A stretch of DNA of 64,000 nt, from contig JMRP01000009.1 in the NCBI GenBank assembly GCA_000708525.1, positions 2,588-66,587 of the forward strand. Reading direction: 5' to 3'. Both the position numbers and the translations under genes were made by a program. Every line of letters begins with the position of its first letter. The first letter of the stretch is position 1. Of the stretch, positions 1-64,000 are shown in pieces. Under the pieces are notes generated by a model. That model had not been told where the DNA came from. It did not search any database and worked only from the letters and a program-made list of their open reading frames with translations. The stretch is from Cyanobium sp. CACIAM 14. GTDB taxonomy: Bacteria; Cyanobacteriota; Cyanobacteriia; PCC-6307; Cyanobiaceae.

Positions 1-4
1 CGAA

Positions 5-1755
5 GTGGAGGAGGCCGCGAGCCTGCAGCTGATCCACGAGCGCTTCCGGCCCAGCGCCCTGAACCTGCTTCATTTCATCGCCTTTCATCGTCACGCCCAC
101 CCCGGCCTGGCTCCGGCGCTGCGCCAGCGGGGGCTTTGCTCCTTCGAAGGCTGCGATGGCCATCTGCTGGCGAGTCTGGAGGCCGTGATCCATGCGCTGG
201 AGTGTCTCGATGGCCGCCGCCCCGGCGGCGCGGATCAGCCTCGGCCGGCAGGGCTTCCCCCGCTGCGGGGACAGGCGGTCCTGCAGAGCCACTGCGACCG
301 GCTGTTCGGATCCATGACGGCCGAAGGGGCCGCGGGAATCATGGTCACCCTGCCGGCCGAGGCGGGCGACCATCCGGCTCTGATCGCCGAGCTGGTCGAG
401 GCCGGCATGACCATCGCCCGCATCAACTGCGCCCACGACGATCCGGCCGTCTGGTCACGGTTGGTGGAGGGAGTGGCCCAGGCCCGGCGCAGCACCGGCA
501 GACCCTGCCGGATCGCCATGGATCTGGGGGGGCCGAGACTCCGCACCGGCTCTCTCGATCCCAAGCCCGCCGTGATCCGGGTCCGCCCCGTGCGGGATCG
601 CCTGGGCAGGCGCCTGCGGCCGGCGCGACTCCTGGCGGTGCCGCAGGACGCGCCGCCGGCAACGCTGGAGGAGGGCGTGGTCCTGCTGCCGGTGACGGGG
701 AGAGGCTGGCAACGGCTCAGACCCGGCGATCGTCTCGAGGGGCGTGACGCTTCAGGGCGACGCCGGCGCTTCACCGTCCGGGCGCTGCGCTCCGAGGGGG
801 TGCTGCTCCACTGCCGCCAGAGCTGCCATCTCACCTCCGGCCTGGTGTTCCGGCAGCTGGGTGGAGATCGCCGGCTGGAAGTGGCCGCCCTGCCGCCGGT
901 GGGGGGGAGCGCTGGCTGCGGCCCGGCGATCTGGTGAGGCTGACGCCGGAGCCGGATCAGGGAGAAGGCACCCTGCCGTGCACGTTGCCGGAGGTGTTCT
1001 TCGATCTGCGCCTCGGGGAGCGGGTGCTGTTCGACGAGGGCCGCATCGCCGCCGTGATCCGGGCGGTGGCGGCCGAGGAGGTGCTCCTGGAGATCAACCG
1101 GGCCCGCGCCCGGGGCAGCCGGCTGGTCGCCGACAAGGGGATCAACCTTCCCGACAGTGACCTGCGCACCCCGGCGCTGACGGCCAAGGACATCGAGGAT
1201 CTGGCCTTCGCCGCCGGACATGCCGACATCGTGAATTATTCGTTCGTGAGCCGGGAATCCGATATCGAGGCCCTGCGCCGGTCGCTGGAGCGGGATGGCC
1301 GTGAGGATCTGGCCCTGATCCTCAAGATCGAGACCCGCCGTGCCTTCCTCAACCTGCCGCGCCTGCTGCTGATGGCCATGCGGCAGGGGTCACCCCTCGG
1401 GGTGATGATCGCGCGGGGGGATCTGGCCATCGAATGCGGCTGGGAGGCGCTGGCCGAGATCCAGGAGGAGATCCTGCGCATCTGCGCGGCCGCCCATGTC
1501 CCCTGCATCTGGGCCACCCAGGTGCTCGACACCATGGCCCATCACGGCCGGCCAACCCGCGCGGAGATCACCGACGCGGCCATGGGTGCCCGGGCCGGCG
1601 CCGTGATGCTCAACAAGGGACCCAACATCACCGCCGCCGTGCGAACGTTGCGCGCCATCGCGAGCAGGAACGCTCCGCAGCGCAGGGAGCGCACGGAGCC
1701 GCTCCTCGCCTGCGTGGCCTTCCGGAGCAACTGCGAGCCCTCGCCGCACCTGTGA
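5..1755 (+). pseudogene. Pyruvate kinase family gene split into two frames (5-937 and 934-1755) at a G7 homopolymer (901-907). The 5' end may lie upstream of the window.
   Basis: The first ORF has PK signatures (MTIARINCAHDD, IAMDLGGPRLRTG). The second has KGINLP, LILKIETRRAF, IARGDLAIECG, ATQVLDTM and RAEITD. The second frame is already open from 748 and reads GGGERWLRPGDLVRLTPEP across the junction, so one additional G would give a single ORF. Confidence 0.75.
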
Positions 1756-1847
1756 GCCATGGCCACAGCAGTGATCCGGGCCGCACGGGGCAACCATGCG
1801 GAGACTCGCGGCGCCTGCCGGCGCTGTCCACCGTGGGTGCCGGGGGG

Positions 1848-2174
1848 TCAGTCCCGCTCTGGGGTGCCGCCGTCGGGCAGCAGGGTCTCCTTGCTCTGCT
1901 TGATCGTTTTCCAGATCTTCTTGATCTGGTGGAACGCCTGCTCCTGGCTCAGCTTGCCGTTGGCCTGCAGGCCAACGATCAGGCCCACCTGTTCGGCGAA
2001 GGTCTCCAGGTTCTGATGGAACATCAGCCGCTCCGGTGACCATTCCCGGCCGCGATAACTGCCGTGGGCTTCCATCGGCGAGCGCACCAGGATCTCATCA
2101 CCTCCGGGCGCAGGATCCCGGGTTCCAAGAACGTCGCCGCCTGCCAATGCGCCAACCCACACGACGTTCAACAT
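1848..2174 (-). CDS. Small conserved hypothetical protein. Only the 3' part of the 540-aa track ORF looks coding. Alternative start at 2075.
   Basis: The tail of ORF 1848-3470 (MLNVVW...EWSPERLMFHQNLETFAEQVGLIVGLQANGKLSQEQAFHQIKKIWKTIKQSK) has normal amino-acid composition. The remainder is antisense to corA and R/P/G-rich. ATG at 2174. Confidence 0.55.
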   Translation of the reverse strand: MLNVVWVGALAGGDVLGTRDPAPGGDEILVRSPMEAHGSYRGREWSPERLMFHQNLETFAEQVGLIVGLQANGKLSQEQAFHQIKKIWKTIKQSKETLLPDGGTPERD

Positions 2175-2312
2175 AACGAGGAATCGATTAAGGGTTCGTA
2201 AACACGCCGCCGGGCACCCGGCCATGGCCCGTACGCCGCCCTGTCCGCGCCCCCGATGCGTTTCCACCCGCCCCTGGCTGCGGTTGAATGCGCCCGAACG
2301 CGGTGAACCCCC

Positions 2313-3419
2313 GTGCTGCGCCTGACACCGGGAGCCCTCAACTCCCAGCGCCTCGAGCAGCGTCCGGCCGGTCTGCCCAGCCACCTGTTCGTCCACGGCG
2401 GCCTCGGGCCCACCCGGGCCGATCTGGTGGTGTTCGAGCCTTCCGGTCCCGTGCGCCGGCGGGACCCCGGCATCGATGGGTTGGTGGAGATGCGGGCCGC
2501 CGGGGTTCCCTTGTGGCTGCGGCTGCGCGGGCTCGGGGATCGCCGCCGGATCACCACGCTCCTCGATCGCCTGGGGGTGCCGGCCGTGCTGCTGCCCGCC
2601 CTGCTCGACGTGCCTCAGCGGCCCCAGCTGGAAGGTCTGGAGGAGGTGCTGCTGGTGGTGCTGCACCGTCTCAGCTTCGCCCAGGAACCGGCCCATCTGG
2701 TGAGCGACCAGGTGTCCCTGGTGCTGATGCCGGGTCTGCTGATCACCCTGGAGGAGGGGGGCGTCGGCGATCCCTTTCCCGATCTGAGCCACTGGTTGCT
2801 CGATCATCCCGGGGCCAAGGAGGACCGGGATCTGGATGACATCCTGCATTTCCTCATCGATGACATCCTCGATGACCTGTTCCCGATGCTGGAGGCGATC
2901 GCCCAGCGGCTGGATGCGCTGGAGGAAGCCGCCCTGCGCAGGCCCAGGCCGCGGATCCTGCACCGGGCCTTCGAGTACCGCACCAACCTGCGCACGATCC
3001 GCAGCCAGATCTGGCCCCTGCGCCATCAGATCCGGTTCCTGCTGCGTCAGCGTCAGCGCCAGCGGCTGCTCGGCCCCGAGGCGATGGAGGGCTTCCAGGA
3101 CATGGCCGAACTGGTGGACCAGCTCTTCGAGGCCTGCGGAGCCCTGCGCAGTCAGTGCGATGCCATCACCCGGTCCTATGCGGCCACCATCGGCAACCGC
3201 ATGAACCAAGTGATGAAGACGCTCACGATCCTCACCAGCATCTTTGCCCCGCTCACGTTCATCGCCGGGATCTACGGCATGAATTTCGAGTTCATGCCCG
3301 AGCTGAAATGGCGGCACGGCTATCTGATCGTGCTGCTCTCCATGGGCGTGGTCGCCGCCCTCCAGGGTTGGTGGCTGTGGCGCAGAGGCTGGTTCGAGGA
3401 CTGGACCGGCCAGGGCTGA
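2313..3419 (+). CDS. corA: CorA-type magnesium/cobalt transporter
   Basis: C-terminal YGMNF (GMN motif) followed by two TM helices, with a long acidic cytoplasmic domain. GTG start at 2313 is uncertain. Confidence 0.85.
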   Translation: MLRLTPGALNSQRLEQRPAGLPSHLFVHGGLGPTRADLVVFEPSGPVRRRDPGIDGLVEMRAAGVPLWLRLRGLGDRRRITTLLDRLGVPAVLLPALLDVPQRPQLEGLEEVLLVVLHRLSFAQEPAHLVSDQVSLVLMPGLLITLEEGGVGDPFPDLSHWLLDHPGAKEDRDLDDILHFLIDDILDDLFPMLEAIAQRLDALEEAALRRPRPRILHRAFEYRTNLRTIRSQIWPLRHQIRFLLRQRQRQRLLGPEAMEGFQDMAELVDQLFEACGALRSQCDAITRSYAATIGNRMNQVMKTLTILTSIFAPLTFIAGIYGMNFEFMPELKWRHGYLIVLLSMGVVAALQGWWLWRRGWFEDWTGQG

Positions 3420-3552
3420 GCCTGGAATGGCGGTGGTTTCCGGTGATCCGGGCCCGCTCCCTGCCGTCATCCGGGTGACAACCTGCCCTTAACCCCATGG
3501 CCGCTGGAGTGGGTTCAGAGTCGGCGCAGGAGCTGCCGCGTTGCCACGTTCC

Positions 3553-4620
3553 ATGCCCGATCGATCTCCGCTCCGGCGGTTCCTCAGGTCTGCCGGCCTT
3601 TCCGCCGCTGCCGTCGCCCTCGGCGTGGTCACCGCGTCGAGCCCCTTGGCCAGCCTCGCCCAGGGGCGCTCCGGTGCTCCGGTCCGCATCGAAGGCTCCA
3701 GCACCGTCTTCCCCCTGATGGAGGTGGCGGTCAGGGCCTACGAGGCCTCGTACCCGGACAGGAAGGGGAGCATCGTGCTGAAGGAAACCGGCAGCACGGC
3801 CGGTTTCCGCCGCTTCTGCAGCGGCCGGATCCCCATGGCCAATGCCTCGCGACCCATCAACAGCCGGGAGCTGAAGGCCTGCGCCGCCCGGGGCATCACG
3901 TTCATCGAGCTGCCGGTGGCCTTCGATGCCGTCACCGTGGTGGTGAACCCAGCCAACACCTGGCTCAGATCCATCAGCCTCCCTGAGCTGTCCAGGCTCT
4001 GGAGCCGCAAGGCCCAGGGGCGCATCACCCGCTGGAACCAGGTCAATGGCTCCTGGCCTGACAAGCCCATCAGGCTCTGCGGCCCAGGCAAGGACTCTGG
4101 CACATTCGACTATTTCAACAAGGCTATCAATGGTTCTGCGGATAGCTCCCGCCGTGATTACAGTGGCAGCGAAGATGATAATGACACGGTGCGTTGTGTG
4201 GTGAACAACCCCTACGCGCTTGGTTATTTCGGTTTCTCCTATTACGAGAACAATGCCTCCCGCCTGAGGGCCCTGCCCATCGAAGGCCCCAGGGGAACCG
4301 TGCTCCCCTCCCTCGTCAACGTGCAGAGGGAGTTGTATCAGCCTCTTTCCCGTCCCCTGTTCATCTATGTCAACAACAGGGCGCTGCTGGAGCAGCCGGA
4401 GGTGCGGAGCTTTCTCACCTTCACCATCCAGCGGGGCCTTGGCTTCGCGGAAAAGGCCGGCATCATCCCCCTCCCTGCGGACACCTACCGAGTGGTGGAG
4501 GGCAAGCTCTACCGCCACCTGATCGGCACCTCCTTCGGCGGCGATCTGCCCATCGGGCTCACCATCAGCCAGGCCATCCGCCGCAGCTTCGAGCAGATCC
4601 GCGCGCCCGGCCAGCGCTGA
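3553..4620 (+). CDS. Phosphate ABC transporter substrate-binding protein, PstS family (SphX-like)
   Basis: RRFLRSAG signal peptide, then GSSTVFPL ... ETGSTAGF ... DSGTFDYF ... ALGYFGFSY, typical of PBP-like-2 phosphate binders. A TTG at 3541 is an alternative start. Confidence 0.8.
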   Translation: MPDRSPLRRFLRSAGLSAAAVALGVVTASSPLASLAQGRSGAPVRIEGSSTVFPLMEVAVRAYEASYPDRKGSIVLKETGSTAGFRRFCSGRIPMANASRPINSRELKACAARGITFIELPVAFDAVTVVVNPANTWLRSISLPELSRLWSRKAQGRITRWNQVNGSWPDKPIRLCGPGKDSGTFDYFNKAINGSADSSRRDYSGSEDDNDTVRCVVNNPYALGYFGFSYYENNASRLRALPIEGPRGTVLPSLVNVQRELYQPLSRPLFIYVNNRALLEQPEVRSFLTFTIQRGLGFAEKAGIIPLPADTYRVVEGKLYRHLIGTSFGGDLPIGLTISQAIRRSFEQIRAPGQR

Positions 4621-4684
4621 CGGCCGAGGGGCCGCGGGTCTTCGGCCTGGAGGGCAACGAGCGGCGAGAGGATCTTGAGCGCTC

Positions 4685-4703
4685 CTTAATCGCTCCATAA
4701 CGT
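4685..4703 (+). promoter_or_regulatory. Candidate Pho box (two 8-bp repeats on an 11-bp period) upstream of pstS
   Basis: CTTAATCG-ctc-CATAACGT compared with the cyanobacterial Pho-box unit PyTTAAPyPy(T/A). The second unit is weak. Confidence 0.3.
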
Positions 4704-4753
4704 TGGGGCCGCCCTGCGGTTGCTAACAAGGCATCGCCCCCTTCTGCTTCTCG

Positions 4754-5740
4754 ATGACCTTCGCCAAGAAGGCCCTGATCTTCGGCACGGTGTTCTCCGT
4801 CGGCGCCGGTGTGTCACTCGCCGCCCTCGCCCAGAGCACCATCAGCGGCGCCGGGGCCACCTTCCCTGCACCCTTCTACCAAAGCGCTTTCGCCAGCCTG
4901 GCCAGTTCCGGTGTCCAGGTCAACTATCAGGCGGTGGGCTCCGGTGCCGGTGTGCGCCAGTTCGTTGCCGGCACCGTGGACTTCGGCGCCACCGATGAAC
5001 CCATCAAGGCATCGGAAGCCGCCAAGGTGAGCCGCGGTGTTGTGCAGTTCCCGACGGTGGGGGGCACGATCGCCATTGGTTACAACAAGCCGGACTGCAA
5101 GGCCCTGAAGCTCACCCAGAAGCAACTGGTCGATGTCTACATGGGCACGATCACCACCTGGGACCAGCTCAAGTGCGGCAAGGGGCCCATCAAGGTTGTG
5201 CACCGCTCTGACGGCTCCGGCACCACCTTCGCCTTCACCAATTCCCTCTCGGCCTTCTCCCCCGCCTGGCAGTCCAAGGTGGGCGCCGGCAAGAGTGTCA
5301 ACTGGCCCGTCGGTGTCGGCGGCAAGGGCAACGAAGGGGTGGCCGGCATCATCACCAACACCCCCGGGGCCCTGGGCTATGTGAACCAGGCCTTCGTGAA
5401 GGGGCCGATCAAGGCTGCCGCCATCCAGAACAAGGAGGGCAAGTTCGTGATGCCCGGGCTGAAGGGAGGTTCCGCTGCCCTCAACAACATCAAACTCGAC
5501 GGCAACCTTGCCGGTGAGGACCCGAATCCGGCCGGCTCCGAGAGCTATCCCATCTCCACCCTCACCTGGATCCTCGCCTACGAGAAGGGCAATGGCCCCA
5601 AGGCCGGCACCATCCGCAAGGCGATGCTCCATCTGCTCAGCCCGGCGGCCCAGAACAAGGCCGACGACATCGGTTACGTGCCCCTGAGGGGCGCCATCCT
5701 CAGCGCCTCCAAGAAGGCGGTGGCCAGGATCGGCAGCTGA
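4754..5740 (+). CDS. pstS: Phosphate ABC transporter substrate-binding protein PstS
   Basis: Signal peptide, then ISGAGATFPAPFY, YQAVGSGAG, GATD, RSDGSGTTFAFT, ALGYV and YPISTLTW, which are classical PstS motifs. Confidence 0.9.
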   Translation: MTFAKKALIFGTVFSVGAGVSLAALAQSTISGAGATFPAPFYQSAFASLASSGVQVNYQAVGSGAGVRQFVAGTVDFGATDEPIKASEAAKVSRGVVQFPTVGGTIAIGYNKPDCKALKLTQKQLVDVYMGTITTWDQLKCGKGPIKVVHRSDGSGTTFAFTNSLSAFSPAWQSKVGAGKSVNWPVGVGGKGNEGVAGIITNTPGALGYVNQAFVKGPIKAAAIQNKEGKFVMPGLKGGSAALNNIKLDGNLAGEDPNPAGSESYPISTLTWILAYEKGNGPKAGTIRKAMLHLLSPAAQNKADDIGYVPLRGAILSASKKAVARIGS

Positions 5741-5780
5741 CCCCGGGCCCTTCTCCCTCCAGAAGGGCCGATCATCCCGA

Positions 5781-5808
5781 GAGGGAGGCATGAGCCTCCC
5801 TCTTTTCG
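5781..5808 (+). terminator. Intrinsic terminator after pstS, preceded by a second hairpin at 5746-5769
   Basis: GAGGGAGGC-atga-GCCTCCCTC followed by TTTTCG. Upstream hairpin is GGCCCTTCT-ccctcc-AGAAGGGCC. Confidence 0.7.
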
Positions 5809-5853
5809 CTTCCACCGATCCACGCCCGAGGAGAGAGCGGACAGATCCTTTTT

Positions 5854-5883
5854 CTTACCCATCTCTTAACCGGATAGCTACCA
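5854..5883 (+). promoter_or_regulatory. Pho box (three 8-bp units, 3-bp linkers) about 64 nt upstream of the CRP-family regulator gene
   Basis: CTTACCCA-tct-CTTAACCG-gat-AGCTACCA. The first two units match PyTTAAPyPy(T/A) at 7/8 positions. Confidence 0.5.
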
Positions 5884-5946
5884 GCCCTTTGCCCGTGTTC
5901 CGGGTGTCGCTGCATACAGTTCGCTGCATCCGACGCGCTTCTCACG

Positions 5947-6606
5947 ATGGTCTTCACGCCCTCCCGTGAATCCGGCAGCAGGGGCAACAACGGCAACAAG
6001 GGCAGCAAGGAAGGATTCCGTGAACTTCTGGAAGCCAGTTTTCAGAAGCGCAGTCTCGTTCAGATCAGTGCCGGCAGCCATGTTCCGCTGCTGAAGAACA
6101 ACATCTGGCTCGTGGTTCGCGGGATGGTCAAGCTCAGCGCCATCACCATCCACGGCGACGACATCCTCCTCGGGATGGCCGGTCCCAACGAGCCCTTCGG
6201 CGATCCACTCAATGGGGTCGAGGCCTACACCGCCACCACCCTCGCCGACACAGACCTGCTCTGCCTCAGCTGCAGCGAGATCCGGGAGGACCCGGCCCTG
6301 GCGGCGGCCATGCTCGACGCCCTGGGCCAGAGGCTCCAGCAGAGCCAGGCCCTGCTGGCCCTGATGGGACTCAAGCGCGTCGATGAGCGGGTGCGCGGCT
6401 TCCTCGAGCTGCTGGCCAGCGAGTACGGGCAGCCCTGTGAGTCGGGTCTGCGCCTCAATCTGCGGCTCACCCATCAGGAAGTGGCCAGTGCACTGGCCAC
6501 CACCCGGGTGACGGTGACCCGGGTGATCGGCAACCTGCGCGACGAGGGCTGGCTGCAGATGGACGTCCAGAGGCGTCTGGTGGTCAGCTACCTTCCACGC
6601 CGTTGA
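5947..6606 (+). CDS. Crp/Fnr-family transcriptional regulator (PtrA-like by sequence type and phoBR/pstS context)
   Basis: cNMP-binding-like beta-roll plus a C-terminal HTH (LTHQEVASALATTRVTVTRVIGNLR). It lies between pstS and phoB. Confidence 0.8.
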   Translation: MVFTPSRESGSRGNNGNKGSKEGFRELLEASFQKRSLVQISAGSHVPLLKNNIWLVVRGMVKLSAITIHGDDILLGMAGPNEPFGDPLNGVEAYTATTLADTDLLCLSCSEIREDPALAAAMLDALGQRLQQSQALLALMGLKRVDERVRGFLELLASEYGQPCESGLRLNLRLTHQEVASALATTRVTVTRVIGNLRDEGWLQMDVQRRLVVSYLPRR

Positions 6607-6650
6607 ACCGGTTCTGGGATCTGCCCGACGTGGAGACGGAGAATGGGCCC

Positions 6651-7349
6651 ATGAAGCCCCACCTTCCGCTCCTGGTCGTCGAAGACGACGACACCATCCG
6701 CGAAACCATCCGCGACGTGCTGGCTCTGGAGGGGTTCCGCGTCACGGCCTGCGACAACGGACGCGAGGCCCTGAACAGCCTCAGCTCCTGTCCGCCCGGG
6801 GAGGAATTCGCGCTGGTGGTGCTCGATCTGATGCTCCCCGGCCTGGGGGGGCTCGACCTCTGCCGGAGGTTGCGCGCCGCCGGCAACCAGACCCCCATCC
6901 TGGTGGTCAGCGCCCGGGACAGCGAGACCGACCGGGTGCTGGGCCTGGAGGTGGGGGCTGACGACTATCTGATCAAGCCCTTCGGGCTGAGCGAACTGGT
7001 GGCCCGCTGCCGGGCCCTGCTGCGGCGCAGCCGTCTGGCGGAAGTGGCGGTCAAGGTGCTCCAGCACGGCAACCTCTGCCTGTTTCCGGAGGAATGCCGC
7101 GTCACCCGGGATGGCGTCGAGGTGAACCTCTCGCCCAAGGAATACCGGCTCCTGGAGCTGTTCATGCAGCATCCCCGCCGGGTCTGGAGCCGGGACAAGC
7201 TGCTGGAGCGGGTCTGGGGCTACGACTATTTCGGCGACAGCAAGACCGTCGACGTGCACATCCGCTGGTTGCGCGAGAAGCTGGAGGACAACCCCTCGGC
7301 GCCGGAGCATCTGGTCACCGTGCGCGGCTTCGGCTACCGCTTCGGCTGA
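6651..7349 (+). CDS. phoB: OmpR-family response regulator PhoB
   Basis: Receiver domain (LLVVEDDD ... VLDLMLPG ... KPF) plus a winged-helix domain (LSPKEYRLLELF ... VDVHIRWLREKL ... TVRGFGYRF). ATG at 6651 follows GGAGA. Confidence 0.85.
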   Translation: MKPHLPLLVVEDDDTIRETIRDVLALEGFRVTACDNGREALNSLSSCPPGEEFALVVLDLMLPGLGGLDLCRRLRAAGNQTPILVVSARDSETDRVLGLEVGADDYLIKPFGLSELVARCRALLRRSRLAEVAVKVLQHGNLCLFPEECRVTRDGVEVNLSPKEYRLLELFMQHPRRVWSRDKLLERVWGYDYFGDSKTVDVHIRWLREKLEDNPSAPEHLVTVRGFGYRFG

Positions 7350-8450
7350 ATGGGGCTGCTGCTGGCCGTGCTGCTTGGGCTGGCCCTGGGCTGGGGGCTG
7401 GCGCGCCGTTTCTCCCGCAGGCGCCTGTTCCTGGAGGGGCTGTCGGCCCGCCAGCTGCACGGCTGGATCGGCGGCGCCCCGGAGGGGTGGCTGATCCTGG
7501 ATGGGAGTGATCGCATCCAGCTCATCAACCCCCGGGCCGAACGGCTGATGGAGGTGGCCGGGGCAGGATTGCTGCGTCAGGAGCCCCTGGTGCAGGTCTG
7601 TCCCTCCCCCGAACTGCTCGCCGTGATCCGCGACGCCCGTCAGCGGCAGCGCCCCCAGCGTCTGGAGTGGCAGCTGGGCAATCAGCAACTGGCGGCCCTG
7701 GCCCTGCCTGGTGAGGGCGGCTGGGTGGCGGTGCTGCTGCAGAACCGTCGTTCGCTCGAAGCCCAGTTGGAGCAGCAGGAGCGGTGGGTCAGCGACGTGG
7801 CCCACGAACTCAAGACCCCTCTCACCGCCCTGCTGCTGGTGGGTGACAGCCTGGCGGCCCACGCCAACGACGCCACCGCCGTTCTGGTGGAACGGCTCCA
7901 GCGGGAGCTGCTGCGGCTGCAGCGGCTCGTGGGCGATCTGACGGAGCTCTCCCGGCTGGAGAACACCCTGCCGGAGGCGGTGCGGCGCCAGAGCCCGGTG
8001 GATCTGCCCGCACTGGTGCAGCAGGTCTGGGCCGGCCTGCGGCCCCTGGCGGAGCGACGCGCCGTCCGTCTGGCGATGGAGGCCGATGCGCCCCTGGCCG
8101 TGCAGGCGGACGGCTCCCGGTTGCACAGGGCCGTGCTGAATCTGCTCGACAATGCGATCCGTTACAGCCCTGACGGCGGCACGGTGCGGGTGGCGATGGA
8201 GGCAAGCGCAGGCTGGTGTCTGCTCACCGTCCGGGACGAGGGCCCCGGCCTGAGCGAGGACGACCTCGCCCACATGTTCGAGCGCTTCTACCGCGGCGAT
8301 CCGTCACGGGGGCGCAGTGACAGGAGCGGCAGCGGGCTGGGTCTGGCGATCGTGCAGCAGATCGCCGTCACCCATGGCGGTCGCGTCCAGGCCGCGAACC
8401 ATCCCCAGGGTGGGGCCGTGCTCGAACTCCTGCTGCCGATGGAGGTCTGA
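7350..8450 (+). CDS. phoR: Sensor histidine kinase PhoR/SphS
   Basis: H-box VSDVAHELKTPLT, N-box LLDNAIRYS, and G-boxes DEGPGL and GSGLGLAIV. ATG directly follows the phoB stop. Confidence 0.85.
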   Translation: MGLLLAVLLGLALGWGLARRFSRRRLFLEGLSARQLHGWIGGAPEGWLILDGSDRIQLINPRAERLMEVAGAGLLRQEPLVQVCPSPELLAVIRDARQRQRPQRLEWQLGNQQLAALALPGEGGWVAVLLQNRRSLEAQLEQQERWVSDVAHELKTPLTALLLVGDSLAAHANDATAVLVERLQRELLRLQRLVGDLTELSRLENTLPEAVRRQSPVDLPALVQQVWAGLRPLAERRAVRLAMEADAPLAVQADGSRLHRAVLNLLDNAIRYSPDGGTVRVAMEASAGWCLLTVRDEGPGLSEDDLAHMFERFYRGDPSRGRSDRSGSGLGLAIVQQIAVTHGGRVQAANHPQGGAVLELLLPMEV

Positions 8451-8451
8451 G

Positions 8452-9672
8452 ATGGTGAGCGGTCTCTCGGCTGGCGCCGCAGCGATGCCCGCTGCCGCCG
8501 TCAGGATGGCGGCCGTGGCCGATCCGGTGATCCCGCAGGTGGGCGCGCTGATGGCCCGGCGGCCCGATGCCCTCTCCCTGGCCCAGGGCATGGTGGGGTG
8601 GGCACCACCGGAGGCGGTGCGGCAGGCCGTGGCCGCCGCCCTCTCCGAAGCGCCCCGGGCCCTCGATCGCTACGGCCCGGTTCGGGGCGAGGAGCCGCTG
8701 CTGGAGGCCGTCCGCAGGGAGCTCACCGAGGTGCGCGGCCTGGATCTCGAGGGCAGTGACGTGCTGGTGACCGCCGGCAGCAACATGGCCTTCAGCGCCA
8801 TCGCCCAGGTGCTCTGCGACCCGGGCGACGAGGTGCTGCTGCCGCTGCCCTACTACTTCAACCACGCCATGGCCATCCGTCTGGCCGGTGGGGTTCCCGT
8901 GCCGGTGGAGGCGGGCCTGGGGCCCGATCCCGACCGGCTGGCGGAGGCCATCACCGCCCGCACCCGGGCGATCGTGACCATCTCCCCCGGCAACCCCAGC
9001 GGCCTGGTGACTCCGCCGGAGCTCCTGGAGGCGATCAACACTCTGTGCGCCCGCCATGGTCTCTTCCACATCAGTGACGAGGCCTATGCGGAGTTCGTCC
9101 ATGGGCCGGTGCCCCATCGGAGTCCCGGGCGCCTGTCTGGCAGCGGTGCCCACACGGTGTCCCTGTTCTCCCTCTCCAAGGCCTACGGCATGGCCGGCTG
9201 GCGGGTGGGCTATGCGGCGGTGCCTCGCCAGCTGCTGGGGCCCCTCACGAAGGTCCAGGACACGGTGCTGATCTGCCCGTGCCAGGTGAGTCAGCGGGCG
9301 GCCCTGGCCGCCCTCGAGGCGGGCCCGGCCTGGTGCGGGCCCCTGATCGCGGCTCTGGGAGAGCGCCGGCGGCAACTGCTGGCGGCCGTGTCAGCGGCGC
9401 AGCGGGGCGGGCTGCCGGTGGAGCTGCTCGGGCCTCCCGATGGCGCCTTCTACGGTCTGCTGCGCTTCCCCACCGCGCCGGGGGGAGAGCGGCTGATGCA
9501 GCGGCTGGTGCTGGACCATGGCGTGGCGGCCCTGCCGGGGGACAGCTTCGGGCTGCCCACGGCCGGCGGGACGGGGGTGCTGCGGATCAGCTACGGCATG
9601 CTCGGCCCCGCCGAACTGGAAGAAGCCCTTCGCCGTCTGTTCGGCGGGTTGGCGGCCCTGGCCCCCGGCTAG
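8452..9672 (+). CDS. PLP-dependent aminotransferase, class I/II
   Basis: GSNMAF ... YYFNH ... NPSG ... SLSKAYGMAGWRVGY (PLP lysine motif). ATG at 8452 lies 2 nt after the phoR stop. Confidence 0.8.
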   Translation: MVSGLSAGAAAMPAAAVRMAAVADPVIPQVGALMARRPDALSLAQGMVGWAPPEAVRQAVAAALSEAPRALDRYGPVRGEEPLLEAVRRELTEVRGLDLEGSDVLVTAGSNMAFSAIAQVLCDPGDEVLLPLPYYFNHAMAIRLAGGVPVPVEAGLGPDPDRLAEAITARTRAIVTISPGNPSGLVTPPELLEAINTLCARHGLFHISDEAYAEFVHGPVPHRSPGRLSGSGAHTVSLFSLSKAYGMAGWRVGYAAVPRQLLGPLTKVQDTVLICPCQVSQRAALAALEAGPAWCGPLIAALGERRRQLLAAVSAAQRGGLPVELLGPPDGAFYGLLRFPTAPGGERLMQRLVLDHGVAALPGDSFGLPTAGGTGVLRISYGMLGPAELEEALRRLFGGLAALAPG

Positions 9673-10388
9673 GCGGGTCCCTGACGCACGATCCAGAGGG
9701 TCTGCCCGGCGGGCCAGAGCAGCAGCACCCGGCCTCCGGTCAACGCCGCCTGTGGAGCCTGGAGCGGCAGACCTCCGGTTCTGGCCTTGGCCAGGGGCAT
9801 CTGGCGGACCTCCACCTCCTGGGGGAGGGCCGGCAGCTCCGGGGGAGAGTCCTTCGTCACCGTCGCCTGCTCCCAGAGCCCCTGCAGGCTGGAGGCCTCC
9901 TCACCCTCCGCGGCCCGTACGCCGAGCGCCAGGGTGAGCATCCGGGCGGCCAGCCCGGCCGCTTCGGTTGCCGGCGGTTCCTGGGTCGGCCCCGGAGCCC
10001 CCTTGGAGCCCGCCGCCCCGGCTCCGCCATGGGGGGGCAAATCGGGCTTCCCCTGCTCCCGCTTCGGCAGTGCCGGAGCGTTCGGGGATGCCAGCTCCGC
10101 CGGTGGTGGCGGTGGCAGCAGGCCGGCCTGGGAGGGAAGGGGAAGCATCTGCAGGCCCGGTTCCCGGGCCTGACGGCGACTGAAACGCAGCAGTTCGGGC
10201 GTGTCGTCCAAGGTCCTGGAGGCCGGCCCTGCCGTCGGCCCGGAGGACATCCGCAGGGTGGGCAGGAACAGCACTCCGTTGAGGGCCAGGGCCACGAGCA
10301 GGGGCAGCAGTGCCCTCTGCCAGCCCCGGAAGGGGTGGGGCAGGGGGCCGGGCCGGAAACGCAGCCGGCGGGGAAGGCTGGCTTTCAC
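9669..10388 (-). CDS. Proline-rich membrane-anchored protein in the TonB position of an Exb cluster. No recognisable TonB C-terminal domain.
   Basis: The GTG start forms a GTGA overlap with the upstream ExbD stop. One TM helix (LLPLLVALALNGVLFL), then PPPPP/Pro-rich linkers. Confidence 0.55.
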   Translation of the reverse strand: MKASLPRRLRFRPGPLPHPFRGWQRALLPLLVALALNGVLFLPTLRMSSGPTAGPASRTLDDTPELLRFSRRQAREPGLQMLPLPSQAGLLPPPPPAELASPNAPALPKREQGKPDLPPHGGAGAAGSKGAPGPTQEPPATEAAGLAARMLTLALGVRAAEGEEASSLQGLWEQATVTKDSPPELPALPQEVEVRQMPLAKARTGGLPLQAPQAALTGGRVLLLWPAGQTLWIVRQGPA

Positions 10389-10750
10389 GGCAGTTGCAGC
10401 TCCAGTGGCAGCCCCATGGCGCTCAGCTGTCCCACCAGCCGCTGCACCGATCCCCAGGGCACGTCGGGGTCGGGAATGAGCCGAACGGTCGCTCGATTGG
10501 CCTGACCTTCCATCCTCCGCAGCACGGCAACCAGCCGATCGGCCGGGACCGACTGGTTCCACAGCCGGAACTGCCCGTCGCCGGCCATGTGCAGGCTGAC
10601 GATTCCCTGGCTGGCCGGGCGCTGGGCCAGGCGCTGGGGCACCAGCAGCAGGGCCAGCGTGAACAGGCACAGCCCCGTGGCCATGGCGGAGAGGGCCCAG
10701 GCATCGATGGTCCGCGACCATCCGGGTGGGGGAGCTGCGGCTCTGGTCAT
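10385..10750 (-). CDS. exbD: ExbD/TolR-family biopolymer transport protein
   Basis: N-terminal TM helix, then SLHMAGDGQFRLWNQ ... ATVRLIPD ... VQRLVGQL. ATGA overlap with the upstream gene. Confidence 0.7.
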   Translation of the reverse strand: MTRAAAPPPGWSRTIDAWALSAMATGLCLFTLALLLVPQRLAQRPASQGIVSLHMAGDGQFRLWNQSVPADRLVAVLRRMEGQANRATVRLIPDPDVPWGSVQRLVGQLSAMGLPLELQLP

Positions 10751-11100
10751 GGCCGTTCCTCCCGCAGGCCAAGAGCCACCGGGTGGGGGGTGCTTGCCCT
10801 CAGCTGGGCCAGCGATCGTGCCACCTCTCCCAGGGACAGGCTCGCCGACGGCAGGAAGCGGATGTCCACCTTGCCGGGCTGGGCGGCCAGCAGGTTCGGC
10901 AGCCGGCTGCGTGTCAAGGGTTCCCCGTTGACGTACCAGCGCCCGTCCGCCCCCTCCACCACCCAGAGGGTGGCTGTGACGGCGCCGGGGCTCTCAGGTC
11001 GCACCCTGGGCTGCCGATCCCTGGCCAGGTCGGCCATCGCCGCCACCGATCCGCACAGCAGCAGGGTGCATCCCACCAGGCAGGTGAGGGCGTGGGTCAT
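10747..11100 (-). CDS. ExbD/TolR-like protein (second copy)
   Basis: TM helix plus TLWVVEGADGRWYVNGEPL ... KVDIRFLPSASLSLGEV. The start at 11100 forms an ATGA overlap with the exbB stop. Confidence 0.6.
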   Translation of the reverse strand: MTHALTCLVGCTLLLCGSVAAMADLARDRQPRVRPESPGAVTATLWVVEGADGRWYVNGEPLTRSRLPNLLAAQPGKVDIRFLPSASLSLGEVARSLAQLRASTPHPVALGLREERP

Positions 11101-11600
11101 CGGCCTGCAGCGGCGGTGAGCCGACGCCCCAGCCGCTGCAGCCGCAGACGCTGGCTGTGCCGCAGCCACTGGTTCAGGAAGAGCCCGGCGCTGGCGATCA
11201 GACTCACGATCAGACCGAGCGCGGTGCTCAGCATCACCTTCCCGTAGCCGGCCAGGTTCGCTCCGGGGGGCAGCAGCAACCGGTCGCCGAGCACGGAGAG
11301 CACCTCCATCAGTCCCAGCACCGTCCCCGTCAGCCCCAGCAGCGGCGCCAGCACGGTGGCCGCCTGCAGCAGCGGTTCCCCGAAGCGCATCTCCAGATCC
11401 CAGTCCTCCAGGAGACGTTCAGCGCCGGAGGGGTTCCCCTCGCTGAGGATCCTCTCCCAGTCCTGACGCCGTACCTTGCGGCTGCGCCACCACTGCAACC
11501 AATAGCGGCCGCGATCGAAGATCACGGTCACCACGGCGATGGAGAGCAGAAAGAGCAGGAAGGTGGTGGGGCCATTCACCCCGGGGATCGCTGTCTTCAC
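11097..11600 (-). CDS. exbB: MotA/TolQ/ExbB proton-channel family protein
   Basis: Three predicted TM segments and the conserved [14 protein letters not shown] ... ALGLIVSL core. Confidence 0.8.
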
Positions 11601-11752
11601 CCCTGACCCTTCTCCATGGCTGGGAGTTATTTCTGGCTGGCGCGGATTCTATGGGTCGTCTGTGCCACGGCCATGTGCTTGACCGGCTTGACAGTACCCC
11701 CACCGGTGACGCTGTCTATGGTGCCCAGAGGATCGGATCCAGAGTGACCGCG

Positions 11753-12733
11753 ATGAGCCCCATTTATGCCGACAACAGCCTCACCATCGGCAAGACGCCA
11801 CTGGTGGAGCTCCAGCGGGTCACCCAGGGGTGCGGAGCCCGGGTTCTGGCCAAGATCGAAGGTCGCAACCCCGCGTATTCCGTCAAGTGCAGGATCGGCG
11901 CGGCGATGATCTGGCAGGCGGAACAGGATGGCCTGCTGGGGCCCGGCAAGGCGCTAATCGAACCCACCAGCGGAAACACCGGCATCGCCCTGGCCTTCGT
12001 GGCCGCCTCTCGCGGCATTCCCCTCACCCTCACCATGCCGGAGACGATGAGTCTCGAGCGGCGCAAGCTGCTCACCGCCTACGGCGCCCATCTGGTGCTC
12101 ACCGAAGGCCGGCTGGGGATGGGTGGTGCCATTGCCGCGGCCAGGGAACTGGCCGAATCGGAACCGGATCGCTGGGTGATGCTCCAGCAGTTCATGAATC
12201 CCGCCAATCCCCGCATCCACCACGACACCACCGGCCCGGAGATCTGGAAGGACACCGGCGGTGTGGTGGATGCCGTCGTGGCCGGCGTGGGCACCGGCGG
12301 CACGATCACCGGGGTGAGCCGCTACATCAAGACCACCCTGGGCCAGTCCCTGGTGTCGGTGGCGGTGGAGCCCGCCGGCAGCCCGGTCATCCGTCAGACG
12401 ATCGCGGGGGAGGAACTCCGGCCTGGCCCCCACAAGATCCAGGGCATCGGTGCCGGTTTCGTTCCGGCCAACCTCGATCTCTCCCTGGTCGACCGGGTGG
12501 AGGCCGTGAGCGACGAGGAGGCCGTGACGATGGCCCGCCGCCTGATGCGGGAGGAGGGCATCCTGGCGGGCATCTCCTGCGGCGCCGCCACGGTGGCCGC
12601 GCTGCGGCTGGCTCGCGAAAAGGCCTTCGAGGGGCGCACCATCGTCGTGGTGCTTCCCGATTCCGGCGAGCGGTACCTGAGTTCGGTGCTGTTCGAGGGT
12701 GTCTTCAACGAGAGGGGCCTGGCGGCCGTCTGA
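11753..12733 (+). CDS. cysK: Cysteine synthase A (O-acetylserine sulfhydrylase)
   Basis: [20 protein letters not shown] (PLP lysine), [20 protein letters not shown]. Confidence 0.9.
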
Positions 12734-12765
12734 ACCCCCTCCCCTGCCCCCACGAGTCCCCGTCG

Positions 12766-13185
12766 ATGAGCTATCTGCGACAGATCATGGAGCGGCTGCG
12801 CGACCGCTCGCCCTCCCCGCCCCAGGATCGGCGGAGCGATGATGCCCTGCTGGAGGAGCATCTGCGTCTCTACGGCAGCCAGCTCGAGGCCTGCAGCGAC
12901 GCGATGCTCGACTATGAGGCCGCCTGGCTGGAGCAGCACATCGAAACCCTCGAACTCTGCGCCCGCGAGCCCACCATGCAGGCCGGCGCCGGTGGTGCCC
13001 AGCACGTGGAGCAGCTTCTGGAGGAGAGTCGCCGCTTCCGCCGGCTGCTGAACCGGCATCGCCACGAGAGGGGCCTGGGCTATCGGGCCGTCCACGCCAC
13101 CGTCGTGGCCAGCGAACATGCCTGGGAGCTCTCCGATCCCGCCCTGCGGCGGGCCTGGGGCTTTCCGGCGGCCCCGTCTTCCTAG
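12766..13185 (+). CDS. Hypothetical protein (139 aa)
   Basis: The in-frame ATG at 12766 within track ORF 11830-13185 gives a product with balanced, helical composition (LEEHLRLYGSQLEACSDAMLDYEAAWLEQHIETLE). No family recognised. Confidence 0.45.
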   Translation: MSYLRQIMERLRDRSPSPPQDRRSDDALLEEHLRLYGSQLEACSDAMLDYEAAWLEQHIETLELCAREPTMQAGAGGAQHVEQLLEESRRFRRLLNRHRHERGLGYRAVHATVVASEHAWELSDPALRRAWGFPAAPSS

Positions 13186-13315
13186 GGTCTGGAGGTGCGG
13201 CCGACCCCCGGCGTGTTGGTGAGGTCTGCGAGCCGAACCCTGTGCTCACCGACACAGCCTCCCTGCAAGGGCTCCCCAAGGATTTCCGAACCGCCCCACG
13301 GATCCCGGCAAGCCC

Positions 13316-13597
13316 ATGGCGAGCTTCACCATCACCCTCGAAGGAGGGAAGACGTTCACCTGTCCTGACGACACTTACATCCTCGACGCGGCCGAGGAGC
13401 AGGGCGTCGAGCTGCCCTACTCCTGCCGCGCCGGCGCCTGCAGCACCTGCGCCGGCAGGATCCTCTCGGGCGGCGTCGATCAGTCCGATCAGAGCTTCCT
13501 CGAGGACGAGCAGATCGCGGAGGGCTATGCCCTCCTCTGTGTCAGCTACCCGCTGAGCGACTGCACCATCCAGCCGGAGGTCGAGGACGAGCTCTGA
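13316..13597 (+). CDS. petF: Plant-type [2Fe-2S] ferredoxin
   Basis: [28 protein letters not shown] ... LLCVSYP, showing the canonical four-Cys pattern. Confidence 0.92.
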
Positions 13598-13651
13598 GGC
13601 CCCCGCCGCGACGACCCCCTGCCGATCGCTGCAGCGCCCGGCCGGCCGCGC

Positions 13652-15010
13652 TCAGCCCGCCATCGTGACGAACTCCTCGGCGACCGAGGGGTGCAGCGCC
13701 ATGGTGCGGTCGAAGTCGGCCTTGGTGGCGCCCATGCCGATGGCGATCGCCGCCATCTGAATGATCTCGGCGCTGTGGTCGCCCACCATGTGGCAGCCCA
13801 CCACCCTGTCGCTGGCGGCTTCCACGATGAGTTTCAGCAGCACCCGGGGACCCCGGGCCGGCAGGGCCTGGGCCATCGGCCGGAAGCGGGCCCGGTGCAC
13901 CCGGATCCCCTCGGCGCCGAAGCGTTCGACGGCGGCCTCCTCGGTGAGGCCCACCCCCGCCAGCTCCGGCTGGCTGAACACGGCGCTGGCCACCAGGTCG
14001 TGATCCACCCGCCGGGGCTTGTTGCCGTACACGGTGTCGGCGAAGGCACGGCCCTCGTCCACGGCCACCGGCGTCAGATTGACCCGGTCGGTCACGTCGC
14101 CGACGGCGTAGATGTGGGGCACGTTCGTGGTCTGGTCCGCATCGACTGGGATGCGATGACCCTCCATCGCCACCCCGGCGCACTCCAGCTGCAGGCCATC
14201 CAGGAACGGACGACGCCCCGTGGCCAGCAGCACGCCGCCGCAGGCCAGCTCCTCGCCGCTCTGGGTGGTGACCTTCAGATCCACCGGCACTCCTGTGATG
14301 GCCGCCGGGCTGTGGGCGAAGCGGATCTCGATGCCTTCGGCTTCCATGGCCTCCTGCACCGCGCTGGAGGCCTCCCGGTCGAAGCCCCGCAGCAGGTGAT
14401 CCCCCCGGACCAGCAAGGTCACCGCCACGCCGAGGCCGTGCAGGATGCAGGCGAACTCGCAGGCGATGAAGCCCGCTCCCACCACCACCACCCGCTCGGG
14501 GAAGCGCTCCTGCAGGAACATGTCGTCGCTCACCCAGGCCAGTTCCGCCCCCGGGAACACCGGCCGGTGGGGCCGGCCACCGACGGCGATCAGGATCCGC
14601 TTGCCCATCAGGCGCCGTATCCCCCCCGAGGCGTCGACCACGTCGACATGGTGGGGATCGGCGAAGCGGCCCCAGCCCCGCACCAGCTCCACCCCTGCCT
14701 TCTCCAGCAGTCCGATGTGCAGCGTGTTGAGCCGGTCCACCTCGCGGCGCACGTTCGCCAGCAGCACGGAGGCATCGGGGCGGCATCCGTCAAGCTGCCA
14801 GCCGTAGCTGGACGCATCGGCGAGCAGGTGCCGGTAGGCCGAGCCGTAGACCAGCAGTTTCTTCGGCACGCAGCCGCGGATCACGCAGGTGCCCCCCACC
14901 CGGTCGCCCTCCACGATGGCCACCGAGGCTCCATGGGAGGCAGCCCGTTTCGACGCGGCCAGGCCGCCGGAGCCCGCCCCCAGGACGATCAGGTCGAAGC
15001 AGTCGGTCAT
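13652..15010 (-). CDS. gor: Glutathione-disulfide reductase
   Basis: GAGSGG, redox-active GGTCVIRGCVPKK, a second dinucleotide fold VVVVGAGFIACE, and a C-terminal HP motif (ALHPSVAEE). Confidence 0.88.
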   Translation of the reverse strand: MTDCFDLIVLGAGSGGLAASKRAASHGASVAIVEGDRVGGTCVIRGCVPKKLLVYGSAYRHLLADASSYGWQLDGCRPDASVLLANVRREVDRLNTLHIGLLEKAGVELVRGWGRFADPHHVDVVDASGGIRRLMGKRILIAVGGRPHRPVFPGAELAWVSDDMFLQERFPERVVVVGAGFIACEFACILHGLGVAVTLLVRGDHLLRGFDREASSAVQEAMEAEGIEIRFAHSPAAITGVPVDLKVTTQSGEELACGGVLLATGRRPFLDGLQLECAGVAMEGHRIPVDADQTTNVPHIYAVGDVTDRVNLTPVAVDEGRAFADTVYGNKPRRVDHDLVASAVFSQPELAGVGLTEEAAVERFGAEGIRVHRARFRPMAQALPARGPRVLLKLIVEAASDRVVGCHMVGDHSAEIIQMAAIAIGMGATKADFDRTMALHPSVAEEFVTMAG

Positions 15011-15663
15011 GGCAGCAGGGCGTCGTTGAGCAGCGTGTCCTCCAGCATGGCGTCCCGCAGATCGGTGTCCCGGAGGTCACAGCCGCGCAGATCGGCCCGG
15101 CGGAGGTCGGCGGCCACCATGCTGCAGCCGTAGAGGCAGGCACCGCGAAGATCGCTGCCCTGCAGCTGGGCGCCCTGCATCAGGGCGAAGCTGAGGTCGG
15201 CGCTCCGGAAGTCGGCCCCGCCGAGATCGGTGCGCTGGTCGAGGCCGCTGCGGAAATCGGCTTCCACCAGGCGGCACTCCCGCCAGCGGCTGCCCGCCGC
15301 CAGTACCCCCCGCAGGCAGCAGCGGTGCATCAGGGCCCCGCCGAGGTCGGCCCCCTGCAGCCGGGCCGCCGAGAGGTCGGCGTCATGCCAGAAGGATCGC
15401 CCGGCGGCCAGCCCGGAAAGGTCGGCCCCCCAGAGCAGGGCCTGCTGGAAACAGGCGCCTTCCACGTTCGCCCCGGCCAGGCGGGCCCGGCCGAACCGGG
15501 CCTCCTTGAAGCAGCCTCCGTGCAGGTCGCAGTCCGCCAGGTCCAGGTCGACCCCGTCGAGGTTCCCGAGCCGCAGACCGGGGAAGTGGCGCCGGCCGGC
15601 GGCCAGGGCCTCTCGCAGGGCGTCCAGGCTGGTGGGGAGGTCAGAGGATGGCCGCGAGGGCAT
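15007..15663 (-). CDS. Pentapeptide-repeat protein
   Basis: Continuous A(D/N)LxG-type pentapeptides (ADLSGLA, ADLGGAL, ADFRSAD, SDLRGAC, ADLRRAD ...). ATGA overlap with the gor start. Confidence 0.85.
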   Translation of the reverse strand: MPSRPSSDLPTSLDALREALAAGRRHFPGLRLGNLDGVDLDLADCDLHGGCFKEARFGRARLAGANVEGACFQQALLWGADLSGLAAGRSFWHDADLSAARLQGADLGGALMHRCCLRGVLAAGSRWRECRLVEADFRSGLDQRTDLGGADFRSADLSFALMQGAQLQGSDLRGACLYGCSMVAADLRRADLRGCDLRDTDLRDAMLEDTLLNDALLP

Positions 15664-15946
15664 CGAGCTGCTGGCGTCGGGAAGCGAGCATGAGCTTGCG
15701 GGCCTGACCCAGCAACTGGAAAACGCCCTTGTCGATCACCTCATAGAACACGAGGCTGCCCTCGGGACGGCGGCGCACCACGCCGGCGATCGTGAGCAGC
15801 TTGAGGTGCTTGGACACCAGGGCCTGGCTGAGGCCGGTCTTCTCGACGACCGCCGTGACGTTCAGGGGGCCCTGACGAAGGGTCTCGAGCACGGTGAGGC
15901 GATTGGGCTCGGAGAACACCTTGAAGTAGTCGGCCAGGGCTTCCAT
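15641..15946 (-). CDS. ArsR/SmtB-family transcriptional regulator
   Basis: FKVFSEPNRLTVLETL ... VTAVVEKTGLSQALVSKHLKLL winged HTH. The 3' end overlaps the pentapeptide gene. Confidence 0.85.
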   Translation of the reverse strand: MEALADYFKVFSEPNRLTVLETLRQGPLNVTAVVEKTGLSQALVSKHLKLLTIAGVVRRRPEGSLVFYEVIDKGVFQLLGQARKLMLASRRQQLDALAAIL

Positions 15947-16132
15947 GGTGAAGGGGTGAGTGCGAGGACGCCTTGGCGTGGGGCCAGGGCGAGGATGTGA
16001 GACGACAGCTCGGGCCGCTTGAAAGGGGGCAGATAGGGCAGAGCCTAACGCGATTCGCAGACAGGAACGCAGAGACGCGGAAGCGCGATGACCAGTTCCT
16101 GTAGTATCACGGTGTCGTTATGACGTTGTCCG

Positions 16133-16645
16133 ATGGTGTTGCTTCTGGACCTGCCGCCCCGGGCCGCCGAGCCGGACCGTGCTCCCGTCGCCAGGGCTGG
16201 GGCGTTCTGGTGGCCACGCGGCTGGAATGAGCAGCGGGTCCTGCTCGAGCGCCAGCACGATCGGCTCGAGCGATTGCTCGATCAGCTGATCGATCACCAC
16301 TCCGTGGCCGAGGCCGATCTCTGCGCTGCTGTTCTTGAGGATCATCGGCGCGGCTGCCACCGCCTGGTGCGGGCGCTGGCCCTTCACCTGCGCCTCGAGG
16401 AGCGCTGGCTGGCCGAACGGGGCTGTCTGTGCGGCGGCCATCGCGCCGCCCACGCGCAGGCAGCCGCTCTGGCCGCGGATGGCCTGGTCCGCACCGAGAG
16501 CCTGCACATCGCCCGGCTCGCCTGGCTGATGGACATCCAGGCGTGGTTCCGCCAGCACCGCTCCGGCGCGGATGCGATCGCCTATGCGCGTGCTCGGCAA
16601 GGCGCCCATCAAGCCCCTTTCACCCTCTCCCCCGCCGTGCGATGA
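16133..16645 (+). CDS. Hemerythrin-like (HHE cation-binding) protein
   Basis: Ordered ligand-type motifs ERQHDRL, HLRLEE (HxxxE), HRAAH (HxxxH), HRSGAD (HxxxxD). Its stop overlaps the acsF start (ATGA at 16642-16645). Confidence 0.6.
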   Translation: MVLLLDLPPRAAEPDRAPVARAGAFWWPRGWNEQRVLLERQHDRLERLLDQLIDHHSVAEADLCAAVLEDHRRGCHRLVRALALHLRLEERWLAERGCLCGGHRAAHAQAAALAADGLVRTESLHIARLAWLMDIQAWFRQHRSGADAIAYARARQGAHQAPFTLSPAVR

Positions 16646-17625
16646 CGACCACCACCATGACTTCCGGGACCGCATCCACGTCGGCCGTGCCTGCCGCCCC
16701 CCACCTGCGCGAGGACCTGCTCACCCCCCGCTTCTACACCACCGAGATCGCCAAGGCGGCCCGCACCGATCTGGAGCTTCAGCGGCCTGCCTTCGAGGCG
16801 ATGCTGGCCGAGATGGAGGCCGACTACAACCGCGAGCACTTCGATCGCAAGGCCCCGCTCGATCGCCTCAGGTCCCTGAGCACCGAGGAGAAGGAGGCCT
16901 ACGAGAGCTATCTGGTGCGCTCCTGCGTGTCGGAGTTCTCCGGCTTCCTGCTGTTCAAGGAGCTCTCGCGGCGGCTGTTCCAGGCGCAGCGCCCCGAGAT
17001 GGGGCGTCTGTTCCAGTTGATGGCCCGCGATGAGGCACGCCATGCCGGTTTCCTCAACCGGGCGCTGGTGGCGGAGGGCATCGAGATCGATCTCCCCACC
17101 CTGAGCACCAAGCGGCCGATCACCTGGTTCCCGCTCAGCTGGGTGCTCTACAGCGTGTTCCTGTCGGAGAAGATCGGCTACTGGCGTTACATCCTCATCG
17201 ATCGCCACCTCAAGGCCCATCCCGACAACAACTTCGCGCCGCTGTTCGATTTCTTCGAACCCTGGTGCCAGGACGAGAACCGCCACGGCGACATCTTCAA
17301 CATGCTGATCCGCTGCTGGCCCGCCCTGCGGTCCGGTTTCCGCGGCAAGCTGCTCAGTCGCTTCTTTCTCTGGTCGGTGTTTCTCACCCACAGCCTCACG
17401 GTCTGTGAGCGTGGGGATTTCTACCGGATCCTGGGCATGGATCCCGCCCGCTTTGATGCGGAGGTGATGCGCCAGACCAACCGAACCGCCCGCCGGGTCT
17501 TCCCCTGGGTGTTCGACCTGGAGAACAGCCACTACATCGACCTGCGGGATCGACTCGTGGCCTGTTTCCAGCAGCTGCAGGCGGCCCGCGAGGGGGGGGC
17601 GGACCGCTGCGCCAATGGGGGCTGA
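16642..17625 (+). CDS. acsF: Mg-protoporphyrin IX monomethyl ester oxidative cyclase AcsF
   Basis: FYTTEI, EFSGFLLFKE, ARDEARHAGFLN, WCQDENRHGD: di-iron ExxH motifs and strong overall AcsF character. Confidence 0.9.
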   Translation: MTTTTMTSGTASTSAVPAAPHLREDLLTPRFYTTEIAKAARTDLELQRPAFEAMLAEMEADYNREHFDRKAPLDRLRSLSTEEKEAYESYLVRSCVSEFSGFLLFKELSRRLFQAQRPEMGRLFQLMARDEARHAGFLNRALVAEGIEIDLPTLSTKRPITWFPLSWVLYSVFLSEKIGYWRYILIDRHLKAHPDNNFAPLFDFFEPWCQDENRHGDIFNMLIRCWPALRSGFRGKLLSRFFLWSVFLTHSLTVCERGDFYRILGMDPARFDAEVMRQTNRTARRVFPWVFDLENSHYIDLRDRLVACFQQLQAAREGGADRCANGG

Positions 17626-17740
17626 AGCTTCGCTTCGGCGCTCTGCTGCTGCGCCAGTTCTGCCAGCCGATGCAGCGGGCCGAAGCGGCCTGAGCGCGGC
17701 GTCCCTCCATCACCAGTTCTGCTCCCCTGTCACCCGAGCC

Positions 17741-18451
17741 ATGGCCAACCTGGAACTCACCACCGCATATCGCGAGGCCTACAGCCGCATCAATGGCCTG
17801 GTGATCGTGGGTGAAGGGCTGGCGGATCGCCATTTCCGCCTGCTGGCAGGCCTCCTGCCGGACGAGCGGGAAGACCTGGAGCAGCTGGCCGCGATGGAGG
17901 GACGCCACGCCCGCGACTTCCTGGGCTGCGGCCGGTCCCTGGGGATCCGCCCGGATCTGCCGCTGGCCCACCGGCTGTTCGCACCGCTGCACCGGCTCTT
18001 CGCCGAGGCGATCCGTGCCGGTGACCGGGTCAGTGCCCTGGTGATCCAGTGCCTGATCGTGGAGAGTTTCGCGGTGGCCGCATACCGCTGCTACCAGCCG
18101 GTGGCCGATCCCTACGCGGCGCCGATCCTCCGGGAGGTGCTGGAGGATGAAGCCGAGCACCTCGACTACGGCGAACGCTGGCTGGCCGCCTGGTTCCCTG
18201 ACGTGGCGGCGCCGATCGCCGCCTGCTGTGAGCGTGCCCTGCCGGTGGCGCTGGCCATGCTCCAAGACGTACGCGACGATCTGACGGTGATCGGCATCGA
18301 CCCCCTCGACCTCGTGGGGGAATTCGTGGCCTGTTTCGAGGAGACACTCGAGAAGGTCGGCTTCCAGCCGCGCCAGGCCCGGGGGCTGGTGGCGCGGCTG
18401 GCTGGCAGGGCCTGCCACGAAGCAGCCCCAGCCTCGATTGAATCGTGTTGA
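17741..18451 (+). CDS. Aldehyde-deformylating oxygenase (ADO)-family ferritin-like di-iron protein, divergent paralog
   Basis: AYREAYSRINGLVIVGE ... LAAMEGRH ... LVIQCLIVESFAVAAY ... EDEAEHLDYGERWL are collinear with the ADO motifs YKDAYSRINAIVIEGE, MEMRH, IEAFAISAY and KDEYTHLNYGE. All E/H ligands are retained. Confidence 0.7.
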   Translation: MANLELTTAYREAYSRINGLVIVGEGLADRHFRLLAGLLPDEREDLEQLAAMEGRHARDFLGCGRSLGIRPDLPLAHRLFAPLHRLFAEAIRAGDRVSALVIQCLIVESFAVAAYRCYQPVADPYAAPILREVLEDEAEHLDYGERWLAAWFPDVAAPIAACCERALPVALAMLQDVRDDLTVIGIDPLDLVGEFVACFEETLEKVGFQPRQARGLVARLAGRACHEAAPASIESC

Positions 18452-18684
18452 CGACATTCAATGAGGGATCGCGGCTAGGTGGATGCCCGCGGCGAGTTTC
18501 TCAATTCCGGTCAGCTGGATGCCCTTTCCGGCATCATCGCCGACAGCTTCCAGCTTCTGGATGCCGTGAACAGGATCACCTCCAGCTTCCACCCTCGTCA
18601 CCAATGCGGCGCGGGCGCTGTTCGACCAGCCGCCGGCCCTGATCGCCCCTGGCGTGAACGCCTACTGTCCGGCGATGTTTAGAT
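18445..18684 (+). pseudogene. Relic of a phycocyanin beta-subunit (cpcB) gene: N-terminal ~77 codons only, with an internal stop and frameshift
   Basis: It reads [33 protein letters not shown], then after a +1 shift [27 protein letters not shown]. Compare intact cpcB (25177-25695): [64 protein letters not shown] lies just upstream of VDARG. Homology ends at a HIP1 site (18687). Confidence 0.75.
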
Positions 18685-18866
18685 AGGCGATCGCCTACGT
18701 AGTTGACACCGGGCAGCCTCCTCCGGGCCGGAACGCTGTCGACGGATCGGCAGGCGCCTGCGGACCACTGGCGGGCGCCCCTGCCGCACCTTTCCTGGGC
18801 CAGGAATGGGTCTACGTTGAAGACGGTTGCCGCACGGATCGCCTGCCCTGAGTGACTCCCTGAGCC

Positions 18867-19088
18867 TTGACGTACTCCGCCTCCGAAGGCCTGGCGCTGA
18901 TCGAGTGGTACCGCTCCTTCCGCCGCCTTCAGGACCAGCCGAGTCGTGATGTGACGGTCCAGGAGGCGGCCACGGTCGCGTTGGCCGTGGACGAGGCCGA
19001 TGACCCCGCGCTGATGGAGGATCGGGCGGCCCAGCCGAAGGTGCGCGAGACACTCAGGGAGATGGCCCTCCGTGTGCTCTCCACCTGA
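18867..19088 (+). CDS. Hypothetical small protein (73 aa, TTG start)
   Basis: Acidic, non-R/P-rich composition in an otherwise unassigned gap. No family recognised. Confidence 0.3.
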   Translation: MTYSASEGLALIEWYRSFRRLQDQPSRDVTVQEAATVALAVDEADDPALMEDRAAQPKVRETLREMALRVLST

Positions 19089-19114
19089 CGACGGGCGCCT
19101 CGCCGGATCTGGTG

Positions 19115-19471
19115 TCAGGGATGCACGGGGGCCAGGGGGGCCCTGGGCGGCAGCCCGCGGGCCCGGTCGTGCAGCAGGGTCGGCGACAGGGGAGCCTCGC
19201 TCCTTCTGCCTCCGAAGCGCAACTGCAGCCAGGTGATCACGGCAGGGTCGCCGGCGAGCACCGCCTCCTCCAGGGCGCTCCCCAGCGCCATCTCCTCCAC
19301 CAGGGCCGGCGGCAGGTACCAGATCTCCACGTCCGGCCCCTTGCGGTCGCGGCGTTCCTCGATCAGTTCCCGCAGCTGGCCATCGCCGCTCAGCTGACCG
19401 GATGGCGCCAGCAGCAGGGACAGGGTCCGGACCTGAGCGGTGGCGGACGGGGTGAAGGGGGCGGATGGCAT
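19115..19471 (-). CDS. Ycf54-like (DUF2488-like) protein, divergent
   Basis: ATG at 19471. ELIEERRDRKG..VEIWYLPPALV ... AVLAGDPAVITWLQLRF is collinear with my recollection of Ycf54 (EVLKERRRDYG..EIDFWQVIQPAFL ... AIVSTNKSFIVWVKLRL). The rest of the 331-aa track ORF is non-coding-like. Confidence 0.4.
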   Translation of the reverse strand: MPSAPFTPSATAQVRTLSLLLAPSGQLSGDGQLRELIEERRDRKGPDVEIWYLPPALVEEMALGSALEEAVLAGDPAVITWLQLRFGGRRSEAPLSPTLLHDRARGLPPRAPLAPVHP

Positions 19472-19497
19472 GGCGAGAGGGGGCGGTGGGGCGGGAT

Positions 19498-19554
19498 GCA
19501 ACGAAATCGTTGCGAGCGGACGATTGAACAACAGTAACGTTATACCGTTTCTGT
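19498..19554. promoter_or_regulatory. Two palindromes in the divergent Ycf54-like / heme oxygenase intergenic region (candidate operators)
   Basis: GCAACGA-aa-TCGTTGC (19498-19513, perfect 7-2-7) and ACAGTAACG-ttatac-CGTTTCTGT (19531-19554, 8/9). Both contain AACG...CGTT. Confidence 0.35.
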
Positions 19555-19596
19555 CAGCGCCCCTCCGGGTCCCCTCTCCCCTTCGGCACCGCCCCC

Positions 19597-20313
19597 ATGA
19601 CCACCGCCATCCCTCCAGCCATCTCCGACCACGCCAGGCCCGCCGATGTGCAGGCGCGCAAGGGTTTCGGGCCCCGGGTACGCCGTCTTCACGCCCGCAT
19701 CGGCGCTGCCCACCACAAGGCCGAGGGCATGGCCTTCTCCCGGGCGCTCCTGGCGGGTGAGGCCTCGCCCCGGCAGCTGGCGGCCCTGATCCGTGCCCTG
19801 GCTCCCGCCTACGAATGGATCGAGCAGGCCGGCCCCGAGCTCTCCTCGGCCCTCGGTGCTCCCGACTTCCCCTGGGCGGTGCTCTCCCGCAGCGAGGCCC
19901 TGCGGCAGGACGTCGCCCACCTGGTCGGCCTCGAGGCCACGCCACCGTCCGCGGCGGCCCGGGACTGGCTGGACCGTTTGCGGACCCTGGCTCAGCAGGA
20001 GCCCCATCGCTTTCTGGCCCACGTCTACGTGCGCTACGGCGGGGATCTCTCCGGAGGCCAGCAACTGGCTGAACAGGCCACGGCCATCCTCTCTGCCCAT
20101 AGCCTGGCACCCCTGCGCTTCTGGCAGTTCGACAGGCCGACCGCGGCGCTGAAGCAGGCCCTTCATGACGCCTTCGAGCAACTCGACCTCAGCGACGCCG
20201 AGGACGCGGAGCTGCTGGAGGAAGCGGAGCTGGCCTTCCATGCCACCCAGCGGCTACTGGCGGAGCTGGGGGATCTGGAAGCCCTCGCCGTCCCAACCGA
20301 GCCGGCGGCCTGA
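19597..20313 (+). CDS. Heme oxygenase
   Basis: HKAEGMAFSRALL ... FLAHVYVRYGGDLSGGQ matches the HO signature (AH.YTRYLGDLSGGQ). Confidence 0.85.
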   Translation: MTTAIPPAISDHARPADVQARKGFGPRVRRLHARIGAAHHKAEGMAFSRALLAGEASPRQLAALIRALAPAYEWIEQAGPELSSALGAPDFPWAVLSRSEALRQDVAHLVGLEATPPSAAARDWLDRLRTLAQQEPHRFLAHVYVRYGGDLSGGQQLAEQATAILSAHSLAPLRFWQFDRPTAALKQALHDAFEQLDLSDAEDAELLEEAELAFHATQRLLAELGDLEALAVPTEPAA

Positions 20314-20360
20314 TCGCCCCCCAACGGTTACCGACCTCCCCTCTCCCCGACGCTTCAGCC

Positions 20361-21728
20361 ATGACCCCAGCGGCCTCCGCCCCATCCCTTCCCTCCACCA
20401 TCGATCTGCTGCTCAAGCACGACCGGCCCGTGCCCCGGTACACGAGCTACCCCACTGCCGCGGCGTTTCACGAGGGCGTCACGGCGGACCATCTGGCGGC
20501 CCAGCTGGCCCGACCCACGGCGGAGCCCCTCTCGCTCTACGTGCATGTGCCCTTCTGTCGCAACGCCTGCTGGTTCTGCGGCTGCAACCGCATCACCACC
20601 GGCGCCGGCGCAACGGTGGTGGAGCCTTACCTGGAGGCCCTCTCCGGTGAACTGGCGTTGATCTCCCGCCACTCCGCGCAGCGCCGCCGCCTCAGCCAGC
20701 TGCACTGGGGCGGGGGCACCCCCAACTACCTCAGCACCCCCGAGCAGGAGCGGCTGTGGGGGCTGATCGAGGCGCATTTCGACCTCCAGAGCGACCTGGA
20801 GGCCTCGATCGAGGTGAACCCCGAGTCCCTCTCCCGCGAGGCGGTGGTCGCCCTGCGCCGGATGGGGTTCAGCCGGATCAGCTTCGGCATCCAGGATGCC
20901 GATCCCGAGGTGCAGCGGGCCGTCAACCGCGTGGTGCCGGTGGACCAGCTGCGGAGGGTCATGGGCTGGATGCGGGACGCGGGCTTCGCCAGCGTCAACG
21001 TCGACCTGATCTGCGGTCTGCCGCTCCAGACCCCGGAGCGTTTCGAGGCCACCCTGGCGCTGGTCCAGGACCTGCGCCCCGATCGGGTCTCCCTCTTCTC
21101 CTTCGCCTACCTGCCCGACCAGCTGCCCCTGCAGCGCCGGATCTCCCCGGCGGATCTGCCTAGCCGGCTGCAGCGGCTGCAGATGCTCCGCAGCGCCGCC
21201 GGGCGCCTCGGCGCCAGCGGCTACGACGCCATCGGCATGGACCACTACGCCCTCAGGGAGGACGGGCTGGCCGTGGCCGCCCGCGAGGGGCGCCTGCATC
21301 GCAATTTCCAGGGGTACACCACCGGCGGCGAAGTGGAGCTGCTCGGGGTCGGCCCCACCGCGATCAGCCAGTTCCCGCACCTGTTCAGCCAGAACTGGCG
21401 CGACCTCAAGGCGTACCGGGCCAGCATCGCCGCGGGTCGGTTGCCGGTGGAGCGGGGGCTGACGGTCACCGACCCGGAGGTGCTGGAACGGCGCGAACTG
21501 ATCCGGGAGGTCATGTGTCATTTCCGGGCGGACCTCGACCCTGAGCGGTGGTCCGTGGAGTGGGCCGATCTGGAGGCCCTGGCGGACGATGGCCTGGTGC
21601 GGCTCAGCCGTACGGGCCGCCAGGGGCGGGTGGAGGTGACCGACGCCGGACGCTGGCTGATCCGCACCGTGGCGGCGGTGTTCGATCCGTCCCAGCGTCT
21701 GAGGGCGTCCGGCTCGCGGCTGATCTGA
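20361..21728 (+). CDS. hemN: Oxygen-independent coproporphyrinogen III oxidase (radical SAM)
   Basis: YVHVPFCRNACWFCGC radical-SAM cluster, GGGTPNYL, and a HemN C-terminal domain. Confidence 0.9.
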   Translation: MTPAASAPSLPSTIDLLLKHDRPVPRYTSYPTAAAFHEGVTADHLAAQLARPTAEPLSLYVHVPFCRNACWFCGCNRITTGAGATVVEPYLEALSGELALISRHSAQRRRLSQLHWGGGTPNYLSTPEQERLWGLIEAHFDLQSDLEASIEVNPESLSREAVVALRRMGFSRISFGIQDADPEVQRAVNRVVPVDQLRRVMGWMRDAGFASVNVDLICGLPLQTPERFEATLALVQDLRPDRVSLFSFAYLPDQLPLQRRISPADLPSRLQRLQMLRSAAGRLGASGYDAIGMDHYALREDGLAVAAREGRLHRNFQGYTTGGEVELLGVGPTAISQFPHLFSQNWRDLKAYRASIAAGRLPVERGLTVTDPEVLERRELIREVMCHFRADLDPERWSVEWADLEALADDGLVRLSRTGRQGRVEVTDAGRWLIRTVAAVFDPSQRLRASGSRLI

Positions 21729-21748
21729 GCCCCCCTCAGGCTTCCGGC

Positions 21749-22468
21749 TCAGGTTTCCAGCAGGCAGTTGATCTTCAGCTCGAAGGGCACGGCGCTGGCC
21801 GGCAGGGTCAGCAGCTGGGCGGTGATGGCGGCCAGATCCTCCGGCTGGGTCATCGCCTTGGGGGGCACGGCCGTCACGGCGGCGGCCATCGTGGTGTTCA
21901 CCCACCCCGGACAGAGGGCCGTCACCCGGATACCGGCCTCCCAGCCCTCGTTGCGCATCGTCTGGCACAGGGCCATGAGGGCGAACTTGCTCGCGGGGTA
22001 GGCCGCCAGCGAGCCCTTGACCCGCTGGCCACTCATCGAGACGAGGGTGATCACCCTTCCATCGCCGCTGGCCGCGAGTGCCGGCCAGGCGGCCCTGCTG
22101 AGCCACCAGGGGCCCATCAGATTGACCCTCCAGAGCTCTTCGATCTCCTTCTCCTCCCCGTCTGCGAACAGGAGGCCCACCCGGGAGAAGATCCCGGCGC
22201 TGTGGATCAGCCCGTCGATCGCCCCGAAGTGCCTCAGCGTTGCGTGCACCCAGGCCGCGGCCTGATCCGGGTCACGGGCGTCGTAAGGATGCAGCAGCAC
22301 CCGCCCCGGTTGGTGGCGGGCGGCCTCGCCAAGGGATCCTTTGCTGAGCACCGAGGGATCCCGCACCCCCAGGCTGAGCCGATGCCCCTCCGTCAGGAGC
22401 TTCTCGGCGATGGCACGGCCGATGCCCCTGCTGGCTCCGCTGATCAGGAGGCTGCGTGGGCTGGCCAT
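21749..22468 (-). CDS. Short-chain dehydrogenase/reductase (SDR)
   Basis: ISGASRGIGRAIA (TGxxxGxG-type), NSAG-like HSAG, and YPASKFAL (YxxxK). Confidence 0.85.
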   Translation of the reverse strand: MASPRSLLISGASRGIGRAIAEKLLTEGHRLSLGVRDPSVLSKGSLGEAARHQPGRVLLHPYDARDPDQAAAWVHATLRHFGAIDGLIHSAGIFSRVGLLFADGEEKEIEELWRVNLMGPWWLSRAAWPALAASGDGRVITLVSMSGQRVKGSLAAYPASKFALMALCQTMRNEGWEAGIRVTALCPGWVNTTMAAAVTAVPPKAMTQPEDLAAITAQLLTLPASAVPFELKINCLLET

Positions 22469-22613
22469 GGCAGAAGGTGAGGGGGCAAGGGAAAACTAAG
22501 AGCCAACGGGGAAGCTCCTGAATGAATGGCGCACATCAGCCCATCGCTGCATCCAGGTGGCCCCGAGACGTTTGTTTGCAATCCTGATACCATCCGCTCC
22601 AAACGTGAGTCGG

Positions 22614-23084
22614 ATGGGATTCTTCAGCTTCTCCCGCTCCAACTTCATGGCCATTTCCCGTGGCTCCGGAGCTACTCAGCAACGGCTCAGATCGCTGAAG
22701 CCGAGACAGGAACAGCGCTCAACGGTCCCCATCTTCAGCATCAAGATCCGCGCCGAGTTCTTCCTGAAAGGCCGGCGGTACGTCGGCAATCTCTGGGATG
22801 TCAGCCGATGGGGAGCCTGTGTATGCAGTTTCGAACCGCTTCCCTCTTCCGGACGGATTCGTGTGTGCCTGCACGACCATGCCAGCGACGACATGGTGGA
22901 ACGGATGGCCACGCTCCTCTGGTCCGACCACGCGATGAATGCCTATTACGTGGGTTTCTGTTTCGATGAGCCTCTGGGGGAGGACTGCGGTTTCCTGTGC
23001 AACCTGCTGAACATCCCGGATAGCTCGCTGACCAGTCGTCTGTCGAGCATCGGCCCCATTCGTCTCAATCCCTGGCCCGTCTGA
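22614..23084 (+). CDS. PilZ-domain protein (c-di-GMP receptor type)
   Basis: RQEQR (RxxxR), then 26 residues later DVSRWG (DxSxxG). The start could be 22557, 22614 or 22647. The region is slightly AT-richer than its flanks. Confidence 0.7.
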   Translation: MGFFSFSRSNFMAISRGSGATQQRLRSLKPRQEQRSTVPIFSIKIRAEFFLKGRRYVGNLWDVSRWGACVCSFEPLPSSGRIRVCLHDHASDDMVERMATLLWSDHAMNAYYVGFCFDEPLGEDCGFLCNLLNIPDSSLTSRLSSIGPIRLNPWPV

Positions 23085-23132
23085 AGCACCAGAACTGCTC
23101 CCGTCGATGGCCTCCAGGAACCAAGATGGCCG

Positions 23133-23168
23133 AAAGAAAAAACGAGCTGGCCAGGGGGGCCAGCTCGT
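23133..23168 (-). terminator. Intrinsic terminator of the amt-PII operon
   Basis: Minus strand reads ACGAGCTGGCC-cccct-GGCCAGCTCGT followed by TTTTTTCTTTC, 33 nt after the PII stop. Confidence 0.8.
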
Positions 23169-23200
23169 CGTGATGGGGCCGGAAGCGGCCGGTCGGTGGT

Positions 23201-25001
<1,801 letters not shown>

Positions 25002-25068
25002 TGGAGGAGGGTGAGAAAACGCCAAGTGAGCGCGTACTCCACAATCGGTAAGGATGCATCGGGGCTGT

Positions 25069-25082
25069 GTAGCGACGGCTAC
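25069..25082 (-). promoter_or_regulatory. NtcA-type binding site (GTA-N8-TAC) upstream of amt
   Basis: GTAGCGACGGCTAC lies between the cpcB terminator and the amt start. A weak -10-like TACCGAT sits about 20 nt downstream on the minus strand. Confidence 0.5.
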
Positions 25083-25111
25083 CAATAAGGTGTTTGGCTT
25101 GGGAGCGGCCA

Positions 25112-25136
25112 CAAAAAAGCCGGGGGAGTCCCCGGC
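25112..25136 (-). terminator. Intrinsic terminator directly after cpcB
   Basis: Minus strand reads GCCGGGG-actc-CCCCGGC followed by TTTTTTG. Confidence 0.75.
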
Positions 25137-25176
25137 GATGGGATGGATGGCAGTGGTGCGGATCTGCCAGAGCCGA

Positions 25177-25695
25177 TCAGGCGACGGCGGCGGCGGCGCG
25201 ATCGAAGTAGGTGCCGATTTCCGACATCAGGGCGGAGCAGTCACCCTGGGTGATGCCGTTGCGGTCGTTGGCGATGGCGATGGCGGCGTCCTTCATCTTG
25301 AGGATGCCTTCGGCCACGGAAGCGCCGGGCACACCGAGGGCCAGGTAGGTCTCGCGGAGGCCGTTGAGGCAGCGGTCCTCGAGGACGGAGGCGTCACCGG
25401 TGAAGACGGCGTAGGTGATGTAGCGGAGGACGATCTCCATGTCGCGCAGGCAGGCGGCCATGCGGCGATGGGTGTAGGCGTTGCCGCCGGGAGCGATCAG
25501 AGCTGGCTGCTGCTCGAAGAGATCGCGGGCCGCGTTGGTGACGATCCTGGAGGCATTGGAGGTGATGCGGTTGACCGCATCCATCCGCTTGTTGCTCTCG
25601 GCGACCATCGCCGCGAGGGCGTCGATCTGGCCGGTGCTGAGGAATTCGCCGCGGGCATCGGCCTGGGCCACGACCTTGGTGAAGGCGTCGAACAT
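25177..25695 (-). CDS. cpcB: Phycocyanin beta subunit (172 aa), with no adjacent alpha-subunit gene
   Basis: [20 protein letters not shown] ... [12 protein letters not shown] (Cys82) ... GDCSALMSE (Cys153) ... [10 protein letters not shown]. Full-length and intact. Confidence 0.92.
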
Positions 25696-25852
25696 GGGGC
25701 TGGGAACTTGGAGTGAGTCCGAAGTCTCGACCTTAGGGACGACGCCAGGACTGCCGCGAGCCATCCCCGTGGCACGCCCTCGAACACCACCTGAGCCGTG
25801 ACCTGAACCGATCGGGGAGTCTGCCTAGGCTGGCGCGGCACTGTTGCAGGCC

Positions 25853-27136
25853 ATGGCCGCTATGTTGGACGATCCCTGTCAGCCGCTGGGCTGGAGGGAG
25901 CTTGAGGCCCAGGCAAAGCCGGAGGTGGATCCCGCGGAGGGACCCACCAACGCCCAGGCCGTGCTGCGTCTGTTCGGCGGCACCGAGCGGGATGTCCGGG
26001 TGACCCTCTACCGCGACCACCATGCCTGGTGCCCCTACTGCCAGAAGGTGTGGCTGTGGCTGGAGGAGCGCCGGGTTCCCTATCGGATCCGCAAGGTGAC
26101 GATGTTCTGCTACGGGCAGAAGGAGCGGTGGTACACCGATCTGGTCTCCAGCGGCATGCTCCCCGCCCTGGAACTGGATGGCTGCCAGATCACCGAAAGT
26201 GATCGCATCCTCGAGGCGCTGGAAGCCGCGTTCGGTCCGCTGGGCCCAGGGATGAACGATCCGGCGGTGCTTGCCCTGCGCCAGCTGGAGCGCCTGCTGT
26301 TCCGGGCCTGGTGCCAGTGGCTCTGCGTGCCCAGCCGGGATGCGGGCGAGGAGGCCCGTGGCAGGAGCGGTTTCGAACGCTTCGCCCAGCGGTTCGATGC
26401 CGCCCTGTCCGCCGAAGGCGGGCCGTTCCTGCTGGGTGCCTTCAGCACGGCGGATCTGGTCTTCGTGCCCTACGTCGAGCGGATGAATGCCAGTCTGGCC
26501 TACTACAAGGGTTACCTGCTGCGGGAGGCCTTTCCTGCCATCGATCGCTGGTTCATTGCTCTGGAGGGGCGCAGCACCTACCTCGGCACCCAGAGCGACT
26601 TCCACACCCATGCCCACGATCTGCCCCCCCAGATGGGGGGCTGCCATGCCAGCGGCACCGCGGAGCAGCGCCATCTGGCTGCGCGGATCGACGCCGGCCC
26701 CTGGCCAGTTCTGGGTCCGGAGCGGCCTGATCCCGAGACCAGCCAGAGCACGCCGGCGGATGCGGCTGCCACCGCCCTCGCCAGGGTGTTGAAGCATCGC
26801 CTCACTCTGCTGGAACGCAACCCGCTCGGCCCCGAGGGGCTGGATCGTCCGCTTCGCTGCGCCCTCACCCACCTGATCACGGGCCGTGACTGTCCGCCTC
26901 CCGCCGGTTCGGCCAGCGGGCTCCGCTACCTCCGTGATCGCATCTGCGTGCCGAGGGACATGCCTCTCCACGCCGCCCGACGGCTGCGCAGCTCCCTGGA
27001 GCGGACCGCCAGCCACGATCCGCTGGATCCGATGGCCATGGCCGAGCCGATCCCCCTGCGCCATCGACGCGATCAGGATCCGGCCCCGTTCCTGGCGGTC
27101 AAGGCTGGCACCCCCTTCCGGAGGGCCTGGCGATGA
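25853..27136 (+). CDS. Glutathione S-transferase family protein with an N-terminal CPYC thioredoxin-fold motif
   Basis: HHAWCPYCQKVWLWLEERRVPY ... LPALELDG ... ESDRILEALE, with a long C-terminal extension. A TTG at 25844 is an alternative start. Confidence 0.7.
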   Translation: MAAMLDDPCQPLGWRELEAQAKPEVDPAEGPTNAQAVLRLFGGTERDVRVTLYRDHHAWCPYCQKVWLWLEERRVPYRIRKVTMFCYGQKERWYTDLVSSGMLPALELDGCQITESDRILEALEAAFGPLGPGMNDPAVLALRQLERLLFRAWCQWLCVPSRDAGEEARGRSGFERFAQRFDAALSAEGGPFLLGAFSTADLVFVPYVERMNASLAYYKGYLLREAFPAIDRWFIALEGRSTYLGTQSDFHTHAHDLPPQMGGCHASGTAEQRHLAARIDAGPWPVLGPERPDPETSQSTPADAAATALARVLKHRLTLLERNPLGPEGLDRPLRCALTHLITGRDCPPPAGSASGLRYLRDRICVPRDMPLHAARRLRSSLERTASHDPLDPMAMAEPIPLRHRRDQDPAPFLAVKAGTPFRRAWR

Positions 27137-27696
27137 CAGCCGCTCCGAAGCAGGGAGGCGTGGGGCGAAGCCTGGCGCCGCTGGCCCTGGCCCTGCTGCT
27201 GGCGCCGGCTGCCCCGGCCGGGGCCCTCGAAGTGGGGGGCAGCACCAGCTTCGTTCGCGCCCCCTGGAAGGTGAGCCTCACGAGTTACAACACCAATGTC
27301 GGGCAGGCACCGGTGGAGTACTTCTTCACCCTCAGCCTCGACCAGGAGGCCGGGGCCTCCCTGGGAGCCCTGACGATCCAGCAGACCCGTGGTGCCGACT
27401 GGCAGTTCCCCTTCTCCGTGGATCGCACCCGCGCCTTTCTTGGCGTTCCGCGCCGCGAGGGGGCTCCCATCCCCGTGCAGGCCCGCTTCGATGCCGCGGC
27501 CCGTCAGTTCACCCTCACGTTCCCCGAGCCTGTCCCTCCCGGCTCCACCTTCACGGTCTCCCTGAGGCCCTGGTCGAACCCCTCCCAGGCCGACACCTAC
27601 CTGTTCCAGGTAGTGGCCTTTCCTGCCGGTCCCAATCCCGTCGCCTCGCCGGTGGGGGTGGGCACCCTGCGGATCTACCAGTCCATCGATTGGTAG
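27133..27696 (+). CDS. Secreted DUF2808-like protein
   Basis: Signal peptide. The composition pattern (FFTLSLDQEAG ... LTIQQ ... FTLTFPEPVPPGSTFTVSLRP) resembles the cyanobacterial DUF2808 family as I recall it. ATGA overlap with the GST stop. Confidence 0.6.
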   Translation: MTAAPKQGGVGRSLAPLALALLLAPAAPAGALEVGGSTSFVRAPWKVSLTSYNTNVGQAPVEYFFTLSLDQEAGASLGALTIQQTRGADWQFPFSVDRTRAFLGVPRREGAPIPVQARFDAAARQFTLTFPEPVPPGSTFTVSLRPWSNPSQADTYLFQVVAFPAGPNPVASPVGVGTLRIYQSIDW

Positions 27697-27724
27697 CCAG
27701 AATGCCGTTCAATCGGGTTCCGGC

Positions 27725-28006
27725 GTGATGCAGGCCAGTTGGAATGGGCGGGTGGTCGCCAGCAGCGACGACATCGTGACGGTGGAGGGGAATGCCTATT
27801 TCCCCGCCGAGTCCCTCGATCCCGCCTGCATCCGAGAATCAAACCATCGCAGCGTGTGTGGCTGGAAGGGGGAGGCTCACTACTACGACCTGATCGTGGA
27901 CGGCCAGGTGAATGCCAATGCGGTCTGGTATTACCCGGATCCGAAGCCTGCGGCGAGCAACATCCGCGGCAGAGTCGCCTTCTGGAAAGGGGTCAAGGTG
28001 GCTTGA
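27725..28006 (+). CDS. DUF427-domain protein
   Basis: VEGNAYFP ... CGWKGEAHYYDL ... NANAVWYYPDPKPAA ... VAFWKGV. Confidence 0.7.
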   Translation: MMQASWNGRVVASSDDIVTVEGNAYFPAESLDPACIRESNHRSVCGWKGEAHYYDLIVDGQVNANAVWYYPDPKPAASNIRGRVAFWKGVKVA

Positions 28007-28036
28007 GGCCCAGGGGCCTCGGGTGCACCGAGCCCT

Positions 28037-28273
28037 TCAGGTGCCCGGATGGCGCAGGGTGCGCCACTCACCGCTCAGGGTGCTGACTTCCACCCCGATG
28101 CCCACAGGACCCTGGACCGGGCCGAATTCCTCCTGCCACCACTGCAGGGCCTCCGACCAGGCGGCATCGAGGGAGTCGTAGTGGTCGTCGAGAACGGGGT
28201 GGGGGTCACCCTGCTGATCGACCAGCCGGTAGGTGCGGCACGGCTGGGAGCCTCGGCGGAGGCCGGGGGTCAT
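28037..28273 (-). CDS. Small hypothetical protein
   Basis: YRLVDQQGDPHPVLDDHYDSLDAAWSEALQWWQEEFG ... IGVEVSTLSGEWRTLRHPG has a protein-like composition. The start may be 28306 or 28273. Confidence 0.45.
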   Translation of the reverse strand: MTPGLRRGSQPCRTYRLVDQQGDPHPVLDDHYDSLDAAWSEALQWWQEEFGPVQGPVGIGVEVSTLSGEWRTLRHPGT

Positions 28274-28387
28274 GCGGCTGGAGGACAGGGGTAAGGAGAT
28301 CGCCACGTCTTGCCTGCGGACAGATCATGGATTCTCGGCCCTGTGCCAGATCCGAACTGTCACCTTCACAACATCTTCCAGTGTTCC

Positions 28388-29542
28388 TCAGGGGCCTCCA
28401 TTCCCCTCCTGGGAGCGGTCCGGTGGCCGCCTCCGGCCCATCCGATGGCTGACCTGGCGGCTGCGTTCCTGGTAGCGATGCACCACCGGCAGCCGCTCCT
28501 CCACGTACTCCTGCAGCGCCTGCATCGGAGATGCGCAGGCGCCGGGGAGGAGCCGGGCCGCCAGGGCCACCGCATCCTCCAGTCCCGCGGTCATGCCCCG
28601 GGCCTGGGAGGAGCTCATGGCATGGGCGGCATCACCGATCAGGACCACCCGCCCCCGGGCCATCGTGGGCAGAGGATCGATGTCGTAGGACCAGTTGGCC
28701 ACCACCCCCTGCGGTGGGGTGGCGGCGATGATGGTGGCCGCGTCTTCAGGCAGCTTGGCCAGAGCACTGGCCGGCACCCGTTCCTCGAGTGCCCGTCGGC
28801 GGGCGTCGCGGTCCTCCGGCAGTGGCTCCTCCAGGAAGAAACCCCAGTGCGTGAGCTCGCGTCCCTCCGCATCGGCGCCCAGGTCGAAGAAGTTGGCATA
28901 GATGCCCCGGCCGCGGACATAGACCAGGAAATCCCCGTTCGTGCAGAACCGGGCATCGGGCACCACCCCTCGCCAGACCCGATCGCCCAGGTAGCGGAGG
29001 CGCCGCTCCGGGCAGAGCAGCGTCGCCACCTGCGAGAAGATCCCGTCGGCGCCCACCAGCAGATCTCCCTTCCACTGGCTGCCTCCGGCGAAGGTCGCGA
29101 CCACCTCCTCCGCGGTCTGGCTCCAGCCCACGAGGGAGTGGCCACCCCGGAAGCAGACGGGGTCCAGATGCTTCCAGAGGGCATCGAGAATGGCCCGGCG
29201 ATGGATCAGCAGGGAGGGCAGTTCCCCCGCCTCCCGCTCGGCGGAACTGGCCTCGATCAGACCGCCGCGCAGGTTGCGGAAGACGAAGCGCTGCACGGGA
29301 TGGCCGCCCGCGAGCAGGTCGTCGAGCAGCCCGGGGATGGCCGCAGCCGCGACCGCCTCGACGCCGCTCTTCACCAGCAGGATGCCGCAACCCTCGGTGC
29401 GCAGCTGCGGCGAGCGTTCGAACAGGGAGACCCGGTGGCCCTGCCGCTGCAGCAGCAGGCTGAGCAGCAGTCCGGAACTGCCGGCGCCGACCACGGCGAT
29501 GCGGAGAGGCACCACCGGCTGCTGCTCCTCCGGGGGACTCAT
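28388..29542 (-). CDS. FAD-dependent monooxygenase
   Basis: IAVVGAGSSGLLLSLLL (GxGxxG) and GDAAHAMSSSQARGMTAGLEDA. Confidence 0.85.
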   Translation of the reverse strand: MSPPEEQQPVVPLRIAVVGAGSSGLLLSLLLQRQGHRVSLFERSPQLRTEGCGILLVKSGVEAVAAAAIPGLLDDLLAGGHPVQRFVFRNLRGGLIEASSAEREAGELPSLLIHRRAILDALWKHLDPVCFRGGHSLVGWSQTAEEVVATFAGGSQWKGDLLVGADGIFSQVATLLCPERRLRYLGDRVWRGVVPDARFCTNGDFLVYVRGRGIYANFFDLGADAEGRELTHWGFFLEEPLPEDRDARRRALEERVPASALAKLPEDAATIIAATPPQGVVANWSYDIDPLPTMARGRVVLIGDAAHAMSSSQARGMTAGLEDAVALAARLLPGACASPMQALQEYVEERLPVVHRYQERSRQVSHRMGRRRPPDRSQEGNGGP

Positions 29543-29991
29543 GCGCTCACGGCAGGCTCCAGGATGCTGGCATGGAGGACATCCATCACCTCCAGGACCT
29601 TGGCGGTCTCTTCGGAGCCCAGGCCCAGGGTGGTGGCCAGGTCGGCGAGGATCCTCTGCTCCTGATCCTCCAGGGGGCCATCGGAACGCATGATTTCCGC
29701 CGCCACGGCGTAGGCCGTGTGCCGCTGGCGTTCATCGAGCACCGCGGCGGCGTCCTCCATCAGCCCGATCGACCCCTTGGCCCGCAGGGACTGGAGCAGG
29801 GTGTCCATCAGGGCGATCATCTCCTTGTCGGTGCGGCCCTTGAAGGGGGCCCGGTAGTCGAGGGCGTGCCGCAAGGCCCTGGTGCCCGCCATGGTCAGCG
29901 CCCCGTCCCAGGAGACGGCGGCGAGAGCGACAGCGGCAAAGGCCGTTGGTGCGTCCATGGACAACGTGAAAGCGACGGGAGTCCCCGTCAT
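29539..29991 (-). CDS. TerB-like (tellurite-resistance fold) protein
   Basis: The pattern VSWDGALTMAGTRALRHAL ... AVAAEIMRSDGPLEDQEQRILADLA is typical of TerB-N-like domains. Assignment is tentative. Confidence 0.5.
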   Translation of the reverse strand: MTGTPVAFTLSMDAPTAFAAVALAAVSWDGALTMAGTRALRHALDYRAPFKGRTDKEMIALMDTLLQSLRAKGSIGLMEDAAAVLDERQRHTAYAVAAEIMRSDGPLEDQEQRILADLATTLGLGSEETAKVLEVMDVLHASILEPAVSA

Positions 29992-30068
29992 CGGTCGATG
30001 ACGGTCCGTCTGTCGGTGGCCGATGCGACCGAATCAGGGAACGGTGCCCAACGGCACGCCTGGCCGGC

Positions 30069-30332
30069 TCAACGTTTCGGAGCCACGCCCCCGGCACTGG
30101 ATTCCCGGCACAGCTGCTGATACAGGGCTTCCGGTGCCACGAAGCGGGCCGGTCGGCAGCCGTGCAGGAGGGCCAGTTGCTCCCAGCACACCGTCCTCTG
30201 CACGTTCCTGAGGCTCTTGCCTTCCAGAACCAGCATGCGCATGGCTCGGCGATAGGTTCCGTAGCGGGACGCAAGGTCCTGCAGATCGGGGGAGGGCTCA
30301 CCACCGGTGAGCGGGTAGGCCTTGGTGCTCAT
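30069..30332 (-). CDS. Small conserved protein with an RTVCW motif (possibly DUF3136-type). Paralog of 52735-53001.
   Basis: YRRAMRMLVLEGKSLRNVQRTVCWEQLALLHGC aligns with YCKALRLLVREGRTLRKIQRTVCWQRLEQLHQC at the second locus. Confidence 0.6.
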   Translation of the reverse strand: MSTKAYPLTGGEPSPDLQDLASRYGTYRRAMRMLVLEGKSLRNVQRTVCWEQLALLHGCRPARFVAPEALYQQLCRESSAGGVAPKR

Positions 30333-30638
30333 GGGCTGAGTCCAGCATCCACCACGGGGTCGTGACTGTGCCGGTGGGAACCAAGCCCGCAGCTCCTGTG
30401 TCCGGATCCGGCCCGTCAAGGGAGCGTTGGAACGGCTCCCCACGGCGATCGCAGCGGCGACCGATCGGTGACGCCGACATCTCGGGATCCTGAAGACGGC
30501 TCGGCCTGACGAGCCCGAACCCTGAAGAATCGTTGCCTCCCGGTGGCCTGCCGGGGTGCCTTGGGCCGACAGGGGTACGTTGAATCGAGGGGCTCCGGGC
30601 GCACAGGGGCGCAAGGTTCTCCCCCTCCCTTGTGGCCG

Positions 30639-30818
30639 ATGCAACTCCAGCTCGATGCCATCAACCTGCTGCTCAGGGATCTCGGGGTCGCCGACCACGC
30701 CCTCCTGCACCGCGCTGCCTTTCGCGGCTGCAGCCGGGAACTGGATGATCTGCGGGCCGAGCTGATCGCCTACCTCAGGGAGCGCCGCGAGCAGCTCAGG
30801 AGCGGCAGGGAGCGCTGA
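30639..30818 (+). CDS. Hypothetical small protein (59 aa)
   Basis: MQLQLDAINLLLRDLGV ... ELDDLRAELIAYLRERREQL has a helical, protein-like composition. It is divergent from the RTVCW gene. Confidence 0.3.
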   Translation: MQLQLDAINLLLRDLGVADHALLHRAAFRGCSRELDDLRAELIAYLRERREQLRSGRER

Positions 30819-30849
30819 GACCGCCGTCCCGCTCGCTCCCCCCCTGCGG

Positions 30850-30996
30850 CAGCCGCTCCTCGTCGCCGGGACGGTACTTGCCGGTGCGCACCAGCAGGCC
30901 CGGTCACGGTGCCGAAGCCACCGCTTTCACGACCCCTGGAAACGGGGTCCCGTCCTCGAACAGGACCCCGTTCAGATCCAGCAGCAGGGCCGGCAT
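30850..30996 (-). pseudogene. Internally deleted remnant of an HAD-IIA-type phosphatase gene
   Basis: The minus strand reads MPALLLDLNGVLFEDGTPFPGVVKAV (HAD motif I, DxNGV), a TGA, then in frame GLLVRTGKYRPGDEE, which is the C-terminal LV.TGKY..DE motif of LHPP/HDHD2-like enzymes. About 200 central codons are missing. Confidence 0.55.
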
Positions 30997-31012
30997 CCGT
31001 GCCGCCCCGGGA

Positions 31013-33181
<2,169 letters not shown>

Positions 33182-33286
33182 GGGATCGGCTTGGGTTGGC
33201 AGGAGGGTATCCAATCCTTGCGTCAGGCCCCCTGTGTGGAGCCGTTGATACAGAACGGCCGGATGCCTGCAGGCCCACACAGGGGC

Positions 33287-33724
33287 TCAGCGCAGATAGG
33301 CCCGGATCGCCGGCCGGCACCAGAACACCAGCGCCGCGATGGTCAGAGCCCAGATCGCCGGAGCGAGGACGGCCAGCTGGAGCCTGCCCTCGCCGACGAG
33401 CACCAGCCGGACGACGGCGTAGGCCAGCTCGGTCGCCAGGGCCATCGCCAGGGCCACGATCGCCAGCACCTGGCCCCAGAGGCGCCACTGCAGCAGGGCG
33501 ATGCAGGCCACGATGCCCAGGGCGACCGTGGGCAGGAGGGCACTGGTGTAGACGATGATGTTGACGGTTCGCCAGACGGGGTCGCGCAGGATCACCAGCA
33601 GGCCCAGCGGCAGGGCCAGCAGATTGAGGGCCAGGCCCAGCCAGGCCAGAACGCGATAGCCGTGTGGGGGCTGAAGTTCCGCCAGGGCGGTGGGCGTGGC
33701 CGAGAGCAAGCGCATGGGCCGCAT
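33287..33724 (-). CDS. Hypothetical integral membrane protein (four predicted TM segments)
   Basis: Hydrophobic segments WLGLALNLLALPLGLLVIL, IIVYTSALLPTVALGIVACIALL, VLAIVALAMALATELAYAV and AVLAPAIWALTIAALVFW. Confidence 0.55.
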   Translation of the reverse strand: MRPMRLLSATPTALAELQPPHGYRVLAWLGLALNLLALPLGLLVILRDPVWRTVNIIVYTSALLPTVALGIVACIALLQWRLWGQVLAIVALAMALATELAYAVVRLVLVGEGRLQLAVLAPAIWALTIAALVFWCRPAIRAYLR

Positions 33725-33728
33725 TCTC

Positions 33729-34106
33729 TCAGTTGTGCTTTCCGTTACGGTCCGGGAGCGCACCGTCCCGGTCGGAACGAAACACCAGGTCGAGGTCGGG
33801 CATGACCTGGGCCGCGATCGCCACCAGGCCTTCGAACAGCCCCTTGGTGAGGGGGGCGCCCGTTCCCATGGCTTCCCGGCTCATCAGCACGAGTTCCAGA
33901 ACGGGGCCATCGGCCTTGGCCTGGACATCCGCGATCAACTGCAGCCGCAGGGTCTCGTGCTCTCCCCGCACGAAGGCACTGAGGTGGGCGGGAGAGCGAT
34001 GGTCCACATCGGCGCAGAAACGGTCGATCAGGGGCTCGAGCCGTTCGATGAGCTCCTGCGGCGGCAGGGGCGAGCGGGGCCTGAAGACCAGCAGAAAACG
34101 GGCCAT
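33729..34106 (-). CDS. Hypothetical protein (125 aa)
   Basis: MARFLLVFRPRSPLPPQELIERLEPLIDRFCADV ... has protein-like composition. The upstream part of the track ORF is R/P-rich. Confidence 0.45.
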   Translation of the reverse strand: MARFLLVFRPRSPLPPQELIERLEPLIDRFCADVDHRSPAHLSAFVRGEHETLRLQLIADVQAKADGPVLELVLMSREAMGTGAPLTKGLFEGLVAIAAQVMPDLDLVFRSDRDGALPDRNGKHN

Positions 34107-34176
34107 GATCTGGAATCTCTGACCCCATCCTGGAGCCGCAGGCGGCCGAGGCATGGCACGCTGCCGTGCCGCCGGA

Positions 34177-34914
34177 TCAGCGCAGTTCGAACAGGAGCAG
34201 GTCGGCCCCGGCCTCGGAGGCCTCGAAGATCTGGCCGGGTCCCGGCGGGAAGCCAACGCCATCGCCCCGCTCCAGCGACCTGCCGAACGCGGTCCCACCT
34301 CCCTCGATCAGCTGCAGCCAGCCCCTGGCATCGGCGGCGATCCCCAGATCCAGCCGCTCTCCGGCGGCGGGACGTGCCCGCCAGAGCCGCACCGGCCGGT
34401 TGATGGCCAGCGCCCCTTCCCGACCTTGGGGATCCAGCAGCGGCGTCCAGCCCGCGTGGATCTGGAAGGGCTCCTGGCGGTAGGCGGGAGGGAAGCCCCC
34501 GCGGCTCGGCTCGATCCAGATCTGCAGCAGACGGCAGGGCCGCTCGCCCAGATTCATTTCGCTGTGCACCACGCCCGTGCCGGCGCTCATGGCCTGCACC
34601 TCTCCGGCCCGGAGCACCTCGCTGTGGCCCATGGAGTCGCGGTGGTTCAGCTGGCCCTCAACCATCACCGTGACGATCTCCATGTCCCGGTGGGGATGCA
34701 TGCCGAAGCCGCGGCCGGCGGCGATGGTGTCGTCGTTGATCACGCGCAGCGGCCCGAATCCCATCCAGACCGGGTCGAAATGTCCGGCGAAGGAGAAGCT
34801 GTGCCAGCTCTCCAGCCAGTCGAGCCGGCTGTGGAAGCGCTCGGCGGCGGGCCGCACCACCAGAGACCCCGCCGTGGCGCCATCGGGTCGGGGAGAGGAA
34901 GAGGTGCTGGTCAT
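34177..34914 (-). CDS. Pirin-family protein
   Basis: WHSFSFA ... GFGMHPHRDMEIVT ... QAMSAGTGVVHSE (cupin metal ligands). Confidence 0.85.
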   Translation of the reverse strand: MTSTSSSPRPDGATAGSLVVRPAAERFHSRLDWLESWHSFSFAGHFDPVWMGFGPLRVINDDTIAAGRGFGMHPHRDMEIVTVMVEGQLNHRDSMGHSEVLRAGEVQAMSAGTGVVHSEMNLGERPCRLLQIWIEPSRGGFPPAYRQEPFQIHAGWTPLLDPQGREGALAINRPVRLWRARPAAGERLDLGIAADARGWLQLIEGGGTAFGRSLERGDGVGFPPGPGQIFEASEAGADLLLFELR

Positions 34915-34926
34915 GGTGGGCAGGGA

Positions 34927-35445
34927 TCAGGTGTGGAACGGTTGCATGGCCTGGAGGCGCCGGACGATGTCGTCGATGCTGCTGTCCTTGGCGGGGTTGT
35001 TGCGGTTGCTGGTGAGCTGGCGACCCACCACGTGTGCTCCGAGATGGGCCAGCTGGATCCTCAGCACCGCCAGCACCTCCACGCCCGGCCCCCCCGAGTG
35101 GGTGGCGATGGCGATCGGGCGACCGTTGAACAGGCTGCGGAAGCCATCCCCCTGGACCGACAGCCAGGCGATGGTGCTGGTCAGCACCGGCGGGAGAGAT
35201 CCGTTGTATTCGGGGGCGCAGATCACCCAGCGGGGGGCGCCGTCCAGTCGCCGGCTGAGCGGGCCCACCGCCTCGGGCACGCCGGCTTCGGCATGGGTGC
35301 GCGGGTTGTACAGGGGCAGGGTGAGGGTGGTGAGGTCGAGAACCTCCGTCTCCATGCCAAGGGCCTGGCCGGCGGAGGCGAAGCGTTCCGCGAGTTTCAG
35401 GTTCTCGCCGTTGCTTGAGCTGAGAACGAGCAGATCGGTGGGCAT
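34927..35445 (-). CDS. NAD(P)H-dependent FMN reductase family protein
   Basis: LVLSSSNG ... WVICAPEYNGSLPPVL, a flavodoxin-like fold pattern. Confidence 0.75.
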   Translation of the reverse strand: MPTDLLVLSSSNGENLKLAERFASAGQALGMETEVLDLTTLTLPLYNPRTHAEAGVPEAVGPLSRRLDGAPRWVICAPEYNGSLPPVLTSTIAWLSVQGDGFRSLFNGRPIAIATHSGGPGVEVLAVLRIQLAHLGAHVVGRQLTSNRNNPAKDSSIDDIVRRLQAMQPFHT

Positions 35446-35446
35446 C

Positions 35447-36514
35447 TCAGGCGGCCGTCAGGAAGGGATAGTCGGTGTAACCGGCTGCTCCGGGGGAGTA
35501 GTAGGTGGCGGGGTCGGGGAGCTGCAGGGGGGCGCCACGGCGGATCCTCTCGGGCAGGTCGGGATTGGCCAGGAAGGCATTGCCGAAGGCCACCGCGTCC
35601 AGCTCGCCGGCGGCGATGGCGGCCGTCGCTTCGGCGGGGGTGTACCCCATGTTCCCCACCAGCACCCCACGGAAGCGCTCCCGTACGGGGGTGAGCACGT
35701 CGCCCTGCTGCTGGCCCAGGAAGTCGCCCCGCATCACATGCAGGTAGGCCAGGCCGCAGCCGTTGAGATGCTCCGCCAGCCAGCTGGCCAGAGCGATCGG
35801 ATCGCTGTCCTCCATGGCGTTGTAGCCGTTCAGCGGCGAGATCCGCAGTCCCACCAGATCCGCTTCCTGCCGCACGGCCTCGAGCACTTCCAGCAGCAGC
35901 CGTGCCCGGTTGGCCACCGGTCCTCCGTAGGCACCGCTGCGCCTGTTGCTGCCGTCCCGGAGAAAGGCGTCGAGCAGGTAGCCGTTGGCCCCATGCACCT
36001 CGACCCCGTCGAAGCCGGCGGCAATGGCGTTGCGGGCGGCGTGGCGGAATCCCTCCACGATCCCGGGCAGCTCATCGTCGTGGAGCTCGCGCGGCACCAC
36101 GTAGGGCTGTTTGCCCTCGGGGGTGTGCACCTCGTCGCCGGTGATGGCGATCGGACTCGGCGCCACCGGCTGACGGCCGCCGTTGAGCAGGGGGTGGCAG
36201 GCCCGGCCGCCGTGCCACAGCTGCAGCACGATCCGTCCGCCGGCCCCGTGGACCGCGTCGGTGGTGAGCCGCCAGCCCTCCACCTGGGCCTGGGAATAGA
36301 TGCCGGGTTCCCGCCAGAAGGCGGAGTTCCCCTCCATCACCATGGTGGCCTCGGCGATCAGCAGCCCAGCGCCGGCCCGCTGCCGGTAGTAGGTCGCCAT
36401 CAGGGCCCCCGGCACGTGTTCCGGTTCGGCGCGGCAGCGGGTGAGGGGCGCCATCAGGATCCGGTTGGGCAGCTCCAGGGGGCCCAGTGTCAGGGGGGTG
36501 AACAGGTCGGTCAT
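35447..36514 (-). CDS. Old Yellow Enzyme family NADH:flavin oxidoreductase (NemA-like)
   Basis: NRILMAPLTR ... LQLWHGGR ... GFDGVEVHGANGYLLDAFL ... RSGAYGG. Confidence 0.88.
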   Translation of the reverse strand: MTDLFTPLTLGPLELPNRILMAPLTRCRAEPEHVPGALMATYYRQRAGAGLLIAEATMVMEGNSAFWREPGIYSQAQVEGWRLTTDAVHGAGGRIVLQLWHGGRACHPLLNGGRQPVAPSPIAITGDEVHTPEGKQPYVVPRELHDDELPGIVEGFRHAARNAIAAGFDGVEVHGANGYLLDAFLRDGSNRRSGAYGGPVANRARLLLEVLEAVRQEADLVGLRISPLNGYNAMEDSDPIALASWLAEHLNGCGLAYLHVMRGDFLGQQQGDVLTPVRERFRGVLVGNMGYTPAEATAAIAAGELDAVAFGNAFLANPDLPERIRRGAPLQLPDPATYYSPGAAGYTDYPFLTAA

Positions 36515-36535
36515 CGCAGGGGAGCGTCAGGGGGA

Positions 36536-38653
36536 TCAGGGAGGCGGTGGGCCGGCATCCTGGAAGTGAGGGCCGGCCATGGGGTTCAAGGTTGCAGGGA
36601 GACTCCGGACGAGTTGCAGGACGATTCTCGGAACAGGTGGCGCCAGGCCCGACGACACCGCACGCGCCCCGCTCCCGGTGGACTGTGCTGCCTCACCGTG
36701 CCGGGTCAGCGGCGGCGGCGATGGTGGCCGCTGGGGAATGAGGCTGCGCTGGAACCAGCCCTCCGGCCGCACCGGTTGCAGCAGCCGCACCAGCACCAGC
36801 GGCAGGGTCAGGGGCTCGAAGGGCGCTCGCAGGGTGGGCCAGAGTCCTTCGCGGCGGTAGAGCAGGGTGTCCAGGCGGTCCCGCTGTGACGGCGTGAGCG
36901 GGCCCCACAGCCCGCCGACGGCACCGGCGCGCCGCGCCACGGGCAGGAAGGGAAGGGGTGTCCCCGGGAGCAGGCCTTCCAGCGTGAATCCTTCGGCCGA
37001 GGCCGGGATCTCCGCGGCGGCGTCCCGCTCCAGGACGATTTCGGCCCCGTAGCCGCTGATGGCCTGCAGACGGGCCATGCCACTGCCCCCCCGGTGCCGC
37101 AGGCGCAGGGGCAGCGGCAGGGCGAACCAGGGAATCCCATCGCTCCCCGGCCGGTCCCAGCAACTGCGGATCGCCAGCAGAAGCAGCAGCCCGTTGAGGA
37201 GGCTCCATCCCAGTGCCACGCCCACGGTGGCTGCGGGGACCGGCAGCGTGCCGCCCTGGCCGGCGAGCAGGGGCAGCCGGCCTGGCACCAGGTTCCAGAG
37301 GGCCATCAGCTGCAGGCCGAACAGCGCCAGCAGGGGCAGCAGCAGACCGGGATCGGGGCCTGAGGCCCCGCGGCCGATCACCGCCTTCGGGGTCACCCGG
37401 AACCGCCGGGGCCGGCCGAGGCTGGTGGAGACCACCGCGGCACAGATCGGCACCAGGAAGATCCAGCGGTAGAGATCCGGCAGGAGCGCCGAGCGGGAAT
37501 GGCCGTTGAGCCAGCGACTGAGCAGCATCTGGCCGAGGAAGAAGGGCATGGCCACGCTGAGCAGCTCCTCCGCCCCGATCCGGATCGGGGCGACGCCCAG
37601 CAGGCCCAGGCTGAGGGGGGTGCACAGCAGCACCAGCTGGCCGGGAAAACTGAACCAGTGCAGGATGCCCTCGCTGTAGGCCAGCCGCTGCAGGGGGGTC
37701 AGTCCCGGAATGCTGAGGGGATTGGCACCGGTGCGCAGGGTCTGCAGGGAGCCGCTTCCCCACCGGCAGCGCTGACGGGCCATGGACGCGGCCGTGAACG
37801 GGGCCAGGCCGGCGCTCAGCTTCTCGTTCAGGTAGTGGTTGCGGTAGCCGGCGGCGGCGATGCGGATGCCGGTGGCCAGGTCCTCCGAGGGGGTGGCCGT
37901 TTCGAAGCCCCCCACCCGGTCGAGGGCATCGCGCCGCATCACGAAGGAGGTGCCGGCGCAGACCACGGCATCGAGGTTCTGGCGGGTGGGCTGGATCCAG
38001 CGGTAGAAGCTCTCCTCGTCCGGCAGCAGCCACCGCTCCAGACCGAGGTTCCGCATCACCGGATCGGCGTTCATGTAGCTCTGGGGGGTCTGGACGAAGC
38101 CCACGGCCGGATCGCGGAACAGACCCACCGTGCGTGCCAGGAAGGAGCGGAGGGGCACCACATCGGCATCGAACACCGCGACGAGGGCTCCCCGGCAGTG
38201 GGCGAGGCCGTGGTTGAGGTTCCCCGCCTTGGCATGGCGGTGCTCCGCTCGGGAGAGATACCGGCAGCCGAGTCGGGCGCAGAGCTCCTCCAGTTCGGGC
38301 CGCGCCTTGTCGTCGAGCAGCCACACCGTCAGGTCCGGGTAGTCCATCGCCAGGCAGCCCCCCAGACAGCGCTCCACCAGCTCGGCCGGCTCGCCGCAGG
38401 TGGGCACCAGCACGTCCACGGCGGGGGCCGGATCGGGGATCCCTCCGGCGGCGGGCACCGGCCGTTCGGGCAGCAGGGTGAACCAGAGTTGCAGGAAGAA
38501 GCCGGCCAGCAGCACCAGTTCCGCCGCCAGCGTCACCAGGCTCAGCGTCGCGGCCAGAGGGGTGGCCAGGTTCAGACTGGCACCGATGCGCCAGGCCAGG
38601 TAGCGGGCCGCGAGCAGCGTCAGCAGCAGCACCGCCCAGGGCAGCCGCGTCAT
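36536..38653 (-). CDS. Family-2 processive glycosyltransferase, cellulose-synthase (BcsA/CesA)-like, with a PilZ-like C-terminal region
   Basis: VLVPTCGEP, LLDDK, VFDADVVP, SEDLATG (TED) and QRCRWGSG (QxxRW). Multiple TM helices. The C-terminus has RSCWDR ... AISGYG, resembling a degenerate PilZ motif pair. Confidence 0.8.
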   Translation of the reverse strand: MTRLPWAVLLLTLLAARYLAWRIGASLNLATPLAATLSLVTLAAELVLLAGFFLQLWFTLLPERPVPAAGGIPDPAPAVDVLVPTCGEPAELVERCLGGCLAMDYPDLTVWLLDDKARPELEELCARLGCRYLSRAEHRHAKAGNLNHGLAHCRGALVAVFDADVVPLRSFLARTVGLFRDPAVGFVQTPQSYMNADPVMRNLGLERWLLPDEESFYRWIQPTRQNLDAVVCAGTSFVMRRDALDRVGGFETATPSEDLATGIRIAAAGYRNHYLNEKLSAGLAPFTAASMARQRCRWGSGSLQTLRTGANPLSIPGLTPLQRLAYSEGILHWFSFPGQLVLLCTPLSLGLLGVAPIRIGAEELLSVAMPFFLGQMLLSRWLNGHSRSALLPDLYRWIFLVPICAAVVSTSLGRPRRFRVTPKAVIGRGASGPDPGLLLPLLALFGLQLMALWNLVPGRLPLLAGQGGTLPVPAATVGVALGWSLLNGLLLLLAIRSCWDRPGSDGIPWFALPLPLRLRHRGGSGMARLQAISGYGAEIVLERDAAAEIPASAEGFTLEGLLPGTPLPFLPVARRAGAVGGLWGPLTPSQRDRLDTLLYRREGLWPTLRAPFEPLTLPLVLVRLLQPVRPEGWFQRSLIPQRPPSPPPLTRHGEAAQSTGSGARAVSSGLAPPVPRIVLQLVRSLPATLNPMAGPHFQDAGPPPP

Positions 38654-38767
38654 GGAGCCTCGCAGAATGTGTAGAAAACCCTAGGAAGCTTTGCGGGGGA
38701 TTCGCTCGTGATAGCCACTGCCGATCAGGCGATCGCCCAGACTTTCCCAACAGATCTCTGCTGAGGC

Positions 38768-39742
38768 ATGTCGGAAGCAGCGGCGCCGGTCGGGCCACCG
38801 GCCAGCGCCTTCCCTCCCCTGCATCGCGACAGGTTGCTGACGCTCCAGGTGAACCTGGGCTACCGCTGCAATCAGGCCTGCAGCCACTGCCATGTGAACG
38901 CCGGCCCCACGCGCACGGAGAGCATGGATCCGGCGACCCTGGCCCTGATCCCCCCCGTGCTCGAGGCCCGCGCCATCCGCACGCTGGATCTCACCGGTGG
39001 TGCCCCCGAGCTGCACCCGCAGTTCCGCGACCTCGTGCGTCGTGCCCGGTCCATGGGCGTCACGGTGATCGATCGCTGCAACCTGACGATCCTGTCGGAA
39101 ACCGGCCAGGAGGATCTGGCGGACTTTCTGGCGGAGCAGGGTGTCACGGTGGTGGCCTCGCTCCCCTGCTACCTGGAGGAGAACGTGGACCGTCAACGGG
39201 GATCCGGTGTCTTCGCCCGCAGCATCGCCGGCCTTCAGCGACTCAACGGGCTCGGCTATGGCCAGCCGGACTCCCCGCTGGAACTGGATCTGGTGTTCAA
39301 CCCCCAGGGGCCTGTGCTGCCACCCGACCAGGCTTCCCTGGAAGCCGATTACCGGCGCATCCTCCGGCTGGAGCACGGTGTGGTCTTTCATCACCTGTAC
39401 GCCCTGGCCAACATGCCGATCCAGCGCTTCGCCCAGGTGCTCCGCAGCACCGGCGAGCTGGACGCCTACCAGGAGCTGCTGCGCCGCCACCATCGGCCCG
39501 CCAACCTGCCCCACGTGATGTGCCGCCAGCTGATCAGCGTCGACTGGCAGGGGCGACTGTTCGACTGCGATTTCAATCAGCAGCTCGGCCTGCCGGCGGC
39601 CTGGGGCGTGGCGGAGGGACGACCGCCCCATTTGGCTGATCTGCTGGGGCAGGATCCGGTCGGTGCCCCCATCCGGGTGGCGTCGCACTGCTTCGGCTGC
39701 ACCGCCGGCAGCGGCTCCAGCTGCGGCGGCGCCCTCAACTGA
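38768..39742 (+). CDS. Radical SAM / Cys-rich C-terminal domain protein (ArsS-like arsenosugar-biosynthesis family)
   Basis: NLGYRCNQACSHCHVNAGP (CxxxCxxC), TGGAPEL, and the C-terminal CRQLISVDWQGRLFDCDFN ... HCFGCTAGSGSSCGG. Confidence 0.65.
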   Translation: MSEAAAPVGPPASAFPPLHRDRLLTLQVNLGYRCNQACSHCHVNAGPTRTESMDPATLALIPPVLEARAIRTLDLTGGAPELHPQFRDLVRRARSMGVTVIDRCNLTILSETGQEDLADFLAEQGVTVVASLPCYLEENVDRQRGSGVFARSIAGLQRLNGLGYGQPDSPLELDLVFNPQGPVLPPDQASLEADYRRILRLEHGVVFHHLYALANMPIQRFAQVLRSTGELDAYQELLRRHHRPANLPHVMCRQLISVDWQGRLFDCDFNQQLGLPAAWGVAEGRPPHLADLLGQDPVGAPIRVASHCFGCTAGSGSSCGGALN

Positions 39743-40259
39743 ATCCCCTGGAGGGCGCCATGAAGGAGCCCGGGCTCCTTGGGAGCCCGGGCTGCGCTGG
39801 AACGGATGAAAGTCGGTTCTGCTGACGTTCTGGTCCTCAGGGACCGGTGATGGGTGATGGGGAAACGGGCCGGAGCCACGATTCCGTCATGGTCTCGCCA
39901 TCGAAGCGGTGGTCAGCGATCAGTTGGATCCGAGCGGATCCCTGGAAGCTGGTTTCGGAGTGGGAGCTGCGGAGGGAGGCACCTGGGGCCTAGGCATCCA
40001 GGAAGGGCTTCCATGAACCCGTGGGCACCTGAGGCGGCGCGTCGGGTGATCCTCAGGGGATCGGGAAACCGGGAAATCGGAACAAGACTGTTGGAGCAGG
40101 GGCCTGCAGTCAACAAACTCCTGACAACTGACCGGGTGGTGTGTCATCCATCGCTGGAGCCTCCTGGTTGTTGGACTCACTCTCTTCCCGCCGGCGTCCG
40201 GTGGCCATAGGCATTCCTGCCGGTTTTTCGGGGCGCTGGGCTGTCCGCCGCCTGCCTGC

Positions 40260-41507
40260 TCAGTCGTCGCTGCGCTCCATGATCAGGGCCTCGTAGGCGT
40301 GGCAGAAGGCGTCCCCCAGGGAGGCTCTCAGGGGCGCGTCATGCCGGAAGGCCTCCAGCGCATCGGCCTGGGAGGTGGGCAGCGGCAGGGCACCCGCCGG
40401 GGCCTCGAGGTACGTGTTCACATCGCTGCGGGCCCCGGGGTCGAGCTCGCGCTCGATGCCGTCGAGGCCCGCCGCCAGCACGGCGGCCTGGAGCAGATAG
40501 GGATTGGCGGCCCCGTCCCCAAGACGCAGCTCGATCCGCTGGTCGTCGGGGATGCGCACCATGTGGGTGCGGTTGTTGCCGCCGTAGCTGATCCAGGACG
40601 GCGACCAGGTGGCCCCTGAGCAGGTGACCGACCGGGCCAGCCGCCGGTAGCTGCCCGCCACCGGATTGGTGAGGGCGCACAGGGCCGGGGCGTGCTGCAG
40701 GAGACCGGCCACGAAGCGGTAGGCCAGATCCGAGAGCCCTTTCTCGCCATCGGGGTCATGGAAAACGTTGTGACCCGCCTCGTCCCAGAGGGAGGCGTGC
40801 AGGTGCGCCCCGTTGCCCGTGAGTTCCGGGATCGGCTTGGGATGGAAGCTGACCCGTACCCCATGCCGTTCTGCAAGGGCGGCGGCCATGACGCGGAAGA
40901 AGGCGTGCCTGTCGGCGGTCAGCAGCGATTCGGCATAGGTCCAGTTGAGCTCGAACTGGCCGTTGGCGTCCTCGTGGTCGGCTTGGTAAGGCCCCCAGCC
41001 GAGGCTTTCCATGGCTTCCAGCAGCTCGCTGATCAGCGGATAGTGCCGCATCAGGGCCAGCTGGTCGTAGCAGGGCTTCGCCTGCCGGTCGAGGCCGTCC
41101 GCGATGGCGTTCCGTTCCGGGTCCATCAGGAAGAACTCCGCCTCCACGCCGCTTCGGAACTGCAGGCCCATGGCCGAGGCCCGGGCGATCTGGCGCTGCA
41201 GCACCCGTCGGGGAGACTGCTCCAGCAGTTCCCCCTCCACCTGCAGATCGGTGGCCACCCAGGCCACCTGGGGCTGCCAGGGAAGCAGCATCAGGCTGCT
41301 GGGATCGGGGATCGCCAGTACGTCCGGATCCGCCGGCGTCATGTCCAGCCAGGCGGCGAAGCCGGCGAAACCCGCGCCGGACCTGGCCAGCTCGGCGGCA
41401 GCGGCGGCGGGCACGAGCTTGGCCCGCTGCACCCCGAACAGATCGCAGAAGGAGAACAGGAAGTGACGGATGCCATGGGTGGCGGCGAAGCGGGCCAGGT
41501 CGGTCAT
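40260..41507 (-). CDS. Glutamine synthetase family protein (GS-I-like catalytic domain, substrate unknown)
   Basis: GVEAEFFL, HEDANGQFELN, GNGAHLHASL, SYRRL and NNRTHMVRIP. Confidence 0.8.
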   Translation of the reverse strand: MTDLARFAATHGIRHFLFSFCDLFGVQRAKLVPAAAAAELARSGAGFAGFAAWLDMTPADPDVLAIPDPSSLMLLPWQPQVAWVATDLQVEGELLEQSPRRVLQRQIARASAMGLQFRSGVEAEFFLMDPERNAIADGLDRQAKPCYDQLALMRHYPLISELLEAMESLGWGPYQADHEDANGQFELNWTYAESLLTADRHAFFRVMAAALAERHGVRVSFHPKPIPELTGNGAHLHASLWDEAGHNVFHDPDGEKGLSDLAYRFVAGLLQHAPALCALTNPVAGSYRRLARSVTCSGATWSPSWISYGGNNRTHMVRIPDDQRIELRLGDGAANPYLLQAAVLAAGLDGIERELDPGARSDVNTYLEAPAGALPLPTSQADALEAFRHDAPLRASLGDAFCHAYEALIMERSDD

Positions 41508-41546
41508 TCGGGGAAGCCGGAGGGTGGGGCTGAAGGGCCGGGAGGT

Positions 41547-42578
41547 TCAGACGGCGCAGAGCCGATCGACGGCCTGACGCAGCTGGAGCTGCTCCGCCGG
41601 GGCCTCGCGGGGATTGCCGGCCCTGTGGCCTAGGTCGGACTCGAGCACTTCGAAGCGGGCTCCGGGGATCAGTGCGGCTTCGGCCGCGCAGTCCTCGGGG
41701 GTGAAATAGAGGTCATGACGCCCCGCGATCACGACGGTGCGGGCCTCGATCCTGCCAAGGGCCTCCGCCAGATCGGCCTCGTCATTCCCCGTGGCGATCC
41801 CGGCGGCAGCAGCCACGTCGTTCGCCAGCCAGACGTCGAGCATGGCCAGCAGGTCGTGGGGGTCGTGGCGCCGGTAGGCCGGAAGCCAGGCCTGCTCCAC
41901 GTAGGCCTCGACGCTGGCGTAGCCAAGCTGGCGGTGGGCGCCGCGGCGATAGAAGGGTTGGCTGGCCGCCCAGCTGGCGTAGATCAGGGCGAAGGTGCGC
42001 AGACCCTGCTCCGGCAGCCCCCGGAAGCGGCGGCCGTCCCAGCGGGGATCGGCGGTGAGGGCCTGGCGAAGGCTGAGCAGGAAGACCCGGTTGTGGGGCG
42101 TGGTGCGGGCGGTGCCGCAGACGCAGCAGATCCGTGGGCTTCGCTGCGGCTCCAGGACGGCCCAGTGGTAGGCCTGCTGGGCTCCCATCGACCAGCCGTA
42201 GATCAGGGCCGGGGACCTCACCCCGAAGACGTCCTCCAGCAGCCGGCACTGGGCGGCCACGTTGTCGCGGTGGTCGACGGGCCAGCGGCCACCCTCCAGG
42301 CCGGGAGCGCCGGTGCTGGGGCTGCTGGAGCGTCCGTTGCCGAACTGGCTGACCAGCACGATGCACCAGCGCCGGGGATCGAGGATCGGTCCCACCACCC
42401 AGTCGATGTCCTCGGGCCAGGCGCCGTAGGAGCTGGGGTAGAGCACCAGATTCGAACGGTCGGAGGCCAGCGCGCCGTAGACCCGGTAGTCCAGGAAGGC
42501 GTCGGGGAGCACGCCACCGCCGGCCAGGGGGAGATCCCCCAGGGCGAAACGGTGGGCGGACGGGAGGACGGTCGGCAA
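41547..42578 (-). CDS. Alpha/beta hydrolase, homoserine-O-acetyltransferase (MetX)-like
   Basis: LVLYPSSYG ... IYGWSMGAQQAY (GxSxG nucleophile elbow) ... VIAGRHDLYF ... DLGH. There is no in-frame ATG near the 5' end, so a TTG at 42578 is proposed. Start is uncertain. Confidence 0.65.
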   Translation of the reverse strand: MPTVLPSAHRFALGDLPLAGGGVLPDAFLDYRVYGALASDRSNLVLYPSSYGAWPEDIDWVVGPILDPRRWCIVLVSQFGNGRSSSPSTGAPGLEGGRWPVDHRDNVAAQCRLLEDVFGVRSPALIYGWSMGAQQAYHWAVLEPQRSPRICCVCGTARTTPHNRVFLLSLRQALTADPRWDGRRFRGLPEQGLRTFALIYASWAASQPFYRRGAHRQLGYASVEAYVEQAWLPAYRRHDPHDLLAMLDVWLANDVAAAAGIATGNDEADLAEALGRIEARTVVIAGRHDLYFTPEDCAAEAALIPGARFEVLESDLGHRAGNPREAPAEQLQLRQAVDRLCAV

Positions 42579-42601
42579 GGGAAGGTGCGCCTGCGGTGGG
42601 G

Positions 42602-43570
42602 TCAGGGCAGGGCGAGGCGGGCAGGGTCGGCCAGGAAACCCCGGTGCACCGCCAGATAGCCGCGGTCGCAGTGCTCCATGCGGGGGGCCAGATGGGTGTG
42701 GGCTTCGGCGAGGGCGTGGAATGGCAGCGAAGGGTAGAGGTGGTGCTCGACGTGGAAGGGCATCTGCCACATCAACCGGCGCAGGGGCGGGAGCGTGAGG
42801 GTGGTGCGGGTGTTGCGCAGTCCATCGCAGCCGGTGCTGCAGCCGCCGTGTTCGGCCAGCAGCACGAACCGCAGCAGGGGCTGGCCGACGGCGAGGGGAA
42901 GCAGCCAGAACCAGAGGAGGGCACCGTTGGCGTGCCAGAGCGAGGCCAGCAGCAGCACGCCGTAGACCGCGAACTGCAGACGGATGGAGCGGGTGACGGT
43001 CTCCTCCGCCTCGGCGGGGATGTAGGGCCTGGCGCCGAAGTCGCCCCGCAGGCCGGCGAGGTGGCTGCGGATCTTGCCCAGCCACCACGGCAGGCCGCTG
43101 AGTTCGAGCAGGTACGCGCCGAGGCTGCTGGGAGGGGCTTCCTCGAGTTCAGGGTCGAGGCCGGGCTGGTGGGTGTAGCGGTGATGCCACTGGTGGTAGC
43201 GACGGTAGAAGTCGGCGTTGTAGAAGCTCAGCACCCCCGCCCACCAGGCCACCGCGTCGTTGAGCCCCTTGCTGGCGAAGGCGGTGCGGTGGCCGCACTC
43301 GTGCATGGCGCAGAAGCCGAAGGCCAGGCCCCAGCCGAGCAGCAGCACCCCCGTCAGCCTCAGCGCGACCGGGACCGGTGCCGGCAGGACGGCCAGCGGG
43401 GCACCCCACAGCAGCGCGCCCGTCACCAGGACAGTGACGTGGAAGGCCAGCTGACGCCATCCCGGACCGTCGCGACGGTCGTTGAGCCGACGAAGCAGCT
43501 CTCCCGAGAGCAGGGGGGCGGCGGTCTCGGGGTCGTGGACCGCTGGAGCGGAAGAAGGTGAGGCAGTCAC
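42602..43570 (-). CDS. Membrane fatty-acid-desaturase-family di-iron protein
   Basis: His boxes HECGH, HQWHHRYTH and HVEHH, with hydrophobic segments. A GTG at 43570 is proposed because the upstream part of the track ORF is Pro/Arg-rich. Confidence 0.7.
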   Translation of the reverse strand: MTASPSSAPAVHDPETAAPLLSGELLRRLNDRRDGPGWRQLAFHVTVLVTGALLWGAPLAVLPAPVPVALRLTGVLLLGWGLAFGFCAMHECGHRTAFASKGLNDAVAWWAGVLSFYNADFYRRYHQWHHRYTHQPGLDPELEEAPPSSLGAYLLELSGLPWWLGKIRSHLAGLRGDFGARPYIPAEAEETVTRSIRLQFAVYGVLLLASLWHANGALLWFWLLPLAVGQPLLRFVLLAEHGGCSTGCDGLRNTRTTLTLPPLRRLMWQMPFHVEHHLYPSLPFHALAEAHTHLAPRMEHCDRGYLAVHRGFLADPARLALP

Positions 43571-43842
43571 GGGGAGGCCAGGGGCAGACGGGGCCGGAGG
43601 CGGCGAGAACAGTGGAGGGAGCGGCGGGGCTGGGGAGGTGCAGGCCCACCAGAGGGGCTGGACGCCTCCGATACCCAGGAAGGTGCCTGGGCAAGGGGGT
43701 CTTGCGGGTGCTCTGGCAGGCTCAGCGGCTGGCCCGGTGGGTCGCCCAGGGTTTCGCCCACTGTCCCGCCTGCGGTCGCCCTCCGACCGTCCGCCGTGAA
43801 CCATAGGCCGATCAGGATGGCCCCTGCGCCGGGAGGGTTGGC

Positions 43843-44760
43843 ATGGTCTCCCGCCGGCGGCCAGGGACAGGGAAGAGTGGGGTGCGCCTCGATGGCCCGG
43901 TGACTCCGCTTCTCTTCTTCTCCCTTTGGGGCTTCGAAGGCTCCCTCCCCCAGGCGCTGGAGACCGCCCGGCGAGGTGGCTTCGAAGGCCTGGAGCTGAA
44001 CATCCGCCATCCCTCCCTCCTCGCGGATGGGGGAGGCAGCGAGCGGCTGCGTCGCTCGGGCAGGCCCCTGGTGCTCGAGGTGGTCACTGGCGGCGGCTAT
44101 GTGCCCGACCTGGCCTGCACGCCGGAGCAGCACCTGGCTGAACTCGAGGAGCTGCTGGGACGCTGCGCCTCCCTGGCTCCGCTGCGGGTGACGGTGCTCA
44201 CCGGCAGTGATGCCTGGTCGCAGGAGCGGCAGCGGGGCTTTCTGGCCGAGGCGCTGGCCGTGGCGGACCGATCCGGCCTGCGGGTGAGCTTCGAAACCCA
44301 CCGCTCCCGCTGCCTGGGCATGCCGTGGACGGTCGCCGACCTGCTGGAGGTTCTGCCTGGCCTGCGGCTCACGGCCGATCTCAGTCACTGGTGCGTGGTT
44401 GCCGAACGGTTGATGACCCCGGAACTGGAGCCCATCCAGGCAATGGCGGAGCGGGTGGATCACGTCCATGCCAGGGTCGGCCATGCCCAGGGGCCGCAGG
44501 TGTCCCATCCCTTCGCTCCCGAGCACGCCGAAGCCCTGGCGGCCCATCTGGCCTGCTGGCGGCTGTTCCTGGCCAAGGCCCATGGGCGTGGGGCTGCTCC
44601 GCCGACCTTCACGCCTGAATTCGGGCCCGATGGCTACATGCCGACCTTGCCCTTCACCGACCGGCCGGTGGCCGATCTGCTGGAGATCAACACCGCCATG
44701 GCGACCTGGTTGCGCACACGTCTGGAGACTCCTGACACCGATAGAGTCTGTTCAGAATGA
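43843..44760 (+). CDS. Xylose-isomerase-like TIM-barrel protein (sugar phosphate isomerase/epimerase family)
   Basis: GFEGLELN ... RVSFETH ... DLSHW ... HVHARVG, a pattern typical of the AP-endonuclease-2/xylose-isomerase-like fold. Confidence 0.65.
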   Translation: MVSRRRPGTGKSGVRLDGPVTPLLFFSLWGFEGSLPQALETARRGGFEGLELNIRHPSLLADGGGSERLRRSGRPLVLEVVTGGGYVPDLACTPEQHLAELEELLGRCASLAPLRVTVLTGSDAWSQERQRGFLAEALAVADRSGLRVSFETHRSRCLGMPWTVADLLEVLPGLRLTADLSHWCVVAERLMTPELEPIQAMAERVDHVHARVGHAQGPQVSHPFAPEHAEALAAHLACWRLFLAKAHGRGAAPPTFTPEFGPDGYMPTLPFTDRPVADLLEINTAMATWLRTRLETPDTDRVCSE

Positions 44761-44797
44761 ACAGAATGGATTCGTGAAGAACGCCAAAGGCCATTCC

Positions 44798-45010
44798 ATG
44801 CCCTCCAGCTCAGCAGGCCAGGCCAGCGACGCCGTCTTACCCACGGCCGGCTCCTCCCACCACCCGCACGACCCCCGGCGCCAGGCCCTGATCGCCTCCC
44901 TCCGGGTCCGCTACAGCGTTGCCGAGCAACGACGGGATGCGGAGGCCAAGCGGGCCCTGTTCAAGGAGGCCGCCTACCTGGGGATCCGCCCGGACGCCTA
45001 CCAGGGCTGA
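44798..45010 (+). CDS. Hypothetical small protein (70 aa)
   Basis: In-frame ATG within track ORF 44468-45010. The C-terminal half (LIASLRVRYSVAEQRRDAEAKRALFKEAAYLGIRPDAY) looks protein-like. Confidence 0.3.
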   Translation: MPSSSAGQASDAVLPTAGSSHHPHDPRRQALIASLRVRYSVAEQRRDAEAKRALFKEAAYLGIRPDAYQG

Positions 45011-46065
45011 ACCAGGCGTCGGTAGATCGCCTGCTGGTGGAGGATGCGTGCCTCCAGCCGGTGAGGGGGACCCGTTCGGAACCCATCCCCGTAGCCGCGC
45101 TGGGCCGACTCGACCAGGGCCCGGTCCTCGGCCAGGAACTGGGCCATTTCCGCCATCAGGGCCGCGCCTTCGGCCTGCCGTTCCCCGGGCCCGAGCAGCC
45201 ACACCTGCATGCGGCAGCGGTCGAGGCATTCCGGCAGGAACTGGATCATGGCCAGGCGCCCGTCGGGCCACAGCAGCAGGTGGTTCCAGGGAGGCAGTCC
45301 GTAGGTGAGGAACTCGCCCTCAGCGCCGATCCGCGCCGCCGTAGCGGGAGCATTCGCCGCGGCCGGCTCCGCCCAGGGGGTGGAGAGCACGTTGGCCCAG
45401 GTGCCGAAGCGATGGCGGTAGTGGCGCACGGGGCCCTGCAGCCGGTGCAGGGTGGTGGGGTGGGCGATGGCGACGTGGTAGTCGTCGAGGGTGTTGTCAT
45501 GGGCGATCTTCCAGTTGCAGGCGAGGGTCTGCTCGTGGAAGGCCAGCGGAACCAGAGACATCTCCAGGGCGGGGCCCGCTTCCCGCAGCGGCAGGTCGAG
45601 CTGCTCCTCCAGAGGGATCGGGTCGCTCCCCGGGGCCACCCAGATCAACGAGCCCAGCACCCGGCAGCCGAGACGCTCCAGCGGCCACTCGCGGCGATCG
45701 AAAGGCGCGACGAACTCCGCCTCCCGTGCCGCCGCCAGCAGCTGGCCCCGGAGGTCGTAGGTCCAGCCGTGATAGGGACACACCAGCCGCCGGCAGCTCA
45801 CGCTCCCCTCCCCCGGCTCGCGGAAGGCCACGGCCCGGTGGGGGCAGCGGTTGCGGAAGGCCTGCATCACCCCATCGCTTCCATGGCAGAGCAGCACGGG
45901 TGCGCCCAGGATCTCCACCGCCCGCACGTGATGGCGGGGCAGTTCGGCTTCGGCGGCGACGGGATGCCAGAAGCGTGGGGCGTAACGCTCGCGCTCGATG
46001 GCGGCGATGGTCTCGGAGCGATAGACCTCCGCTGGCAGAAAGGACGGAGAAGAGGCGGCGTCCAT
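44998..46065 (-). CDS. Rieske [2Fe-2S] / non-heme-iron oxygenase alpha subunit
   Basis: CPHRAVAF ... CPYHGWTY Rieske motif, and NWKIAHDNTLDDYHVAIAHP in the catalytic domain. The start is 46065 (MDAASS) or 46092. Confidence 0.85.
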   Translation of the reverse strand: MDAASSPSFLPAEVYRSETIAAIERERYAPRFWHPVAAEAELPRHHVRAVEILGAPVLLCHGSDGVMQAFRNRCPHRAVAFREPGEGSVSCRRLVCPYHGWTYDLRGQLLAAAREAEFVAPFDRREWPLERLGCRVLGSLIWVAPGSDPIPLEEQLDLPLREAGPALEMSLVPLAFHEQTLACNWKIAHDNTLDDYHVAIAHPTTLHRLQGPVRHYRHRFGTWANVLSTPWAEPAAANAPATAARIGAEGEFLTYGLPPWNHLLLWPDGRLAMIQFLPECLDRCRMQVWLLGPGERQAEGAALMAEMAQFLAEDRALVESAQRGYGDGFRTGPPHRLEARILHQQAIYRRLVQPW

Positions 46066-46075
46066 GGAATGGTGC

Positions 46076-46843
46076 TCAGAGCAGGGCACCATCCAGGCCC
46101 CGCAGGCAACTGGCCAGCTCCTCGCGCAGCTCCAGGAAGGGCTGGGACACCCTCAAGTGGCGCAGGTCGGAGCGGTCCAGCGACACCGCCACCGACTGGA
46201 CGATCCTCCCGGGCCGGGGCGCCATGATGTGGACGGTGCCGGCGAGCAGCAGCGCCTCCTCGATGTCGTGAGTGATCAGCAGCACCGTGAAACCGGTGCG
46301 CCGCCAGAGGTCGTGCAGGAATTCCTGCATGGATTCCCTGATCTGAAGATCGAGGGCACCGAAGGGCTCATCCAGGAGCAGCACCTTCGGTTCGGTGGCC
46401 AGAGCCCGGGCGATCGCCACGCGCTGCTGCATGCCGCCGGAAAGTTCTCTCGGCAGCAGTCGCCCCGCATCGGCCAGTCCGACCACGTCGAGGAAATAGG
46501 CGGTCCGCTCGCGGATCTCCGCCTTGGAGCGTCCCTGGAGCGACATGCCGAAGGCGACGTTCTGCGCGGCCGTGAGCCAGGGATAGAGGCTGTACTTCTG
46601 GAAGACCATGCCCCGGTCGGAACCGGGCCCGCGCACCGGCTGGCCGTCGAGGCGGATCGAGCCTTCGCTGGGTCGGTCGAGGCCGGCGATCAGGCGCATC
46701 ACGGTGGATTTACCCGAACCCGAACTCCCCACAAGGGCCATGAACTGACCCGACACCAGTTCGAAGCTGACGCCATCGAGAACCAGCTTGCGATCCCGAC
46801 CTTCGCCGAAACTCTTGGAGACGTTGGAAACCTGGAGATGCAT
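46076..46843 (-). CDS. ABC transporter ATP-binding protein (NitT/TauT family type)
   Basis: GSSGSGKST (Walker A), LSGGMQQRVAIARAL, LLLDEPFGALD. Confidence 0.9.
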   Translation of the reverse strand: MHLQVSNVSKSFGEGRDRKLVLDGVSFELVSGQFMALVGSSGSGKSTVMRLIAGLDRPSEGSIRLDGQPVRGPGSDRGMVFQKYSLYPWLTAAQNVAFGMSLQGRSKAEIRERTAYFLDVVGLADAGRLLPRELSGGMQQRVAIARALATEPKVLLLDEPFGALDLQIRESMQEFLHDLWRRTGFTVLLITHDIEEALLLAGTVHIMAPRPGRIVQSVAVSLDRSDLRHLRVSQPFLELREELASCLRGLDGALL

Positions 46844-46847
46844 GGCG

Positions 46848-47624
46848 TCAATTGGCCCAGGAGCAGGCACGCCGCATCAGGAATCGGAAGCCCAGGTCGA
46901 TCATCAGGCCGATCAGACCGATCACGATCAGCCCCACGAAGATCTCGTCGGTACGTAGGAAACGCTGGGCCAGGCTGATGCGCTTGCCGAGACCTTCGGT
47001 GGCCGCCACGAGTTCGGCGACGATCACCAGATTCCATGCCGACGCCATGTTGATGCGGTAGGTGTCCAGCACCTGAGGGGCGATGTAGGGAGCCACGACC
47101 CTGGTGAGGATCGGCAGGCCCCTGCCACCGAGAGTGAGGGCCGTCTCCACCAGCTCGTGTGGCACGAACTTCACCGCATCCATGATCATCAAGGCGTTGA
47201 AGAAGAAGGTGCCGATGAAGATGAGCATCACCTTTGGAAGTTCCTCCAGCCCGAAATAGATGATCAGCAGGGGAATGAAGGCCGGCGCCGGCATGTAGCG
47301 GATGAGCGCCATCAGAGGCTCCAGCAATCGGCAGATCACCTTGTTGGTGCCCATGGCGATGCCTATCGGCAGGGCCAGACCCGCCGAGATCACGAAGCCC
47401 AGAAACACCCTGCGGATGCTGGCGATGGCATCCCCCACCAGGATCCCGCGCTGGAATTGACTGGCGCCCGCGTCCCACACCGCTCCGGGACTGGGAAGGA
47501 ACAGCTTGTCGACGCTGCCGCTGGCGGTGGTGAGCAACCACACCAGGAACACCGTGAGGATGCCGAGCACCCCCAGAAACCAGGGGTGGGCGAGGAGACG
47601 CCGCAGCGCCGGGTTGGAGGCCAT
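46848..47624 (-). CDS. ABC transporter permease (NitT/TauT family type)
   Basis: Six hydrophobic segments and an EAA-like loop (TLGGRGLPILTRVVAPYIAPQV). Confidence 0.85.
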   Translation of the reverse strand: MASNPALRRLLAHPWFLGVLGILTVFLVWLLTTASGSVDKLFLPSPGAVWDAGASQFQRGILVGDAIASIRRVFLGFVISAGLALPIGIAMGTNKVICRLLEPLMALIRYMPAPAFIPLLIIYFGLEELPKVMLIFIGTFFFNALMIMDAVKFVPHELVETALTLGGRGLPILTRVVAPYIAPQVLDTYRINMASAWNLVIVAELVAATEGLGKRISLAQRFLRTDEIFVGLIVIGLIGLMIDLGFRFLMRRACSWAN

Positions 47625-47629
47625 GGCGA

Positions 47630-48637
47630 TCAGCGGGCGTTGTCGACGAACTGGGAGTTGAACAGCTTCGTCAGGTCGGGTTTGCTCTTGGCGAGGCCCG
47701 TCTCCACCAGAAAGGCACTGATCTCCCCGGCGGCATAGGGAAGGGAGAGCATCGTGGTGCCCGGCTGGAAGTTCCTGCGGTTCTCCTCGAGGGTCTGGAT
47801 GGTGGTGCCGGCGTTGTACGCCTTGAACTCGGCCTCGCTGACGCCGGAGCGCGCCACCAGGATCGGCAGGGTGCCTGCGGGATCGTCCTTGATGGTCTTC
47901 AGCGTGGCGAACCAGGCATTGACGATCTTCTGGATCCTCTCGGGATTCTTGGCGACGAAGTCGGTCCGGCAGACGAGCAGATCACTGATCGCTCCAGGGT
48001 GATCCTTCGATGTGGACAGCGCCCGGCTCCCGGGGCGCTTCAGGGCCTGGGTGGTGAAGGGGGCATAGACCCCCGCCGCATCCACCTTGCCAGCGGCGAA
48101 GGCGGCGGCGGCCGCACCGGTCTCGAGGGGGACGAAGCTGATGTCCTTGGCCGAGAGACCGGCCTCGTGGAGCACCTTCAGCAGCAGGAAGTGATCGACC
48201 GTTCCTTCCTCCGCCGCCACCTTCTTGCCCTTCAGGCCAGGGATCGACTTGATTTCCGCGGCGGCGATGATCTGATCATTGCCCGTCGAGTAGTCGTTCT
48301 GGAGCACCACCTGCAGATCCGCCCCTCCGGCAATGGAGCTGATGGTGTCGTTGAGCGTCTGGCTGTTGCAATCGAGCTGGCCGGCGTTGAGGGCGTTGAT
48401 CGAATCGGTGTAGCCGTCGAACCACTGCATGGTGGCGGCCACGCCCTCTGCCTTGAACAGACCCTTCTCCTCGGTGACCTTCCAGGGGAACCAGCCCGGC
48501 CAGGCGCTGTAGCCGATCTTCACGGGCACCTCGACCTTCGAGGTGCCCTGGCAGCCGGCCAGCAGGCCGCCGCCGAGACTGAGGATCAGGGCCAGCAAGA
48601 GGACCCTGCGTCGAGGCGAGTGGTTGACGTGGAGCAT
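47630..48637 (-). CDS. ABC transporter periplasmic substrate-binding protein (NMT1/THI5-like, NitT/TauT type)
   Basis: Lipoprotein-type signal (LLAGCQG), then IGYSAWPGWFPW ... GKVDAAGVYAPF. Confidence 0.8.
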   Translation of the reverse strand: MLHVNHSPRRRVLLLALILSLGGGLLAGCQGTSKVEVPVKIGYSAWPGWFPWKVTEEKGLFKAEGVAATMQWFDGYTDSINALNAGQLDCNSQTLNDTISSIAGGADLQVVLQNDYSTGNDQIIAAAEIKSIPGLKGKKVAAEEGTVDHFLLLKVLHEAGLSAKDISFVPLETGAAAAAFAAGKVDAAGVYAPFTTQALKRPGSRALSTSKDHPGAISDLLVCRTDFVAKNPERIQKIVNAWFATLKTIKDDPAGTLPILVARSGVSEAEFKAYNAGTTIQTLEENRRNFQPGTTMLSLPYAAGEISAFLVETGLAKSKPDLTKLFNSQFVDNAR

Positions 48638-48714
48638 GGTGGTGGCCAGGTGAAACGAGGGGGCGGAGGATGGGATCAGATCGGGAATTGGTCGGCGGCT
48701 GCCGGTGGATTCAG

Positions 48715-48810
48715 GCTTCGGGCGATGGCGTAGGGGATGGCGTTGCAGATGGAGGCGCAGATTGCGTCGGGGATCTGGTCTGAGATCTGGTGAGCGATGG
48801 CGACGGAGAT
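48715..48810. repeat. Eight phase-locked degenerate 12-nt tandem units, each ending GAT on the plus strand (ATC-N9 on the minus strand)
   Basis: Units are gcttcgggcGAT, ggcgtagggGAT, ggcgttgcaGAT, ggaggcgcaGAT, tgcgtcgggGAT, ctggtctgaGAT, ctggtgagcGAT and ggcgacggaGAT. The array lies directly downstream of the GS-like stop (48815-48817). Confidence 0.8.
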
Positions 48811-48814
48811 CTCA

Positions 48815-50179
48815 TCAGAAGAATTCCAGATAACGCTGTTGCTCCCATTCGGAAACGGTCGAATGGTATGCCTCCCACTCCTCTCGTTTGTAGGTGACGA
48901 AAGCATTGAACATGGCATCACCGAATACGCTTTTTGCAAGTGGATCGTCGGCGAAGGCCTGGATCGCCTCCCCGAGGGTCCGTGGCAGCATCCGCAGGCC
49001 ACGTTCGGCCCGTTGCTCGGGGCTGAGCGTGTAGGCATTCACCAGATTGGGTGCCCCTGGATCCAGTTCCTCCCGGATGCCCTCGAGCCCGGCCGCCAGC
49101 ATCAGTGCACCTCCCAGATAGGGATTGCAGGAAATGTCCGCGGCCCTGCATTCCACCCTTCCGCCCGGTGAGGGAATCCGCAGCATGTTGGTGCGATTGT
49201 TGTTGCCGTAGCACACGAACACCGGTGCCCAGGTGAATCCCGACATGCTCCCCTGAGCCACCAGCCGCTTGTAGCTGTTGACCGTCGGGGCGATCACGGC
49301 GCAGATGGCGGGTGCATGTCGGAGCACGCCGGCGATGAACTGTTCGGCCAACCGTGTGACCTTCCCGGGAGTGGCCTCCGGGGTGGCGAAGAGGTTGGCG
49401 CCCGTCCGGTCGTCCGCCAGGGACATGTTGAAGTGGGCGCCACTGCCGGTGCGATCCCCGAAGGGCTTGGGCATGAAGGTGGCCAGCAACCCATGGCGGT
49501 GGGCGATCTCCTTGGCCATCAGCTTGAAGAAGGTCAGCCGGTCCGCCATGGCGAGCACCTCGGCGTAGTCGAAGTCGGTCTCGAACTGGCCGGGTCCGTC
49601 CTCGTGGTCGAAGGAATACACCCCCCACCCCAGGGCGTTCATCGCCTCCACCAGTTCCCCGAGCCAGGGGAGGTTGTCGAGCAGCCCGCGCACGTCGTAG
49701 GCCGGCTTGTCGAGGGTGTCGCGGTCGCTGAAGGGAACCCAGCGGCCGGTGGCCGCCTTTCTGAGCACGAAGAACTCGGTCTCGACACCGAGGTTGAAAC
49801 GGAAGCCCATCGCCGCCGCCTCCGCACGCACCCGCTGCAGGATGTTGCGGCTGCAGGCCTCGAAGGGTTGGCCGTGCAGGTGCAGATCACTGGCGAACCA
49901 GGCCACCTCGCTCTGCCAGGGCAGCACCGTGACACTGGCGGGATCGGGGACGGCGGCCACCTCGTCGTCGCTCACCTCCTGGGGCACCCCGTCGAGGGCG
50001 GCCCCCGTGAACAGTTCGGAGCCGCCCATCATCTGGCCGAGGTGGGCCAGCGGAACCGCCTTGGCCTTGCTCACGCCGTGGAGGTCGACGAAGCTCGCCA
50101 GGGCGTAGCGGACGCCCTTGGCCCGCAGGTCGGCCTGCAGGCTGGTGACGGCATCGGAGGCCGGATGCTGGTGGACCAT
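48815..50179 (-). CDS. Glutamine synthetase family protein (GS-I-like, gamma-glutamyl ligase type, substrate unknown)
   Basis: GVETEFFV, HEDGPGQFETD, GSGAHFNMSL, SYKRL and NNRTNMLRIP. Its ATG shares nucleotide 50179 with the hypB-like stop (TGATG). Confidence 0.85.
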   Translation of the reverse strand: MVHQHPASDAVTSLQADLRAKGVRYALASFVDLHGVSKAKAVPLAHLGQMMGGSELFTGAALDGVPQEVSDDEVAAVPDPASVTVLPWQSEVAWFASDLHLHGQPFEACSRNILQRVRAEAAAMGFRFNLGVETEFFVLRKAATGRWVPFSDRDTLDKPAYDVRGLLDNLPWLGELVEAMNALGWGVYSFDHEDGPGQFETDFDYAEVLAMADRLTFFKLMAKEIAHRHGLLATFMPKPFGDRTGSGAHFNMSLADDRTGANLFATPEATPGKVTRLAEQFIAGVLRHAPAICAVIAPTVNSYKRLVAQGSMSGFTWAPVFVCYGNNNRTNMLRIPSPGGRVECRAADISCNPYLGGALMLAAGLEGIREELDPGAPNLVNAYTLSPEQRAERGLRMLPRTLGEAIQAFADDPLAKSVFGDAMFNAFVTYKREEWEAYHSTVSEWEQQRYLEFF

Positions 50180-50880
50180 CAGGCGGACACCAGGGTGGGG
50201 GTGGACCGAACCGCGCTGAGCTGATCGACGAGCCAGCCGTGCCAGGCCTCGAAGCCCTCACCGCTGCTGGCGGAGAGGCGAAAGACGGCGGTGCGGGGGT
50301 TGACCTGGCGGATGTGATCCTCGATCCGCTCCACGTCCACCGGCAGGTGCGGCAGCAGATCCACCTTGGTGATCAGCACGCAGTCCGCCTCCCGGAACAT
50401 CACCGGGTACTTGAGGGGCTTGTCGTCGCCCTCGGTGACGCTCAGCAGCGCCACCTTGCGGTGTTCGCCGACGGCGAACTCCGCCGGGCAGACCAGATTG
50501 CCCACGTTCTCCACCCAGAGCACGTCCAGCTCGGCCGGATCCAGTTGCTGCCGGAGCAGTTTCAGGCCGCCGCTCACCATGGCGGCATCGAGGTGGCAGG
50601 CCCGGCCGGTGGTGATCGGCACCACGGGAATCCCGAGGGCCTCCAGACGCCTGGCATCGAGCTGGGTGGTCATGTCGCCTTCCAGCACGGCCATCGACCA
50701 GCGGCTGGAGAGGGCGGCGAGGCTGCGTTCCAGCAGGGAGGTCTTGCCGGCGCCGGGGCTGCTCATCACGTTGAGGCAGAGCAGGTTCCAGGCATCGAAG
50801 TGGGCGCGGTTGTGCTCGGCCCGGTGCTGGTTGGCCGCCAGCAGGTTGAGGCCGAGGTTGTCTTCGAGGGGCATGTGCAT
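50179..50880 (-). CDS. hypB: HypB-type nickel-insertion GTPase (GhaB-like by context)
   Basis: [11 protein letters not shown] (P-loop), [15 protein letters not shown]. Confidence 0.85.
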
Positions 50881-50886
50881 GGCAGG

Positions 50887-51261
50887 TCAGCCGACGGGGA
50901 TGGGGGAGGGGCAGGAATAGGCGACGGAGCGGATCCGCAGCTCCCGGCCGCTGACGATCTCCTCCATCGGGTGCCGGCAGCAGGGGGAGCGATAGCCGGA
51001 CTCGGGATCGGGGCTGTAGGTGGCCTGGCAGCGAAGGCAGCGACCGATCAGCTGGACCGGCTCGATCACGAGCTCGGCTCCTTCGAGCCAGCTGCCCCGC
51101 ACGGCGTCCGCCCAGGTGAGCACCAGCTGATCGGGCTCGACGCAGGTGAAGGTGCCCACCTGGAGATGGACCCGATCCACCCTGGGCACCCGGGGGGCAT
51201 GCTGCTGCTTCCACTCGTTCATGGAGAGCAGCAGGCAGCGGGTCATGTCGACTTCGTGCAT
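50887..51261 (-). CDS. hypA: HypA-type nickel metallochaperone (GhaA-like by context)
   Basis: MHE N-terminus (Ni site), CLRC ... PCC zinc-site region, size 124 aa. Confidence 0.8.
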   Translation of the reverse strand: MHEVDMTRCLLLSMNEWKQQHAPRVPRVDRVHLQVGTFTCVEPDQLVLTWADAVRGSWLEGAELVIEPVQLIGRCLRCQATYSPDPESGYRSPCCRHPMEEIVSGRELRIRSVAYSCPSPIPVG

Positions 51262-51265
51262 GCCC

Positions 51266-52480
51266 CTATCTCCAGGCCCGGTCGACCTGCAGGTTGCAGG
51301 TGGGGGAGATCCAGCCGGGCATGGCCTGGCGGGGCAGCTGACCGCTGACCACCAGATGGGCCAGGGTGTCGCAGATGACCCGGGTGGCCATGAGGGACGT
51401 CATGTCGCTGATGTCGTAGGGGGGGGACACCTCCACCACCTCGAGGCCGCAGACCGGCACGTTGCGCACGATCAGTTCCAGCAGCTTGAGGGCTTCGCGG
51501 GGCAGCAGGCCGCCCGGTTCGGGCCAGCCGGTGCCGGGCACGAAGCCGGCGTCGATGCAGTCGATGTCGAAGGAGATGTAGACGCAGTCGGTGCCGTCGG
51601 TGGCCCGCTCGATGGCGAACCGCGCCGCCGCCTCCAGGCCCATGTCGCAGATGTCGGTGACCGTGAGGACATTGGTGCCCCGTTCGCGGCAGACCTTCAC
51701 CCCTTCCCGCGGCACCTGCCAGCCGCCGATGCCCAGCTGCACCAGGTTCTCGGCCGGGGCGTTCGCCATGTTGGTGGCGTGGAACCACGGCGTGGTGTGC
51801 ATGCGCTCGTCGAGGTCGGTCTCCTGGGTGTCGACGTGGCGGTCGAAATGGATGATGCCCACCTTCCGCTCGCCCAGGTGCCGGCAGACGCCCCGCACCG
51901 TGGGAAAGCCGATCGAGTGGTCGCCGCCCAGGATCACCGGGAAGGCGCCGCTGGCGAAGACGTGGGCGATCCCCTTGGAGATCTGATCGAAGCTCTTCTC
52001 GTTGTTGGCGGGGATGGTGAAGATGTCACCCACGTCGCAGAGGCGGATCTGCTCGCGCAGGTCGACCCCCATCTCGTAGTTGTAGGGGGTGTAGAGGGCC
52101 GAGATCCGCCGGATCCCCTGGGGACCGAAGCGGGTGCCGGGGCGGTAGGTGGTGCCGCTGTCGTGGGGGACTCCCACCACGGCCACGTCGAACTCACCGA
52201 CGCGGTTCACGTCCTCCAGGTAGGGCGCCTTCATGAAGGTGTTGATGCCCGCGAAATGGGGCAGCTCCCCGCGGGAGAAGGTGGAGATGCGGCGATCGAC
52301 GATGCTCTCGGCGGCTTCCAGGCCCCAGCGGTGGGCCTGCTCCACCTCCTGCTGCCAGCCGGTGAGGGGCAGGGACGCCTCCCTGGCCAGAGCCCGGGCT
52401 CCTTCGCCACCGGGTGGAGCCGGACCACGATCGAAGGCCGCGGCCGCGTCGGCCGGACTGCCGCTGGACGGTTCGTTCAC
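51266..52480 (-). CDS. Ureohydrolase (arginase/agmatinase fold), probable Ni-dependent guanidine hydrolase GdmH type
   Basis: ILGGDHSI, HFDRHVD, SFDIDCID and EVVEVSP metal-site motifs. It is followed by hypA/hypB-like genes and preceded by a guanidine-I riboswitch. GTG start at 52480 follows AAGAGG. Confidence 0.75.
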   Translation of the reverse strand: MNEPSSGSPADAAAAFDRGPAPPGGEGARALAREASLPLTGWQQEVEQAHRWGLEAAESIVDRRISTFSRGELPHFAGINTFMKAPYLEDVNRVGEFDVAVVGVPHDSGTTYRPGTRFGPQGIRRISALYTPYNYEMGVDLREQIRLCDVGDIFTIPANNEKSFDQISKGIAHVFASGAFPVILGGDHSIGFPTVRGVCRHLGERKVGIIHFDRHVDTQETDLDERMHTTPWFHATNMANAPAENLVQLGIGGWQVPREGVKVCRERGTNVLTVTDICDMGLEAAARFAIERATDGTDCVYISFDIDCIDAGFVPGTGWPEPGGLLPREALKLLELIVRNVPVCGLEVVEVSPPYDISDMTSLMATRVICDTLAHLVVSGQLPRQAMPGWISPTCNLQVDRAWR

Positions 52481-52511
52481 TCAGACCTCTTGGCACGGTG
52501 GGAAAGGGCGG

Positions 52512-52639
52512 TCTCCCGGGCTTTTGTCCCTCCGTGCCACTCACAGGGGGCCGGAAGACCGCTCCCTGGGAGTGCGCTTCTCTCGGACCAGACATCGGGC
52601 AGATCAGGCGAAGCCTGACCTGCCGGACCGGAACCCTAG
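52512..52639 (-). promoter_or_regulatory. Guanidine-I riboswitch (ykkC class) aptamer
   Basis: The minus strand reads CUAGGGUUCCGG ... CUGGUCCGAGAG ... CACGGAGGGACAAAAGCCCGGGAGA. These are the three invariant blocks of the ykkC consensus in the correct order, about 30 nt upstream of the start codon. Confidence 0.8.
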
Positions 52640-52687
52640 AAGCAACTGTCCGCCCGCTCATCTTCACCGGCCCTCCCGGCGCAGGTT

Positions 52688-52701
52688 GTGACGGTTGCTA
52701 C
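52688..52701 (-). promoter_or_regulatory. Candidate NtcA-type site upstream of the riboswitch
   Basis: The minus strand reads GTAGCAACCGTCAC (GTA-N8-CAC), followed after 22 nt by GAAGAT (-10-like). This is about 25 nt upstream of the aptamer. Confidence 0.3.
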
Positions 52702-52734
52702 GGCAGCCGGCCCGCCGGCCTCACGGCGCGGGGG

Positions 52735-53001
52735 TCACGGCTCAGGCCTCGCGACCCCGCTCTCGCGGCGCAGCTGCAGGAACAGGTAGGCGGGGTCCTT
52801 GTAGTGGCCCGGCAGGCACTGGTGCAGCTGCTCGAGCCGCTGCCAGCAGACCGTGCGCTGGATCTTCCGGAGCGTGCGCCCTTCACGGACCAGCAGGCGA
52901 AGCGCCTTGCAGTACATGGCGTAGTTGGCCTCCAGTTCCCCGATCGTGACCTTCGGACGCTTGACCTTCGGATCAGGGGCGGGAACCGGTCGGGCGTTCA
53001 T
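52735..53001 (-). CDS. Small conserved protein with an RTVCW motif. Paralog of 30069-30332.
   Basis: MNARPVPAPDPKVKRPKVTIGELEANYAMYCKALRLLVREGRTLRKIQRTVCWQRLEQLHQCLPGHYKDPAYLFLQL. Confidence 0.6.
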   Translation of the reverse strand: MNARPVPAPDPKVKRPKVTIGELEANYAMYCKALRLLVREGRTLRKIQRTVCWQRLEQLHQCLPGHYKDPAYLFLQLRRESGVARPEP

Positions 53002-53177
53002 CGGACATCCTTCCGGGGCGGACCCCGCAGCGATGGCCCCACTGTTGGGCGCCGGCCAGCGGCGGGCGCCCCCCAAACGGGGACAATCCGCTTCTTGAGG
53101 GTTTGCGGACCCGACCGCAGCGCCGATGCTGCGGCCTTCCGATTCGGTTAATGTTTCAACAGCGACAAGCGTCGGTG

Positions 53178-53336
53178 ATGTACGAAGACCATCCGGTCCT
53201 GAACTCCCTCCAGCAGCGGCTCAGCGCTCTGAAGGAGCAGTACAGCCGGGTCCCCAACGAGCTCAACCGCTACCGGGTGGTGCGACAGGAGCAGCTGATC
53301 GCCCAGTGGGCTCCTGCCGTGCCCGCCCTGGGCTGA
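53178..53336 (+). CDS. Small hypothetical protein (52 aa), tandem copy 1
   Basis: MYEDHPVLNSLQQRLSALKEQYSRVPNELNRYRVVRQEQLIAQWAP. Paralogous to 53449-53616, including 30 nt of leader (TTAA-N26-ATG). Confidence 0.5.
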   Translation: MYEDHPVLNSLQQRLSALKEQYSRVPNELNRYRVVRQEQLIAQWAPAVPALG

Positions 53337-53448
53337 TGCCTTTCGTCTGCGGGGGGGATGGCGCCTATCCGCAGCAGGTGCGAATCACCGTGCCCCCTGT
53401 CCACCCTCTCACTTGGCGTTAACCTGGAAGAGCCTCCGCGACGAGGTG

Positions 53449-53616
53449 ATGAACGAGAACCATCCCGTCTATCAGTCCCTGCTTTCCATGCTCTGGACGC
53501 TCAGGGAGCAGTACCGGCATCATCCCAGCGAGCAGAGCCGCTACCGGATGGTGCGGATGGAGCAATTGATCGCCCAGTGGGCCCCCGGCGCCCCTGCCTC
53601 CGACCTGCAGCCCTGA
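53449..53616 (+). CDS. Small hypothetical protein (55 aa), tandem copy 2
   Basis: MNENHPVYQSLLSMLWTLREQYRHHPSEQSRYRMVRMEQLIAQWAP. Confidence 0.5.
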   Translation: MNENHPVYQSLLSMLWTLREQYRHHPSEQSRYRMVRMEQLIAQWAPGAPASDLQP

Positions 53617-53845
53617 CACCGCCCTCCCTGGCCGAAACGGGGAGCCCGTGAGGCAGTTCTGTCCGAGCTGGCTGGCAGGCGCCGGGCGCCGGGGCCGGCA
53701 CCATGCGGGCGCATCCTGAAGAAAATCTCCCGCTTGTGCTGGCGGTGATCGATGTTGCGGTTCCCGCCAGCTCCATTGGCTAATCCGAAAGCAGCGGAGC
53801 TTCCCCTTCGCCTGCCCTTCGGCATCCCTTCTGCAACTCCTCGGC

Positions 53846-54778
53846 ATGGGCAAGAAAGACAAGGGTGGTCTCAAGACGAAGACCAAATCCGGTAAGAAAG
53901 CGGCCAACGGCCATGCAGCGGGCGGCCTGATCGAGGCCGATCTCTACCGGGCCTCCCCCATCCTCGACGACTTCTCCCGCCATTCCGAGGGCCGACCTCC
54001 CAAGCTCGATCGCAGGTTCTACGAGAAGGAACTGGTCCGCCTCCAGGTCGAACTGGTGAAGATGCAGTACTGGGTGAAGCATGTGGGTTACCGCATGATC
54101 CTGCTGTTCGAGGGCCGTGACGCCGCCGGCAAGGGCGGCACGATCAAACGGATCACCGAGCCCCTCAACCCCCGTGGCTGCAACGTGGTGGCCCTCGGCA
54201 CCCCCTCCGATCAGCAGAAGACCCAGTGGTATTTCCAGCGCTATGTCGAGCACTTTCCCTCGGCCGGGGAGATCGTGCTGTTCGATCGCAGCTGGTACAA
54301 CCGGGCCGGGGTGGAGAAGGTGATGGGTTTCTGCACCTCCGAGCAGGTGGAGGAATTCATGCTCTCCTGCCCGGAATTCGAGCGCATGCTGGTGCGCAGC
54401 GGCATCACCCTGATCAAGTACTGGTTCTCGGTGAGCGACGAGGAGCAGGAGGCCCGCTTCCGCTCCAGGCTGGAGGATCCCGCCCGGCGCTGGAAGCTCA
54501 GTCCGATGGACCTGGAATCCCGCGACCGCTGGGTGGACTTCTCCCGGGCGAAGGACGAGATGTTCGCCCACACCAACATTCCCGAGGCGCCGTGGTTCAC
54601 GGTGGAGGCCGACGACAAGCGCCGGGCCAGGCTGAACTGCATCCGCCATCTGCTCAGCAAGGTTCCCTACGAGGACATGACGCCGGAAGCCATCGACCTG
54701 CCTCCCCGCAAGAGCGGTGGCGATTACCAGCGCCCCCCCATGAACGAGCAGTTCTTCGTGCCCAACGCCTATCCCTGA
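53846..54778 (+). CDS. ppk2: Polyphosphate kinase 2 family protein
   Basis: LLFEGRDAAGKGGTIKRI (Walker A), FDRSWYNR, and a basic N-terminus. Confidence 0.88.
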   Translation: MGKKDKGGLKTKTKSGKKAANGHAAGGLIEADLYRASPILDDFSRHSEGRPPKLDRRFYEKELVRLQVELVKMQYWVKHVGYRMILLFEGRDAAGKGGTIKRITEPLNPRGCNVVALGTPSDQQKTQWYFQRYVEHFPSAGEIVLFDRSWYNRAGVEKVMGFCTSEQVEEFMLSCPEFERMLVRSGITLIKYWFSVSDEEQEARFRSRLEDPARRWKLSPMDLESRDRWVDFSRAKDEMFAHTNIPEAPWFTVEADDKRRARLNCIRHLLSKVPYEDMTPEAIDLPPRKSGGDYQRPPMNEQFFVPNAYP

Positions 54779-54782
54779 ACGT

Positions 54783-57200
54783 CTATCCCCGAGTGCCCAT
54801 CCCCTGTCCCAGGCGCCCGCGCCCCCCCAGCGCCTCCAGCCAGATCAGCACCACCAGCCAGTGGATCAGCACCGGCGGCCAGATGGATCCCGTGGCCAGA
54901 TAGGCGATCACGCACACCAGCCCCAGCAGGGTCGTCAGCACCAGGAACCGGGCATCGGCGAAGAGTCGCCTCCCCTGCGGATACCAGAGCCGCCCCGCCA
55001 GGGGGTGGTAGGCGACGAAGAGGCCGAGGCTGAGCGCTCCCCAGGCGGTGTTCTCCCAGGCGCCCGTGCCCTCGAGGGGGTGGGGCAGCAGGGCCGCACG
55101 GAACAGGGCTTCCTCGACCAGGGCGGGGGTGATCAGCAGGATCGGCGCCTGCCGCACCAGCACCAGCGGACGCAGGCTGGGCCTGGGCAGCGGCAGGAAA
55201 CCGCTGCGCCGCCCCAGCGGCACGGCCAGGGCGGCATAGCCCCCCAGCAGCAGGAGGCTCAGGCTCATGCTCTGCGGCGTGAGCGGGGTGAACAGGGCAT
55301 CCATCAGGCGGGCCAGCGGCACACCGATCAGGGGCAGCCGGCCCAGCAGCAGGGTCGGTGCGAGGGGAGCCAGAGATGGATCGGCGCCGGGCAACTGGTT
55401 GGTGCGCACGATCCAGAGGGGATCCCCGTGGCGCAGGAACACCCGGGCCATCGCGTCGTGGGCGCGGCGCGGCAGCATCGAACGCCAGCTGAGCAGCACG
55501 TCCCGCAGTCTCTGATCGGCCCGGAAGCGTTCCGGCCCCTCCGCCGGCCCCTCCGCCGGCGTCCCGACGAGATCCGCATTGAGGCGCCAGTCCTCGCGCA
55601 CCCTGCCGAAGGGGGTCAGCAGGGACTCCAGGGCCCGGGCGAGGGAGGCCAGCCGGGGCAGGTCGCCGCCGTCCAGCTCCCGGCGACGGCGGCGCAGCTG
55701 GTCGATGGCGATCCACAGGGACTGGCTGGAGTCCTGCACGCAGGAGATGGAGGGAGTGACCAGGGAGACACCGCCGCCGTCGCCGCTCCGGTAGCGGGCC
55801 ATCAGCACCTCGGCCTGGACCCCCAGCTCCTCCAGCAGTCGGGGATCGGTGCGCACCAGCACGTCCGAGATCGGCCGCGTGCCCAGCCAGCCCCGCTGCA
55901 GATTGCCGGTGTAGGCGCTCCAGTCCTGGCGGCCGGCGACGATCCCGTTGGGATTGTTGGCGTAGATCTGGTGGTACCGCAGGTCGAAGCGCGGTTCTCC
56001 GGTGAAGGGATCGTCCACGAGCCGGGCGACGCCGAAGGCGAAATGGCCCGTCACCGTGAAGCCGCTGATCGGCTCGCCGGCGGGGCCGCCGATGCCTCCG
56101 AAACTGTGGATCAGCAGGGCCCGCTGGCCCGTCTGCCATGGGCTGGGGGCCGCGTCGGGCACCAGCGCCACCCGGCTGTAGCGGCCGCGCCTGGTCTGGC
56201 TGTCGCTCCAATTGATCCGGCTGATGTGGTGCAGCCCGGCGGCGGTGCCGCGCAGCACTCGATCAGGGTCCAGGCGGGTGAGACGGCGTGGTTCCAGGGC
56301 CTGGGCCGTGAAGGTCCCCTCGGCGTCGGGTGCGCCGTAGAGGTACCAGCCGTCCCGGCCCACGGGAGCGCCCAGCAGCCCATCCGGCGAGAACAGGCGC
56401 CGGCCGAAGCGATCGGGGGGCTGCCGGGGCAGCCGCACGGTTTCGATCGGTCCGGTGAAGCCGCGCTTCTGCCTGTCGTAGTGCTGCACCCGGAAGCGTT
56501 CCGGGTTGGAGGGATCCCGGGAGAGGAGCCGCACCAGCCCCACCCAGCGGCCGGTGCTCTGCAGCGGCGGCCGGCCGATGCGCAGCCGTGGTTCCCCCTC
56601 TCGGACCTCCATCCGCACCTGCTCGAGCCGCACGGTGATGTCGTCGTGCGGATGGGCGCCCGCCAGGGACTGCAGCGGCCCCACGGAATCGCGACCGTCG
56701 AGACGGGTGGGCACCACGTTCCCCTGGCGAGCCGCCAGTCGGGCCTCGGCCCCGAGACGCACCGGCGTGCTCACCTTGTCCACCAGGGCGAGCAGACCGG
56801 GGTCGTCCTCCCAGGCCAGGCGCAGGCGCCGGCCGATCAGTGCCTGCCGGCGGGCCGGCGCCTGTTCCACCTCCAGCCAGACCCAGTCACCCGCCTCGGC
56901 CGCCATCTCCTCGGCGCCCGGAAGGATGAGCCGGCCGAACCACTCGCCATGGGGACGGTAGACGGCCGGATCGGGTCGGCGCTCCAGCGGATAGTGCGCC
57001 GGCCGGTTGAACGGCGCGGCCCAGGCCAGCGCGTAGCTGGTGGGCGGGCTGGGGACGGGCGGCTGGATTGCTCGGGCCAGCGGCAGGCTCAGCAGCGCGG
57101 CGACGGCAACGGCCAGGAGCCGGGCGATCCAGCGGGGCCGGCCGGCGGGGCATCCTGGGGCGAGCGGACCGCGCGGCGGGCCGGGGATCGGCAGGGGCAT
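54783..57200 (-). CDS. Large protein with a signal peptide, a ~600-aa domain of unknown function and a C-terminal CPBP (CAAX/Abi) intramembrane metalloprotease domain
   Basis: The C-terminus has VEEALFR (EExxxR), FVAYH and PVLIHW motifs across TM helices. The start was moved to ATG 57200 (MPLPIPG) to avoid overlapping the rhomboid gene. Confidence 0.7.
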   Translation of the reverse strand: MPLPIPGPPRGPLAPGCPAGRPRWIARLLAVAVAALLSLPLARAIQPPVPSPPTSYALAWAAPFNRPAHYPLERRPDPAVYRPHGEWFGRLILPGAEEMAAEAGDWVWLEVEQAPARRQALIGRRLRLAWEDDPGLLALVDKVSTPVRLGAEARLAARQGNVVPTRLDGRDSVGPLQSLAGAHPHDDITVRLEQVRMEVREGEPRLRIGRPPLQSTGRWVGLVRLLSRDPSNPERFRVQHYDRQKRGFTGPIETVRLPRQPPDRFGRRLFSPDGLLGAPVGRDGWYLYGAPDAEGTFTAQALEPRRLTRLDPDRVLRGTAAGLHHISRINWSDSQTRRGRYSRVALVPDAAPSPWQTGQRALLIHSFGGIGGPAGEPISGFTVTGHFAFGVARLVDDPFTGEPRFDLRYHQIYANNPNGIVAGRQDWSAYTGNLQRGWLGTRPISDVLVRTDPRLLEELGVQAEVLMARYRSGDGGGVSLVTPSISCVQDSSQSLWIAIDQLRRRRRELDGGDLPRLASLARALESLLTPFGRVREDWRLNADLVGTPAEGPAEGPERFRADQRLRDVLLSWRSMLPRRAHDAMARVFLRHGDPLWIVRTNQLPGADPSLAPLAPTLLLGRLPLIGVPLARLMDALFTPLTPQSMSLSLLLLGGYAALAVPLGRRSGFLPLPRPSLRPLVLVRQAPILLITPALVEEALFRAALLPHPLEGTGAWENTAWGALSLGLFVAYHPLAGRLWYPQGRRLFADARFLVLTTLLGLVCVIAYLATGSIWPPVLIHWLVVLIWLEALGGRGRLGQGMGTRG

Positions 57201-57210
57201 GGGGCCGCGA

Positions 57211-57789
57211 TCAGCGGCGCTCGCGGAAGATCGCCAGGGCCGCGAGCAGGCCTCCGGCGAAGCCCGACGCATGCCCTATCCAGCTGACCCCAGGGGGGCT
57301 CAGGAACGGCAGCAGACTGGGCAGGGCTCCGCCGTAGGCGAACAGGGCGGTCATGGACAGGAGGATCGAGACCGGCCGACGCTCCAGCCAGCCGATCAGC
57401 AGCAGATAGCCCAGCAGCCCGTAGATCACCCCGGACAATCCGTGGCTGGCCTGGTGCCAGAACAGCCAGACGGGGATGGCCGTGGCGTAGACGCCCAGCC
57501 ACACCGCCAGGTAGTCGCCCCGGCTCTTGGCCAGCACCAGCCAGGAGAGGGGAAGGAACCAGACAGTGTTGCCGATGAGGTGCCCGAAGCCGCTGTGGCT
57601 GAAGGGGGCGGTGAGCACCCCGAGGAACGGCCCCCCCGGCACCATGGGAAGGTTCCACTGGCCTGCGAAGAACACCTGGTCGATGAGTTCCTGCGCCCAG
57701 GCAAGGGCGAGGATCCCCAGCGGCAACAGGGCCACGCTTCCTAGCCGGGCGAGGCTGCGGTCGAGTCGCTGGGCAAGGGAACCGGCCAT
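57211..57789 (-). CDS. Rhomboid-family intramembrane serine protease
   Basis: FSHSGFGHLIGN, HGLSGVIYGLLG (GxSG) and HASGFAGG. Confidence 0.8.
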   Translation of the reverse strand: MAGSLAQRLDRSLARLGSVALLPLGILALAWAQELIDQVFFAGQWNLPMVPGGPFLGVLTAPFSHSGFGHLIGNTVWFLPLSWLVLAKSRGDYLAVWLGVYATAIPVWLFWHQASHGLSGVIYGLLGYLLLIGWLERRPVSILLSMTALFAYGGALPSLLPFLSPPGVSWIGHASGFAGGLLAALAIFRERR

Positions 57790-58004
57790 GGCGGCTCGGG
57801 GGCGAAGGGAGCGTCGCGGCCTGTCCTAGCTCCTCGCCGAGCGATCAGCAGCCACCACCACGGGGAATCGGGACCGGGGTGGAGCGTCGGCGCCCCAGGG
57901 CAGGAGCCCCTCCGCTGCCTAGGGTCGGGCAAGCGTCCGCTTGCCAGAGCACGATGCCCTTGCCCTCTCTCTGCGGCGACTTCGGCCGCTGATCGGGGAC
58001 CCCA

Positions 58005-58961
58005 ATGGATCCAGCCATCCTCGATGTCGACCTGCTGGCCTTCGAGCGGGGCAGCGAAGCGGCCCGCATGGCGGCGGTCGACGGGGTGAAGCGCAGCCTC
58101 GCCACCGGGTTCGTCTACACCAGCAGCGATCTCCCTGACGACCTGCTGGATTCCGCCTATGAGCTGCTGCAGCGCTTCTTCGCCCTGGACGAGGAGACGA
58201 AACAGCGCTTCCGGGCCCCGGGCGCCAGCGGCCAGACCGGTTACACGGGGGTCCTGGTGGAAACGGCCGCAGGCAGTGCTCACCCGGACTGGAAGGAGAT
58301 GCTGAACTGGTCGTCTCCCCTGCCGGCGGCCCATCCGCTGCGGCGCCGCTTTCCCGCCTTCTATCCCGAACAGGTCCTGCCGGAGGAGGCCGTCCCGGGG
58401 ATCACGGAGGTGCTGGGGGCGTTTCACCGGGCCATCGCCGACCTGCAGCGGCGATTTCTGCGGGTGATCGCGCTGGGCATGGGCTGCTCGGCGGACTTCT
58501 TCGAGGAGATGGTCCGTGAGGCGCCCACCCTCACCCGGGCCCTGCGGTATCCGCCCATGCCCCAGGCCCCTCCGGGGGGACACCTCTGGGCCGCCCCCCA
58601 CGGGGACATCAATCTGATCACCGCCCTGCCAAGGGCCACCGCCCCCGGCCTGCAGGTGCAGGTGGCGGGGGAATGGGTCGACGCGCAGCCTCCGGAGGGC
58701 CGGGTGATCATCAACACAGGACTGATGCTGGAGCGTCTCAGCAACGGCCGGATTCCCACGGGCTGGCACCGGGTGGTGGCACCGGCGGATGGCGCCGCGG
58801 AGCGGTACAGCGTCGTGCAGTTCTGCCATGCCACGCCCTGGACGATCCTGGCCCCGGTGTCCTCCTGCTGCGACGCCGATCACCCGCAGCGCTACAGCGC
58901 CCTCCGAGCCGCCGATGCCCTCGAGGAGGTTCTCTACCGCATCAATCTGCTGGAGCGCTGA
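58005..58961 (+). CDS. 2-oxoglutarate/Fe(II)-dependent oxygenase (isopenicillin-N-synthase-like)
   Basis: APHGDINLITAL (HxD), TGWHRVV (distal His), RYSVVQF (RxS). Confidence 0.8.
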   Translation: MDPAILDVDLLAFERGSEAARMAAVDGVKRSLATGFVYTSSDLPDDLLDSAYELLQRFFALDEETKQRFRAPGASGQTGYTGVLVETAAGSAHPDWKEMLNWSSPLPAAHPLRRRFPAFYPEQVLPEEAVPGITEVLGAFHRAIADLQRRFLRVIALGMGCSADFFEEMVREAPTLTRALRYPPMPQAPPGGHLWAAPHGDINLITALPRATAPGLQVQVAGEWVDAQPPEGRVIINTGLMLERLSNGRIPTGWHRVVAPADGAAERYSVVQFCHATPWTILAPVSSCCDADHPQRYSALRAADALEEVLYRINLLER

Positions 58962-59322
58962 TCGGGCGCCGGGGGGTGGGGCGGTGGTGCGCCCAGTTCG
59001 CCTTCTCCCATGAGTTCCACGACCCAGGCGGCCGGAATCCGCTCGATGCCGCCGGTGTCGATGGACAGCACCCGGGGGCGAAGGTCTTCGGTCCGGGGCC
59101 GCCGAGATCACAGATCCGGCCGATGAACCAGGGTCTCCCGGCCATGCCCCCCCGGCGCAGGGGGGCACGTCAGGCCAATCTCCCTGACGTCCATGCCAGA
59201 CGAGGGCGTCGATCTGCCATCAGACATCGGTGCCGGCCACTGCAGCGGTGACCTGGAGGCTCATCGAGCGACAATCCTCGCTTCCGAGTGGAATGAGGCT
59301 TCCAACCTCCAGAGGAAGGCAC

Positions 59323-62300
59323 TCAGACGGCCACGCTCTGGTAGCCGCCCAGGGAACGGCAGACCACCCGGTTGCGACCATTGCGCTTGGCCTCGTAAAG
59401 GCAGTCATCAGCGAGTTGCTGCAGGGTGTCGAAATCGCAGACGGCATGCGAATTGGGGTCCCAGATGGCGATGCCGATGCTGACGGTGAGGCAATTTCCC
59501 TTCAGCGGATCGGGATGGTAAATAGCTTTCTTTTCGATTGATTCGCGGAGACTTTCGCAAAGCTCGAGGGCTGATGCAGTATCTGTGTCGGGAAGAATAA
59601 TCGCAAACTCTTCACCGCCAAGACGAGCGAGGAAATCATTCTTGCGATGGATGCTGGCATTCAGAAGAAGCGCAACCTCCTTGAGACAGTGATCACCATA
59701 GCCGTGCCCCATTACATCGTTGATCATTTTGAATTGGTCGATGTCGATCATCACCAGGGCCAGGAAAGAAGACGTCAGCTTGGAGGAGGCAATGTTGGAT
59801 TTCAGGAAGGAGTCGAAGCTGCGTCGATTCGCCAGCATTGTAAGCGGATCGAGCAGGGCAAGCCGCTTGGAGCGTTCACTCTCAAAAGCATAGAAAAGCA
59901 GGCTCAACAAACTGCTCATGGCTTCAATCCGTTGAATCTGCTCATCACTGAATGTGGTGCCGCCATGGAGAGCAATGGTGAGCACCGGAATCGAGATTCC
60001 ACGTGATTCAAGCCTGATTCCAAGGTAATCGCTGCAGCCTTCAGCCTTCAAACCTTCCAGAAAATTAAAGCCAACTCCCTTTGTCGACGAGGGCTTATGG
60101 CGGAAGATTCGGGTGGCGGTAGCGATGTAATGCAAGGGGCTGCTCAGATGCTCGTGTTTCTGAAGAAAGTCCCTTTCAAATCGCAGTGTTGTCACCTTGC
60201 CAGGGCTTGACCCTTGCCAAACATACTGGCTGCAGTCAATATCATCTTGGTCAGGTAGGAAGGCAAGCGAGAATCTCAGGATATCCAAGCCCCAGCGCTT
60301 GAGTTCGTTGACAAAGAGAAGTACGAATTCCTCAAAACTCCGCAATCTTGACCAGTTGTCCAGAATGTAACGTTCAAGCGGTACATTGAGCTCAGTGCAA
60401 TCACCATCTTCGTTGCTGCGGAGATCAAGAAGACGTGCTGAGGAATGGATCTTGGCGAGCTGTTTTTGCAGTGCCACAGGGGAGGCCCATGTGGATGTAT
60501 CGAGAAATGTGATCACCTCTTCCAACGCCAGAGGTCTGGAAATGAAGTGTCCTTGCAGAGCGTCGGCTCCGAGACGCACGGCGGCGGTCATCTCGTTGTA
60601 AGTTTCTATACCTTCACAGACCACGGTCTTGCCAAGGGCGTGAACAGTGCTGATGAAGGAGCCGATGTATCGCTGCAGGCGAAAGGACAGATGGATTCCC
60701 TTGACGAGGTTGATATCAAGCTTGATGGCGTCATACCAGGCCTCGCAGATTCGTCTGTAGTTCGACAGACCCGAACCAAAGTCGTCAATAAGGACCCTGA
60801 AGTTCAGTTCCTTAATGAGTCTTTCCGACGCCGTCGTGACGTTGATGGAGCCAACGGGAATGTCGGTCGCGGCCGTTTCGGTGATCTCAATGCAGAACGT
60901 TGAGCTGTCGACACGATGTTTCTTCAGGTTCCTGATTAGCTGATTGAGCCTGTCTTCGCTGCTAGCGGAGTCACTGCTGATATTGACTGATATGTAGTCG
61001 ATTCGCTCTCTGAGAATCTCGGATTTGCGTAGTGCTTGATGGACCTCTTCCAGCCGGCTGATCACCAGGGCGTCGATACGATGGGCGATGCCGAGATCAT
61101 GGGCCAGCTCCAGAACCTTGCCGGTGCCGAGATTATGGAGGGCGTGAGGTCGAAAACGGATTAATAGTTCCAGTCCGAACTGTCCAGGATTGTGTACCAG
61201 TAGGATGGGCTGAAATCGAAGATCAAGATCTTCTGCTCTCAACTGGGTCAGTTGTGCTTTTACAAGACTTCTTTCCAGGAGCAAGGTATCATCTCCCTCC
61301 TCCATCAGTCGGCAGGAAAGGCGATCTTCCGACGCCAGCATCTCTCCGACCGCCTGCAGGGACAACAAGGACGAGGGAGATGCTCCCGGCACGAAACGTT
61401 GACCGGTGATCACTACATCACCCCAGTCGATAGCCATCTCCCTGGACTGCTGCAGTGATTCGCTGACAAGTGCAAGGAGGTCGGCAAGTATCGACTCGCA
61501 ATCATCCTTGGTATGAAGCAGATTGTCATTGGTGGCAGGGATGATCAAGGCGCATTTGGTTTCCCCTGTGCGGTAAAAGTCCAGGTACGAATATGACGGA
61601 GCCATCTGTTGGATATGCTTGCACGTACCGGAAATGATCATGGCGATCTCGTTCTCGTTCAAGAAGGCCCGCTGACGCTCAAGAAAGCGAAAGAAAATCG
61701 TCACCAGCATCGCCTTGCGGTGCTGATCAGGCGAGTCGTGCTGTGCAGCTAGTTCAAGGTCGTTGGCTAATGCAAAGCGTGACAACAGGAGAGTCTGCTC
61801 ATCAGTCCGTAAGGAACTCATGAGCCTCCTCTCTTTCCTTCGAAAGTGCCTGCTGACGGCCAAGTTGATGGCAGTGAACAGCACGCCGAAGCTGACCAGG
61901 GCGATGGCCAGATCTCTTTCTATGGGTTCTGCCAGAGGACCCTGGGAGGAGAGATCCCAGGCGAGTTGCTGATCTCTGGCGCTGATCTGCTGAAGGCGGC
62001 CAGATGCAACCGGTCCCATCCTGTTGGAACTCGAGAGAACCGCATTGTTGCTGTCGCGATGATGGTTCCCATCGGGAAGAGGTTGACGCGCGGAGAGCTT
62101 CATTCCAGCTTGAGCGGGCTCCCGGCCGTTCTTCACCCAAGTGAGCAGGAGAGAGGAAGCGCTCCCTCTGGACGGCATCAGGGGGCGGATGCTTGGGTGG
62201 TTGCTCTGGCAATCCAGTTGGATGGCATCCACCTCAGACGAGGAAAGCACTTCTGCGGTGCTCGTCCTCACCATGGTCTCAGCCCTTGAGACCGGGAGGG

Positions 62301-62490
62301 GCCGAGCGTTGGACGGGAACTCGGTGGCCTGCGTTGGGGCACACGTCAGATCTGCCAGGCGGTCAGCGGTCTCGCTGATGATGCTGGCATTGCGCTTGTG
62401 GCCCACAGACATGAAAACCAGCAGAGAGCCAATGGAGAGAATCGATCCACCGAAAATGAGGCTTCTCAGACGACGGCCCATCGTCAGCAT
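59323..62490 (-). CDS. Membrane-anchored multidomain c-di-GMP signalling protein: periplasmic region, degenerate GGDEF-like region, EAL, GAF-like region, GGDEF
   Basis: EAL-domain residues ELLIRF, VNISS, EITE, IDDFGSG, IKLD and EGIET. C-terminal RKND (I-site RxxD) followed by GGEEF. Two TM segments flank a ~190-aa N-terminal region. The gene is markedly AT-richer than its flanks. Confidence 0.88.
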   Translation of the reverse strand: MLTMGRRLRSLIFGGSILSIGSLLVFMSVGHKRNASIISETADRLADLTCAPTQATEFPSNARPLPVSRAETMVRTSTAEVLSSSEVDAIQLDCQSNHPSIRPLMPSRGSASSLLLTWVKNGREPAQAGMKLSARQPLPDGNHHRDSNNAVLSSSNRMGPVASGRLQQISARDQQLAWDLSSQGPLAEPIERDLAIALVSFGVLFTAINLAVSRHFRRKERRLMSSLRTDEQTLLLSRFALANDLELAAQHDSPDQHRKAMLVTIFFRFLERQRAFLNENEIAMIISGTCKHIQQMAPSYSYLDFYRTGETKCALIIPATNDNLLHTKDDCESILADLLALVSESLQQSREMAIDWGDVVITGQRFVPGASPSSLLSLQAVGEMLASEDRLSCRLMEEGDDTLLLERSLVKAQLTQLRAEDLDLRFQPILLVHNPGQFGLELLIRFRPHALHNLGTGKVLELAHDLGIAHRIDALVISRLEEVHQALRKSEILRERIDYISVNISSDSASSEDRLNQLIRNLKKHRVDSSTFCIEITETAATDIPVGSINVTTASERLIKELNFRVLIDDFGSGLSNYRRICEAWYDAIKLDINLVKGIHLSFRLQRYIGSFISTVHALGKTVVCEGIETYNEMTAAVRLGADALQGHFISRPLALEEVITFLDTSTWASPVALQKQLAKIHSSARLLDLRSNEDGDCTELNVPLERYILDNWSRLRSFEEFVLLFVNELKRWGLDILRFSLAFLPDQDDIDCSQYVWQGSSPGKVTTLRFERDFLQKHEHLSSPLHYIATATRIFRHKPSSTKGVGFNFLEGLKAEGCSDYLGIRLESRGISIPVLTIALHGGTTFSDEQIQRIEAMSSLLSLLFYAFESERSKRLALLDPLTMLANRRSFDSFLKSNIASSKLTSSFLALVMIDIDQFKMINDVMGHGYGDHCLKEVALLLNASIHRKNDFLARLGGEEFAIILPDTDTASALELCESLRESIEKKAIYHPDPLKGNCLTVSIGIAIWDPNSHAVCDFDTLQQLADDCLYEAKRNGRNRVVCRSLGGYQSVAV

Positions 62491-62892
62491 TCACCAGGCT
62501 GCGCATGACGCGTCGGCCATGATCGTCGCCATTCGCGCTCCCGTGGCCAGCACGACAACCAGACGTCCGTGCAGATGGTGAGGCCCATTCATTGACTCAT
62601 ACCGTTGCATGCTACCCGGATCCTTGCGGACGTCCCGAAGTACCACTTCTACCCTGCAGCGAAAACCTGAGGGGGCAGGGCCCAGCACCCACGGCCCCCC
62701 AGATGAACGGGTATCAGCATGAGACTAGGGTGAAGGATCGGTGATCGCGGACGTCCTGGCCTGTAGGCGGCGCTACCAACCGCCGCGAGATCTTGAATCG
62801 AAAATATTTCCGATTCTCAGACTGGGCATCGATCGCACCTCCCAGCTCAAGCCAGGCATAATTTTGTCTGAATTCTTCCTGAGTCCCCGCTG

Positions 62893-63990
62893 ATGCTTTC
62901 CGTTCCTTCCGCTGACCTTCGTACGGCCATCGTCGGGGCCGGTCCTTGTGGGCTCGCCCTGGCCCGGGGGCTCTGGTTGAACAGCGCCCAGGCTGCTGTG
63001 TTCGAGAGAAACGGCGGACCCAGTCCAAGAGGATTCGGTTTTCTGCTGCTGGGGAACGGGTGCGACGCGCTTCGCTCACTCGGTCTCCGTCCTGGGGAGT
63101 CTCTGGGCCACCGGATCGATGCCGTCCAGATTCTCAATCTGGACGGGGCAGTGCTGGCCGAGTATTCCCTGCCAGAGGCCGTGGCCGTCACCCGGTCCCA
63201 GCTTGTGAACGCCCTGCTGGAGGGGGCTCCCAAGCAACTGGTGCGCTTCGGCCATCAATTCGATCGCTTCGAGTGGGATGGGGAGATGGCCACGGCCGCC
63301 TGCTTCTCCAACGGCCTTCGTCATGAAGCGGATGTCTTCGTCGCCGCCGATGGGGTGCGCTCGCAATGCCGCCAGGCTCTGGGCGCCACCTCCAGGCTCC
63401 GATCCGGCCAGGTGAAGGAGATCGTGGCCTGCGTTCGCTTACCCACGGTGGACAAGGAACTGGGTGGTTGCTTCCGCAAGGTTCTCCATCCCACCGAGGG
63501 GCTGGCGGTGGGACTGGTGCCTCTTGGCGATGGCCATGTGATCTGGTTCGTCCAGTTCGACAGCCAGCAGTTCCCCACCCCCTGGATGGGAGAGGTGGGC
63601 TCCTTCCTCGACCGCCACCTCGCCGAGTTCCCTGAGTTCGTGCGGGATGTGGTCATCGTCAGCGATCTGTCCCGCGCCCATCTCTGGCACACCGTGGACG
63701 AGGACCTTCCAAACTGCTGGAGTCACGGCAACGTCGTTCTGGCGGGGGATGCGGCCCACCCGCTGCTCCCCTTCACGAGCCAGGGCGTGAACATGGCCCT
63801 TGAAGATGCCGTGGTGCTCAGCCGATTGCTTCTCGAGAGCAGCGGCAGGGACGCCCTCATCGCCCGGTTCCAGGAGTACGAAAGGCTGCGAAGACCGGAT
63901 GTGCTCCGCTGCCTGGAAGCCGGACGGGGCATGGCGAGGGACTTCATGTCACCCGGTCAGGCAAGGTTCCAGATCCCCGTGGCGGCGTGA
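62893..63990 (+). CDS. FAD-dependent monooxygenase
   Basis: IVGAGPCGLALA (GxGxxG) and GDAAHPLLPFTSQGVNMALEDA. Confidence 0.85.
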   Translation: MLSVPSADLRTAIVGAGPCGLALARGLWLNSAQAAVFERNGGPSPRGFGFLLLGNGCDALRSLGLRPGESLGHRIDAVQILNLDGAVLAEYSLPEAVAVTRSQLVNALLEGAPKQLVRFGHQFDRFEWDGEMATAACFSNGLRHEADVFVAADGVRSQCRQALGATSRLRSGQVKEIVACVRLPTVDKELGGCFRKVLHPTEGLAVGLVPLGDGHVIWFVQFDSQQFPTPWMGEVGSFLDRHLAEFPEFVRDVVIVSDLSRAHLWHTVDEDLPNCWSHGNVVLAGDAAHPLLPFTSQGVNMALEDAVVLSRLLLESSGRDALIARFQEYERLRRPDVLRCLEAGRGMARDFMSPGQARFQIPVAA

Positions 63991-64000
63991 GCAACCCTTA

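Follow-up and report, generated by a model that had tools for sequence, protein, structure and literature searches.

We describe here ADO2, a second and divergent aldehyde-deformylating oxygenase (ADO) of Cyanobium sp. CACIAM 14, which is probably a true, catalytically competent ADO and a component of the acsF2-ho2-hemN2 cluster, where gene order and analogy with known systems suggest that it serves most likely as a low-O2 isoform. ADO is a di-iron enzyme of the ferritin-like type, which converts a fatty aldehyde, with O2 and four electrons, into an alkane and formate. The gene lies within the window, the whole stretch of 64,000 nucleotides that was analysed, and its surroundings are given in Table 1.

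Table 1. ADO2 and the genes around it, in window coordinates, with the profile matches that identify them.
Feature	Position	Strand	Match
Pentapeptide-repeat protein, downstream of arsR	15007..15663	-	PF00805, E 3.1e-30
ArsR-family regulator, divergent from the cluster	15641..15946	-	PF01022 (HTH_5), E 4.7e-9
Hemerythrin-like gene, first of the + strand unit	16133..16645	+	weak PF01814, E 0.0066
acsF2, second, lower-scoring Mg-protoporphyrin IX monomethyl ester oxidative cyclase	16639..17625	+	TIGR02029, 358 bits; NF010172, 432 bits
ADO2 (P0001), divergent aldehyde-deformylating-oxygenase paralog, 236 aa	17741..18451	+	PF11266, TIGR04059
Short ORF like the phycocyanin beta N-terminus, probable cpcB fragment	18479..18682	+	TIGR01339, E 6.5e-7 over 34 residues; PF00502, E 0.0099
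Ycf54-like ORF between ADO2 and ho2	19115..19471	-	no Pfam match; tblastn homologs
ho2, second, lower-scoring heme oxygenase	19597..20313	+	PF01126, 99 bits
hemN2, oxygen-independent coproporphyrinogen III oxidase	20361..21728	+	TIGR00538, 457 bits (cut-off 325)

The ADO2 frame is free of stops, and its product scores 200.6 bits against the Pfam profile PF11266 (Ald_deCOase; cut-off 28) over residues 8-213 of 236. Against the NCBIfam equivalog TIGR04059 it reaches 202.9 bits, which is under the cut-off of 222.65, and the label "divergent" is thus correct. By BLASTP it is 41% identical to ADO1, the canonical ADO of the same genome, which is within the 35-45% that a sequence-only reading of the window had estimated by eye; over canonical ADOs the range is 38-44%. 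The motifs which that reading listed as kept are all present, namely VGE (E25), MEGRH (E53, H56), VES (E108) and EDEAEH (E137, H140); with a constant offset of +7 these residues correspond to E32, E60, H63, E115, E144 and H147 of SeADO, the six di-iron ligands that form two EX(28-29)EX2H motifs (PMC4286721). They are kept across 41 members of the ADO2 clade, with the single exception of E144G. ADO2 is therefore an intact second ADO-family copy with all six di-iron ligands. Nor is it the only ado gene of the genome: the sequence-only reading had proposed to look for a canonical ado-aar pair elsewhere, and such a pair is present on contig C1, where ADO1 (36151-36804, minus strand; 393 bits on PF11266) adjoins the genome's sole aar (35052-36062, minus strand; TIGR04058, 586 bits). 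ADO2 is therefore a real second paralog and, as had been noted, it has no adjacent aar, none being found near the gene in the window.

The neighbours proposed from the sequence alone, AcsF, heme oxygenase and HemN, are borne out by their matches to TIGR02029, PF01126 and TIGR00538. The acsF2 gene is directly upstream of ADO2 on the same strand, with a spacer of 115 nt, and its start is overlapped by the 3' end of the hemerythrin-like gene. A higher-scoring AcsF (500 bits) is encoded on contig C4 and a higher-scoring heme oxygenase (282 bits) on contig C37, so that for AcsF, HO and ADO alike the low-scoring copy sits in the ADO2 cluster and the high-scoring one elsewhere in the genome. The ArsR gene is kept at the same position in ADO2 loci (76-98% identity), with the pentapeptide-repeat gene beside it in nearly all of them, and an arsR appears in a published figure of the cluster (PMC7980375). 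In most ADO2 loci, tblastn finds a homolog of the Ycf54-like ORF (35-76% identity) that has the same place and orientation. As to the cpcB relic that had been proposed downstream of ADO2, a short ORF with a TIGR01339 match does lie there, but the support for its identity is weak (34 residues, E=6.5e-7); no cpcB-like fragment occurs at this position in other ADO2 loci, in which the spacer after ADO2 is variable. A promoter and terminator consensus scan of positions 15900-21900 returned no site on either strand, terminator-like sites being fewer than in shuffled sequences. The spacer between acsF2 and ADO2 contains an inverted repeat, which we discounted because its folding is no better than that of shuffled sequence (z = +1.06).

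Of the 301 picocyanobacterial genomes sampled, 66 carry a member of the ADO2 clade, always as an extra copy (at least two PF11266 matches in 66/66); in the other cyanobacterial families, matches to ADO2 did not exceed 44% identity. In 40 ADO2 loci that were fetched for synteny, the order is a divergent ArsR gene, a variable hemerythrin gene, acsF2, a variable GT8-like gene, ADO2, the Ycf54-like gene in reverse orientation, ho2 and hemN2. Of the 38 loci with a sufficiently long contig, 37 have an intact acsF2 adjoining ADO2, and one has a fragmentary acsF2. This linkage spans 18 genera and protein identities of 46-85%, and it persists through inversions and insertions; where insertions split the cluster, ADO2 remains with acsF2. 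The ho2-hemN2 pair lies at most 7 kb from ADO2 in 33/40 loci, and hemN2 follows ho2 in every locus that reaches that far. A hemerythrin homolog precedes acsF2 in 21/40 loci, and the GT8-like gene is coupled to ADO2 in 15/40, being absent from the other 25 and from the window. A tblastn search of the window cluster and of the 40 loci gave no match to AAR. An ho2-type gene was found in 97 of the 301 genomes, including 64 of the 66 with ADO2. The other 33 ho2 genomes lack ADO2, which is thus dispensable for the core role of the cluster, and of 17 genomes of the same genus, a number that includes the source genome, 5 have lost it as well.

Such losses would fit an alternative in which ADO2 is an ordinary ADO isoform without O2 specialization, i.e. 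a duplicated and somewhat relaxed back-up that came to lie beside acsF2 by historical accident and has been held there by linkage. We consider this unlikely in view of the persistence of the acsF2 linkage over that range of genera and sequence divergence, and of the near restriction of ADO2 to genomes with ho2. The rates of evolution are more favourable to it: ADO2 has a dN/dS of 0.20-0.33, about twice that of ADO1, and a mean pairwise identity of 60%, versus 76% among canonical picocyanobacterial ADOs. The dN/dS values nevertheless place ADO2 under purifying selection, and 28 alignment columns, ligands included, are invariant in the two clades. In a quick IQ-TREE phylogeny, with SH-aLRT support only and no outgroup root, the 41 paralogs fall on one side of a branch with SH-aLRT 100, apart from the canonical picocyanobacterial ADOs; the phylogeny that the sequence-only reading had suggested thus places ADO2 in a distinct paralog clade. 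Six distant ADO-like proteins tried as a root (P0129, P0132, P0141, P0168, P0169 and P0178) had very long branches that attached inside the paralog group in a first tree, and were left out of the second for this reason. On the sampled sequences, ADO2 is a picocyanobacteria-specific paralog clade.

Residues were compared in SeADO numbering over 101 sequences (41 paralogs and 60 canonical ADOs). Four changes are fixed in all or nearly all ADO2 sequences, N38H, Y39F, F86L and L191I, and such differently fixed sites indicate directional rather than merely relaxed change, which again speaks against an ordinary back-up. The second-sphere pair N38H and Y39F may alter the reactivity with O2; Y39F alone shifts the kcat of SeADO by only about 18%, a small effect that an ordinary back-up would readily accommodate. 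The AlphaFold model of ADO2 (pLDDT 94.9, pTM 0.90) has the expected eight-helix ferritin-like fold, with Foldseek TM scores of 0.92-0.97 against 4RC5, 2OC5 and 6JZU, and of 0.97 (rmsd 0.6 A) against 5UX2. The last of these is the best PDB match of ADO2 (247.5 bits, versus about 170 for canonical ADOs) and is deposited as [quoted passage not shown]. It matches the ORF of one of our loci (L024), which, read from its second codon (ATG; the first is GTG), is exactly WP_007102535/EAQ69351. This protein is of the RS9909/RS9917 type of marine Synechococcus, and the WH 8101 protein belongs to the same 90% cluster. It is of the same paralog clade and fold as the window ADO2, with 56% identity in the structural alignment, and shares with it H38, F39, L86, I191 and non-acidic residues at positions 196 and 200; position 201 is S in 5UX2 and E in the window protein. 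Its gene likewise lies between acsF2 and ho2 (L024, L035). The RS9917-type cluster has the GT8-like gene, whose stop overlaps the start of ADO2, and no hemerythrin gene, whereas in the window cluster the hemerythrin gene is present, GT8 is missing and ADO2 is followed by a cpcB-like fragment.

A text search of the literature on 5UX2 and RS9917_09941 found no relevant paper. Patrikainen 2017 (PMC5699528) described an "outlier" ADO from RS9917, 40-41% identical to other ADOs, which accepts straight-chain C4-C8 aldehydes and weakly makes C3-C7 alkanes in E. coli, with heptane, pentane and propane as low-yield products; its poor showing was blamed mainly on a low protein level and was also called an intrinsic property. 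This protein (ZP_01080370) is probably a member of the ADO2 clade, judging from the stated identity and the two copies in the strain. As a protein, then, the ADO2 clade was already known, an ortholog having both a crystal structure (5UX2) and published activity data. That this ortholog makes alkanes like any ADO is as much in keeping with an ordinary back-up as with a low-O2 isoform.

The same activity data bear on a second alternative, in which ADO2 deformylates some other aldehyde, from a source other than AAR, such as a phytenal-type isoprenoid from chlorophyll turnover or a glycolipid substrate linked to GT8. The fatty-aldehyde channel was defined by the 17 residues of Bao 2016, with the addition of the Y21-Y125 lid. 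Nine of the 17 are identical in all 101 sequences, and at Y21, F67, F87 and L198 no fewer than 33 of the 41 paralogs have the canonical residue; the conserved positions are Y17, Y21, I24, V28, G31, F67, C70, L74, F87, F117, A118, A121, Y122, Y125 and V128-D130. The replacements are hydrophobic (I27V/M/L, F86L, V184L, M193I), and I114, which is not in the Bao list, is V in 28/41 paralogs. Such systematic replacements could be read as a retuned substrate preference, but the channel still forms a long tunnel of hydrophobic character, in which most residues are those of canonical ADOs.

The surface for partner docking is changed. In SeADO, the acidic helix-7 residues E196 and E200, together with D201, bind R73, R79 and K80 of AAR, and E196A or E200A, each alone, abolishes the binding (PMC7089970). 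The window ADO2 has L189, G193 and E194 at positions 196, 200 and 201. Position 196 is acidic in 3/41 paralogs versus 59/60 canonical ADOs; at position 200, all 41 paralogs have A, G or V, and 54/60 canonical ADOs have E. Since the combination A200/E201 also occurs in six canonical ADOs, the loss of E200 alone need not abolish AAR binding. We infer that the canonical electrostatic docking to AAR is lost in ADO2; with both E196 and E200 replaced, the enzyme would probably take up free aldehyde rather than be fed through an AAR-ADO channel. This loss, the location of ADO2, surrounded by genes for chlorophyll and heme and in no locus accompanied by aar, the coupled GT8-like gene and the description of the ortholog's low heptane yield as an enzyme-specific trait would all suit another aldehyde. 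We nonetheless judge it distinctly improbable, as the ortholog accepts straight-chain aldehydes, no data tie any ADO to isoprenoid aldehydes and the GT8-like gene is missing from the window and from most loci. The suggestion of the sequence-only reading that the enzyme had been recruited to a different substrate is likewise weakened by the conserved channel and by the alkanes made by the RS9917 ortholog (PMC5699528). A narrower form, in which ADO2 is not fed by AAR and deformylates under low O2 an aldehyde related to the cluster (an isoprenoid from chlorophyll turnover or a lipid made by GT8), is doubtful at best; if it is true, the ADO fold would have gained a new physiological reaction, and ADO2 would be more than an isoform.

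There is only a slim chance that ADO2 is mainly non-catalytic, i.e. an accessory of AcsF2 in iron or oxygen handling, with alkane formation as a vestige. The tightest linkage of ADO2 is indeed to acsF2 and not to ho2, three di-iron-type proteins (hemerythrin-like, AcsF2 and ADO2) are encoded in a row and the heterologous activity of the ortholog is weak; a scaffold, however, would not need conserved ligands and a lipid channel, and many acsF2 clusters work without ADO2. A decaying duplicate, or pseudogene in the making, as might be imagined from the score under the NCBIfam cut-off and the faster evolution than ADO1, is effectively refuted by the intact frame, the dN/dS values, the invariant columns with the ligands, and the retention of the clade in 66 genomes of 18 genera, with an ortholog that folds, crystallizes and is active.

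We return to the low-O2 isoform, an idea partly supported by gene context: the cluster recurs in the 40 loci, ho2 is present in nearly all ADO2 genomes, the copies of AcsF, HO and ADO are distributed in the same way and DesF provides a precedent. On this reading, ADO2 would be co-transcribed with the hemerythrin-like gene and acsF2, as their common strand and the short spacer suggest, would be induced at low O2, and would sustain alkane synthesis when O2 limits the housekeeping ADO1. It would thus stand to ADO1 as DesF stands to DesC in PCC 7002, and as AcsF2 and HO2 stand to AcsF1 and HO1. The delta-9 desaturase is a di-iron enzyme.

ADO has been much studied for biofuel production, in which the main bottlenecks are its low turnover and its demands for O2 and electrons. 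Work in that field has viewed the divergent RS9917-type enzyme as an unusual "outlier" ortholog that performs poorly, and papers on the acsF2-ho2-hemN2 cluster are silent on the gene between acsF2 and ho2. The tie of ADO2 to the low-O2 cluster, together with its changed partner-docking surface, suggests a low-O2 isoform. In low-O2, coastal and freshwater habitats, picocyanobacteria may retain an isoform dedicated to alkane formation at low O2, one that does not use the known mode of AAR docking. If so, hydrocarbon synthesis would join pigments and desaturation among the O2-dependent steps that have a back-up for micro-oxia, alkanes would matter to membranes under micro-oxia, and N38H and Y39F would be natural leads for tuning the reaction of ADO with O2. 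Should the kinetics of ADO2 prove ordinary, the finding would shrink to a catalogued paralog.

Canonical ADOs (S. elongatus PCC 7942 orf1593, 4RC5/6JZU; P. marinus MIT9313 PMT1231, 2OC5) share with ADO2 the family, the fold, the ligands, the hydrophobic channel with its Y21-Y125 lid and, via the ortholog, alkane formation; unlike them, ADO2 is not beside aar, lies in a low-O2 tetrapyrrole cluster, evolves faster and has E196 and E200 replaced. The second ADO homologs of Coates 2014 (Cyanothece PCC 7425, Leptolyngbya PCC 7375) are, like ADO2, extra family copies beside a canonical one. Second ADOs from outside the picocyanobacteria were rejected as ADO2 members: the extra copies of two such genomes (G577 and G539) fall inside the non-picocyanobacterial ADO radiation (with P0130), at 40-42% identity to the window protein, and, being grouped outside ADO2, represent separate duplications. 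In a Black Sea Cyanobium, acsF2, ho2 and hemN2 were up only 0.1-0.5 log2-fold in dark anoxia, and the genes between them are unmentioned in that paper (PMC13588713). A published precedent is offered by Synechococcus sp. PCC 7002, in which an acsFII-ho2-hemN-desF cluster is under the control of ChlR and a desF mutation is lethal under micro-oxia (PMC4500134). ChlR is a MarR-type regulator and the gene at the ADO2 cluster is of the ArsR type, so that the regulatory analogy is indirect. DesF is a membrane desaturase placed after hemN, whereas ADO2 is a soluble deformylating oxygenase of a different family and reaction, placed after acsF2. Nevertheless, DesF is the low-O2 isoform of the delta-9 desaturase DesC, with demonstrated low-O2 induction (PMC4500134), and like ADO2 it is an O2-dependent, lipid-modifying second copy, about 40-50% similar to a housekeeping copy encoded elsewhere, that is carried on the acsF2-ho2-hemN cluster.

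The observation that the Cyanobium sp. CACIAM 14 cluster encodes a divergent aldehyde-deformylating oxygenase (here ADO2) is confirmed, and the finding is real. Residues 8-213 of its product match the Pfam family PF11266 (Ald_deCOase) with 200.6 bits in a profile search, and the score against the NCBIfam equivalog TIGR04059 is 202.9 bits, below the cut-off of 222.65. The six di-iron ligands of the S. elongatus enzyme (SeADO, used for residue numbering; E32, E60, H63, E115, E144 and H147; Jia et al. 2015, PMC4286721) correspond at a constant offset of +7 to E25, E53, H56, E108, E137 and H140. The family membership and motifs noticed in the sequence-only reading, as well as the AcsF, heme oxygenase and HemN neighbours, are thus borne out by profile matches and by the filling of all six ligand positions. 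A cpcB relic had also been proposed after the gene; an ORF does lie there, but its likeness to phycocyanin beta is weak.

Features of the ADO2 cluster in the window
Feature	Position	Strand	Remarks
Hemerythrin-like gene	16133-16645	+	precedes acsF2
AcsF cyclase (acsF2)	16639-17625	+	upstream of ADO2; TIGR02029, 358 bits
ADO2	17741-18451	+	236 codons, frame uninterrupted
Short ORF, cpcB-like fragment	18479-18682	+	weak likeness to phycocyanin beta N-terminus
73-aa ORF	18867-19088		spacer after ADO2; no Pfam or NCBIfam match
Ycf54-like ORF	19115-19471	-	no Pfam match
Heme oxygenase (ho2)	19597-20313	+	downstream of ADO2; 99 bits
HemN (hemN2)	20361-21728	+	downstream of ADO2; TIGR00538, 457 bits

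In the assembly of the same genome (3.2 Mb, 71 contigs, 96.6% complete), the canonical ADO1 is encoded on contig C1 (36151-36804, minus strand; PF11266, 393 bits) and is directly followed by the sole acyl-ACP reductase (AAR) gene (35052-36062, minus strand; TIGR04058, 586 bits). This ado-aar pair makes ADO2 a true extra paralog, as had been suspected, and not the only ado copy of a genome whose aar is merely located elsewhere; the two proteins share 41% identity, within the 35-45% estimated by eye. AcsF and heme oxygenase are also present in two copies (500 vs 357 bits and 282 vs 99 bits, respectively), the lower-scoring one being in each case that of the ADO2 cluster. One reading that we considered is that ADO2 serves as an unspecialised back-up copy.

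To place the gene in its genomic context, about 14 kb around ADO2 were fetched from 40 genomes spanning the clade, and the proteins of the window were mapped by tblastn. The gene order is Penta< ArsR< [hemerythrin-like>] AcsF2> [GT8-like>] ADO2> Ycf54-like< HO2> HemN2>. Of the 38 loci on contigs long enough to include it, 37 have an intact acsF2 adjoining ADO2 and one (L021) a fragment; ho2-hemN2 follows within 7 kb in 33/40, and no AAR gene was found at any of the 40 loci, in agreement with the lack of an adjoining aar in the window. Where insertions split the cluster (G199, G146, G262, G212, G093), ADO2 keeps with acsF2 and not with ho2; an accessory role for AcsF2 was accordingly among the explanations considered. 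A ho2-type gene occurs in 97 of 301 sampled family genomes, including 64 of the 66 with ADO2, and 33 of the 97 are without ADO2, counts that are descriptive and not a statistical test because the sampled genomes are related to one another. Ten ADO2-less ho2 loci show either a compact ArsR< AcsF2> HO2> HemN2> arrangement or unrelated insertions, and no trace of ADO2 was found in them at E<=1e-3. It follows that ADO2 is accessory and almost never occurs without the low-oxygen cluster.

Several other features of these loci vary. A hemerythrin-like gene precedes acsF2 in 21/40 ADO2 loci vs 0/7 ADO2-less loci with acsF2, in a small sample of related genomes; in the window, the hemerythrin-like protein, AcsF2 and ADO2 are three di-iron-type proteins encoded consecutively on the plus strand (16133-18451). 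A GT8-like glycosyltransferase gene (PF01501, E 2.5e-9), absent from the window, occupies the position just upstream of ADO2 at 15 of the 40 loci (for instance L024:6292-6993, plus strand, and L020:7782-8564, minus strand); at 72-100% identity it is more conserved than ADO2, its stop and the start of ADO2 overlap in L024 (an RS9909/RS9917-type Synechococcus locus), it keeps with ADO2 in L032 and L038 though acsF2 is inverted, and a split remnant persists in the ADO2-less L109. The stretch 3' of ADO2 (window 18452-19114; L005-L011, L017, L029) is an insertion hot spot, containing in the window the cpcB-like fragment and the 73-aa ORF; the distance from ADO2 to the Ycf54-like ORF or ho2 ranges from <100 bp to >6 kb, and in some genomes ho2-hemN2 is 11-36 kb off, on a different contig, or at a distance of roughly 640 kb (G093). 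The Ycf54-like ORF has homologs (35-76% identity), identically placed and oriented, at most ADO2 loci but at only one of the ten ADO2-less loci (L106), so this ORF may be part of a variable acsF2-ho2 insert and travel with ADO2. Two genes at locus L038 (G002:C233) encode AcsF2-like proteins (77% and 65% identical to AcsF2 of the window), and they flank an additional Ycf54-like ORF and a ferredoxin-like gene; ADO2 lies there on one strand, and ho2-hemN2 and the pair of acsF2-like genes on the other. Upstream, the series ferredoxin> glutathione-reductase< pentapeptide< ArsR< (13316-15946) is 83-98% identical in same-genus genomes, and the Pentapeptide-ArsR pair goes with the cluster family-wide.

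A word-indexed search retrieved more than 100 relatives of ADO2 (59-86% identity), annotated as fatty aldehyde decarbonylase, from sources including Cyanobium gracile, Cyanobium spp., Synechococcus CS-1324 and GreenBA-s. In a library of 50%-identity representatives, the clade is represented separately (P0121, 60% to ADO2) from the canonical ADOs (P0124, 40%). ADO2 was found once in each of 66/301 sampled family genomes (E<=1e-60, 49-100% identity), in 54 of the 209 of high quality and in 18 of 64 genera. All 66 contain at least two PF11266 matches; ADO2 therefore always stands beside a canonical ADO and is never its substitute. No match above 44% identity was found outside the family in a phylum-wide sample of 401 genomes. 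In the phylogeny that the sequence-only reading had proposed, a maximum-likelihood tree in which 41 paralogs were placed with 27 canonical ADOs of picocyanobacteria and 35 ADOs of other cyanobacteria, ADO2 forms a distinct clade on one side of a branch (SH-aLRT 100), as do the canonical picocyanobacterial ADOs (SH-aLRT 100), so ADO2 is not nested inside the latter. With distant outgroups, a long branch (1.28 substitutions per site, SH-aLRT 99) separates canonical ADOs from ADO2; these outgroups attach unstably and thus do not fix the root or age of the duplication. Extra ADO copies of two non-picocyanobacterial genomes (L079 in G577:C19; L082 in G539:C5) were examined as candidate members and rejected: fast-evolving, they group with another representative (P0130), and look like a separate paralog lineage arising from separate duplications.

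The protein belongs to a known ADO subgroup that has already been crystallised and assayed. Two ADO homologs each were listed, without functional comment, for Cyanobium gracile PCC 6307, Synechococcus CB0101, RS9917 and others (Coates et al. 2014, PMC3903477). The top PDB match is 5UX2 ('Protein 19 with aldehyde deformylating oxidase activity from Synechococcus'), with 247.5 bits vs about 170 for every canonical ADO structure. Its printed sequence matches the ORF L024:6990-7673, which occupies the exact cluster position of ADO2 and from its second codon equals WP_007102535/EAQ69351 (RS9909/RS9917-type Synechococcus); a WH 8101 protein is in the same 90% cluster. An RS9917 ADO was picked 'specifically as an outlier' by Patrikainen et al. 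2017 (PMC5699528), and its 40-41% identity to other ADOs fits ADO2 and not the canonical marine copy, so that this enzyme is probably a member of the ADO2 clade, judging from the stated identity figure and not from an accession match. Alkane formation has been demonstrated for this ortholog: in E. coli it made heptane, pentane and propane, the yields being 8-30% of those of the best enzyme, with a protein level 11-20% of that of other ADOs (PMC5699528), an inferior performance already seen, according to the same authors, by Schirmer et al. 2010. The acsF2-ho2-hemN2 cluster has been described in RS9917, WH 8101, CB0101, AMZ Prochlorococcus and Black Sea Cyanobium (PMC7980375, PMC13588713), descriptions in which the ADO-like gene is unmentioned; in PMC13588713, acsF2 is CDS3229 and ho2 CDS3233, the three genes between them being unnamed. 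A search combining the two subjects found no paper linking them, and both the low-oxygen-cluster link and the lost AAR-docking residues appear absent from the searchable literature; jointly, these two points open the way to a clear experiment.

Binding between ADO and AAR pairs acidic residues in helix 7 of ADO with basic ones of AAR (Gao et al. 2020, PMC7089970); E196A or E200A alone leaves no detectable binding, and E200A/D201A abolishes it. At positions 196, 200 and 201, the ADO2 of the window has L189, G193 and E194. Position 196 is acidic in 3/41 ADO2 paralogs vs 59/60 canonical ADOs; at position 200 all 41 paralogs have A, G or V, vs E in 54/60 canonical ADOs; at position 201, 26 of the 41 have E and 11 have S; and the helix-7 segment contains on average 4.2 vs 6.0 acidic residues. 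Six of the 60 canonical ADOs, all from Cyanobium-type genomes with ADO2, have A200/E201 instead of E200/D201 (L047, L048, L056-L059; genomes G212, G235, G099, G158, G273, G033), so loss of E200 alone is not decisive and loss of E196 is the stronger signal. The loss of docking residues, and the fact that none of the ADO2 loci contains aar, suggest that ADO2 stands outside the known AAR-ADO complex and takes its aldehyde by another route.

The same 41 and 60 sequences were compared in SeADO numbering at channel and lid residues taken from Jia 2015 and Bao 2016. The six ligands are kept (one E144G exception); no variation is seen in either group at Y17, I24, V28, G31, C70, L74, F117, A118, A121, Y122, Y125 and D130, and hardly any at Y21, F67, F87, V128 and A129. 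Hydrophobic replacements affect 4/17 listed channel residues and the neighbouring I114: I27 is replaced by V/M/L, F86 by L (41/41), I114 by V (28/41), V184 by L (30/41) and M193 by I (22/41). A move to another aldehyde substrate could be argued from these five replacements, the loss of AAR docking and the coupling of the GT8-like gene to ADO2 (15/40 loci), but is disfavoured by the conserved channel and by the activity of the ortholog on straight-chain aldehydes. The two groups are each at least 90% fixed, but for different residues, in only four columns: N38H (41/41 vs 60/60), Y39F (41/41 vs 57/60), F86L and L191I. N38 and Y39 belong to the second sphere of the di-iron site, where Y39 is in contact with Q110 and the ligands E60 and H147, and Q110 with N38, Y39 and the ligand E115; Y39 'is Phe in 8 cADOs', and Y39F reduces the kcat of SeADO from 0.45 to 0.37 per min (Wang et al. 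2017, PMC5356278). The second sphere of ADO2 is therefore remodelled, yet evidently functional, and this remodelling might tune the reaction with O2.

In pairwise comparisons with five relatives, ADO2 has dN/dS values of 0.20-0.33, compared with 0.11-0.19 for ADO1 and 0.11-0.20 for AcsF2 in the same genome pairs; the gene is under purifying selection, though about twice as relaxed, and these values exclude a decaying copy. Mean pairwise identity is 60% within the clade vs 76% among canonical picocyanobacterial ADOs. The AlphaFold model is of high confidence (pLDDT 94.9, pTM 0.90); superposition gives an rmsd of 0.6 A to 5UX2 and TM values of 0.92-0.97 to canonical ADOs.

With its identity, context and conservation established, ADO2 is most economically read as a true ADO that would serve as a low-oxygen isoform, a reasonable but unproven interpretation. 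The cluster supplies alternative enzymes for O2-requiring steps (AcsF2, HO2) and an O2-independent replacement (HemN), and these three are induced at low O2 in Synechocystis 6803 and Synechococcus 7002 (PMC4500134, PMC7980375). ADO2 would presumably be co-transcribed with the hemerythrin-like gene and acsF2, be induced at low O2, have a higher O2 affinity and act independently of AAR; more speculatively, the hemerythrin-like protein might deliver or buffer O2 for the oxygenases AcsF2 and ADO2. The ChlR targets of PCC 7002 are only acsFII, ho2, hemN and desF, the last encoding a low-O2 desaturase isoform whose mutant is conditionally lethal under micro-oxia (PMC4500134). DesF is thus a direct precedent for a lipid enzyme within the low-O2 regulon, and ADO2, about 40% identical to ADO1, follows the same pattern.

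Follow-up and report, generated by a model that had tools for sequence, protein, structure and literature searches.

A guanidine-riboswitch operon of Cyanobium sp. CACIAM 14 with a conserved glutamine-synthetase-like ligase and Rieske oxygenase

What could a glutamine-synthetase (GS)-like ligase and a Rieske oxygenase contribute to an operon that hydrolyses guanidine? The question is raised by a locus in a 64,000-nt stretch of DNA of Cyanobium sp. CACIAM 14 (the window), the minus strand of which carries, in this order, a guanidine-I riboswitch, gdmH, hypA, hypB, a GS-like gene, the genes of a NitT/TauT ABC importer and the gene of a Rieske alpha subunit. The features are as follows:

52511-52650, minus strand: guanidine-I riboswitch aptamer at the operon head (Rfam RF00442, 75 bits against a gathering score of 63)
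51266-52480, minus strand: gdmH, orthologue of the Ni-dependent guanidine hydrolase gene (Pfam Arginase, 259 bits)
50887-51261, minus strand: hypA-like Ni chaperone gene, ghaA (Pfam HypA, 82 bits)
50179-50880, minus strand: hypB-like Ni GTPase gene, ghaB (TIGR00073, 276 bits)
48815-50179, minus strand: putative GS-like gamma-glutamyl ligase gene of the 'T/S/D' clade (Gln-synt_C, 330 bits; TIGR03105, 563 bits)
48638-48814, minus strand: 177-nt intergenic gap between the ligase and importer genes, possible internal promoter
47630-48637, minus strand: NitT/TauT-type substrate-binding protein gene, GimA-like (Pfam NMT1, 73 bits; TIGR01728, 229 bits)
46848-47624, minus strand: ABC permease gene, GimB-like (BPD_transp_1, 78 bits)
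46076-46870, minus strand: ABC ATPase gene, GimC-like (ABC_tran, 118 bits)
44998-46065, minus strand: Rieske non-heme-iron oxygenase gene, alpha subunit only, CntA/Stc2-like (Rieske and Ring_hydroxyl_A domains)
43843/43882-44760, plus strand: convergent xylose-isomerase-like TIM-barrel gene (AP_endonuc_2, E=2e-6)

The riboswitch-controlled core and the gene junctions

ORF calls and family profile searches bore out all the gene calls and junctions of the earlier sequence-only reading. The gdmH stop and the hypA start are 4 nt apart. The TGATG proposed to couple hypB to the GS-like gene (50181-50177) is real, with the stop at 50181-50179, the ATG at 50179-50177 and the A of the ATG common to both. 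The permease and ATPase genes overlap by 23 nt. The Rieske gene, said to start close to or within the ATPase gene, has an ATG at 46065, 10 nt past the ATPase stop, where the public gene call (P0271) also starts; an alternative in-frame ATG at 46092 would give a 17-nt overlap. Downstream of the Rieske gene comes the convergent TIM-barrel gene, which the earlier reading did not mention, so the minus-strand unit extends no further than the Rieske gene.

GdmH matches PDB 7esr/7oi1 (Sll1077) with 749 bits and roughly 85% identity over 389 aa, which upholds the earlier GdmH-GhaA-GhaB assignment, and it is 91-95% identical among picocyanobacterial loci. By close homology to characterised proteins, the first part of the locus is assigned as the guanidine-I riboswitch, a Ni-dependent GdmH that would convert guanidine to urea and ammonia, and HypA/HypB-type maturases. 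The guanidine locus of Synechocystis sp. PCC 6803, sll1077-sll1082, is reportedly the subject of Funck et al. 2022. The window shares with that locus (PMC8390497, PMC12704784) the guanidine-I riboswitch, GdmH (about 85% identical), the maturases and the NitT/TauT importer, in unchanged order. However, the window has the GS-like gene between hypB and the importer, translationally coupled to hypB, and adds the Rieske gene past the ATPase gene; in window-type loci the TIM-barrel gene is always adjacent, and the canonical NtcA box was not found. Synechocystis grows on guanidine with GdmH alone, without such a ligase, and its GimA has a KD of 97 nM for guanidine (PMC12704784).

The riboswitch, only implied in the sequence-only reading, is present as a full-length match to RF00442 (model positions 1-107), and a homologous aptamer precedes the operon in 69/80 related genome loci. 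In the MFE fold of the window, GGCACGGAGGGA pairs with UCCCACCGUGCC directly 5' of the AAGAGG Shine-Dalgarno sequence and the GTG at 52480; no U-run terminator was found at this riboswitch. In 11/12 filamentous cyanobacterial loci, a U-run-bearing intrinsic terminator takes its 5' arm from the 3' strand of the aptamer.

The untranslated gap of 177 nt that parts the GS-like gene from the binding-protein gene had escaped mention in the earlier reading. It has no Rfam match at E<=1, and neither it nor the equivalent gaps of 57 related loci contain the GTA-N8-TAC motif (the canonical NtcA box). A ligase-to-importer gap of variable length is present in all the cyanobacterial versions. A promoter inside the gap, rather than the riboswitch, may drive transcription of the Rieske gene. 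Because the ABC and Rieske genes sit behind this gap, and the Synechocystis gimABC genes are driven by their own promoter (PMC12704784), the riboswitch may not control the Rieske gene.

Families of the ligase and the oxygenase

The best PDB matches of the ligase are the glutamate--methylamine ligase 9qur (386 bits) and RhGmaS 7cql (329 bits). It has Thr at the position of GS Asp50' and Trp at that of the GS Glu-flap Glu, and all 81 orthologues share the three pocket residues T48/S175/D188. The corresponding residues are A/Q/N both in the two GmaS structures that have been solved and in a second GS-like gene of the window. In the tree, the T/S/D clade is monophyletic and GmaS-related. D188 is presumably also a residue of Bacillus-type GS, so perhaps only part of the signature is derived. 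With residue roles in GmaS and GS taken from PMC7948447, the absence of both ammonia-handling residues of true GS together with the T/S/D pocket argues that the ligase is probably not an ordinary GS, as had been suspected. Like GmaS (PDB 7cql, 9qur; PMC7948447), to which it is 42-43% identical, it matches TIGR03105, has lost the GS Asp50' and Glu-flap Glu, and conserves W300 and the catalytic D177, E179, E186, R312, Y147 and K30'. Unlike GmaS, its clade has the invariant replacements A48'->T, Q175->S and N188->D, no N-methylglutamate pathway genes lie near it, and its context is guanidine riboswitches and guanidine catabolism rather than methylamine catabolism.

The Rieske protein carries the CPH...CPYHGW and DDYHVAIAH motifs. 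By sequence, it matched CntA best among PDB entries (74 bits), and its AF2 model (pLDDT 83) gave CntA (TM 0.77-0.79) and Stc2 (TM 0.76-0.78) as the best Foldseek matches, both being enzymes of oxidative C-N bond cleavage. The protein is thus closest in sequence and structure to CntA/Stc2/GbcA, alpha-only Rieske monooxygenases of small cationic amines, and shares with them the Rieske and 2-His-1-carboxylate motifs and the absence of a beta subunit. However, it is only 17-24% identical to them and, in contrast to CntA and GbcA, has no adjacent partner reductase gene (CntB or GbcB type); no reductase gene was found near it. The suggested membership of the aniline-dioxygenase type was not borne out. 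A GS-like ligase gene does lie beside a Rieske gene, as in the aniline and 1-naphthylamine dioxygenase systems (AtdA1-A5, TdnQTA1A2B, NpaA1-A5), but the window has no GATase-like hydrolase, oxygenase beta subunit or reductase, its ligase and Rieske protein (closest to CntA/Stc2, not AtdA3) belong to other subfamilies, and its context is nitrogen scavenging under a guanidine riboswitch rather than aromatic catabolism.

Linkage of the two genes to guanidine operons

Comparisons of the picocyanobacterial loci, in which the counts take in loci with enough flank, showed that hypB immediately precedes the ligase gene with gdmH upstream in 54/54, and that the Rieske gene immediately follows the ATPase gene in 51/51. 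This order is kept while identity drops to 70% for the ligase and 53% for the Rieske protein (median 69%, against 93% for GdmH). The TIM-barrel gene is convergent past the Rieske gene in 40 of 51 loci and divergent ahead of gdmH in the other 11, and homologues of 41-45% identity adjoin ligase loci L081 and L088; it is consistently linked to the operon. Its public gene call (P0391) is 292 aa long, and its AF2 model (pLDDT 85.5) has Foldseek matches at fold level only (TM about 0.6, 12-18% identity).

Twelve loci of filamentous cyanobacteria have a guanidine-I riboswitch 93-184 nt ahead of the ligase gene, which is followed by the ABC and Rieske genes (the latter directly after the ATPase gene in all nine with room); no gdmH or hypAB was found within 10 kb. 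One further locus (L076) has the ligase gene sandwiched by hypA and hypB. Outside the cyanobacteria, L078 and 12 metagenome loci hold a T/S/D ligase within guanidine-carboxylase operons, in the order riboswitch, ABC, [creatininase-family], ligase, cgdA, cgdB, gca. The binding-protein gene adjoins the ligase gene in almost every architecture. Control loci with the GmaS-type AQN or AAN signatures have a guanidine marker in 0/32.

Other T/S/D ligases adjoin Rieske genes in L081 (two), L097, L105, L107 and L127 (two) and 2OG oxygenase genes in L080 and L110; the Rieske genes beside ligases of different lineages represent different subfamilies (24-30% identical). Four Halopseudomonas-type loci, L060, L080 and many short metagenome contigs have the ligase without a guanidine marker, and further loci have AllG-like, formamidase or creatininase-family neighbours, so the clade may use a broader or different amine.

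The neighbourhood survey thus revealed strong linkage in other genomes, decisively at odds with an absence of linkage, and both genes are very probably genuine members of the guanidine regulon. The earlier picture of a GdmH operon extended by two genes stands in that both are conserved in the guanidine regulon; it does not stand in that neither is specific to the GdmH operon. The genes for ligase, ABC importer and Rieske protein are a separable module, which in filamentous cyanobacteria follows a guanidine-I riboswitch on its own, and members of the ligase clade are just as much a part of guanidine-carboxylase operons. Comparative genomics therefore defines the second part of the locus as a conserved guanidine-regulon unit of a GmaS-derived T/S/D ligase, a GimABC-type NitT/TauT importer and a CntA-like alpha-only Rieske monooxygenase.

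Proposed function and alternatives

With a probability of roughly 0.45, we infer that the locus serves guanidine-induced nitrogen scavenging, with a candidate gamma-glutamyl ligase step on a guanidine-type nucleophile and an MgdH-like oxygenase that dealkylates alkylguanidines. Guanidine and its small analogues would enter through the importer. The Rieske enzyme would hydroxylate the carbon bound to the guanidino nitrogen of an alkylguanidine such as methylguanidine, and the hemiaminal would collapse to guanidine and an aldehyde, by CntA/Stc2-type chemistry with the same outcome as that of the unrelated 2OG dioxygenase MgdH. The ligase, consuming ATP and glutamate, would attach a gamma-glutamyl group not to ammonia but to a guanidine-type nucleophile, most likely guanidine or one of its close analogues. 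Once acylated, the guanidinium group, inert otherwise, would be activated as it is by carboxylation in the guanidine carboxylase pathway, and nitrogen could be handed on as glutamine if gamma-glutamylguanidine were split to glutamine and urea by amidinohydrolysis. Guanidine or an analogue as the ligase substrate is a tentative assignment; dealkylation of alkylguanidines by the Rieske enzyme, proposed by analogy, is at best about as tentative. No mention of gamma-glutamylguanidine was found in the literature searched. A ligase acting on guanidine looks redundant, because the gene co-occurs with complete guanidine-degrading pathways of both kinds (GdmH and guanidine carboxylase).

The published precedent for oxidative dealkylation of a substituted guanidine, an option raised in the earlier reading, comes from another enzyme family, MgdH/MgdL, in which an oxygenase extends a guanidine operon to methylguanidine (PMC12508155). 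As in that operon, the window has an oxygenase gene in a guanidine-I-riboswitch operon with an ABC importer and a guanidine-degrading pathway, and its Rieske enzyme is plausibly a functional analogue of MgdH, hydroxylating next to the guanidino nitrogen so that guanidine is released. However, MgdH is a 2OG/Fe(II) dioxygenase that needs the beta-barrel lyase MgdL, whereas the window oxygenase is a Rieske alpha subunit accompanied by a GS-like ligase, and no MgdL-like gene was recognised at the operon.

Three other explanations were weighed. The two genes could be unrelated passengers in the guanidine operon of one lineage; Synechocystis lacks both (PMC12704784), and the Rieske gene evolves faster than the rest. 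This reading is effectively refuted by the conserved order in every picocyanobacterial locus with enough flank, the independent occurrence of the ligase in four operon architectures and two phyla-level groups, the riboswitch directly upstream of the ligase in 12 loci and the control clade without such linkage. Alternatively, the GS-like protein could be a dedicated ammonia-assimilating isoenzyme, expressed together with the guanidine-degrading enzymes, that traps the ammonia burst (up to three per guanidine) free of housekeeping-GS shutdown, with the Rieske enzyme separate. Its presence in the operons of both the GdmH route and that of guanidine carboxylase with CgdAB, which are unrelated in mechanism and have ammonia and CO2 as their common products, fits such a role, as do its amidohydrolase-type neighbours (creatininase family, formamidase, AllG-like), its score above the cutoff of NCBIfam TIGR03105, 'type III glutamate--ammonia ligase', and the weak acceptance of ammonium by GmaS (PMC7948447). 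However, an isoenzyme is unlikely in view of the missing ammonium-binding and -deprotonating residues (Thr at Asp50', Trp at the Glu-flap Glu; PMC7948447), the preference of the closest solved relatives for methylamine over ammonium, and the filamentous operons, in which the ligase is the first gene behind the riboswitch and no ammonia-releasing enzyme is encoded. It also leaves the repeated pairing with oxygenases unexplained.

That pairing is what a gamma-glutamyl carrier pathway of the aniline-dioxygenase/isopropylamine type would explain. The GS-like ligases AtdA1, NpaA1 and IpuC act ahead of oxygenases. By the same scheme, the ligase would glutamylate an imported alkylamine or alkylguanidine and the Rieske enzyme would oxidise the adduct, for example demethylating gamma-glutamylmethylamide or gamma-glutamyl-methylguanidine to glutamine or gamma-glutamylguanidine and formaldehyde. 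T/S/D ligases have an oxygenase gene as neighbour in no fewer than six independent contexts, where Rieske genes from three subfamilies and 2OG oxygenases stand in for one another, and the Rieske protein resembles N-dealkylating enzymes. However, at least 12 guanidine-carboxylase operons hold the ligase without an oxygenase, the GATase-like hydrolase and beta subunit are missing, a methylamine substrate should keep the GmaS pocket A/Q/N, a signature found in a separate window gene, and methylguanidine was no ligand of the Gd-I riboswitch tested in V. boliviensis (PMC12508155). The carrier pathway is slightly less probable still than the isoenzyme.

The carrier of this guanidine-sensing nitrogen-scavenging operon with two conserved extra enzymes is a freshwater picocyanobacterium. 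On the preferred reading, in which the ligase would act on a guanidine-type nucleophile, its recurrence in the guanidine operons of various bacteria suggests that guanidine metabolism includes a step yet to be described.

The guanidine hydrolase operon in the window

The genes named in the sequence-only reading of this DNA, a guanidine-hydrolase operon extended by a GS-like ligase and a Rieske oxygenase, were all found in place and match the expected families.

Features of the operon and its flank
52511-52650, minus strand: guanidine-I riboswitch (RF00442, 75 bits against a gathering score of 63)
51266-52480, minus strand: arginase-fold gene (family match)
50887-51261, minus strand: HypA gene (Pfam HypA, 82 bits)
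50179-50880, minus strand: HypB gene (TIGR00073, 276 bits)
48815-50179, minus strand: GS-like ligase gene (Gln-synt_C/TIGR03105)
47630-48637, minus strand: NMT1-type binding-protein gene (Pfam and NCBIfam matches)
46848-47624, minus strand: ABC permease gene (Pfam and NCBIfam matches)
46076-46870, minus strand: ABC ATPase gene (Pfam and NCBIfam matches)
44998-46065, minus strand: Rieske oxygenase gene (Rieske and Ring_hydroxyl_A)
43843-44760, plus strand: TIM-barrel gene (GC3 phase, weak Pfam match, public gene call)
42602-43804, minus strand: membrane FA_desaturase-family protein (weak match to GntB)
41547-42599, minus strand: MetX-like alpha/beta hydrolase (PRK07581, 354 bits)

The gdmH, hypA, hypB and GS-like genes are separated by 4, 6 and -1 nt, the last being the proposed TGATG overlap, which is real, between the stop codon of hypB and the start codon of the ligase gene. 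A gap of 177 nt 3' of the ligase gene precedes the binding-protein gene, after which the permease, ATPase and Rieske genes follow at 5, -23 and 10 nt; the Rieske ATG thus lies 10 nt past the ATPase stop, close behind it as had been read. The minus-strand unit ends at the Rieske gene, since the next gene is the convergent TIM-barrel gene. The window belongs to a freshwater picocyanobacterium of the Cyanobium/Synechococcus type: the nearest loci are those of Cyanobium and Synechococcus genomes, and a DUF3136 gene lies upstream. The G+C content of the window is ~68%; it falls to 0.53 at 60-62 kb, against a background of ~0.68, over an EAL-GGDEF gene (1055 aa, 59323-62490, minus strand) that may have been horizontally acquired.

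The arginase-fold protein aligns over residues 16-404 with PDB 7esr/7oi1, the Synechocystis guanidine hydrolase Sll1077 (749 bits, roughly 85% identity). Together with the adjoining HypA-like and HypB-like maturase genes and the guanidine-I riboswitch in the 5' leader, this match makes the gene a clear orthologue within the published GdmH-GhaA-GhaB system and a predicted Ni-dependent hydrolase of free guanidine, with urea and ammonia as products, and the earlier assignment holds. Pfam and NCBIfam matches and gene order place the importer in the class of GimABC, the Synechocystis guanidine importer, whose NitT/TauT-type binding-protein, permease and ATPase genes likewise stand beside gdmH. The GimABC binding protein has a KD of 97 nM for guanidine, and gimABC has a promoter of its own; GS-like and Rieske genes are not mentioned in that report (PMC12704784).

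Riboswitch control may extend to the importer and Rieske genes, both of which sit behind the 177-nt gap. An Rfam E-value scan of 43.5-53.3 kb matched the Gd-I aptamer alone, and neither the gap nor the rest of that interval yielded a further riboswitch or RNA motif. A search of 41-54 kb for consensus promoters and terminators gave no signal above chance. A perfect NtcA box (GTA-N8-TAC) is absent near the operon, and the intervals between the ligase and binding-protein genes of 57 related loci have none even with one mismatch permitted. At 52687-52700 on the minus strand, ~40 nt upstream of the aptamer, is an imperfect match to the box, GTAGCAACCGTCAC (GTA-N8-CAC).

Active site of the GS-like ligase

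The best solved relatives of the ligase are glutamate--methylamine ligase 9qur (386 bits) and RhGmaS 7cql (329 bits), with true GS structures scoring lower (~275 bits). Residue roles were taken from the RhGmaS structure paper (PMC7948447) and positions were read off the HMMER alignment. Asp50', which in GS binds and deprotonates ammonium (PMC7948447), is replaced by Thr in the ligase (all 81 orthologues). The catalytic Glu of the Glu-flap in canonical GSI (E327 in E. coli, E304 in B. subtilis) is replaced by Trp within FTWAP, a substitution common to the ligase and GmaS (W300), whereas K30', Y147, D177, E179, E186 and R312 are retained. Three amine-pocket residues set the ligase apart from the two solved GmaS proteins (A48' to T, Q175 to S and N188 to D).

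The 80 genome orthologues and the window protein carry this T/S/D signature without exception. It is kept in representatives down to 44% identity, and 55 of the 87 GS-like copies of the metagenome loci have it. The other 32 copies carry a GmaS-type AQN or AAN signature, and their loci serve as an internal control for the guanidine linkage of the T/S/D ligases: a riboswitch, a GdmH homologue and a Gca (guanidine carboxylase pathway) or DUF1989 neighbour are absent from all of them. The T/S/D sequences are monophyletic in a neighbour-joining tree. Asp188 is presumably also the state of Bacillus-type GS, which would leave only part of the signature derived. Genes for N-methylglutamate synthase or dehydrogenase, a linkage feature of GmaS, were not found among the Pfam-scanned neighbours in the window and related loci. 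The second GS-like gene of the window (40260-41507, minus strand; TIGR03105, 553 bits) has the true GmaS signature A/Q/N, indicating that the organism keeps both ligase types. It belongs to a second minus-strand cluster (40260-43804) adjoining the operon, together with the MetX-like and FA_desaturase-family genes. The FA_desaturase-family protein resembles the guanitoxin arginine hydroxylase GntB only weakly (44 bits against a cutoff of 380), and among the 59 picocyanobacterial loci, 36 have its gene in the vicinity of the guanidine operon.

Ligase loci and their oxygenase and hydrolase partners

The GS-like protein, searched against a single genome for each species, gave 80 loci, which were mapped by tblastn. 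The complete order gdmH-hypA-hypB-ligase-ABC-Rieske is conserved in picocyanobacteria (59 loci), where hypB lies directly 5' of the ligase gene in 54/54 loci with room and the Rieske gene directly 3' of the ATPase gene in 51/51; the lowest identities are 70% for the ligase and 53% for the Rieske protein. Because these loci are close relatives, the raw counts make the evidence look more independent than it is; independent support comes from how many different architectures and lineages there are. Six MAG records (L016, L018, L022, L038, L043 and L047) carry plainly picocyanobacterial guanidine loci (proteins 90-92% identical) under names such as Bordetella parapertussis, Bifidobacterium breve, Pimelobacter simplex, Bradyrhizobium ivorense and Tabrizicola, and these labels look wrong.

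The 12 loci of filamentous cyanobacteria (Nodosilinea, Leptolyngbya, Phormidium tenue and relatives) contain the ligase, ABC and Rieske genes, with no gdmH or hypAB within 10 kb. A guanidine-I riboswitch (Rfam and an nhmmer profile) precedes the ligase gene by 93-184 nt. In all but one of these loci (11 of 12) a strong hairpin with a U-run behind it has the aptamer 3' strand AGCCCGGGAGGA as its 5' arm, which makes the riboswitch an ON switch of the classical terminator type, acting directly on the ligase gene. The order is riboswitch-gdmH-hypA-ligase-hypB-ABC in locus L076 and riboswitch-ABC-ligase-DUF1989-...-urea/guanidine carboxylase in a Burkholderiales MAG (L078). Locus L076 also has the nitrogen-stress sRNA NsiR1 in four tandem copies (RF02399, 53-55 bits; 2074-2822, minus strand), ~5 kb upstream of its gdmH-hypA-ligase-hypB operon.

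A metagenome search with an alignment of divergent clade members gave 80 further loci. Twelve have the order binding protein-permease-ATPase-[creatininase-family]-ligase-[NikR-like]-cgdA-cgdB-gca-amidase, several of them with riboswitches; a riboswitch search in 30 further metagenome ligase loci found none. Any guanidine marker is absent from T/S/D loci of four Halopseudomonas-type cases, L060, L080 and many short contigs. The ligase thus occurs alone as well as alongside each of the two known guanidine-degrading pathways, in four or more operon architectures, and the linkage to guanidine genes in other genomes on which the earlier proposal depended is borne out.

The Rieske protein has both the Rieske CxH...CxxH and the mononuclear-iron HxxxxH...D motifs. 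Its best sequence matches are CntA (74 bits), Stc2 and NdmA, and Foldseek places its AF2 model (pLDDT 83) best on CntA (TM 0.77-0.79) and Stc2 (0.76-0.78). It shares motifs and overall fold with the alpha-only Rieske monooxygenases (CntA/Stc2/GbcA group), and enzymes of the CntA/Stc2 type hydroxylate the carbon beside a cationic nitrogen, breaking the C-N bond. No beta-subunit gene or dedicated reductase partner lies near the Rieske gene; a cyanobacterial ferredoxin could stand in for the latter. The proposed likeness to aniline-dioxygenase-type systems (AtdA1-A5/TdnQTA1A2B) does not amount to membership, as the GATase-like gamma-glutamylanilide hydrolase, beta-subunit and reductase genes of those systems are absent from 40-54 kb. 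The Rieske proteins of the filamentous cyanobacteria are orthologous (37% identity, 211 bits, common motif CNWK..HDNTLDDYHVAIAH). Rieske genes of other subfamilies adjoin T/S/D ligases in L081 (two), L097, L105, L107 and L127 (two), and 2OG/Fe(II) oxygenase genes (DIOX_N/2OG-FeII_Oxy) do so in L080 and L110, so the pairing recurs by non-orthologous replacement. MgdH, a 2OG/Fe(II) dioxygenase, and the lyase MgdL convert methylguanidine to guanidine and formaldehyde (PMC12508155) and are a direct precedent for an oxygenase broadening the substrates of a guanidine operon. Neither Rieske nor GS-like genes are mentioned in that paper. The window has no 2OG oxygenase.

The TIM-barrel gene is always beside the operon: in 40 loci it follows the Rieske gene in convergent orientation, and in 11 it precedes gdmH and is divergent. 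Genes homologous to it (41-45% identity) adjoin ligase and guanidine-carboxylase loci in unrelated bacteria (L081, 14792-15769; L088, 1116-1964), and the L081 homologue shows translational coupling to a Rieske gene. The protein has no match in NCBIfam or PDB sequence searches, and AF2 and Foldseek give only a xylose-isomerase-like fold. The ORF 3' of the Rieske gene in filamentous loci was rejected as a counterpart of the TIM-barrel gene because it shows no similarity to it, and no more than 5 loci conserve this ORF.

Outside the cyanobacteria, the T/S/D ligase gene of guanidine operons has a creatininase-family gene (PF02633, ~256 aa) immediately 5' of it and translationally coupled to it (L082, L087, L088, L090 at 9200-9976, L093 and L096), and an RHH+NikR_C regulator-like gene is often next (L086, L087, L088 and L096). 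Creatinine is a cyclic acylguanidine, and this partner may, speculatively, act on an acylguanidine product. Further creatininase-family genes lie in L081 (5909-6679) and L102 (3801-4544). An AllG-like gene (PF06545, oxamate carbamoyltransferase subunit family) adjoins the T/S/D ligase in L105 (8715-9941), L118 (1710-2939) and L122 (2887-4170), loci without guanidine markers; L122 also has a formamidase-family gene (4180-5127). The 21 kb metagenome contig L081 holds two T/S/D ligase paralogues, two Rieske genes, creatininase and carbamoyltransferase genes, two FGE-sulfatase-like genes, the TIM-barrel gene, an SDR and a polysaccharide deacetylase; this cluster may be an island for the breakdown of some nitrogen-rich compound.

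A possible third route of guanidine assimilation

In the mechanism proposed here, the importer would supply guanidine and its analogues, the Rieske enzyme would hydroxylate the N-attached carbon and so dealkylate alkylguanidines, GdmH would hydrolyse guanidine, and the ligase would gamma-glutamylate a guanidine-type nucleophile. Acylation, like carboxylation in the Gca pathway, would abolish the resonance stabilisation of guanidinium, and an amidinohydrolase acting on gamma-glutamylguanidine would give glutamine and urea. The T/S/D enzymes would then be glutamate-guanidine ligases opening a third, ATP-driven route of guanidine assimilation besides the Ni hydrolase and the carboxylase, a reading to which we give a probability of about one in four. 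The activated acylguanidine would be cleaved to glutamine and urea, or deiminated, by partners that vary by lineage: the Rieske enzyme and TIM-barrel protein in cyanobacteria, and the creatininase-family amidohydrolase in proteobacteria. Full-text searches of open-access papers and preprints found no mention of gamma-glutamylguanidine, and no work tying guanidine riboswitches or operons to a GS-like ligase, a Rieske oxygenase or a creatininase-family partner.

The main rival is that the ligase is a dedicated ammonia-trapping GS, consistent with its presence in both catabolic routes. However, the ammonium-handling residues are missing from the ligase, and such a role is at odds with the Nodosilinea-type operon. 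Alternatively, the oxygenase may act on the gamma-glutamyl adduct, with glutamate as a carrier; this would account for the pairing of ligase and oxygenase, but does not fit the carboxylase operons that have the ligase and no oxygenase. The earlier observation is thus confirmed, and its interpretation is partly supported and sharpened.

Guanidine has been recognised only recently as a widespread nitrogen source, and to our knowledge its degradation comprises two routes and one oxygenase add-on for methylguanidine. The locus adds a well-delimited, widespread and unstudied ligase clade, giving a concrete biochemical hypothesis. This monophyletic clade is a recurrent, hitherto undescribed member of guanidine regulons: beside GdmH in abundant freshwater picocyanobacteria, first behind the riboswitch in filamentous cyanobacteria, and within carboxylase operons in other bacteria. 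Because the three-residue signature suffices to recognise the clade, it offers a candidate for a missing reaction that can be tested directly, and the widespread annotations 'glutamine synthetase' and 'aromatic ring-hydroxylating dioxygenase' can be corrected with its help. The clade may also widen the set of guanidino compounds that serve phytoplankton as nitrogen. If the third route is real, it would be the sole guanidine pathway of Nodosilinea/Leptolyngbya-type cyanobacteria, as a riboswitch-gated module.

Follow-up and report, generated by a model that had tools for sequence, protein, structure and literature searches.

A guanidine-I riboswitch with a terminator-less, likely translational platform at the head of a guanidine hydrolase operon in Cyanobium

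The stretch of Cyanobium sp. CACIAM 14 DNA analysed here (64 kb in length, referred to below as the window) carries on its minus strand a cluster of genes for the hydrolysis and import of guanidine, preceded by a leader that contains a guanidine-I aptamer and a putative promoter. In the direction of reading, these features are:

52688-52701, minus strand: NtcA-type box GTAGCAACCGTCAC (GTA-N8-CAC), recognized from its sequence and its fixed offset in relatives
52660-52665, minus strand: -10-like hexamer GAAGAT, 22 nt past the NtcA box, placed by NtcA promoter geometry
52511-52650, minus strand: guanidine-I aptamer (RF00442), 75 bits (gathering score 63), supported by covariation
51266-52480, minus strand: gdmH, orthologue of the Ni-dependent guanidine hydrolase (404 aa, GTG start), PF00491 at 5.5e-77
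50887-51261, minus strand: ghaA, HypA-like Ni metallochaperone, PF01155 at 3e-23, 4-nt gap after gdmH
50179-50880, minus strand: ghaB, HypB-like GTPase, TIGR00073 at 2.4e-82, 6-nt gap after ghaA
48815-50179, minus strand: GS-like ligase (TIGR03105 type), sharing 1 nt with the ghaB stop
46076-48637, minus strand: gimABC-like ABC importer, after a 177-nt gap behind the GS-like gene
47630-48637, minus strand: SsuA/NMT1-type binding protein (gimA-like) of this importer
46848-47624, minus strand: permease of this importer
46076-46870, minus strand: ATPase of this importer
44998-46092, minus strand: Rieske/GbcA-like oxygenase, PF00355 and PF00848, weak GbcA match, 17-nt overlap with the ATPase gene

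The gdmH product is an arginase-fold protein (PF00491), and its residues 16-404, N-terminal extension included, match Sll1077 (PDB 7ESR/7OI1), the best solved relative, with an E-value of 1.3e-224. An earlier reading, made from the letters of the window alone (the sequence-only reading), had called this ureohydrolase a guanidine hydrolase, and the orthology with GdmH bears it out. The GTG at 52480 is preceded by an in-frame TGA, no other in-frame start is found ahead of the conserved GdmH N-terminus, and same-genus genomes carry ATG in its place.

As in Synechocystis sp. PCC 6803, the orthologous gdmH-ghaA-ghaB unit comes straight after RF00442, and gimABC-type genes are adjacent. The RF00442 element in the 5' UTR of Synechocystis gdmH (sll1077) binds guanidine with a Kd of ~58 uM and confers a 4-5-fold guanidine induction on a GFP reporter, while NtcA co-regulates the gdmH operon and GimABC imports guanidine (Itzenhauser et al., PNAS 2025, PMC12704784). 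The pairing of this riboswitch with gdmH under NtcA control is already known and validated in Synechocystis (PMC12704784), and it is by analogy with that homologue, the only one for which both have been shown, that the window riboswitch would be expected to bind guanidine and to be activated by it. Unlike in Synechocystis, a GS-like ligase gene and a Rieske oxygenase gene are inserted or appended in the window; in marine Synechococcus, gdmH adjoins GS genes (PMC12704784). The GS-like ligase gene of the window is translationally coupled to ghaB. Furthermore, whereas gimA of Synechocystis has a separate NtcA promoter (sll1077-sll1082), the window has no second NtcA box, none of the GTA-N8-TAC-like kind being found in the 177-nt gap before the gimA-like gene (48638-48814). 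Because of this lack of a second box, the gimABC-like genes appear to be co-transcribed with the riboswitch-led unit, and the transporter genes may here be under riboswitch control.

The promoter in front of the leader was read with the help of the same system. In Synechocystis, the gdmH promoter is activated by NtcA from a box centred ~42 nt upstream of the transcription start site (TSS) (PMC12704784). With the box of the window centred likewise at about -42, the TSS is predicted at 52653, that is, 41.5 nt from the box centre, on the initial G of an invariant GCGGA. Among the relatives, 43 of 60 have a GTA-N8-[TC]AC box placed -58 to -62 relative to CTAGGG, the others having GT-N10-AC at the same offset, and a GANNAT-like hexamer is spaced from the NtcA box as it is in the window. 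An NtcA-activated promoter upstream of the riboswitch is predicted at the level of sequence. The upstream neighbour, a DUF3136 protein of a cyanobacterial family of unknown function (52735-53076, minus strand), stops 34 nt short of the NtcA box.

The 64-kb window was scanned with cmscan against all families of Rfam 15. RF00442 (Guanidine-I) was matched at 52511-52650 of the minus strand over model positions 1-107 of 107, with 75 bits (gathering score 63) and an E-value, given for the whole window, of 1.7e-11. This is the sole above-threshold Rfam match in the window; a permissive re-scan of the leader gave no competing or other related family, and the genome (3.2 Mb, 71 contigs) holds one RF00442 copy. 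The three conserved blocks that the sequence-only reading had quoted are present in the minus-strand leader, CUAGGGUUCCG at 52639-52629, GGUCCGAGAG at 52589-52580 and CACGGAGGGACAAAAGCCCGGGAGAC at 52536-52511, and the RF00442 score on which it had made the identification depend clears the threshold. Its span of 52512-52639 does lie inside the element, but it omits the 5' strand of P1 (52644-52640) together with the conserved 5' tail; the full element extends from ~52653 to 52478 of the minus strand, beyond the Rfam match. The parts of the aptamer are located as follows:

52644-52639 with 52580-52575, minus strand: P1
52636-52635 with 52586-52585, minus strand: P1a
52574-52567 with 52545-52538, minus strand: P2
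52536-52513, minus strand: P3, which with the pocket is invariant in all 59 aligned relatives (roles from PMC5340920)
52582/52581, minus strand: G37/A38 dinucleotide bulge, from GGUCCGA-GA-G mapped onto PMC5340920 and PMC6031431

Two insertions, one of 22 nt in P1b that forms a perfect 12-bp hairpin extension and one of 17 nt in P2, account for a window score below those of its relatives, which reach up to 91 bits.

The guanidine-I aptamers of Dickeya dadantii and Nitrosomonas europaea were reportedly described in 2017, by Nelson and by Reiss. The window aptamer has the same P1/P1a/P1b/P2/P3 architecture as these two and is identical to them in the guanidinium-contacting and pocket nucleotides (Battaglia 2017, PMC5340920), while differing from both in the 12-bp extension of P1b and a longer P2 hairpin, with 140 nt against the 107-position model. 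For the pocket we mapped the Dickeya dadantii crystal-structure numbering onto the window and used the residue roles given there: G67 forms the floor, G68 acts through its phosphate and G85 through its Hoogsteen edge, and C64 and G84 form a long-range pair (PMC5340920). The equivalents in the window are 52536 (C64), 52533 (G67, the pocket floor), 52532 (G68), 52530-52528 (G70-72), 52525-52522 (the A-loop, AAAA), 52520-52518 (C80-82), 52516 (G84), 52515 (G85) and 52513 (G87), and the G37/A38 bulge, G67, G68, G85, the C64-G84 pair and the A-loop are all of canonical identity.

In ykkC subtype 2, which responds to ppGpp or PRPP, the A38/A46 and G67 positions are pyrimidines (PMC6031431). The window has A at 52581 (the A38 equivalent) and G at 52533 (the G67 equivalent), which makes its aptamer one of subtype 1; the subtype-2 signature, a pyrimidine at the A38/A46 equivalent and an altered S-turn, is absent, and A and the canonical GGG are found there instead. 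With the Rfam score, the canonical pocket, the covariation described below and a GdmH orthologue directly downstream, both the riboswitch identity proposed in the sequence-only reading and its link to guanidine hydrolase hold, and the leader from ~52653 to 52478 of the minus strand is almost certainly a functional guanidine-I (ykkC subtype 1) riboswitch.

Exactly one above-threshold copy of RF00442 is present in each of 61 out of 151 sampled genomes of the same GTDB family, and in every family locus examined the aptamer lies just upstream of a gdmH-type ORF, so that a chance match can be dismissed. The nearest named genomes by GdmH are Cyanobium and freshwater Synechococcus, at 92-93% identity. 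For covariation, 59 distinct aptamers were aligned and evaluated against an explicit consensus structure of 27 pairs, with 500 shuffles and five measures. The structure pairs 91.6% of the cells, with both-sided changes in 17 of the 27 pairs; none of the 500 shuffles equalled the observed covariation on even one of the five measures, and pairing in slid registers never exceeds 58%. The three blocks are invariant in this alignment and P1, P1b and P2 are variable. It is in these three helices that covariation over the 59 relatives supports the P1/P1a/P2/P3 fold presumed in the sequence-only reading, P1a and P3 being invariant and hence uninformative.

What follows the aptamer is less usual. A terminator scan of the window leader found no hairpin with a U-tract, and a terminator-like platform is present in about 1 of the 61 picocyanobacterial family leaders. 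In a comparison set of 38 gdmH leaders of other cyanobacteria (Nostoc, Leptolyngbya, Acaryochloris and further non-picocyanobacterial genomes), at least 22 have one, even under a strict pattern. The classical platform of these non-picocyanobacterial leaders consists of a CTCC[TC]GGGC stretch able to pair with P3's 3' strand, and then a T-run, and the start codon is mostly 60-170 nt away. In the picocyanobacterial family, on the other hand, the spacer from aptamer to start codon measures 17-38 nt and has a C content of 59%, compared with a background of 34%. The window conforms to its family and differs from Synechocystis PCC 6803 in lacking a terminator-type platform and in having its start codon, the GTG at 52480, 31 nt past the aptamer. 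Transcriptional control in Synechocystis was itself inferred only by analogy (PMC12704784). It seems that the usual terminator was lost in the picocyanobacterial lineage and that the aptamer was wired to the translation start instead.

The sequence-only reading had considered translational control plausible, with an AAGAGG element and the GTG start following shortly after the aptamer. Both are where it placed them, and translational control is a reasonable proposal because no terminator exists; the sequestration of the Shine-Dalgarno (SD) element that it implies is, however, not seen in the folds. The elements concerned, together with the conserved tails of the aptamer, are:

52649-52653, minus strand: 5' tail GCGGA, carried by 60 of 61 family leaders and a candidate for the 5' side of a P0-like helix
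52507-52510, minus strand: 3' tail CCGC, carried by all 61 family leaders and a candidate for the 3' side of that helix
52491-52503, minus strand: anti-P3 strand UCCCACCGUGCCA, pairing with 52539-52527 (UGGCACGGAGGGA) over 12 bp with one A.A mismatch
52486-52491, minus strand: SD-like AAGAGG, 5 nt before the start codon, at which the anti-P3 helix ends

The anti-P3 helix has a pairing probability of ~0.9 in the free ensemble, and its duplex energy is -23.3 kcal/mol, whereas 1000 shuffles gave -13.0 +/- 2.6 (fraction 0.001). It is conserved in six clade relatives, which share with the window a spacer in which (A/C)AGAGG comes after CCCACC(C)GUGCC and the start codon 5-6 nt later. Because G67 and P3's 5' strand are taken up in it, the anti-P3 helix and the ligand-binding fold cannot coexist. 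In the RNAs of Dickeya dadantii and Nitrosomonas europaea, it is the 3' part of P3 that enters the alternative terminator stem, whereas the competitor in the window pairs with the 5' part and is followed by no U-tract. Across the family, specific anti-P3 complementarity beyond composition was significant in 9 of the 31 members tested by spacer shuffles, a test that is conservative since composition holds much of the signal. In most relatives the anti-P3 strand directly abuts the AUG.

As for the ribosome-binding region itself, (A/C)AGAGG is kept in five of the six other clade relatives read, the remaining one having AGAGC, and most of the picocyanobacterial family has no SD. Neither AAGAGG nor the start codon is itself base-paired in the window's ligand-free ensemble. 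AAGAGG is ~66% unpaired in the free and the aptamer-locked ensembles alike, and SD sequestration was rejected. The accessibility of the initiation region in the window is 0.41 free and 0.44 locked; as the two barely differ, occlusion of the ribosome would have to be steric or kinetic. In the relatives, the mean rises from 0.38 free to 0.62 locked, with a higher value when locked in 56 of 57, although this comparison is biased, the locked-state model removing pairing partners and thereby partly forcing the increase. Keeping the spacer single-stranded costs 8-24 kcal/mol in silico, and the OFF helix is far more stable than P3, an imbalance that points to a switch which is probably kinetic.

The two tails are conserved throughout the family and neither was seen in the non-picocyanobacterial cyanobacterial leaders compared; GCGGA/CCGC tails also set the window aptamer apart from that of Synechocystis PCC 6803. 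The P0 helix that they could form (GCGG:CCGC) reaches a probability above 0.5 in 78% of aptamer-only folds, though not in that of the window, and it shows no covariation, as neither strand varies. Its median probability rises from 0.00 to 0.73 once the spacer is held single-stranded, and in the ensembles P0 and the anti-P3 pairing of spacer and aptamer exclude each other, which is partly a consequence of nested-only folding. A P0-like closing helix has been described for those variants of ykkC that respond to ppGpp and PRPP (PMC6031431); guanidine-I RNAs are said to lack it. The window resembles subtypes 2a and 2b in having conserved, pairable extensions at both ends of the aptamer (GCGG:CCGC), and the paired tails would, as there, close a four-way junction taking part in the expression platform (Knappenberger 2018, PMC6031431). 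It is unlike them in its A and G discriminators and its guanidine gene context, and its P0 is predicted only, with no covariation.

Three other pairings were considered and rejected. A guanidine-OFF logic could be built on a weak pairing of the released strand with GG and GUG in the locked ensemble; this pairing does not occur in the clade relatives and the logic would make no physiological sense. Pairing of AGACC (52514-52510) with GGUCU (52487-52483) is not conserved in the clade relatives. The P2 apical loop GCGGUCUUCCGG (52561-52550) pairs with CCGGGAGACCGC (52519-52508, the 3' strand of P3 and the tail) and dominates the aptamer-only MFE structure; it was treated as an in-silico competitor and is probably incidental, since even members of the genus do not conserve the P2 insert.

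Taken as a whole, we favour an explanation in which a guanidine-I riboswitch leads the mRNA of an NtcA-promoted gdmH operon and likely acts as a translational ON switch, and we put its probability at roughly 0.8. The riboswitch would stand at the very 5' end of an mRNA comprising gdmH-ghaA-ghaB, the GS-like ligase, the gimABC-like genes and the Rieske oxygenase gene. Without guanidine, the spacer strand 52503-52491 would invade the aptamer and pair with 52539-52527, taking up G67 and the 5' strand of P3, and the resulting 12-bp anti-P3 helix would abut the ribosome-binding region and keep the gene OFF. With guanidine bound, P3 and the pocket would be locked, possibly clamped by the P0-like GCGG:CCGC helix, and the spacer would be freed for the loading of 30S subunits; the effect of the ligand would be kinetic, slowing strand invasion while 30S loading takes place.

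The same riboswitch might instead act on transcription, with the anti-P3 hairpin (52539-52491) serving as a non-canonical terminator or pause site that has no U-tract. The characterised guanidine-I riboswitches disrupt a terminator and that of Synechocystis is assumed to do alike (PMC12704784), the gdmH leaders of other cyanobacteria have canonical terminators, and the OFF hairpin is strong (-27.6 kcal/mol). Yet AAGAGGUCUGAGUG follows the helix, with no U-run, and the leader gave no match in the terminator scan; furthermore, in most relatives the helix ends right at the AUG, and the window strand pairs with the 5' side of P3 where classical terminators use the 3' side, all of which makes this account unlikely. 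A second possibility, that the main output is mRNA stability, with P0 in the bound state burying the 5' GCGG against 5'-end attack by RNase E/J and the free state leaving it exposed, would suit both a predicted TSS at the G of the invariant GCGGA and the formation of P0 only when the spacer is released. It is nevertheless a purely inferential and quite improbable one, as the TSS is predicted and P0 shows no covariation, and the 5' GCGG is often paired elsewhere in the free state (mean probability 0.51).

Least credible of all, to the point of being very nearly dismissed, is that the element is a subtype-2 look-alike whose ligand is ppGpp, PRPP or something else, or a relic in decay that has stopped binding guanidine. 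Conserved 5' and 3' tails able to form P0 are indeed a hallmark of subtypes 2a and 2b, but the discriminators at 52581 and 52533 are not pyrimidines, the pocket residues are invariant in 59 relatives, the genes downstream are those of guanidine hydrolysis and import, and the leader scores with no other Rfam family. As regards the controlled step, translational activation by guanidine is the best reading, at somewhat better than even odds.

For the lineage, a more specific proposal may be made, which we offer tentatively and do not ourselves expect to hold in full. In picocyanobacteria (Cyanobium, Synechococcus; Prochlorococcaceae), the terminator would have been replaced by a compact platform in which a P0-like clamp, formed by the mRNA 5' GCGG and CCGC, closes round a subtype-1 aptamer, while a C-rich and mostly SD-less spacer switches between invading P3 in its 5' half and landing ribosomes, giving a ligand-gated, largely SD-independent translational switch. 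Such a compact platform appears to be undescribed so far; the terminator-less, lineage-specific platform is the sole modestly new aspect of a system that is otherwise ordinary. It offers a natural case of one aptamer class rewired from transcriptional to translational control, as well as a possible very short (~175 nt) guanidine-inducible translational switch for cyanobacterial engineering, although the practical value is small since the riboswitch-gdmH system is already published. For annotation, the arginase-family gene that follows this riboswitch should be recorded as part of a guanidine hydrolase operon under the dual control of NtcA (nitrogen status) and guanidine. The locus also backs the view that picocyanobacteria, freshwater and marine alike, use free guanidine as a source of nitrogen.

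Riboswitch control of gdmH is not universal. By pattern match, gdmH orthologues of 83-86% identity have no aptamer at L088-L097 and L099 (Prochlorococcus single-cell genomes) or at L081, L098, L105, L107, L109 and L134, and an Rfam scan of ten such loci (L081, L088, L089, L091, L094, L098, L105, L107, L109 and L134) found no RF00442 within ~5 kb; in the Prochlorococcus gdmH loci checked, the riboswitch seems to have been lost. At a few other loci gdmH itself may be altered. At L031 (G068), ~30-100 nt past the aptamer, a short inserted palindrome, gacaacaagagccc...gggctcttgttgtc, apparently splits the 5' end of gdmH; its flank is duplicated, it is possibly a miniature mobile element, and the ORF picks up again at a TTG. 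At L004 (G112) and L022 (G126), the gdmH ORFs behind intact riboswitches end early, at 190 aa and 327 aa, while the loci continue; these early stops may be frameshifts or mark pseudogenes.
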